From: Glycera tridactyla | Taxonomy: Eukaryota | Direction: 5' to 3' | Assembly: GCA_965644265.1 (NCBI GenBank) | Contig: OZ286475.1 | Coordinates: 43,834,001 to 43,898,000 of the forward strand | DNA: 64,000 nucleotides | Shown here: in pieces, positions 1-64,000 of the stretch | Numbering within the stretch: the stretch's first letter is position 1 | Layout of the letters: each line of letters starts with the position of its first letter | The notes under the pieces: model-generated | Database searches by the model: none | The model's input: the letters and a program-made list of their open reading frames with translations, nothing else | Told to the model about the DNA's origin: nothing | Program-made: the position numbers and the translations under genes

Positions 1-25974: not shown

Positions 25975-28900
25975 TTTTTTAGTGATAGAAATCATGTCAG
26001 AGACATATTTCCAGATTGTACTGGCAACAGGTCCATGAAATGTGTTCCAAACGCCCAAATTATCTTTTGGCTTGTATGGGATTTGAACCATCAACCTTCC
26101 AGTTTGGCACCCTCGCCAGCAACAAACACACACACACACACATCCACAAACAAACACACACACACACACATACAAACACACACACAAATATGTATGTATT
26201 CTTATGTAAACTCAATAGTAGAATATATGTTCCACATTTCTGTGAAGGATTGAATAAAATGTACACAATATTCCATACCCGGTATTGCTCTTCAAGCTTG
26301 GTTGGCACCCCAGATTTTGGCGACTCTCTTAGGTGCTTCAAGTCTTTGTGGATGGTTTTGCTGTCCAAGAGTGTGTCAACACTCAGTGCCGCTTCCAACA
26401 ACACATCAAATATGAATCCATATAGTCCCTGGAATGAGGGAAATGGGAAACATCATGAGATTAGAGAAAATAAAGCACATAAACTTTCGCATAGGTCATG
26501 TAATTCTCAGATTTTTGTCTACATATTGCTATTCGAAAATGTATGACAGATCCAGAAAAAAGTAACTCGAAGAACAGACCAAGCTTAGGTGAGGCCTGAA
26601 ATAACAAATAGTGAGATGGCTTCATTCTCAACTTGAGATAAGCTGTAATAGTGATCCCCAGGAACGCATATTTAACAGTAATGTTCCAGATCCATTACAG
26701 TAATGAGTAGTGTACATAGATACATATCCTCTATTTGGGAAAGAAATATTTTGTAGCTACTGAAGCCATTTTTGAAGACTTCTCACCACCGTAGTGCGTA
26801 TCCATGGTCAAATGAACCTCTCGGACTGGAACCGTGGATTTCCTACATACGTGGTATCCATGGTGATAGAGTGATAGATATCATGTCAGTTTTTGTGGTA
26901 GTGGCGTTGGCAATGGTGGTGACGGTAGTTTGGTTGCTCTATTAGTAATAGTAGTGGAATTTCTCGTGATAGTACAGCAACTACTACCAATAGTAGTATA
27001 GCAGTCAGAGCAGTGGTTGATGGAGTAAACATGATATTAGTGGTTGTGGTGCATTGTAGTTGTGATGGTGGTGCTAGGAGCAGTCATGATCATCATAACT
27101 ATCGCTGTCCTGTAGCTACTATCATCAAAACACATGCTTTGGTGTTAAGATTTGGTTCTCTGGATCAGTTTTGGAAATACCCACAAGACTATCAACCATA
27201 TTGGCACGATCAGCTCTCATGAGCATGATGTATTGGGGAACATCAACGACACCTTCCTTCCTGCTCTTTTTGAGCTCGTGATTTATTGCAATAAGAGCAC
27301 CTGTACGACCAACACCCGTGCTGCAAGAATGAGTAAAGAAACAAATTTCAAATGTCATCATTAGTTGATGTTATTACCAATGATCTTTGTCAGGCACAAT
27401 ATTAAAAAAACTTATTCTTAATGTGTAGTGATGCACCAGTTTATTCCCACATTTCTAGAGTATGCCACAATCAGAATTTCTTTCTGATCATGTGAACTAC
27501 TACAGCTCTGAGTCAGTGATCTTATTTGATATGTAATGTCTTAATTGGATAGATGACGTGAGTACCCTATTGGTCAATTATAGAAGGAAATCATAATGCT
27601 ACTCAGAGAAGTTTAACAGTCCTGTAACCTGCCATTCAAAAAGTCTGTCAACATGTGGAGTGATATGGTGCCCCGAATAATGCAAGGGAACAGAGTGCAG
27701 ATACCTACATTACATTGATCGTGATATGACCTCGGGTACATACTAGATGAAAACAATCGACTTGTCAAGCATGGACAAAGGTAGGCTAAGAATTTGATGT
27801 GTGAGTATCATATCAACTGCAGATGATGAAATCAGGCTGTGCAAGCAGCAGGAGAAACTGTACACATTTTGCATACCAATGCATTGAAATGAATTTTGGA
27901 TATGCAAGATGATAACAAAACGATGGCGAATGGTATCTACAGGTAGGGGAAGAGTATGGCTAATCTAGTGGGACCTGTGATGCCAAACATGGACAGGGGC
28001 AAAATAACATACTACAAACGTTGGGTCAAATCAGTTGCAGTCGATGGTATCATAGTAATAGGCACCACTCAGAATGAAAATGATAGAGCATAACAGATGG
28101 AAATGCATTGTATGATGCCTCACTGTTTGTATTCCAGTATGTATACCGAAACCACACCAGTAAGGCTTCTAGCAATTCACAAAGTGAACAATTTGTACAT
28201 TGTAATGAGTAATTGCGATATGCACAATCGGTTTATGCAGAGTGATAACATATTTCCCAAATAATATTATGTGAAGTAGCTTAAATATGAGTTATTCATT
28301 GCAGTATATTTCACACTATATGATGTTTTCCAAAATTGCTACTGCGGCCTCGGCACTCCCGGAGGCCGTCGTCGCACCTAGTTGGAAAAAACGCCGATCA
28401 CGGCCCTGATCGGCCCACACTGGGGAGGTACTCCTTACTTTTCTCTCACAACCTTACCAACATGATTTTTAGGAAGAAATGGAATGCAAATGGTTTTTTA
28501 GTGGTATTTTGGTTCTAACAGGGTCGATCTAACCGACTGGAGGACGAACAGCGAGCAGGTGATACAGCTTGGTATAATTATTCAGAAAATGTATTCACAA
28601 AAATTATATTTTATGATCCGTAATCCCATATATTAGAATAATAATATGTTCCTAGGCTTGCAAATAATATTTCAGAATTTTTGATGCATGATGCATGTAT
28701 ATGCCAGTTGAATTTTGAGGGAAACTTGCTGAAAGAAACGAATTCATTCAAAGCCTATATTAGAATCCAGGGCGTAATTCATAATAGGGAGCATAAACAA
28801 ACCGGCAATAGGTGGTCGGCGTGGCTCAAGTGGTTAGAGCGCTGACCTCACACCACTGGGTATGCTAAAAGAGGTAAACGCTGGAGTTGGGGGTTCGATC

Positions 28901-31900
28901 CCTGCTCCTGCTCGGCAGCCTATGTGTGCGTTTCGGAACCGACCACCTGTGTGAACTCTAACACGTAAAAAGGCCTGAGTACATGATGAAATAGTGTGGC
29001 TGGCTATGTGATTCATGAGCGCCTGTCCAATAAGTCTGGAAACCATGGCTTGAGACTATAGGTGGCGCTATAATAAGTTACTACAACAGCTACAAGCACC
29101 ACCCTCTGCCACTGGCACTCCGGATCACACACGCACCAGGAGGAAAAGCCCGTATGCGGCACTAGCCCAGTCCAGAATCCTATCAACGCACTTAAAGCAA
29201 AAAGGAGGGCTTAGTGCACCCTCCGGTGGGCCCTTAGGGGCCCGGCCTTAATTGGCAAACCTTACATTATTATTAAACCGGCAATCGGCTATGTTTGTCA
29301 CGCGCACGGAAATAGCCGAGTGGGGGGTGTTTGATCACTTTCAGCTGTGGTCGTGAGAGAAATTGATACACACCTGCAATGGACCAGGAGAGGTCCTGTG
29401 CCTGGCTTGTCTTCAGCTAATATCCTCGAATGGAATTCCAATAAACTTGAAGAAGAGGTTGGTATAGTATCATGGGGCCATGCTGTGAACTGAAAGTGTC
29501 TTAGTCGACGAACCTGTCCCTGTAATAGCAGTAGTGAACGTTTGATGAATATATAACTTGGTGGAATTGTGTCAGGGATTTTACTCTGTTGATTTTCTAC
29601 AATACATCAAATGGCAAATGTAACTTCAGTCATTGCTGACTGATAGTGATGCGGTTGCTTTTGATGCCTCAAGTCTTTATTCTCATTCGAATGACCGCAG
29701 AGTTAGAGTTCACTTGAAGATCATGCAAAAATCACACTGAAACGGTCATCTCTCAAATATCAGTTCTGTCTTTGGTTAGAATGTTGATACTACATCTCAC
29801 ATTCAGTTGGGGAAATAGTGTAATGATCCTTCATAATGTCAAAGGCCACAGAACAACGACAATTGACCCAGATATTAGTACTGTAGGTTGGCCGGAGTGA
29901 GTCATGGGGGCTGGTCATATCTTTATAGCAACAAGGTCACTGCAAATGCCTTCCTTCTGAGATGATACATGCATTCACCAGCAATTCTTATATCATGTTT
30001 GCCATGAAAAATCTGAATTTGATGCACTGGGTTTTCAGGTAACACATAGAGAAAAATCATCATTCAGCCAGCTGAATAAGGTATAATTTCCATCCCACAG
30101 TCCCCAGATGGTCAATATATGACACATAGCTCAGTTTTGCAAGGTTAAGTTCTCTAGTTGTTGTTGTTATATGTTTTTATTCAAGAAAGACATGGACCCA
30201 GGGGTCAGGTTACATGCTTTCATGGTCATTATGTTATAACAACACTAAGAACAAATAATAACTGAACAAGGAACAAGGATTATGTGATGATGAGGGTCTT
30301 TCTAGTTTGAATGATCTGCAAACAGGTTTAGTGCTACATGAATCCAATCCATCTGGTTGTAGAGAGATTATACTGAACATAATCCACACAAATTTCTATG
30401 AAAACACTATAGGCGGATTCTATAAATCACTATGAGAGTACCCATCCCTTCTCAAGCATACATACCCATATATCTTCCTCGTTGATACTACATGCACACA
30501 TCAGCTGGCCGCTGATGGTCACACTCACTACTAGCCCTTCCTGTTGTTTGTGATTATAAAATTTAGGGACTGATACCAACAGTGATCGTCCCTTCCCCCT
30601 ACCTTACCCTGTAAATGACCTGGAATACTGCACACTGGCATTGCAAAAATTGGTATAGGCCATCTAAACATTAGGAGCATAATACATGAATAGGATGAAA
30701 TAACCATACTTCACCCACAGAGTGGCTTAGGTGTACTTGTGCTAACTGAATCCTTTCTAAATTCTTCAATTTCGGATGCAGAACTACAGATAACGTAATT
30801 TTGTAGAAAAATTGATTTTTGTGACGAAAGATAGGATAGTTATTTAGAGTAAGGGAAAAGCGTATAGCAGATTTATACTCGAGATGGCAGCAGTGAATAA
30901 TAATTAATTATTTTCATTTTGAGAATAGAAAGGATTTGAGGAGAAGAAGGATAATATGAATGTATTGATAATGATTGTATATGATTATGTTTAATAAGAA
31001 AAAGATTCTTATTTCAGAAGTTTGATTGGAATGTAGAGGGCTCAGCAATCGCAGTATATAAGCGGTGAGCGTGAGTCACTAGCTGACAACAAGGTATAGA
31101 CGGCGGTTGAGAGATTGTTTGTGTCGGTTTTTAAGGCGGGAAAAATGGATTACCTGTCACATTCCTATGAACCGTTGAGTCAATGGCTGGGTAGAAAAGT
31201 TAAGTTAGCGGTGCTCGGACACTCATTTACAAGAAGACAGGATGAGGATATGTTAGATGAAATAAGCAAAATGGGGAGTTATAATCAAGTCATGTCTGGA
31301 GAATTGCACAGAGGTAGGGTAAACGCAGGATTATTATGGGTGGATGACTTCGTGGACGTAGTAAATTTTCGGACATGTCCTTCCATAAAAACTTACGGGA
31401 AACAGGACAAAATTGAGTTGGAGTTTTTAGCTGTATCTGCTCTCAAACCAGACGTGCTGATAATTGACTTGGCTAGCAATGATTTGGTTAGAGAAGACGC
31501 AAAGCCAAGGGAACTTGCAGTATATTTGTTTGAATTAGGGGTCAATTTTAGGCTGGAAGGTATAGACATGGTAGTGTTTATGTCATGTCTGGATAGAATG
31601 GTGGGACCAACGGATCTCGGAAAAAGAGCCAGGTTATTCAATGATAAGTTGAAACAATGCTGTAATTATTCAAAAATTGGAATAGCATTACATGAAACAA
31701 GAGGTTTTGGCAGTCTGGAAGAGGAAGAAGAGTCAAAGGTACATTTATGGAGCAAGGGCGGGATTCACCCGTACCGATATAGCAAATATTTTCATAAATA
31801 TAGGTTAGAGATGAGGAAAGCGATGATGAAAGGAATAGTGGGACTAGGACATGTGCTTGTCCATGACAAATATCAGAGTTAGTCATTCGAGAATGGGCAT

Positions 31901-34900
31901 GGATTCATTGTATACATATGCATGTTGCTTAATATTTGTGGCTGTGCTTTGTAACATATGCTTTCAGATGAGTTGTAAAAGAAAGCAGGCCAAAGCGCAA
32001 GGAGATAGCAAGAGAAGGAAGGAGGAGAATCAGCAAGGTGATGTCAATGTGCATGTGTTTGTCAACCTATTAGAACCTGCAGGTTCGCAGGTTTGTGAAC
32101 CACAGGTGGGGTTACCATATGAGCATTCAAGTAGAAGCCAACAAGCTAGTCATGTTCAGATGACACAATCGGAAAAAGATAATAATGTTGTGCTTAGTAT
32201 GGGAGAAAGAATTGATCGTTTGAGGAAGCATGCAGCTGATGCTTGTTCGATACGAGCTAGAACATTTCCTGAAGGAAGTGGAGGTTTCACACAGAGTAGA
32301 AACGCACCTAATTATGCTCAAAATCAATCATTTCATCAATCATACCCATCACATCACACACAACATGCCCCAAGTGAGGTTCCTGTCCAGAATGATGTTT
32401 CAGGATTATGGAGTGAATTGCAGTCTTCATTTAACACAGCGATGAGACAAATGGACAACTTGGTTATGGAGATGGCTACTAAACAGAGTAAAATTAACAG
32501 CCTTGCGGATTTGCCGGGTAGACAGAAAGAATTTACTCAAAGTGCTCCATTTGAAGTCATCAATAATCAAGGTATGCATGATACGAGGCAGTATATTGTT
32601 GGGGATAGTGAAGAAGAGGAGGAGTATGGTTGGGTTGAACAGACAGATAACACACAGAAGACTGACAGAACGGACAATTTACGAACAAACAGAAACTTAC
32701 ATGAAACAGACAATACGTACAGACTATGGGTGAGTGATCAGGATCGAGGAGGAGAGGTGAAAGCGAGCAGCATGTCAAGGGGTAACTTTTTGTATAACAC
32801 GTTCAGTGAACCAAGCTCACAATTGAGAAACTCAATTTCGGGACAGGTGGGTCAATGGTCTGATAGTAATAATACGACACTAGGGGATATCTAAGAATCA
32901 TTGAGAGCAAATGTAAATGCTAAGAATCAAGCAAGTGTGTCCATGTACAACAACGCAGCAGCAGCAGCAGGCATAAGAGATTTTAATAATTGTCAAAGCA
33001 AAAGTAATAAGATATCACCGTTCAAACCAATGCAACAATATAATTTTTTGGGAAATAACTCTTCAGGGAAATGACAATAAAGGTAGTAACTTCACGCAGA
33101 TGTCACAAGGGTATAACCCAAATAATCAGCAACCGTTTGTAGGAAATCATATGCAAAGTCAACCTTTGAACATGCTAAATAATGTAAATCTCAACCACGT
33201 AAGTAGTCAGAATATGTGCCAAAATGGTGGGGATTTCAACAGACAATTAATAGGAAGTGGTCCCCCTACAAACATAACATTGAGTGATCTGGCAATGAGA
33301 AGTCTCATATCTGGCGGTATGCCAATAGGTTACAAGGTTGAGTTAAATATTAAAATAGATATTTGGCAAGATAAATATGTAGAATTATCTGAACTTTTAA
33401 AACCAACTAGATCAGATCAGCAACATTATGTAGTAGACGGAAGAACTGGAGAGTTTGTCTTAGCAAGGAAGAAAAGGTACATAAACACACTCAAAGATTG
33501 GAAAGAGGCTTTACTAGTATATATGGCCATATATAATCAAAACCCGGTAAAACATCCCATGCAGAAGGCTAAGGACGGAGAGGATTTGTTGACATACATC
33601 AAGGAGGTGAGAGGAATAGCATACAATGGAGGCAATTTTAAATTATATGAAGAAGAATTTCGTTCGCAGAGGGCATGTTTATTGGTCCCATATCCTTGGA
33701 GCGCATATCATGCACAATTACATCAAGAAGCTTCGAGACCAGTACCAAGAATAGGAAACAAATATCAAGGGGGATGGAATTCCAACAACAACACAACAGG
33801 TTTCAGTGAGAATGTAAAAATGCACAAAGGGTGTTGTTCTTCATTTTTAACACCAGGTAGAAGATGTGTTCTGAGTAAATGCATATTTAAACATGAATGT
33901 CCGGTATGTCATTTAAAGCACCCCTTATTTATGTGCAGGAACTTTACCAACACAAGAAACACAAACCAAAACGCTGCTAGAACAGGACAGGGAGTTAAAA
34001 GAAAGTCTGCTTCATCCAGCGACACCGGTAGATCACCAGAAGCTATGTGAGTGGTTATATGGATATGAAGAATCAGAAAGATATTATCTATCTGAAGGTT
34101 TCAGAAGAGGTTTTGATATAGGTTTCGTAGGAGCATCACCAGCATACTGAGCTAGGAACTCAGAAACTATAAATTTGCAGTTTAGTGAAGCCCGAGATTT
34201 AATCATGGCAGACGTGAAGCAAGGGAGAATAGCAGGACCATTTAAGGAGGTTCCCTTCAACAATTTTCACATATCACCAATTTCAGTGGTTCCAAAAAGG
34301 GAAGAAGGAAAATTTAGGCTCATTCATAATTTATCATCTCCTTACAACCAATCATCTATTAACTTCAATATTCCGGATAGGGAGGCATCGGTAACGTATA
34401 TGACAGTGGACGATGTAATAAAACACGTTTTATATATAGGAAAATCTTCATATCTGTGTAAAGTTGGTATAAAATCAGCCTTCAGAATAGTGCCCGTTCA
34501 ACCAGAGCAATTTCACTTATTAGGATTGAGATTAGGTGATATCTTCTTCGTGAATAAATGTTTGGCCATGGGAGGGAGATCATCATGCAGGATTTTTGAA
34601 TGGTTTTCCACGGCTATTCAATGGATCACAAACAACAAGTTGGGTATCCCTTTCATGGCTCATATGATTGATGATTTTAGTATAGCAGCAGAAGGGGAGG
34701 CAGAATGTTTGAGGCAATTGAATGTATTTAAACAATTCTGTAAGGAAGTAGGAGTGCCACTTTGTCCTCGAAAAACAGTTTTACCTCGTCAGATTATGGA
34801 TTTCCTAGGCATAGAAATAAATGTGAGAGAGGGGTATGCCAAAATACCTAAGGAGAAATCAAATAAATATGCTCTACAAATTTCAGATATTTTGGAGGCA

Positions 34901-37900
34901 GGGAGATGTTTATTTGGAGACATGAGATCGTTAGTGGGTAAACTCAATTGGTGCGCTTCGCTCATATCAGTGGGAAAATCCTTTCTCAGGGGACTGATCA
35001 GTAGCTCAAAAGGATTGAAAAACCCAGTTCACATGGTTAATTTTTCCGAGAATGTTAAAGAGGATTTGGAGATGTGGATGGTATTCCTTAGGGAATATAA
35101 TGGGTACTCATATCTACGAGATAGAACACTGCAAAAAATGGAAACTCTTTATGTCTTTTCGGATGCATGTAAAACAGGTGCAGCGGTAGTCTTTGGAAAC
35201 CCATGGTTTTTTATAGGATATGATGAGAAGAGGTCAAAAATGAACATTGCAACGTTGGAATTTTTTCCTATCTTGGTGGTGGTAGTGACATTTGGGCTGG
35301 CATTCAGAAATAGGAAAGTCGCGTTTCACTGCGACAACAAGGCAGTTGTAGATGTACTCAGTAGAAGGAGAGGAAAAGACGTAGATTTGGTAAAAATTCT
35401 CAAAAGAATAATGCATCTATCACTACATAATGATGTGGAGATCAATTGTGAACATATTCAAGGTGTTAAAAATGTCATTGCTGATCAATTATCACGGGGT
35501 CAGTTGGGACAGGAACTTCTGTAACAGAATGGGATGGCTATATATCCAGTACCGGTTCTGCAGCAATATCTCCCGGAGAACTATGGTCTTTAGTAAACAG
35601 GTTGGTTGAAGGGTCATTTGCTGAAACGACAAACAAACAATACGACCTTTCATGGCAAGAATTTCAAGAGTTTATCTGGGAAGATTCGTTAGCAATATGT
35701 CACGAAACACTATGTTTATATGTAGCGTCTTTGTTGAAGGAAGGTTTCAAAGTTTCATCAGTGAGAACAAAATTGTCAGGTATTTCTCATGGCCTAAAAA
35801 TAAGAGATAGTCAAGATATATGCAAGCATTATATCATAAATAGGATGCTAATTGGAGCAGGGAAAAATGATGAGCAAGGTGATAAAAGGATAGGTATAAG
35901 ATGTTAAGACAATTAGTACAGGCATATCCGATAGTCACAAGTGATAACACAGAAATCATCATGTTCAAAACTCTCTTTGTATGGGCGTATACAGCATGCA
36001 TGCGAGTATCTGAATACGCCAAATCAGGAAAAGCTGACCACACGCTGACAATGAACGATTTACAAGTAGCGATGTGTGGAGAGGAGGTGGAAGCATTTCA
36101 AGTCAATTTCAGAACGTTTAAGTGTTCGCATGGAGAAAGGCGGTTTGTAATTACAAAGCGTGAGGGTGACATCTTGTGCCTGGTAGCTAGAATGGTGGAG
36201 TGGTTGAACGATACAGGGCAGGGTTCAGGACCGCTTTTTCGATATAAAGGCAATGCGGTGACAGCGAAGCTAGTCAATGAGAAGCTAAAGAAAATAGTTA
36301 GGTTTGTGTTAGGGAATGAAATAGCAAATAGGGTTTCTAGTCACTCGTTTAGGATAGGTAGGTGCACCGATTGGGTTGAACAAGGGTTCACGGGACAGCA
36401 AATAAAATTAAAGGGTAGATGGGCATCAAATGCATTCAAGTCCTATGTTAGGTCCCCTGCAGTCCCCTTGTAGTGGGCTGCTTAATTGCTATGTATTAGT
36501 GGGGTAGCGCGGCCATCTTTAAATTTCTAAAATACAGATAGTGTCAACATTGTCAATACATCGTTCACATAGTCACAACTTCGTTCACCATGAACTGTCG
36601 TGGCAATGCCACATGTCGGACATATCATGTCCCTGTCGTTACCAAGGCTGCTAGCTGGTTAGCCATTTTTTCACAGGAATAATTTGTGAGAAAGTGGGTA
36701 GACAGTTAATATCTTTGTAACGCCACGTTTTTGAACATGTGACGTTTGTTAGAATAACATGAACAATATAGGGATTTCTGGTAGCGGAATTCGCGGAATT
36801 CCTCTTTTGAGGCCCGCGGCACTAGTTTAACGCTACTAGATTGATAATTATTTCTTCCTACTCCAGAAGCATGAGATAGTTTCACTTCTATTAGTTGAAA
36901 ACAGTTGCAATCCTGTTAGTTTTCTAATATTAGTAGTTTCACCTATCTGGTTGTTGGTGTGGCAACTAGAGTTCGAGTTACACGCAGTGTACTCGCCGTT
37001 CGCGGCGGGTGCCCAGCTTGCAGTGTTTTTAGGGTGAAACAGTAAAAATGCGATATCTCCATGAATAATGGACGTAGGAAGACCATATTTTTACACGATA
37101 CGTATCTGTATTAGGGCTAAAGATATCCCGAAGATGGGAAGTGTATCTTTCGAGGCAAAATTGTTAGTCGGACGGTTTTTTGCCAACATAGTTGATCACA
37201 CAGTATAGTGAGCGACTCCCTGAGCAGGAGGAGCTCGGAGTCGCGCAGGAGGAAAGTGATCTGCAATGTACATGCAATGTACATGTTTTCTCAGAAAATC
37301 TTCTGTAATTGATCTAGAAAAGTCTCGAGCGAATACTTTCGAGGTAGCTGACTCGAGGAGCTTGACATCGCTTCTCCCGCTCTTTTTTCCCGCTCTTTGC
37401 TGGCTCTTCAGGACGGATACATAAAAGTATTCCAGACAGGAGTTCTGGCACTTGGAAATTCTGTCCTGAAGAGTACGCACCGGAGCTGAGGGAGTCGGGA
37501 GCAGGGAACATCTTGCTTCTCCAGTATCGCTGCACTGGAATAGAAACAATGGACTCCACTACATCATCCTGAGCTCTACTACATCCAGTAAGTGTTCATG
37601 AGATTTAGAACCGTTTTAGGATCCTTTTAGGAGGCTTTATTAGGAGTCATTTTCCCCATTTGCCCAAATGGCCATTTTTAGTATCATGCCATTTCATGTC
37701 ATCGGATCTTCTGTGTTTTGTATTGAATGTACCGTCTTTCGAGCATACGTGGTCAAAATCTAGAATTTGCATGTTTTTGGATGATTTTGGATCATTTTGG
37801 ATGATAGGATTTTGTTCCATAAATGCCGTCCTGATCCAAACAACTAGCTGATAATTCTCGCGGATATTGGTAGTTCTATCTGTTTCTGTTAATTCCCTGT

Positions 37901-40900
37901 GCTGTTCCGGTGATTTTGGAACAAGTGGAACTGCGTGGAACTATGCCGTGTTCCTCCTGCGTTGTTCCCGGTGCAGTACGCCTGTTTGGGTGGAACAGGG
38001 CTATGCAGGAATTTGTAATATAGTATTTAACGCTTGGACTCACTGAATCCTCCGGGTGAGAGAAGCTGTGTGTATGAACTGCTAACACGTCTCAATATAG
38101 CTCCTACCAATCAGATTCTGATCATTTGTGTGATATATCGGATTTCTGTGTGAATTAGATGATTGAATCATTCAAAATTCAATTATATTCACGGGATTTC
38201 CTTATAGGAATAATATTGTGAAAGGAATATTTCTGTAAGATCATTTTCAGTTGAAATATCAGCAGAGACGACTGTGTCTTTTCTCTCTGAATCTGTGTGT
38301 TTTAGACCCGGCTACTCTACCAGTCCATGTGGGCTGAGTTGAAATGAACATGCCTATCTAGGTATGACAATGGCAGCTCGCTGTCATGTGTACTAACCAG
38401 GTCACCGCTGAGGTGAACTCTGCTGCTGGTTTCGTAAATAGCACACACAGCTGATCTGTTTTTCTTTAGCTTCCCTGATCATATGAATAGAGATCCAGTC
38501 AATCTTTTCTTTTCCGAGTGAAATTCTTTATTGAAAAACGTATTTTCATTGAAACGGCTTGTTTTGAGAAGGTAATAATCTAACGTCGTTCATATGGTGT
38601 GAAAATCTGGAATTCTTTGACGGTTAACCGATCGATTAATCGATTAATCGACCGATCAAATATGCTTCAATTTCAGTTTTCTGAATTTATTTCGGCTTGC
38701 AAAAAGCTTGTTTATAAACGTTCAAGTGCTAGTTTGATGGTATTTCAATTTCCATGACCACAACTGTCGTATTTGTCAATTGAAGATCCGGTGAAATGTT
38801 TTTGGTGCTCGTACTTGTAATAGACATGTAGGGGAGACGACAAACCGAGACTTGTTTTGTTTACACGTAGTGCCTGCTTGTGATTCATGTGCCCGGCCTG
38901 AATTTAGACTTTTTCAGAGAAGGTCCACTCTGATAAGCTTGAATTCCGTCCTAAGCGCAGTATATCCTAAGCACAGACCCGTCCTAAGCTTGCTTAGTCT
39001 TGTGTAATGTCCCTGAGTCTCGTGACCTACTTTTTGAATGAAACCTCCGTATTGAGACCAACCTGTCACATGTGACCACCGTGAGATTTTTGATCCATAT
39101 GATCTGCGACATCACGTTGGGCTGTATTTTCGAAGGAAAATTCTTTTGAATTGATTTTAGACCTTCAAAATGCTGCATTTGTAATTGTTTTGCTCTCGTA
39201 ATGAATAAGCTGCAATGCGCTGTCATTTGAGCTCCGAGATACTTTCTGAGCGATCTGGAATGAACAGCTGTTTCTGACTGATCGGTCAGATGTAAACAAT
39301 CCGCCATTTTGGATTTCCATCCGCCACATGTATGAGCCTCACTTTGAGCCTCCGATCCACTTTATACTTTTCAACAAGTTTGAAACTTTTTCACTTTTGG
39401 ATAAAAGCTTTAGATGCTTTAGAATTGATCGGAACTGTTTCTCGTTATGTGCGGATTGCTTTTGTAGAACTTCAGTGTGCTGGCTTTAGCGCTATTTGTG
39501 ATTTGACAGCGCGGACTTAGCGCGTTGACTGAAACTCAGCACGGTGCTTACCGGACTTACTCATGGTCTTACCTAGTAAGCACATTTGTGTTTGAGGTTT
39601 GTGACATATGGGACTGCATGTAAATGCATTTCGCTCTTATATTTCTGGAATTACATGACTAATTTCGACTTTAGACATTACCAAATGGCTTGAAATGAGT
39701 TGAAATTGGGATTTGGTGAATTTTAGAATTCGAACTTAGCACGGACTTGGTAGATCGGAACTTAGACCCCGCTGCTGTTGCAGCTGTGACTTAGTTCGTT
39801 CCCGTCTATGTTAGGTAGGTCATACTCACAGTGTAAGGGAGGGGGAACTTGGGTTGATTTCAGATCTTGCCTCTTGCTTCGGTGAGTGGTGACTTTATCT
39901 GATACTGTCTACAAAGACCACCTGTTCTGAATAGATTGATTTCTCTATCTTGGATTCTTAACTTAGAATTTATTCAAATTTTTGAATTTGATTTGATGAG
40001 GACTTAACTATTTTTGATTTGAAAAGCGTGCTAGCTCTTTTCATGCAGACAGTTGGACGTCAACTTTTTCGCTGTATTGCTGCTGCATCATGATCCCAGC
40101 TGACTGAGAGAGGACTTGGTGTGTTCACCTTTCTAGTTCATTTCCTGTGAACTTAGCTCTCTCTGATACAGCTGATGATATTTTAATGCCTTGTTCATTG
40201 ATTGATTAACTTAGTTGGCTCAGTGCCTGCTCCGTTGATAATGGCTTAAGTGCATTGAGATTTCTTTTCAACGGTGATACTTGCTGATTGTCTTTTGACA
40301 ATCTCTTCAACTGAATGTTGAAATATTTCTAGTAACTTGATCAATGGTAACTTGTAAGTTAAATTCTTATGCTATTTAGTTAGTGGGGAATAGAGTGGGA
40401 TCCTGCCTTCCCACTATAATAGATCTGGCAACTGCAAGTAACTAAGTGCACGCAACAAACATAAATAAAAACTTAGAGTTGTTTAAAGATACTTTTTGAA
40501 TTAAAACTTTTCTTTATGATACTTGGACAAGTTGGTAGGAGACTTTTTTTTATCTTCTTGCAGCGACCAACGCGTCTGAGATGTCGTAAATTGAAGAGGT
40601 GCGTACTCTTCAGGCCACTCCATTCCCACGTCGCCTCCCAGGCTTATGGGAATCTACTAATATAGGCGGATATGCCTAGCCGTCGTCTGCACAGTCTTTA
40701 GTGTGTTAAACGCACTATACACATGGGAGATGTGTAGGACATAATCTCTTCACACGGTGAGATGCTGTTAGCTATCTTTACGAGATAAGCTACTTCACTC
40801 GAGAGGAATGATGTCTCCTCTTTACTTCTACTTCCATCAATGATACGCGTCCTAGTATCAGCTACCATCAGTCTCTAGCTGATATGGATATATAACCGAA

Positions 40901-43900
40901 GTTCGTCATCACATGTGCAACTAGGTGGCCACCAATATATTAACTTTTAAAGTCGGTCTTTCATCGTGGGTCTTTAACCCAAACTTTTAAAGTCAAATAT
41001 CTAAAGTGCACTAACTATCTAGACACCGTGTCTTTGACTTTGTTTATATTTCTAGCTAGCTGCAGTGGCCACTTCTCAAGCGCCCAAGTCAACGATGGAA
41101 CAAGAAAGAAGATAGTACTATAAAAGGGTTTGAGCTCAAGTGTGTGACTGTTTGAGTGTGTACTTGTATAACTCATAGAGGTACCTCACTTTGTCATTCG
41201 GCCATGAATATCTTGTGTATGAGTATGTCGTGAGTTGAAAAATTCTGGTATACCACTGGTATTTATGTAACACGAGTTCATCCATATTTGTCATATTTGT
41301 ATATGATTCAGATCTGAATATTTGAAATGAATTTATTCATTACATCATGAGTATAACTGACATTTTGTCTACTTGATACTGTGATAATTTATATTGCTTC
41401 ATTCAATTTATGATCTACCATTTACAATCTACCTACTATGTGAACTTATACAAATTAAAATATGTATCTACAACTCTATTTATGTGTCATCTTATACTTT
41501 TGAACCAACAATTGAGTTCCCTGTGTGATGAAAGAGATGTCTTTATAGATTTATGGTTTCATTAGAGCTGGCAAACAATGGGATTCAACATGTAATACTG
41601 ATCGCGCATTTTAACATCTTTTAGTACAACGTATATATTTTTGTGAACATCGATCCACAGGAGCAATGCCATTTATTTTGACATTGGGATAAATGGGGTA
41701 AAAGCCCGGTTAACCTTTACATTGCTTCCTGCTGTTCTTGATAATGGTAATTTAATCAGATATAAGCTTCTTGCCAAGGTTGCATCTTAAGGAAGAGGAG
41801 GGAATACTCCTACAAGCCTGTCGGATGACTGGTTCAATTCCATTGTCATATTGGAAGGATTACATCTTCAAGATACAGCTATTGGATAACTGTCAAAGTA
41901 TCATACTTCTGGTTTATAGAGCTTCTAGGCATGCAGTTTAGGAAGGGGTGTCAAAAAGGCAAAATGGCCAAGTCAAGTGTGCCTAGAGGCACATGGGTTG
42001 TAACTTTGTAAATAAATTGCCATAAATTATTGAATATGTTTTGCGACTAGTTATTTGCATGGAAAGTGAGTCTTGTGTGTGAAACGAATACACCTTGATC
42101 AGATCTGATAGAACCTTAGCCTCTGGCAAATTGAGTGGAGGAGGCGTATTAGTATATGCCAGTCAGGCACATAACTACCAGCTAGTTGAAAATAGCTGTA
42201 TCTGTGATAGTAATATAGAACTGTTGTGGATTAAATTAGAACTACCGCAAACATGCAGTACCTATATCTGCTGTGTTTACAGACCACCTGACGGAAACTT
42301 AGATGAAGGATTAGATACACTCTCTGATAGTTATGACAGTATAGTTGGGACGCAAAGGGCTGACGTTTTAGTGATTGGCGATTTGAATATCAACACTCTG
42401 ATCAAAAACTCTGCAACACGGAAATATAATCCAGCATGGACAAACTACAGTTGAGTCATTTAATCAAAACTCCGACAAGAGTAACATCATCGAGTAGTAG
42501 CTGCATAGATCATATCCTTTGTAATAATGAAAATCAATTTTCCTACAGTGGTTGCCTGGATCCAGGACTCAGTGACCACAGTATGGTTTTCACGTTTAGA
42601 CAGCGCCAAAAGTATGACACTAGGAAAGAAAAAGTTAGTTTTAGATCTTACAGGTCCTTTAATGAATCACTCTTCCAAACCGACATCAGTAACATGCCCT
42701 TCGTGATAGCAGATTATACCGATATCAATAAAGCAGCTAATGATTTTCAAACAGAAATGACGAAAATCTTAGATGTACATTTGCCAGTGAGGTGTTCATC
42801 ATGGCGTGTTCAAAATACATTAGATTTTCAATATTCTACTATATCATGGTTTCGTTCATACCTCTCATGTCGAATCCAATCAACAAAATGTAATGGTTGT
42901 ATCTCTGATTATGGTCATCTCACATGTGGAGTGCCCCAGGGTTCAATCCTGGGGCCCCTTCTTTTTGTGGCATACATAAATGACCTGGCGACGGTTGTTA
43001 ACCGTGGTCAGGTATTTATATATGCCGACGACACTGCACTACTAGCTAAAGCTGATACTGAGACCGCACTCCGTGAACATCTGGAAACAGATATGTATTC
43101 AATCGAGGCCTGGCTAGTGAAAAACCAACTAACACTAAACAGAGCCAAGTCCAAATCTAGGGTGTTTGGAACAAATGGTAAACTATCTTCCATTTCTAAC
43201 AACCCAAACCTAGCAGGATTTGAACGGGTAAGCAGTTTTTGCTATCTAGGCGTGCATGTAGAACCCGTCTTATCATATAAACCTCACATAGAATATGTGG
43301 CTGGGAAGGTTAGATCCAGGCTTGGCCTATCAAGACAAGTGAGACCCCTTATCAATAAGGACTTGTCACTGTATTTGCTGAAGAGATTGATACTCTCTAT
43401 ATTTAATTATGGGGGTGCAGTCTTAACTGGTTTATCACAAGGCTTATCAAATCAACTCGAGGTCCTTCTGAATACTGGCCTGTGTATCTGCTAACCGAAC
43501 CACCATGTACACCTACTGCAGATCTATTGTTGGAAGCTGGCCTTCTCAATCTTGAGACGGCCACGTCATTCCACTTGCTATGTGAATTCTTCAAGGTTAA
43601 GGCTGGAAACTGTCCTGGTGGCTTGAAGAAAAACTATGACGACCTGTTTGGTGCCCCACCCATGCATAACACAAGAGGGGTGTCACACGGAGACTTGCGC
43701 GTCCCTAGAACGAGATTGAAGATGTGTGAAAGGGACTTTTTCACAAGGGGTCCCAGTTATGGAATCACTTATCGATAGATATGAAGCAATCTGAGACTCC
43801 TGCCGCATTTAAAAGAAAACTACTCAAGCTCCTTTGTCCTGCACGGACAAGACGCGTATACATTTGTGAAATTTTGAATATTGTTCGCATGCACCTACAT

Positions 43901-46900
43901 CCAATTTCTGATATCATCTTCAATGTAGGGTCTGCGTTATATTACCTTGTATTACACAATGTCATTTCCCATTTACTTTACATATGTTCATGTACCAAAT
44001 ATTTACATGCTGCTATACTTGTCATTGTGCAATCTTGTCTCATGCTTTTGTGCTCCACTGGGGGAGAAATAGTCACTGTACCTCCCCAGGGGGGCCTAAA
44101 TAAAGTTTTCAAATTCAAATTCAAATGTCAAAGTTGCACATGGTTTGCAAGTAAGGCATCATGTGTCACAGGTATATTCTCCCTCTAATGATGTAGATGA
44201 AACAGATGAAATGCACACCTTGTTTGAAACCTTGAATGTGCGTATAACATAGTCAGCAAACTTCTCCAAAGCTTTGATTGAAACTTGGATGTCACCATAT
44301 GTCTGAACGCCAATCTCCGGCCAATACTGATCACATTGCTCCTGTAGAACGAAGGAAATCATATACAGTGAAACTTGCTTGAGTGTAAATCTGCGCTAGG
44401 CAAAATCCTGTCTTAAGCACGTACCCCATGGTCTGCCCGGATGTTTTTTCCTCACTATAATTGTCCTGCGCTAAGCAAAATCCTGTCTCAAGTGAAAGAA
44501 AGATTTGGTACCATGACTTTTCACTTAAGACAGGTTTTACTGTATGTGTACATTAAGGATCACAGCAATTTAATCCCTTATCTACCAGGAGATCCGTAAT
44601 GTACATCGGTTTGGAACATTGGGAAGAAAGATTCAAGCAATTTGATGAATGAATTCATATTATAAGGGTTGTATCGGATTGAGATCTATATGGCTATCGA
44701 ACAATGTAATATTGATTCATGCATCCTGATGATACTATTGAGATCTACGTATAATGTCTAATCTTGAGTTAACAGTCATGCAGACATCTTGAAAAATTTG
44801 GGATTGTGAGGGGTTGGAGTAAGTCTTGATTGAAGGCTTGTAAAAGTATGTCTGAACTGTCACCTACTTCCACTTGACCGGCTCCTGGAGTATGTGAGAA
44901 TGATGCTGGGAGGGTGCCAGAGCATCCAGCTATATATAACCAGTAAAGCCAACACCCATAGTCCTATGGGTTGATACATGCCATCAAACCCCAATCACTT
45001 ACCTCTCCAGCTTCGACCAAGTCTGTGAGCATTACTACACGGTGCACAATTTCTTGCCATATCATCTGCCAGAATACAGGAAGGTTATCAGTATGGGGTC
45101 CTTGGCAAGCTATGTATCCACGAGGCTTGTCCTTGTCGGCCTGAAAGAAGAACAATTCCGTACATATATCTATCCATCCACCCAGACATGCATGCATCAT
45201 TCCATCTATCCATCCATCCATCCATCCATCAATCCATCATTTCATACATCCAACTGCTTTTCGGTGAATGATAACAAGGTATATCTGTCCAAAATTTATC
45301 AACATTGGTCTCCGGTGATATCCCATTCGCACCTTCAGCTTTTCAGGAACTACTCTACCTGATACCATGTCACAACATAACACTGTGGCAAAAAATTCCT
45401 AATCCCAGGAATAGCACCTGTAGTGTCTGTGAATTTCATAAATTGTCAACTATCACTATTAGTGTCTCAATGTATCCAAAATGGTGCTCGTGGGACACGA
45501 AAAAAACCAACCTGCAAACTCACTATTTCAACCAAATGATTGATCAGAAGCATAGTTTTCTGGACAGAAACTTTGCGTGTGAGTTGTGCCCAGAATCTGG
45601 ATGATCCCATCTTAAACATACAATGATCAGTCAATCTCTGGAATTTCCATGCAATCAGCTTGTGACAGTAAAACTCTAATCGAATGAGGATTAGTGAAGT
45701 GAGTGACTAAAGCATATCTATGTTCGATGTTTGCATCATTTTTGACAAAAAATATATGACTTTACTTTGGAACACTTAATGATTGTCTGCATTCCACTGC
45801 ATGTAGCACTAAATGTGCCAGGCAATAAAATTATCACACAAAATACAACTTGGCATTATCCATAAACATCTAATTCCACCGGCAGGCTGTCCTATTGTAG
45901 CCAACGATCGTGGCATTTTGTATTAGAAATCAGGTCCCAATTTTTTGTTACATTCAAGATAAAGAATACTTGGTAGCGGATTTGGCTAATGTTTTCTCTG
46001 TTACACAAACTGAACAGCCTTCTAGATGAGATACTGAACCACCAGCAACATGTTTTGGATACTATAAAGTGAAAATGTACGTACCCTAATGTAAGATGCA
46101 TTGATATAACCATCAGGATTACCACCTTCCTCTGCTGCAGACTTCACCACAATGCGAGAATGGTCATCTGGAAGTAAACATCATCACAATGCAAAATGGA
46201 CAGATCAACCCAACCCACTTCTTGGCTGATGCCAACATTTATAATCCCCAGTATGACCACCTTTTTCTGCTGCAGACTTCTCCGCAATGCATGGATGGTC
46301 ATCTGAAGGTGTTCATCAACACAATTTAGAATTACTAAATCAACCTGACCCATTTCCTGGCAGCAGATAGGACATATGCCATTGGACTGATGACAAAATT
46401 TATTCATCCAATTGAACTGTCAATTGAATGAATGATATCAACATTTTTCTTGCCTCAATTGGTCCTGTTCAATTTTTCTATGAAATGTCCTTTCCTTTAG
46501 GTTGCTGATTTTTCACTTGTGTCATTATACACAACGGTAGTGCCAGCCACACCAGCTCTTAGCTTCACATGTATTCACCATTTCTTGTACTAGTGCTTTG
46601 ATCAAATTTGATCTATTATCAAAAATACCCATGAAATCCGCCACTTCATTCTTCGATTTCGGTTTTAGCATTGTCTATCACCAGATACAGATATCACTCT
46701 CATTGGGTTTGAATGCTATTCTTTCTGCATCAAAGAAGTTATAGATACTCACATGCTAGTATTCCATGTAGTCTATTCGATTCAGGATATTTAGAAGCTA
46801 CTGCACAACTGGCAATGTACCCTGTTGGCAGAGTCTGAAATAAGGACAAGACAAAAGATGGCAAGATATGATCCCAATTTTCCGGCAATCAATGTTACAT

Positions 46901-49900
46901 ATAGGTCATCATTACCTCCAGAAGTGACTCACGAAGTGCAAAAATACCATTGCATACCTTATATGCTGCAACTAATACAGTTCCAGATAATATGGCCCAT
47001 GATTAACTTAAAATCATTATCATGGTTGGTGAATTTTCAGCTATATTCAAAACAAGAAATTCTACCTGTATGAAATTCAATATCTATCCCATTGAATAAA
47101 TCATTTCATGTTTAAGTCATCGCATGAAATATTGTTCTGTCATATTCACTCTTTAGAGAAAATCCATACTCTTGTTGAGGAAGAACTATTAGATTTTGTT
47201 GTTGATTGCAAATGATCCAACCAGGTGCATCGCACGAGAGTCTCATTGTAGTCCTGGGGTTACTGTTGTCACAAACAATACACCAAACTCACCATCATGA
47301 TGACAACCACCACCACCACCAACACCACCACCGCCACGATCAAATTTATGACCAACGCCACTCACAACAATGCAAACTAAGAGCTTTAAAGAATTCGATC
47401 TGCATGATGGCCTCAGTGAATGTCACAACTGTGTCTCTTTTCATGCTATGACTGCTGAAGGCGAGGTTGTTTTCATTAGGTCAGATGGGAGCGAAAGACG
47501 TGCAGAAAGGTGAGACAGGGGGAGAGAAGTCAAGAGAGGGATAGTGGGGAACAAGAGGCAGGATAGAGAGAGAGAAAAAATGGGAGTGGGCAGAGATACG
47601 TAGCAATATGGAATGTGTCTTCCTTTTTCGAAAGGTGTGAATGGGTGAGATATGTGTGTCCTATCATCAAACGGGAAAGAACTATATCCTCTCTTCTATT
47701 GATTGCCCTTGCGGCAAATTTGCCTTCCAATTCTGGTCTGATGTGATATGATGAATTATGTTTCTTCTTGGTCCACTTATTCTACAAAAGTTGGTCAGAG
47801 TTGATCAATATTCAGCTGCCTCACTTCGAAGAATTGCAGTACGACTTGAAATCCAACAGAGACAGATTGTTTTCTGATGAGCTTTGATTATTTTATATTC
47901 ATCGAATATTTGCAAGTGTATGCAGCTTTAAAGGTAGCGATGATAGAGAATCTGTGGAGATTATGGATTTTTTTATCTGTGGATATATGTTTGAATGTTA
48001 AGGCCTTAAAAGTCTGCTAAGAATATTTTTCATCGAGCTGGTGACCTACAATGAGATGTCTGTGATTTGGTGTGGGCAGACCATGCAAGTATCAGATCTG
48101 GGATACCTCTTAACTAGAGTGTTGAGAAATGAGTCCACTCTTAAAGTCCAAAGTGCTGATAAATACACTCCATGATGGGTTATTGGGCAAAGTTCCAGGC
48201 CCAGTATGGGGAGTATCATAATCAGATGTTCCAACTCCAAGTCCCATCTTCTATCTCTAACTCCCAGCTCCTAACTAACTCAAATTCACAAATAACTCAC
48301 ATTATATTCTCTGAGTCCCTGACTGAGAACTCCTCTGATCCACCCCATTGGGTAAAAGCATTCAACCAATCAAAATGAAGCAATATCCTACAGGTAGGCT
48401 ACAGGTAGTTGTTCCACTTCACTCACTTTCCAGGCCTGCTCACTAGCCCAGAGCTGACCGTATTGATAGATCCAATTAACACCCCCACTACCCCTACATG
48501 AGGGAGGCTGGGTGATGGCTGTACAAAATGGATGAGGGCACTTGAAATGGTCTAATTACAGGAGGGGTCTATTGAACATGAGGGAAGAAACAATTGGACA
48601 ATACCACACAGAGACTTAATGAGATTAAATGGAAGGCCAGATGTGGGTCCACATGAAAAGAAGGTAAACTGGCCCTATACATATTCCCCAAATATCAAAC
48701 TTCCATTACTATTCATTAACATTTCATAAAATCATTACTTTTCCATTACTGCCAGTGAAAACCAGTGAAACCTGCTGAAAACCAGCTCACAAGTTCTAAC
48801 CGGCATTTCCTACTTCACACAAGGGCTTGAGTAGGAGGGGAAAACGAGAGAGGGAAAGGGATGCACATTGGGGAAGTGAAATCACATGGAGTTCCTTCCT
48901 CACGGAATTGAATGGTTATGTCTGATATCCATGATATCCTGCAAAATCGTACATACCGCATAGTATTTTTTCAGGATGGCTTGATTATCCTGGTGGAGGA
49001 CATCAACTCGGTCTACCAGCTGGGATACAGGTATGGGATACGACACCGGTGTCATGACCGGCCAGTATGTATTGGCATCGTCCATCTCGACAGCATTGTC
49101 ATGCCCCTGTTTTGCAGTACTAGATAGTCGAGCTGGTTCATCTAAAGATGGTGCATTGCCGATTGATGTTGAGCCATCTCTCAGCTGTAGACCAGTGTAT
49201 TCAGGTTCTACAACACAAAAATAAATTATTTCACTTACTCTAGTGTCTGCACACCATTCGCATTGATCGTTGCACACATCAGGCACACATTCAAATAATT
49301 GAATTTTTGACATGTTCATTCTTACATATTTTGTAGGATTTGACAATCAGGATGTAAGACATCTTAGATTCAGTACATCTTTTCATGTGTACTCTGCTAA
49401 TTAGACAAATGAATTCAAGAAAATGATTCTTCAAAAAAAAGGAGAAAATGACTGGGGTCATCATTGAAGTTCAACAGAGTTATGTAGTCAGTGTCAGTTA
49501 CAGTATCAATTTACCAGTCTGGGCACACAGGGATTGATATGATTTTGTGAATTCACTGAAACAGATACTGAAGCAGATACTGAGATATGCATTGATTATA
49601 GTCTGAATGAGAGATGGTTCGAATGAAATCGCTACATCTGGTTGGAAAGCAAAATATTGTGACAGCATTGTCTGCTATTTCGTGTGTCAGTATTTCTAGT
49701 AACTATAGTGCCATAAGATAACTCAAATGACAATAAGTAAAAAAATGTTCATGTCAAGGTTACCAAAGGATAACTCGAAAAAGATATTCATGTTGAGTTA
49801 CCGAAGGATAACTCAAATGAGAAATCCATGTCTATGGTCGAGCTAGAACACCTTCTGGTGCTGAAATTAGCAATGGGCAAATATGTAGATTACTGTATTC

Positions 49901-58900: not shown

Positions 58901-61069
58901 NNNNNNNNNNNNNNNNNNNNNNNNNNNNNNNNNNNNNNNNNNNNNNNNNNNNNNNNNNNNNNNNNNNNNNNNGTTCTGTTGTGGCAGATCCTCCAGTAGC
59001 ATGGGACAAATGCTGTATCGGCTCCCAGTCCTCCCTATCCATCATGTTTGTGCGCAACTCATCCATTGTGAAATCTTGTCTGCCACCTTTGGTATTCCAT
59101 TGTATAGATCAACATTATGCATCTGATCAGACCAGATCTGTCCGGATCCTCTTAAAAATCATCCTGTTGTTGTTTTTTGCTGCAATGGAACTCAGGCTGA
59201 TCCCTCTATAATTGTCCGTCTTTGTAAGATCACCACTCTTTGGTATGAGGATGATGAGGAGGATTTGCCACTTCTCAGTTAATTCTCCCAACTAATATAC
59301 TTTATTTATGATATTAAGTATGAGTTCATCTATAGACATATATTTAGTACCCCTGTCACTACCCCATCTTCTCCACTGCTCTTCCCCCACTTGTGCGAAT
59401 ATTGGCCTTCTAATACTCCTCCATTGTAAATGGACCGTCTTCTATATTGAGGTCCTTATAGATTGACTGCGCTGTCACTCCTTCTTAAGGGACTGTCAGT
59501 GGTTTACCAAGGAGGTTCTGCAAGTGCTTCTGTCATGCTTCAACTTTTGCCTCTGCTGTATTTCCTGTGATCTTCATACAGTTGTGTGACGTTTTGCCGG
59601 AGATTTCGCCAGCAATTTTCCAGCTCGCTATGTGTTTCTGGCTTTGATGAGCTTCTTCTACCTGTTGTGCTTTTGTCACCAGCTCCTCTAGTTCGATGTT
59701 CATATAATACAACTCTTCTTTTTTCTCTTCATCCCATCTCTGCTACTGTCTTCTCCTTTCCAGAAGAGTTAGCTATAAGCTTTTGAGAGATCACTATGAA
59801 TCTGTACAATATGTGGGTTTCCTCTAGCGTTTCTGAGAAAAAAAATTGATAGAAATAGATTGCTATCCTTAGCTATCCGTTGGGCTACTTTGTAGCTAGT
59901 GCTGTCTTTTTTTACTCTTGAGCTTAGCATCTAGTTTTCATTTGTGAATTCGCCTTCGGCCATTCTTGGAAATTGTCACAAAAGTGGGTCAACGCACTAT
60001 GAGTTGATTCTTGAAGAATGAAACTGCCACGAAGAATCAGAAGTAGGACGAAGTGAGGGACTTTGACAGAAGGGTTAATACCTATTTCAAGGCATTTGTT
60101 CTATACTGTCTGTGACGTGTCCGGATTTGCTGGGAAATAAGCAGTTTGGTGCGCTTTTAATGTTTTTTTTTGGACAAAATACCAGTCTTCTTGTGAGCAC
60201 TTACCTGCCTTCTCTGAGAACCGTGTTTATTGTGATTTGAAGTAATAAAATGGAGGATACCGTTGGGGAATATTGACTGTGTCCAACTGGACCTCTGATC
60301 ACATATCTTCACTTCTACTGTGTGATGTTGTAAGATTGGACATAACCACACACAGTCCTCCTCTGAGGTTGAATGATAGTTTCAGATTGCAATTCTAACC
60401 CATCTTCGTGGTGTATGTGGGATGTAGGTGCATGTAGTTGAGAATGTGTGATCATATGCCTATATGATATACGTATGTACTTAGATATGCATTCAAGTAT
60501 ATATGTGCATGCACGCGTATGTTGGTGATCCATGTCAGAAGAGCTGTCTTGCATAACATCTTATAATATTTTAGACCCATGATCTTGATGAGTATGAGGA
60601 TGGAACCATTTATTCATTTGCCACATTTCTTCAATACTTGCACGTTCAATGAGGCATCGAGTGTCAAATATAAAAGATTACAATGAAAGTTTGCAAAGTC
60701 AATCCAGATGAGGCTACTCGCAAAACCCTTCATAAAATGAAAACACATTACCTGGAGTGGAATAAGTCGACGTTGGTGTAGGTGCTCCTTCATATGATTC
60801 ATCGCCATACTGGATCACTGGTACAACTTGAAACTGATAGGATGTATCTGGCTGCAGTCCACTCACGTTGAAGTCATAGGTGCTGACATCAGTATGAGAA
60901 ATTAGAGATCCAGCAGTCCAGCTATCTCTTCCCTCAGTCCTGTACTGGGGTTGGTAGCCTGTTGGTGTCTCACCTCCTTTGATGGGACTCCAGGCATTGA
61001 ATCTGAGTGCCATACTTGTCGGTGTTGAAGAGATGATCCAAGGTGCTGCCGTACCTGCCATACTAGTCT
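16714..61069 (-). CDS. Receptor-type protein tyrosine phosphatase gene (FN3-TM-PTP D1-PTP D2), spliced, 5'-incomplete
   Basis: 17 exons plus 1 candidate, all GT-AG with matching intron phases. The joined translation gives PTP motifs in order ([34 protein letters not shown], then a D2 repeat) and ends in a stop codon. No specific ortholog can be named from sequence alone. Confidence 0.92.
17129..18536. repeat. Tandem duplication of ~700 bp
   Basis: 17129-17830 and 17831-18536 are near-identical. Confidence 0.95.
18533..18668 (-). CDS. RPTP D2 exon 6
   Basis: TTGCAG/GTAAGA, phase 2-0, 136 nt like its D1 counterpart; [45 protein letters not shown]. Confidence 0.9.
19478..19632 (-). CDS. RPTP D2 exon 5
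   Basis: TTTCAG/GTAGGT, phase 0-2; [21 protein letters not shown]...[10 protein letters not shown](K). Confidence 0.85.
20116..20941. repeat. Minisatellite, 10 copies of an 81-83 bp unit containing an exon 3' end and splice donor
   Basis: Unit AGTAAGGAGGGAGGGGAGACAGGGCTTGGCTCAAGAAGCATTACCTGTGATGTGCCCACTACAGAACAATCAACCATCTTTAT, counted by eye. Confidence 0.95.
20903..21040 (-). CDS. RPTP D2 exon 4
   Basis: TTTCAG/GTAATG, phase 0-0; [46 protein letters not shown]. Confidence 0.8.
21360..21730. repeat. Exon-derived degenerate tandem repeats
   Basis: GTCCAATCCTCCAAG...AGATTTG blocks of exon 21651-21788 recur in the adjacent intron. Confidence 0.85.
21651..21788 (-). CDS. RPTP D2 exon 3
   Basis: TTCCAG/GTAGTT, 138 nt like its D1 counterpart; [46 protein letters not shown]. 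Confidence 0.85.
22150..23270 (+). mobile_element. 5'-truncated L2/CR1-like LINE 3' end
   Basis: [14 protein letters not shown]...LQKLQ...LMPLADRR and HSNGTRS...[10 protein letters not shown]...FK; tail AATAAAGTTTCAAATCAAATC. Confidence 0.75.
24512..24585 (-). CDS. RPTP D2 exon 2
   Basis: TTGCAG/GTGAGT, phase 1-0; (G)[24 protein letters not shown] (YINAxYVD equivalent). Confidence 0.8.
25273..25363 (-). CDS. RPTP D2 exon 1
   Basis: TTTCAG/GTGAGA, phase 0-1; [30 protein letters not shown]. Same size class and phase as the D1 KNRY exon. Confidence 0.75.
25928..25973. repeat. (CA)n microsatellite
   Basis: Dinucleotide run. Confidence 0.95.
26040..26120 (-). mobile_element. Truncated tRNA-SINE fragment
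   Basis: B-box GGTTCAAATCCC on the minus strand; A box not clear. Confidence 0.3.
26279..26428 (-). CDS. RPTP exon: D1 end and D1-D2 linker
   Basis: TTCCAG/GTATGG, phase 0-0; [24 protein letters not shown]...KLEEQYR. Confidence 0.88.
27185..27320 (-). CDS. RPTP D1 exon (P-loop TGVGRTG to Q-loop)
   Basis: TTGCAG/GTGGGT, phase 2-0; [45 protein letters not shown]. Confidence 0.9.
28814..29095 (+). mobile_element. tRNA-derived SINE
   Basis: A box TGGCTCAAGTGG (28822), B box GGTTCGATCCC (28892), and a LINE-like 3' end GCGCTATAATAAG plus a short repeat tail. Confidence 0.75.
29374..29519 (-). CDS. RPTP D1 exon (WPD-loop to VHCS)
   Basis: TTACAG/GTGTGT, phase 0-2; [49 protein letters not shown]. 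Not in the ORF track. Confidence 0.92.
31023..31080 (+). promoter_or_regulatory. Putative Pol II promoter of the YR element
   Basis: Inverted CCAAT (TGATTGG, 31023), TATATAAG (31055), and TGAGTCA/Inr-like TCACT (31072-31080), about 65 nt before the SGNH ATG at 31145. Motif-only evidence. Confidence 0.4.
31145..31882 (+). CDS. SGNH/GDSL hydrolase-like protein
   Basis: Block [12 protein letters not shown], block [13 protein letters not shown], block V KGGIHP. Open ORF with ATG at 31145 (the track starts at TTG 31115). Confidence 0.8.
   Translation: MDYLSHSYEPLSQWLGRKVKLAVLGHSFTRRQDEDMLDEISKMGSYNQVMSGELHRGRVNAGLLWVDDFVDVVNFRTCPSIKTYGKQDKIELEFLAVSALKPDVLIIDLASNDLVREDAKPRELAVYLFELGVNFRLEGIDMVVFMSCLDRMVGPTDLGKRARLFNDKLKQCCNYSKIGIALHETRGFGSLEEEEESKVHLWSKGGIHPYRYSKYFHKYRLEMRKAMMKGIVGLGHVLVHDKYQS
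31893..32894 (+). CDS. ORF1 N-terminal part: hydrophobic anchor plus Q/S/N-rich region
   Basis: ATG 11 nt after the SGNH stop; [22 protein letters not shown] followed by KRKQAK. The frame stays open about 60 codons past TAA 32892, then a 1-nt shift joins the gag frame. Confidence 0.6.
   Translation: MGMDSLYTYACCLIFVAVLCNICFQMSCKRKQAKAQGDSKRRKEENQQGDVNVHVFVNLLEPAGSQVCEPQVGLPYEHSSRSQQASHVQMTQSEKDNNVVLSMGERIDRLRKHAADACSIRARTFPEGSGGFTQSRNAPNYAQNQSFHQSYPSHHTQHAPSEVPVQNDVSGLWSELQSSFNTAMRQMDNLVMEMATKQSKINSLADLPGRQKEFTQSAPFEVINNQGMHDTRQYIVGDSEEEEEYGWVEQTDNTQKTDRTDNLRTNRNLHETDNTYRLWVSDQDRGGEVKASSMSRGNFLYNTFSEPSSQLRNSISGQVGQWSDSNNTTLGDI
33100..34050 (+). CDS. Gag-like protein of DIRS/Ngaro element
   Basis: [14 protein letters not shown]...[14 protein letters not shown] and a C-terminal Cys/His cluster (C..F....C....[19 protein letters not shown]) typical of YR-retrotransposon gag. 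Confidence 0.8.
   Translation: MSQGYNPNNQQPFVGNHMQSQPLNMLNNVNLNHVSSQNMCQNGGDFNRQLIGSGPPTNITLSDLAMRSLISGGMPIGYKVELNIKIDIWQDKYVELSELLKPTRSDQQHYVVDGRTGEFVLARKKRYINTLKDWKEALLVYMAIYNQNPVKHPMQKAKDGEDLLTYIKEVRGIAYNGGNFKLYEEEFRSQRACLLVPYPWSAYHAQLHQEASRPVPRIGNKYQGGWNSNNNTTGFSENVKMHKGCCSSFLTPGRRCVLSKCIFKHECPVCHLKHPLFMCRNFTNTRNTNQNAARTGQGVKRKSASSSDTGRSPEAM
34175..35524 (+). CDS. Reverse transcriptase / RNase H (DIRS/Ngaro type), probably inactivated
   Basis: [42 protein letters not shown]; RNase [34 protein letters not shown]. The frame extends upstream into gag (TPVDHQKL...GFRRGFDIG) through a TGA at 34148. The first catalytic Asp appears as Gly (KVGIKSAF). Confidence 0.93.
   Translation: MQFSEARDLIMADVKQGRIAGPFKEVPFNNFHISPISVVPKREEGKFRLIHNLSSPYNQSSINFNIPDREASVTYMTVDDVIKHVLYIGKSSYLCKVGIKSAFRIVPVQPEQFHLLGLRLGDIFFVNKCLAMGGRSSCRIFEWFSTAIQWITNNKLGIPFMAHMIDDFSIAAEGEAECLRQLNVFKQFCKEVGVPLCPRKTVLPRQIMDFLGIEINVREGYAKIPKEKSNKYALQISDILEAGRCLFGDMRSLVGKLNWCASLISVGKSFLRGLISSSKGLKNPVHMVNFSENVKEDLEMWMVFLREYNGYSYLRDRTLQKMETLYVFSDACKTGAAVVFGNPWFFIGYDEKRSKMNIATLEFFPILVVVVTFGLAFRNRKVAFHCDNKAVVDVLSRRRGKDVDLVKILKRIMHLSLHNDVEINCEHIQGVKNVIADQLSRGQLGQELL
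35602..36473 (+). pseudogene. Tyrosine recombinase, frameshifted near 35900
   Basis: Catalytic motifs CMRVSE (R), SHSFRIG (H-x-x-R) and [11 protein letters not shown] (Y), split over two frames. Confidence 0.9.
42095..44126 (+). mobile_element. L2/CR1-like LINE (APE + RT), internally deleted and frameshifted
   Basis: APE: DR..GGGVLVY, CVYRPP, IGDLNIN, SCIDHI. RT: [24 protein letters not shown]. Tail AATAAA plus (TTCAAA)n. The N-terminal half of RT is missing. Confidence 0.9.
44219..44341 (-). CDS. RPTP D1 exon (CDQYWP)
   Basis: CTACAG/GTGTGC, phase 0-0; [41 protein letters not shown]. Confidence 0.92.
44366..44542. mobile_element. Tc1/pogo(Tigger)-like MITE
   Basis: Imperfect ~21 bp TIRs CAGTGAAACTTGCTTGAGTG / CACTTAAGACAGGTTTTACTG, flanked by TA on both sides. 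Confidence 0.7.
45003..45140 (-). CDS. RPTP D1 exon (QGP...FW)
   Basis: TTTCAG/GTAAGT, phase 0-0; [46 protein letters not shown]. Confidence 0.92.
46085..46167 (-). CDS. RPTP D1 exon (DHSR...YINA)
   Basis: TTCCAG/GTACGT, phase 1-0; (Y)[27 protein letters not shown]. Confidence 0.9.
46753..46834 (-). CDS. RPTP D1 exon (KNRY-loop position)
   Basis: TTTCAG/GTGAGT, phase 0-1; [27 protein letters not shown](Y). Confidence 0.85.
47590..47730 (-). mobile_element. I/Nimb-clade LINE 3' fragment
   Basis: [22 protein letters not shown] matches the RR..V.LTRLRIGHT.LTH motif after RNase H in these LINEs. Confidence 0.6.
48050..48260 (-). mobile_element. Possible Gypsy RT relic
   Basis: YDTPH......STLDFKSG resembles YPLP..FSTLDLKSG; degraded. 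Confidence 0.35.
48957..49207 (-). CDS. RPTP exon: juxtamembrane/wedge region
   Basis: TTGTAG acceptor, GTATGT donor, phase 1-0. Ends [28 protein letters not shown], resembling the RPTP wedge (IPV-x-L...EY). Confidence 0.8.
52794..52885 (-). CDS. Candidate RPTP juxtamembrane exon
   Basis: Strong TTTTCTATTCAG acceptor, GTGAAC donor. Phase 2-1 exactly bridges the TM exon to the 48957-49207 exon, with no stop (QTSLTDSL...DRSNVY). No homology support. Confidence 0.4.
53360..55888. mobile_element. Inverted second copy of the same MITE, interrupted by gaps and inserted sequence
   Basis: 53360-53558 mirrors 56335-56521, and 55520-55888 mirrors 55885-56245. Confidence 0.55.
55885..56521. mobile_element. 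PIF/Harbinger-like MITE
   Basis: TIRs GGCCCTTTACACATATACGCGGTTGTGAG / CTCACAACCGTGTATGTGTAAAAGCC; many internal ACCGCC motifs. Superfamily inferred from the GGC..TTTACAC terminus only. Confidence 0.55.
57126..57210 (-). CDS. RPTP exon: transmembrane helix
   Basis: TTGCAG acceptor, GTAGGT donor, phase 1-2. Encodes [27 protein letters not shown] and lies between the FN3 and cytoplasmic exons. Confidence 0.75.
57700..59950 (-). mobile_element. Highly degraded LINE relic
   Basis: APE-like RR..YNGGVL (~59430) and 3' tail-like FTR...LPR.....GFKIWNSL (~57800); many stops. Confidence 0.4.
60752..61069 (-). CDS. RPTP exon: fibronectin type III domain
   Basis: TTACAG acceptor, GTAATG donor, 318 nt, phase 1-1. 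Translation has FN3 hallmarks ([24 protein letters not shown]). Confidence 0.85.
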
Positions 61070-61509
61070 CTGTAATATTTTGACAGTTTACATAAATAAG
61101 AGGATCGTATCATTCATTCATGTGCGTATCAAGACTATCCTATACCTCTCCTGGTGTCCCAGTGGGAGATAGATAGATAATTCTTTTTCTTAGGCAGTAA
61201 GAGGGCAAGAAAGACTACCTTATACTGTGACCTTATGAGATGCTGTATTGTCTGTTCACTATTATCTAACTTGATGGCCATTATCCCAATTTTGTACGGT
61301 GAAGAAGGTTTATGGCAGTTTCAGCAAATGCCGCTGATCTGGTTGAGTGAGGTAAGGTCATGATGAAGGTCATGACAGTTGCAGTTACAACATGCGTTGT
61401 GGGAGCACATGGGTGAGTTTGAGGTGTGTGGGTATGTTAGTGATAATCAAGCGTGCACGTACTCCCCCCCCCACACACATCATCCTTTGTGTGTGCATGT
61501 GTGTGTGTG

Positions 61510-61542
<33 letters not shown>

Positions 61543-62653
61543 TCTGGGGGGATTGCTCATGATCTAACTTCAGGAAAATGATGAGGACGAAGATACACCA
61601 TTATATATATATATATATATATACATATTGTGTAGACGGAGAAAGGGTCCGGCCTCGGCACCTGTATGACTGCGAATGACGATTTGTCTATTTTTGGACC
61701 CTCTATCGGCGTGCGCGACGCTTGGCGTGACGTCACAATCACAGCTGCGATTGTGACGTCATAGGAGGGAACAATTAGATGTCCATATATGGGGGATAGG
61801 CACAGAATGCTGGGATTTGATTGGTTGATCAGATCCGCTCTGCTATTCAGTGGTATTCTCCCTGGGCATCTAGGTGGGATCCATTAGTTTTTATGGATAT
61901 CACTTATTTGCAGTTTTGCCATATCTATGGCTCATCAGATACTGATGGTGCATTATGGTTTATTTGAAGATGGTGTTCTTCACAAAAAATGTCACAGTTG
62001 GTGGCATTTGGCCATTTTACCCATTTACCCCTCTGGGTTATCAAATGGTCCCACAGTGCTTGGTGGCACATGGGCTAGTACAGGATTGCTGTTCCCGGGT
62101 TTCCTTGGTGATTGGGTTATGTTGTTGCCAATACCATGAAAATTTGGTTTCTATTTAGGTGATGTTGAGAGGAAGACCCAATATTGATTTTCACCATAGA
62201 AGATAACATGGGGATTGGTTTTCCCCATCCCCTTCTCCGTCCTAAAGAGGTGGTATTGTCTCTGAAGGATCAGGGGGCTTGCTCATAGATTTTTAATATT
62301 TTCTGGCAGGTCATCGTGTCATACCATTCAATAAGATTTATTGGGTGGTATGGTGAGAATGGTAACCATGCTCCACCTGGTGGCGGAGGATGGGGTGGCC
62401 GTGGTGGGGGTCCCTGATGTGGCATGGAGTGTGGTAACCCATGTTACATCTGTGCAGAAGCTCAGACAAAAGCAGTGGTCTGCTTGTGTCTGATCAGCAT
62501 GGCTGGTGTCATCGGCGGTCGTCTAGAGGGGGAGTGTAAGAATAAGAAAAAGACGTTGCTAGTCCCCGTCCTGGTTGATCGTGTCTGTGAAGGCAGCCGG
62601 GCTGGTGGTGGGGGTTCCCTATCCCCACTTTTCTGGTGGTTTGGTTTATTTTA

Positions 62654-64000
62654 GCGCTGGCATTTCCCTCTAGAGAAACACCAGTTCCTGCTTTTCGTTG
62701 GGTTTTTGGGTTTGTCCATGGTGTTGATTCCCATTGGCAGGGATGAACGGAGTCTGTGGATCCATCAGAATTCCATATGATCTCTGAGTTCCCCTGCATA
62801 CTGAGCATCGGGGAATGCGTAGATGAAGTCCAAGATGTGTACCTGGATGTCGTCCCTTCCCCCATGGTCAGCTTGTTTGAAATGTCTGCTGATATCCGTC
62901 TGTTGTCGTGGATCTTTTGATTGGATTGTGTTCATGTGTGCCTGGATGCGGTCCATGCAGCGTAATTTCGTTTGGCCCACATATTGCATATTGCAAGTTT
63001 TGCAGGTTATGCAGTATATTAAGTTGTTGCTCTTGCATGTGACATCCTTTCTGCTCACGTATTCTTGTCCCGTAGCAGTACTGCGAATTCGTCCTGATCT
63101 GTCCAGGATTTTGCAGTATCGGCAGTTTTTTGTTTTGCAGCGATTCCGCGATTCACAGTTTTTGGTTTGATTCCGCTGCCCTTCATTCGTTGGGGTCACT
63201 GGTTTTTGTGGGGTGATTTTCGCCGAAACCAGTTTGTCTCTCAAGCTTGGTGGCCTACGGTGGCCGAAAGTGAACTCAGGGTTTTCGTAGTGCTTGACCT
63301 GCTCAGTATACCCCAGTTTTTCGTGACCATTGATTTCACTCTCAGGAATCCTGGGTTGTATGTCGTGATCAGAAAGACCCGGTTCTCGTCCTCGCTTTCT
63401 AAGGGCCTGGCTGGCATAGATAAGAGTGTTTTTCTCTCTATGAGCAATACCTTTTTGAAGCTTTCTGCAATCAGATCTTTTGGGTAGCCTCTTCGTGTGA
63501 AGTGGAAAGCGATCATCTGGCTACTTTTGATGTAGTCCTCGTCTCGGCTACTGATTCTTCTAAGTCTCAAGAATTGGCTATATGGGAGGCTCTTCTTGTT
63601 GTGTTCCAGGTGTGCGGACTTATAGTGTAAGTAGTTGTGACTGTCTGTCGGTCCATATGTTTCCATTCTCCAGGTGGATCCTCATGTCCAGAAAGGGGAT
63701 CCACTCTGTCGAGTTCTCGTAAGTGAATTTGATCGTGGGGTGGCATTCGTTGAGATATTGAACAAATTTTCCAAGTTTCTCAAGCCCATGTTCCCAAATG
63801 ATCAGACAGTCGTCTAGATATCTCTTGAAGAGGCGTGGTGCTGGTTTGTATGGCTATACAAACTTTTCTTCAAAATCGGCTATGAAAATATTTGCCAGGC
63901 TAGGAGCCACTCGTGTGCCCATTGCTGTCCCTCCCACCTGCAGGTATTGGTTCCCATTGAATTCAAAGTTATTGAACTTCAGGACATATTCCAGCAGAGT
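62654..64000 (-). mobile_element. Penelope-like element (RT + GIY-YIG endonuclease), decayed, continues beyond the window
   Basis: [68 protein letters not shown]...PMGIN. Stops at 63854 and about 62765, plus frameshifts near 63660 and 63244. Confidence 0.93.

Follow-up and report, generated by a model that had tools for sequence, protein, structure and literature searches.

Human PTPRU has been described as the sole human receptor protein tyrosine phosphatase (RPTP) with two pseudophosphatase domains. Its first phosphatase domain (D1) is inactive: it has WPE in place of WPD, a threonine in the P-loop and a disordered phosphotyrosine (pTyr) recognition loop, contains a redox-active cysteine pair, and binds the substrates of its paralogs (PMC7320164). 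In PTP1B, whose residue numbers we use here, mutation of the general acid (D181A) cuts kcat about 10^5-fold, and mutation of a Q-loop glutamine (Q262A) about 100-fold (PMC10267100). Here we describe an RPTP gene from Glycera tridactyla that appears to combine such changes. It lies in a 64,000-nucleotide stretch of contig OZ286475.1 (assembly GCA_965644265.1, positions 43,834,001 to 43,898,000), hereafter called the window.

Gene structure

The gene occupies the minus strand of the window and encodes a tandem-domain receptor PTP, with 15 cytoplasmic exons running from 48957-49207 down to a TGA stop codon at 16714-16716. The predicted exons, and two upstream exons that may belong to the same gene, are as follows:

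60747..61076, minus strand: FN3 exon, extracellular; Pfam fn3 28.2 bits (cut-off 25) in a stop-free segment, 60717-61109; linked to the gene by position only
57126..57210, minus strand: candidate transmembrane exon; AG acceptor, TG/GTAGGT donor
48957..49207, minus strand: exon A, juxtamembrane region to D1 start; AG/GT and phase; P0139 juxtamembrane region weakly matched by tblastn
46753..46834, minus strand: exon B, pTyr-recognition loop, SNRL for KNRY; alignment to relatives P0130/P0153; phase
46085..46167, minus strand: exon C, (Y)DHSRIVV...GYINASYIR; Pfam PF00102 positions 11-39; splice sites
45003..45140, minus strand: exon D, YIACQGP...VFWQMIWQ; PF00102 42.6 bits; splice sites
44219..44341, minus strand: exon E, EQCDQYWP, with Lys120 to Gln and the backdoor Cys kept; PF00102 26.9 bits
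29374..29519, minus strand: exon F, WPD-loop exon ending GPLLVHC; spliced contigs in runs X1, X2 and X3
27185..27320, minus strand: exon G, (S)TGVGRTG (Ala to Thr) and the Q-loop's first half (Gln262 to Asp); spliced contigs
26279..26428, minus strand: exon H, the rest of the Q-loop (Gln266 to Leu) and D1-D2 linker, ending EEQYR; spliced contigs
25273..25363, minus strand: exon I, D2 start; loose contig ends in X1 and X2 read its start; splice sites
24512..24585, minus strand: exon J, D2; splice sites and phase; placed by order and pattern only
21651..21788, minus strand: exon K, D2, equal in length to exon D; tblastn to relatives' D2; D2-HMM 15.7 bits; splice sites
20903..21040, minus strand: exon L0 (tentative), D2, PISSCWPTT...VVDTSQ; strong acceptor, CAG/GTAATG donor, phase 0 to 0
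19478..19632, minus strand: exon L' (tentative), D2 WPD-to-Cys exon, SRDWEADSS...GPTIIMC; D2-HMM positions 159-203, 6.6 bits
18533..18668, minus strand: exon N, D2, (K)DGVAHSG; 136 nt, the length of exon G; PF00102 27.2 bits; D2-HMM 40.1 bits; tblastn to many relatives' D2; splice sites
16714..16788, minus strand: exon O, last coding exon including the TGA stop

All 15 cytoplasmic exons are flanked by AG/GT splice sites, and the joined frame spans 637 codons with no internal stop, bearing out the proposal of an earlier note on this DNA that the gene is intact and spliceable. Two PTP domains lie in this continuous frame, D1 in exons B-H and D2 in exons I-O (with L0 and L' tentative), and their exon phases mirror each other (0-1-0-0-0-2-0-0 in both). 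The stop codon sits where it does in relatives (..YANFQ, ..YANFV; tblastn). Exon L' has the acceptor TTTTTTCAG and the donor AA/GTAGGT, with the same phase as exon F; exon L0 by itself gave no Pfam match in a profile search. The 3' end and donor of L0 have seeded an 83-bp minisatellite. The introns are rich in retroelements and in minisatellites derived from exon ends, and immediately upstream of exon N sits a pseudo-exon of the F type that contains an in-frame TGA.

Upstream, the FN3 exon is also matched by tblastn to the FN3 repeats of relatives. With a Kyte-Doolittle value of 2.98 over 20 residues, the candidate transmembrane exon has the highest hydropathy upstream of the cytoplasmic exons. 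Its phase does not fit exon A directly, which implies at least one unseen exon between the two; runs of N are present in this interval.

Catalytic motifs of D1

The earlier note had reported the motifs SNRL and WPHD, an altered Q-loop, and a P-loop that keeps the nucleophilic cysteine and the arginine in D1, and we found all four on the minus strand. SNRL lies at 46769-46780 in exon B and is followed by HGILA, a tyrosine codon split between exons B and C (T/AT), and DHSRIVV. WPHD lies at 29469-29480 in exon F. The P-loop, HCSTGVGRTG, spans the F/G junction, with the serine codon split between CAT TGC AG (29374-29381) and C ACG GGT GTT GGT CGT ACA GGT (27299-27320); the signature HCX5R(S/T), with its Cys and Arg, is therefore present in D1 across a junction that is seen in spliced contigs. 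The Q-loop spans the G/H junction, with VDSL at the end of exon G (27185-27196) and GLY at the start of exon H (26420-26428). The GLY half and the whole of D2 fall beyond the range covered earlier, 27185-46834.

In alignments with solved structures from the PDB, WPHDTIP pairs gaplessly with WPDHGVP of PTPsigma/LAR D1, which places histidine at the general-acid position and aspartate one place later. We identified two further changes that had been missed: Lys120 is Gln (QCDQYWP, 44336-44338) and Ala217 is Thr, the latter visible in the string HCSTG given at the time. Moreover, the pTyr loop is two residues shorter than in relatives, the hinge residue Gly183 is Thr, and the Asn that follows the Tyr, at the position of Asp48 in PTP1B, is Gly. 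Four features of a competent PTP are thus absent from D1: the acid Asp, Tyr/Phe46, Gln262 and Gln266.

Exons D, E, F and G match PF00102 (cut-off 20.9 bits) with 42.6, 26.9, 35.5 and 35.7 bits, and exon C scores 18.5; together exons C-G cover profile positions 11-221 of 234. Exon B was assigned by its position and by its spacing to YDHSR, which equals that in relatives; searched alone, it gave no significant database match.

Comparison with relatives' domains

We compared the window's D1 with 72 D1 and 84 D2 domains of tandem-domain relatives, scoring eight catalytic positions. It differs at six of the eight (Y46L, K120Q, D181H, A217T, Q262D and Q266L) and keeps Cys215 and Arg221. The relatives' D1 domains are canonical at all eight positions in 57 of 72 cases, and retain the acid Asp in 70, Gln262 in 65, Gln266 in 69 and Tyr or Phe46 in 66. 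Because they are nearly uniform at these positions, the pattern in the window's D1 is beyond chance. At columns conserved in at least 85% of D1 domains (n=56), 39 residues are kept in the aligned part; a tally by eye that includes exon ends gives about 43 kept and 13 changed, with most of the non-conservative changes at the active site. Most fold-defining motifs, the backdoor Cys and the P-loop glycines are kept.

The P-loop of D2 reads MCKDGVAHSG, with His replacing Arg, and does not match the HCX5R(S/T) signature. With the P-loop arginine missing from D2 and the losses in D1, both domains look non-catalytic. The earlier claim of a double pseudophosphatase therefore holds as judged by sequence: D1 lacks the acid, the tyrosine and both glutamines, and D2 lacks the arginine.

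The window's D1 scores 191 bits against the D1-HMM and 134 bits against the D2-HMM, and by position and profile score we assign it as a true D1 by descent. In our tree it groups with gastropod RPTPs (support 0.86), a clade that source records label "epsilon-like", on a terminal branch of 0.84 against a median of 0.34; its best matches among solved structures are the R2A phosphatases PTPsigma/LAR. We assign the gene on these grounds to a lineage-specific invertebrate RPTP family whose nearest clade is that of the gastropod RPTPs. Orthology with PTPRU and the R2B group was considered and rejected, given the placement in the tree and the PTPsigma/LAR matches. A search of 1.84 billion library representatives found no ortholog above 58% identity, and the library yielded no ortholog from which a deep conservation of the unusual D1 motifs could be shown.

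Transcription and constraint

Three public runs, which come from two studies and bear two organism labels, contain spliced contigs in which exons F, G and H are joined exactly as predicted: the joints 27320/29374 and 26427/27184, both GT..AG, occur in the organism A run X1 and in the organism B runs X2 and X3. Among the loose contig ends, that at 29521 reads the end of exon E, and others, in X1 and X2, read the start of exon I. Read support thus spans exons F-H, the end of exon E and the start of exon I, with exons A-D and D2 past the start of exon I outside it. Intron depth in the public runs is nil except at repeats; we take the runs as RNA, which their records do not state, because coverage is confined to exons. 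Overall, the spliced contigs confirm the proposed splicing at the F-G and G-H junctions and at the ends facing E and I.

The 14 printed exon differences among the three runs (the piece table gives 33 for X2 and X3 alone) comprise nine synonymous changes and five mild replacements in loops, fewer replacements than the 75% expected under neutrality (binomial P = 0.002 for these 14). Within WPHD, the Pro and His codons vary silently in X3 (CCC>CCT and CAT>CAC). An untranscribed, neutrally evolving pseudogene, which the earlier note had named as the finding that would count against it, is not what the spliced contigs and the mostly synonymous printed differences show. The gene is kept by selection despite the loss of catalytic residues, as seen in its intact reading frame, its splicing and the nine synonymous to five replacement differences of the printed subset.

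Readings of the degenerate D1

The reading that we favor, and consider probable, is a functional, transcribed tandem-domain RPTP gene with two likely pseudophosphatase domains that would act by binding, without turnover. D1 has been stripped of the set of residues for pTyr hydrolysis: Asp181 is now His, Tyr46 is Leu in a short loop, Lys120 is Gln, Ala217 is Thr, and the Q-loop residues Gln262 and Gln266 are Asp and Leu. It retains the nucleophilic Cys and the Arg that binds phosphate, together with the backdoor Cys and the motifs of the fold. Anchored in the membrane, the receptor could then serve as a scaffold, or as a decoy that engages the partners of its active paralogs, and by analogy with human PTPRU a redox-reactive cysteine pair may persist in D1. 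Loss of activity and a non-catalytic mode of action are the most likely interpretation of these changes. However, histidine is not alanine, and either it or the aspartate one place later might protonate the leaving group; A1093T by itself left PTPRK active (PMC7320164); and the long terminal branch also fits relaxed constraint.

The same histidine and aspartate underlie the view, unlikely in our judgment, that D1 has stayed catalytic but changed its chemistry, in which case one of them is the acid and a pocket made shallower by Leu at Tyr46 and by the short loop takes a non-pTyr substrate such as a phosphoinositide or phosphoserine/phosphothreonine. Cys215, Arg221, the P-loop glycines and nearby fold motifs are strictly kept, and the purely silent changes in the WPHD codons suggest that the exact loop is under selection. 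PTPRQ offers a parallel: Glu in its WPD motif accompanies changed substrate specificity (cited in PMC7320164), and PMC5336234 reports that it dephosphorylates phosphoinositides. Against this, both Q-loop glutamines, which position the hydrolytic water, are lost, so that release of phospho-Cys should be slow, and Thr at the hinge together with Gln at Lys120, a WPD-loop contact, argue against normal loop closure. A specific version strikes us as quite improbable: that the His-Asp swap is a re-wiring, in which the histidine, or the next-residue aspartate on a loop stiffened by Thr, cooperates with a shallow pocket lined by Leu in a functional phosphatase or long-lived phospho-Cys enzyme for a non-phosphotyrosine substrate. 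If true, such a D1 would add to the classical PTP fold a catalytic variant not seen before, and one that sits in a cell-surface receptor.

That the gene is a recently disabled paralog, still transcribed and decaying near neutrality, is very unlikely. The long terminal branch, the missing ortholog among the library representatives, the retroelements and exon-end minisatellites of the introns and the pseudo-exon upstream of exon N all fit decay, but 637 codons in 15 exons run without a stop or frame break, every splice site is canonical, fold motifs are retained with changes concentrated at catalytic positions, the printed between-run differences are mainly synonymous, and the stop codon is placed as in relatives. 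We are equally skeptical that D1 is a natural substrate trap holding pTyr proteins tightly in the manner of engineered PTP1B D181A/Q262A. As in that mutant, the acid and Gln262 are both lost and Cys and Arg are kept; a trap, however, needs an intact pTyr-recognition loop, and this one is two residues short, has Leu for Tyr46, has other residues for the Lys and Asn that precede it, and has Gly for the Asn that follows. The shortened loop and Leu for Tyr should weaken pTyr binding instead of trapping it, which makes the earlier suggestion of a substrate trap doubtful, whereas the engineered mutant keeps its loop (PMC10267100).

Comparison with known systems

The substitutions in the window's D1 resemble those of RPTP D2 domains: among the 84 relatives' D2 domains, position 46 is Leu in 11, position 181 is not Asp in 59, and position 262 is Asp in eight. 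It differs from them in being a D1 by position and profile, with a separate D2 downstream. WPHD occurs once elsewhere among the library matches, in a D2 (P0026). Engineered PTP1B D181A/Q262A, a substrate or product trap, likewise lacks the acid and Gln262 and keeps Cys215 and Arg221, but retains Tyr46, Lys120, Gln266 and loop length, which the window's D1 does not (PMC10267100). PTPN23/HD-PTP, PTPN21 and PTPN14, named in PMC7320164, share an altered residue by Ser216, an incomplete Q-loop, or an altered WPD or pTyr loop; these cytosolic proteins have one or two defects each, whereas the window's D1 combines all four in a receptor.

Degenerate first PTP domains also occur in RPTP-like proteins of the library: Ciona savignyi H2Z467 (P0032; KNRS, WPMN, HCNDGSSRTG), Mya arenaria XP_052805472 (P0050; WPYN), Tegillarca granosa KAJ8302870 (P0059; WPRQ/WPKQ) and Opisthorchis viverrini OON23010 (P0055; KNRC, WSEN). 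Like the window's D1, they are without the acid Asp, in many cases have lost further catalytic residues too, and keep Cys and Arg; they differ in lineage and in their substitutions, and none has the His-Asp swap or the double Gln loss. These unstudied library proteins suggest that receptor pseudophosphatases may recur in RPTP gene expansion.

The closest comparison is human PTPRU, "a redox sensitive pseudophosphatase" (PMC7320164), which the earlier note had fairly cited as a precedent, the two even sharing the P-loop Thr (PMC7320164). Both are tandem receptors with a non-canonical D1 and D2, and in both D1 domains the P-loop Ala is Thr (HCSTG), the WPD motif has lost its Asp, the pTyr loop is divergent, and the catalytic and backdoor cysteines are kept. 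On our best reading the pseudophosphatase state was reached independently of PTPRU, so that a PTPRU-like end state would have arisen separately in an invertebrate RPTP family, with the P-loop Thr common to both. Such a D1 could serve as a natural comparison for what is selected in a dead D1, be it the binding of phosphate or of partners, a role in redox sensing, or scaffolding, since the Cys-Arg cradle and backdoor Cys appear to remain constrained; it also suits the simple question of whether catalysis is possible with His in the place of the acid. The two systems differ in that the inactivity of PTPRU has been measured, whereas that of the window's D1 is predicted. They differ as well in the extent of the changes: PTPRU has WPE and keeps the Q-loop and the KNRY Tyr in sequence, whereas the window's D1 has His at the acid position with Asp one place later and shows, in its sequence, the more complete loss, of the acid, Tyr, Lys120 and both Gln.

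Gene organization

G+C makes up about 40% of the window, whose minus strand carries an intron-rich animal gene. We located stop-free segments with PTP motifs, scanned them with Pfam, and read the splice sites directly, keeping runs of N unaltered. Five of these segments match PF00102, and do so colinearly over profile positions 11-221. The full model encodes a predicted tandem-domain receptor PTP with a membrane-proximal (D1) and a membrane-distal (D2) PTP domain.

Exons of the gene model
48957-49207, minus strand: exon A, splice sites read directly
46753-46834, minus strand: exon B, D1 and linker set (B-H)
46085-46167, minus strand: exon C, D1 and linker set
45003-45140, minus strand: exon D, D1 and linker set, 138 nt
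44219-44341, minus strand: exon E, D1 and linker set
29374-29519, minus strand: exon F, D1 and linker set
27185-27320, minus strand: exon G, D1 and linker set, 136 nt
26279-26428, minus strand: exon H, D1 and linker set
25273-25363, minus strand: exon I, D2 set (I-O)
24512-24585, minus strand: exon J, D2 set
21651-21788, minus strand: exon K, D2 set, 138 nt
20903-21040, minus strand: exon L0, D2 set, tentative
19478-19632, minus strand: exon L', D2 set, tentative
18533-18668, minus strand: exon N, D2 set, 136 nt
16714-16788, minus strand: exon O, D2 set, TGA stop included

All exons are flanked by AG and GT, and the chain comprises 637 codons with no internal stop. The phase pattern 0-1-0-0-0-2-0-0 across exons B-H recurs across I-O, and exons D and K, like G and N, are equal in length. 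Upstream of exon A on the same strand lie two candidate further exons, one with a fibronectin type III match (Pfam fn3) and one hydrophobic.

D1 departs from the PTP consensus at six of eight catalytic positions

An earlier note on this DNA had pointed to four altered motifs in D1, SNRL, WPHD and VDSLGLY among them; all four are real, and can be read in both the sequence and the alignments. The pTyr-loop region precedes /YDHSRIVV (slashes mark exon junctions), where relatives read PENKAKNRYGNIVAYDHSRV, and the pTyr loop is two residues shorter than theirs. The WPHD loop aligns without gaps to FQFTAWPDHGVP of the PTPsigma and LAR D1 domains. D1 reads EEQCDQYWP where relatives have KKKCEQYWP, its P-loop spans an exon junction as LLVHC/S/TGVGRTG, and its Q-loop reads NMVDSL/ against NMVQT(L)EQY.F..D.LLEA in relatives. 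Beyond the motifs already noted, D1 also has Gln in place of Lys120 and Thr in place of Ala217 (PTP1B numbering). Exon B alone gave only chance matches against the PDB.

We scored eight catalytic positions (Y46, K120, D181, C215, A217, R221, Q262 and Q266) across relative D1 domains. Canonical residues occupy all eight in 57 of the 72 relatives; the window D1 differs at six, retaining C215 and R221, and among the 72 only two other domains reach five differences.

D2 is open as a predicted reading frame

The D2 P-loop reads IIMC/K/DGVAHSG, with Arg replaced by His and the His preceding Cys replaced by Met, and D2 has DWEAD in place of WPD. The dead D2 appears to be a family trait, since the D2 domains of relatives also lack the Arg (CRDGASQSG, CRDGVTKSG, CMNGASKSG). 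Exons L0 and L' are tentative: their splice sites, phase and weak profile match fit, and neither has a Pfam hit of its own. We rejected a broken D2, with exon K out of phase with the next exon and an in-frame TGA, because the chain I-J-K-L0-L'-N-O is open and mirrors that of D1. An "EQYWP" segment in another frame is a chance match, and the TGA sits in an intronic pseudo-exon.

This pseudo-exon, at 18669-18841 and perhaps reaching 19174, is an in-frame copy of a WPD-to-Cys type of exon in the intron upstream of exon N, with its TGA at 18755-18757. It runs directly into exon N without an intervening intron, the former junction TGCAG/G now serving as the exon N acceptor, and it is closer to the D2 of a relative protein, P0140, than is L', the exon now in use. 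It could have arisen by loss of an intron and subsequent replacement, or by a cDNA-like insertion.

Repeats, mobile elements and a neighbouring gene

Two exon ends have been amplified into the adjoining introns. In the intron after exon L0, a minisatellite at 20113-20942 holds 10.1 copies of an 83-bp unit (94% matches) made up of the final ~40 nt of exon L0 and its CAG/GTAATG donor, so that the exon is followed by a stack of about ten donors. The second case, at 21416-21662 directly behind the real exon K, copies the 3' part of that exon with its donor, in repeats with 47-bp and 22-bp periods (by eye, the units measure about 100 bp).

Exons E and F are separated by a 14.7-kb intron that contains two elements antisense to the gene:
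31023-36473, plus strand: tyrosine-recombinase (DIRS-like) retroelement, with RVT_1 in 34175-35524
42095-43494, plus strand: LINE fragment with endonuclease and RVT_1

Outside the modelled exons lie two further features:
62768-64000, minus strand: Penelope-like element, with reverse-transcriptase-like ORFs and, after them, a weak GIY-YIG match (18.5 bits, below cut-off), upstream of the RPTP gene or within its intron
2034-2246 and 2507-2611, minus strand: two Cys-rich EGF/laminin-EGF-like exons (FGAGCIYPCHCDDPDETCDTDTGECPISGCEDG)

The EGF-like exons match the N-terminal ectodomain of a gastropod RPTP (P0153), and also those of P0090, P0092 and P0151. They probably form the 5' portion of another RPTP gene, a neighbouring paralog that lies past the stop of this gene and whose PTP domains would fall beyond the window.

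Relatives and ancestry of D1

An exhaustive phmmer search of exon F against 1.84 billion representatives returned 351 matches, none above 56% identity on that exon, and a near-identical protein is thus absent from the collection; no fetched protein exceeds 58% identity to any exon. The best matches, mapped back onto the window by tblastn, show about 40-45% identity per exon, and the named relatives are lophotrochozoan RPTPs of Lineus, Liolophura, Littorina and Plakobranchus. Taken by itself, this affinity points to a lophotrochozoan source, perhaps a mollusc.

Database searches took the exons one at a time; for the tree and for column counts, exon peptides were aligned one by one to a profile and overlaid by column. 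In a FastTree phylogeny of 72 D1 domains, 25 D2 domains and the window D1, the latter groups with a Littorina/Nucella "epsilon-like" cluster and the relative P0039 (support 0.86), on a terminal branch of 0.84 against a median of 0.34. The domain is a D1 by descent, since its exons score 191 bits on the D1 profile and 134 on the D2 profile; on these scores we rejected a duplicated D2. P0026, which has the sole other WPHD among the matches, was dismissed as a relative of the window D1 because its motif lies in the D2 of a LAR-like fragment.

Degenerate D1 domains also occur in the two five-difference domains and in a few proteins of Ciona savignyi, Opisthorchis, Mya and Tegillarca. They are thus recurrent in nature, and none of those further examples has been studied.

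The gene is spliced at exons F-H and appears constrained

We looked up 26000-30000 in public sequencing runs, and four runs were placed on it. In three of them, X1 (organism A, study P1) and X2 and X3 (organism B, study P2), the contigs cover only exons F, G and H, and skip 27184..26427 and 29374..27320 as minus-strand GT..AG introns precisely at the predicted junctions. The earlier note had proposed a spliceable gene, and within this interval the F-G-H junctions of the splice model indeed match spliced contigs of three runs. Loose contig ends reach into the last part of exon E and the initial 30 bases of exon I, and intron depth is absent except at repeats. We infer from the exon-only coverage that the runs are RNA, which their records do not say; a processed DNA copy in both organisms is an unlikely alternative to transcription. 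The RNA contigs splice at the exon H donor, 26279. Behind it, at 26192-26278 on the minus strand, the frame stays open and ends in LSLHKNTY, a stretch aligned by tblastn to the point where D2 begins in relatives (GKNRF/HKNRY); it may be the remnant of a formerly longer exon, or else coincidence.

Between the organism B contigs and the window, 3.4-4.1% of exon positions are different. Across exons F-H, 9 of the 14 printed differences are synonymous, and the five replacements (R>K, L>M, S>T, S>L and L>P) all fall in loops; with about 75% replacements expected under neutrality, the binomial P is 0.002, which is indicative only, the 14 being a printed subset. The Pro and His codons of WPHD each carry a silent change in X3. 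Conservation reaches 85% or more at 56 columns in the D1 domains of relatives, and the aligned part of the window D1 keeps 39 of them; with exon ends added by eye, about 43 are kept and 13 changed, three of the latter being V/I/L swaps and most others active-site residues. We regard neutral decay of the gene as improbable because of the open frame and the silent changes.

Functional interpretation and comparison with PTPRU

By established PTP chemistry, the leaving tyrosine receives its proton from Asp181, and Gln262/Gln266 position the water molecule that releases the phospho-Cys. In PTP1B the kcat costs are ~10^5 for D181A and ~10^2 for Q262A (PMC10267100); Tyr46 determines how deep the pocket is and stacks against the ring of pTyr (PMC7320164). 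Because all of these residues are replaced in the window D1, its canonical pTyr turnover should be very low. The earlier note's pseudophosphatase reading is borne out to this extent by the lost catalytic residues, but its suggestion of a substrate trap, at least in pure form, is less likely given the damage to the pTyr loop. D1 could alternatively be a re-wired enzyme, with the His or the shifted Asp as acid and a non-pTyr substrate; we think this unlikely, and its stronger form, a new catalytic variant, more doubtful still.

A receptor pseudophosphatase is the reading we favor, by comparison with human PTPRU. Both D1 and PTPRU retain the Cys-X5-Arg cradle, the backdoor Cys (in QCDQYWP of the window D1) and the fold, and both have Thr for Ala in the P-loop (PMC7320164). 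PTPRU is inactive, binds the substrates of its active paralogs and, when oxidized, forms a Cys-Cys disulphide; PTPRK was not inactivated by the Thr-for-Ala change on its own, and PTPRU could not be re-activated by any single reversion (PMC7320164). Given this likeness and the replaced catalytic residues, we consider it reasonably probable that the gene encodes a receptor pseudophosphatase, whose D1 would act through binding or scaffolding rather than turnover, perhaps under redox control. Read in this way, the gene is an independently evolved receptor pseudophosphatase, of a class already known.
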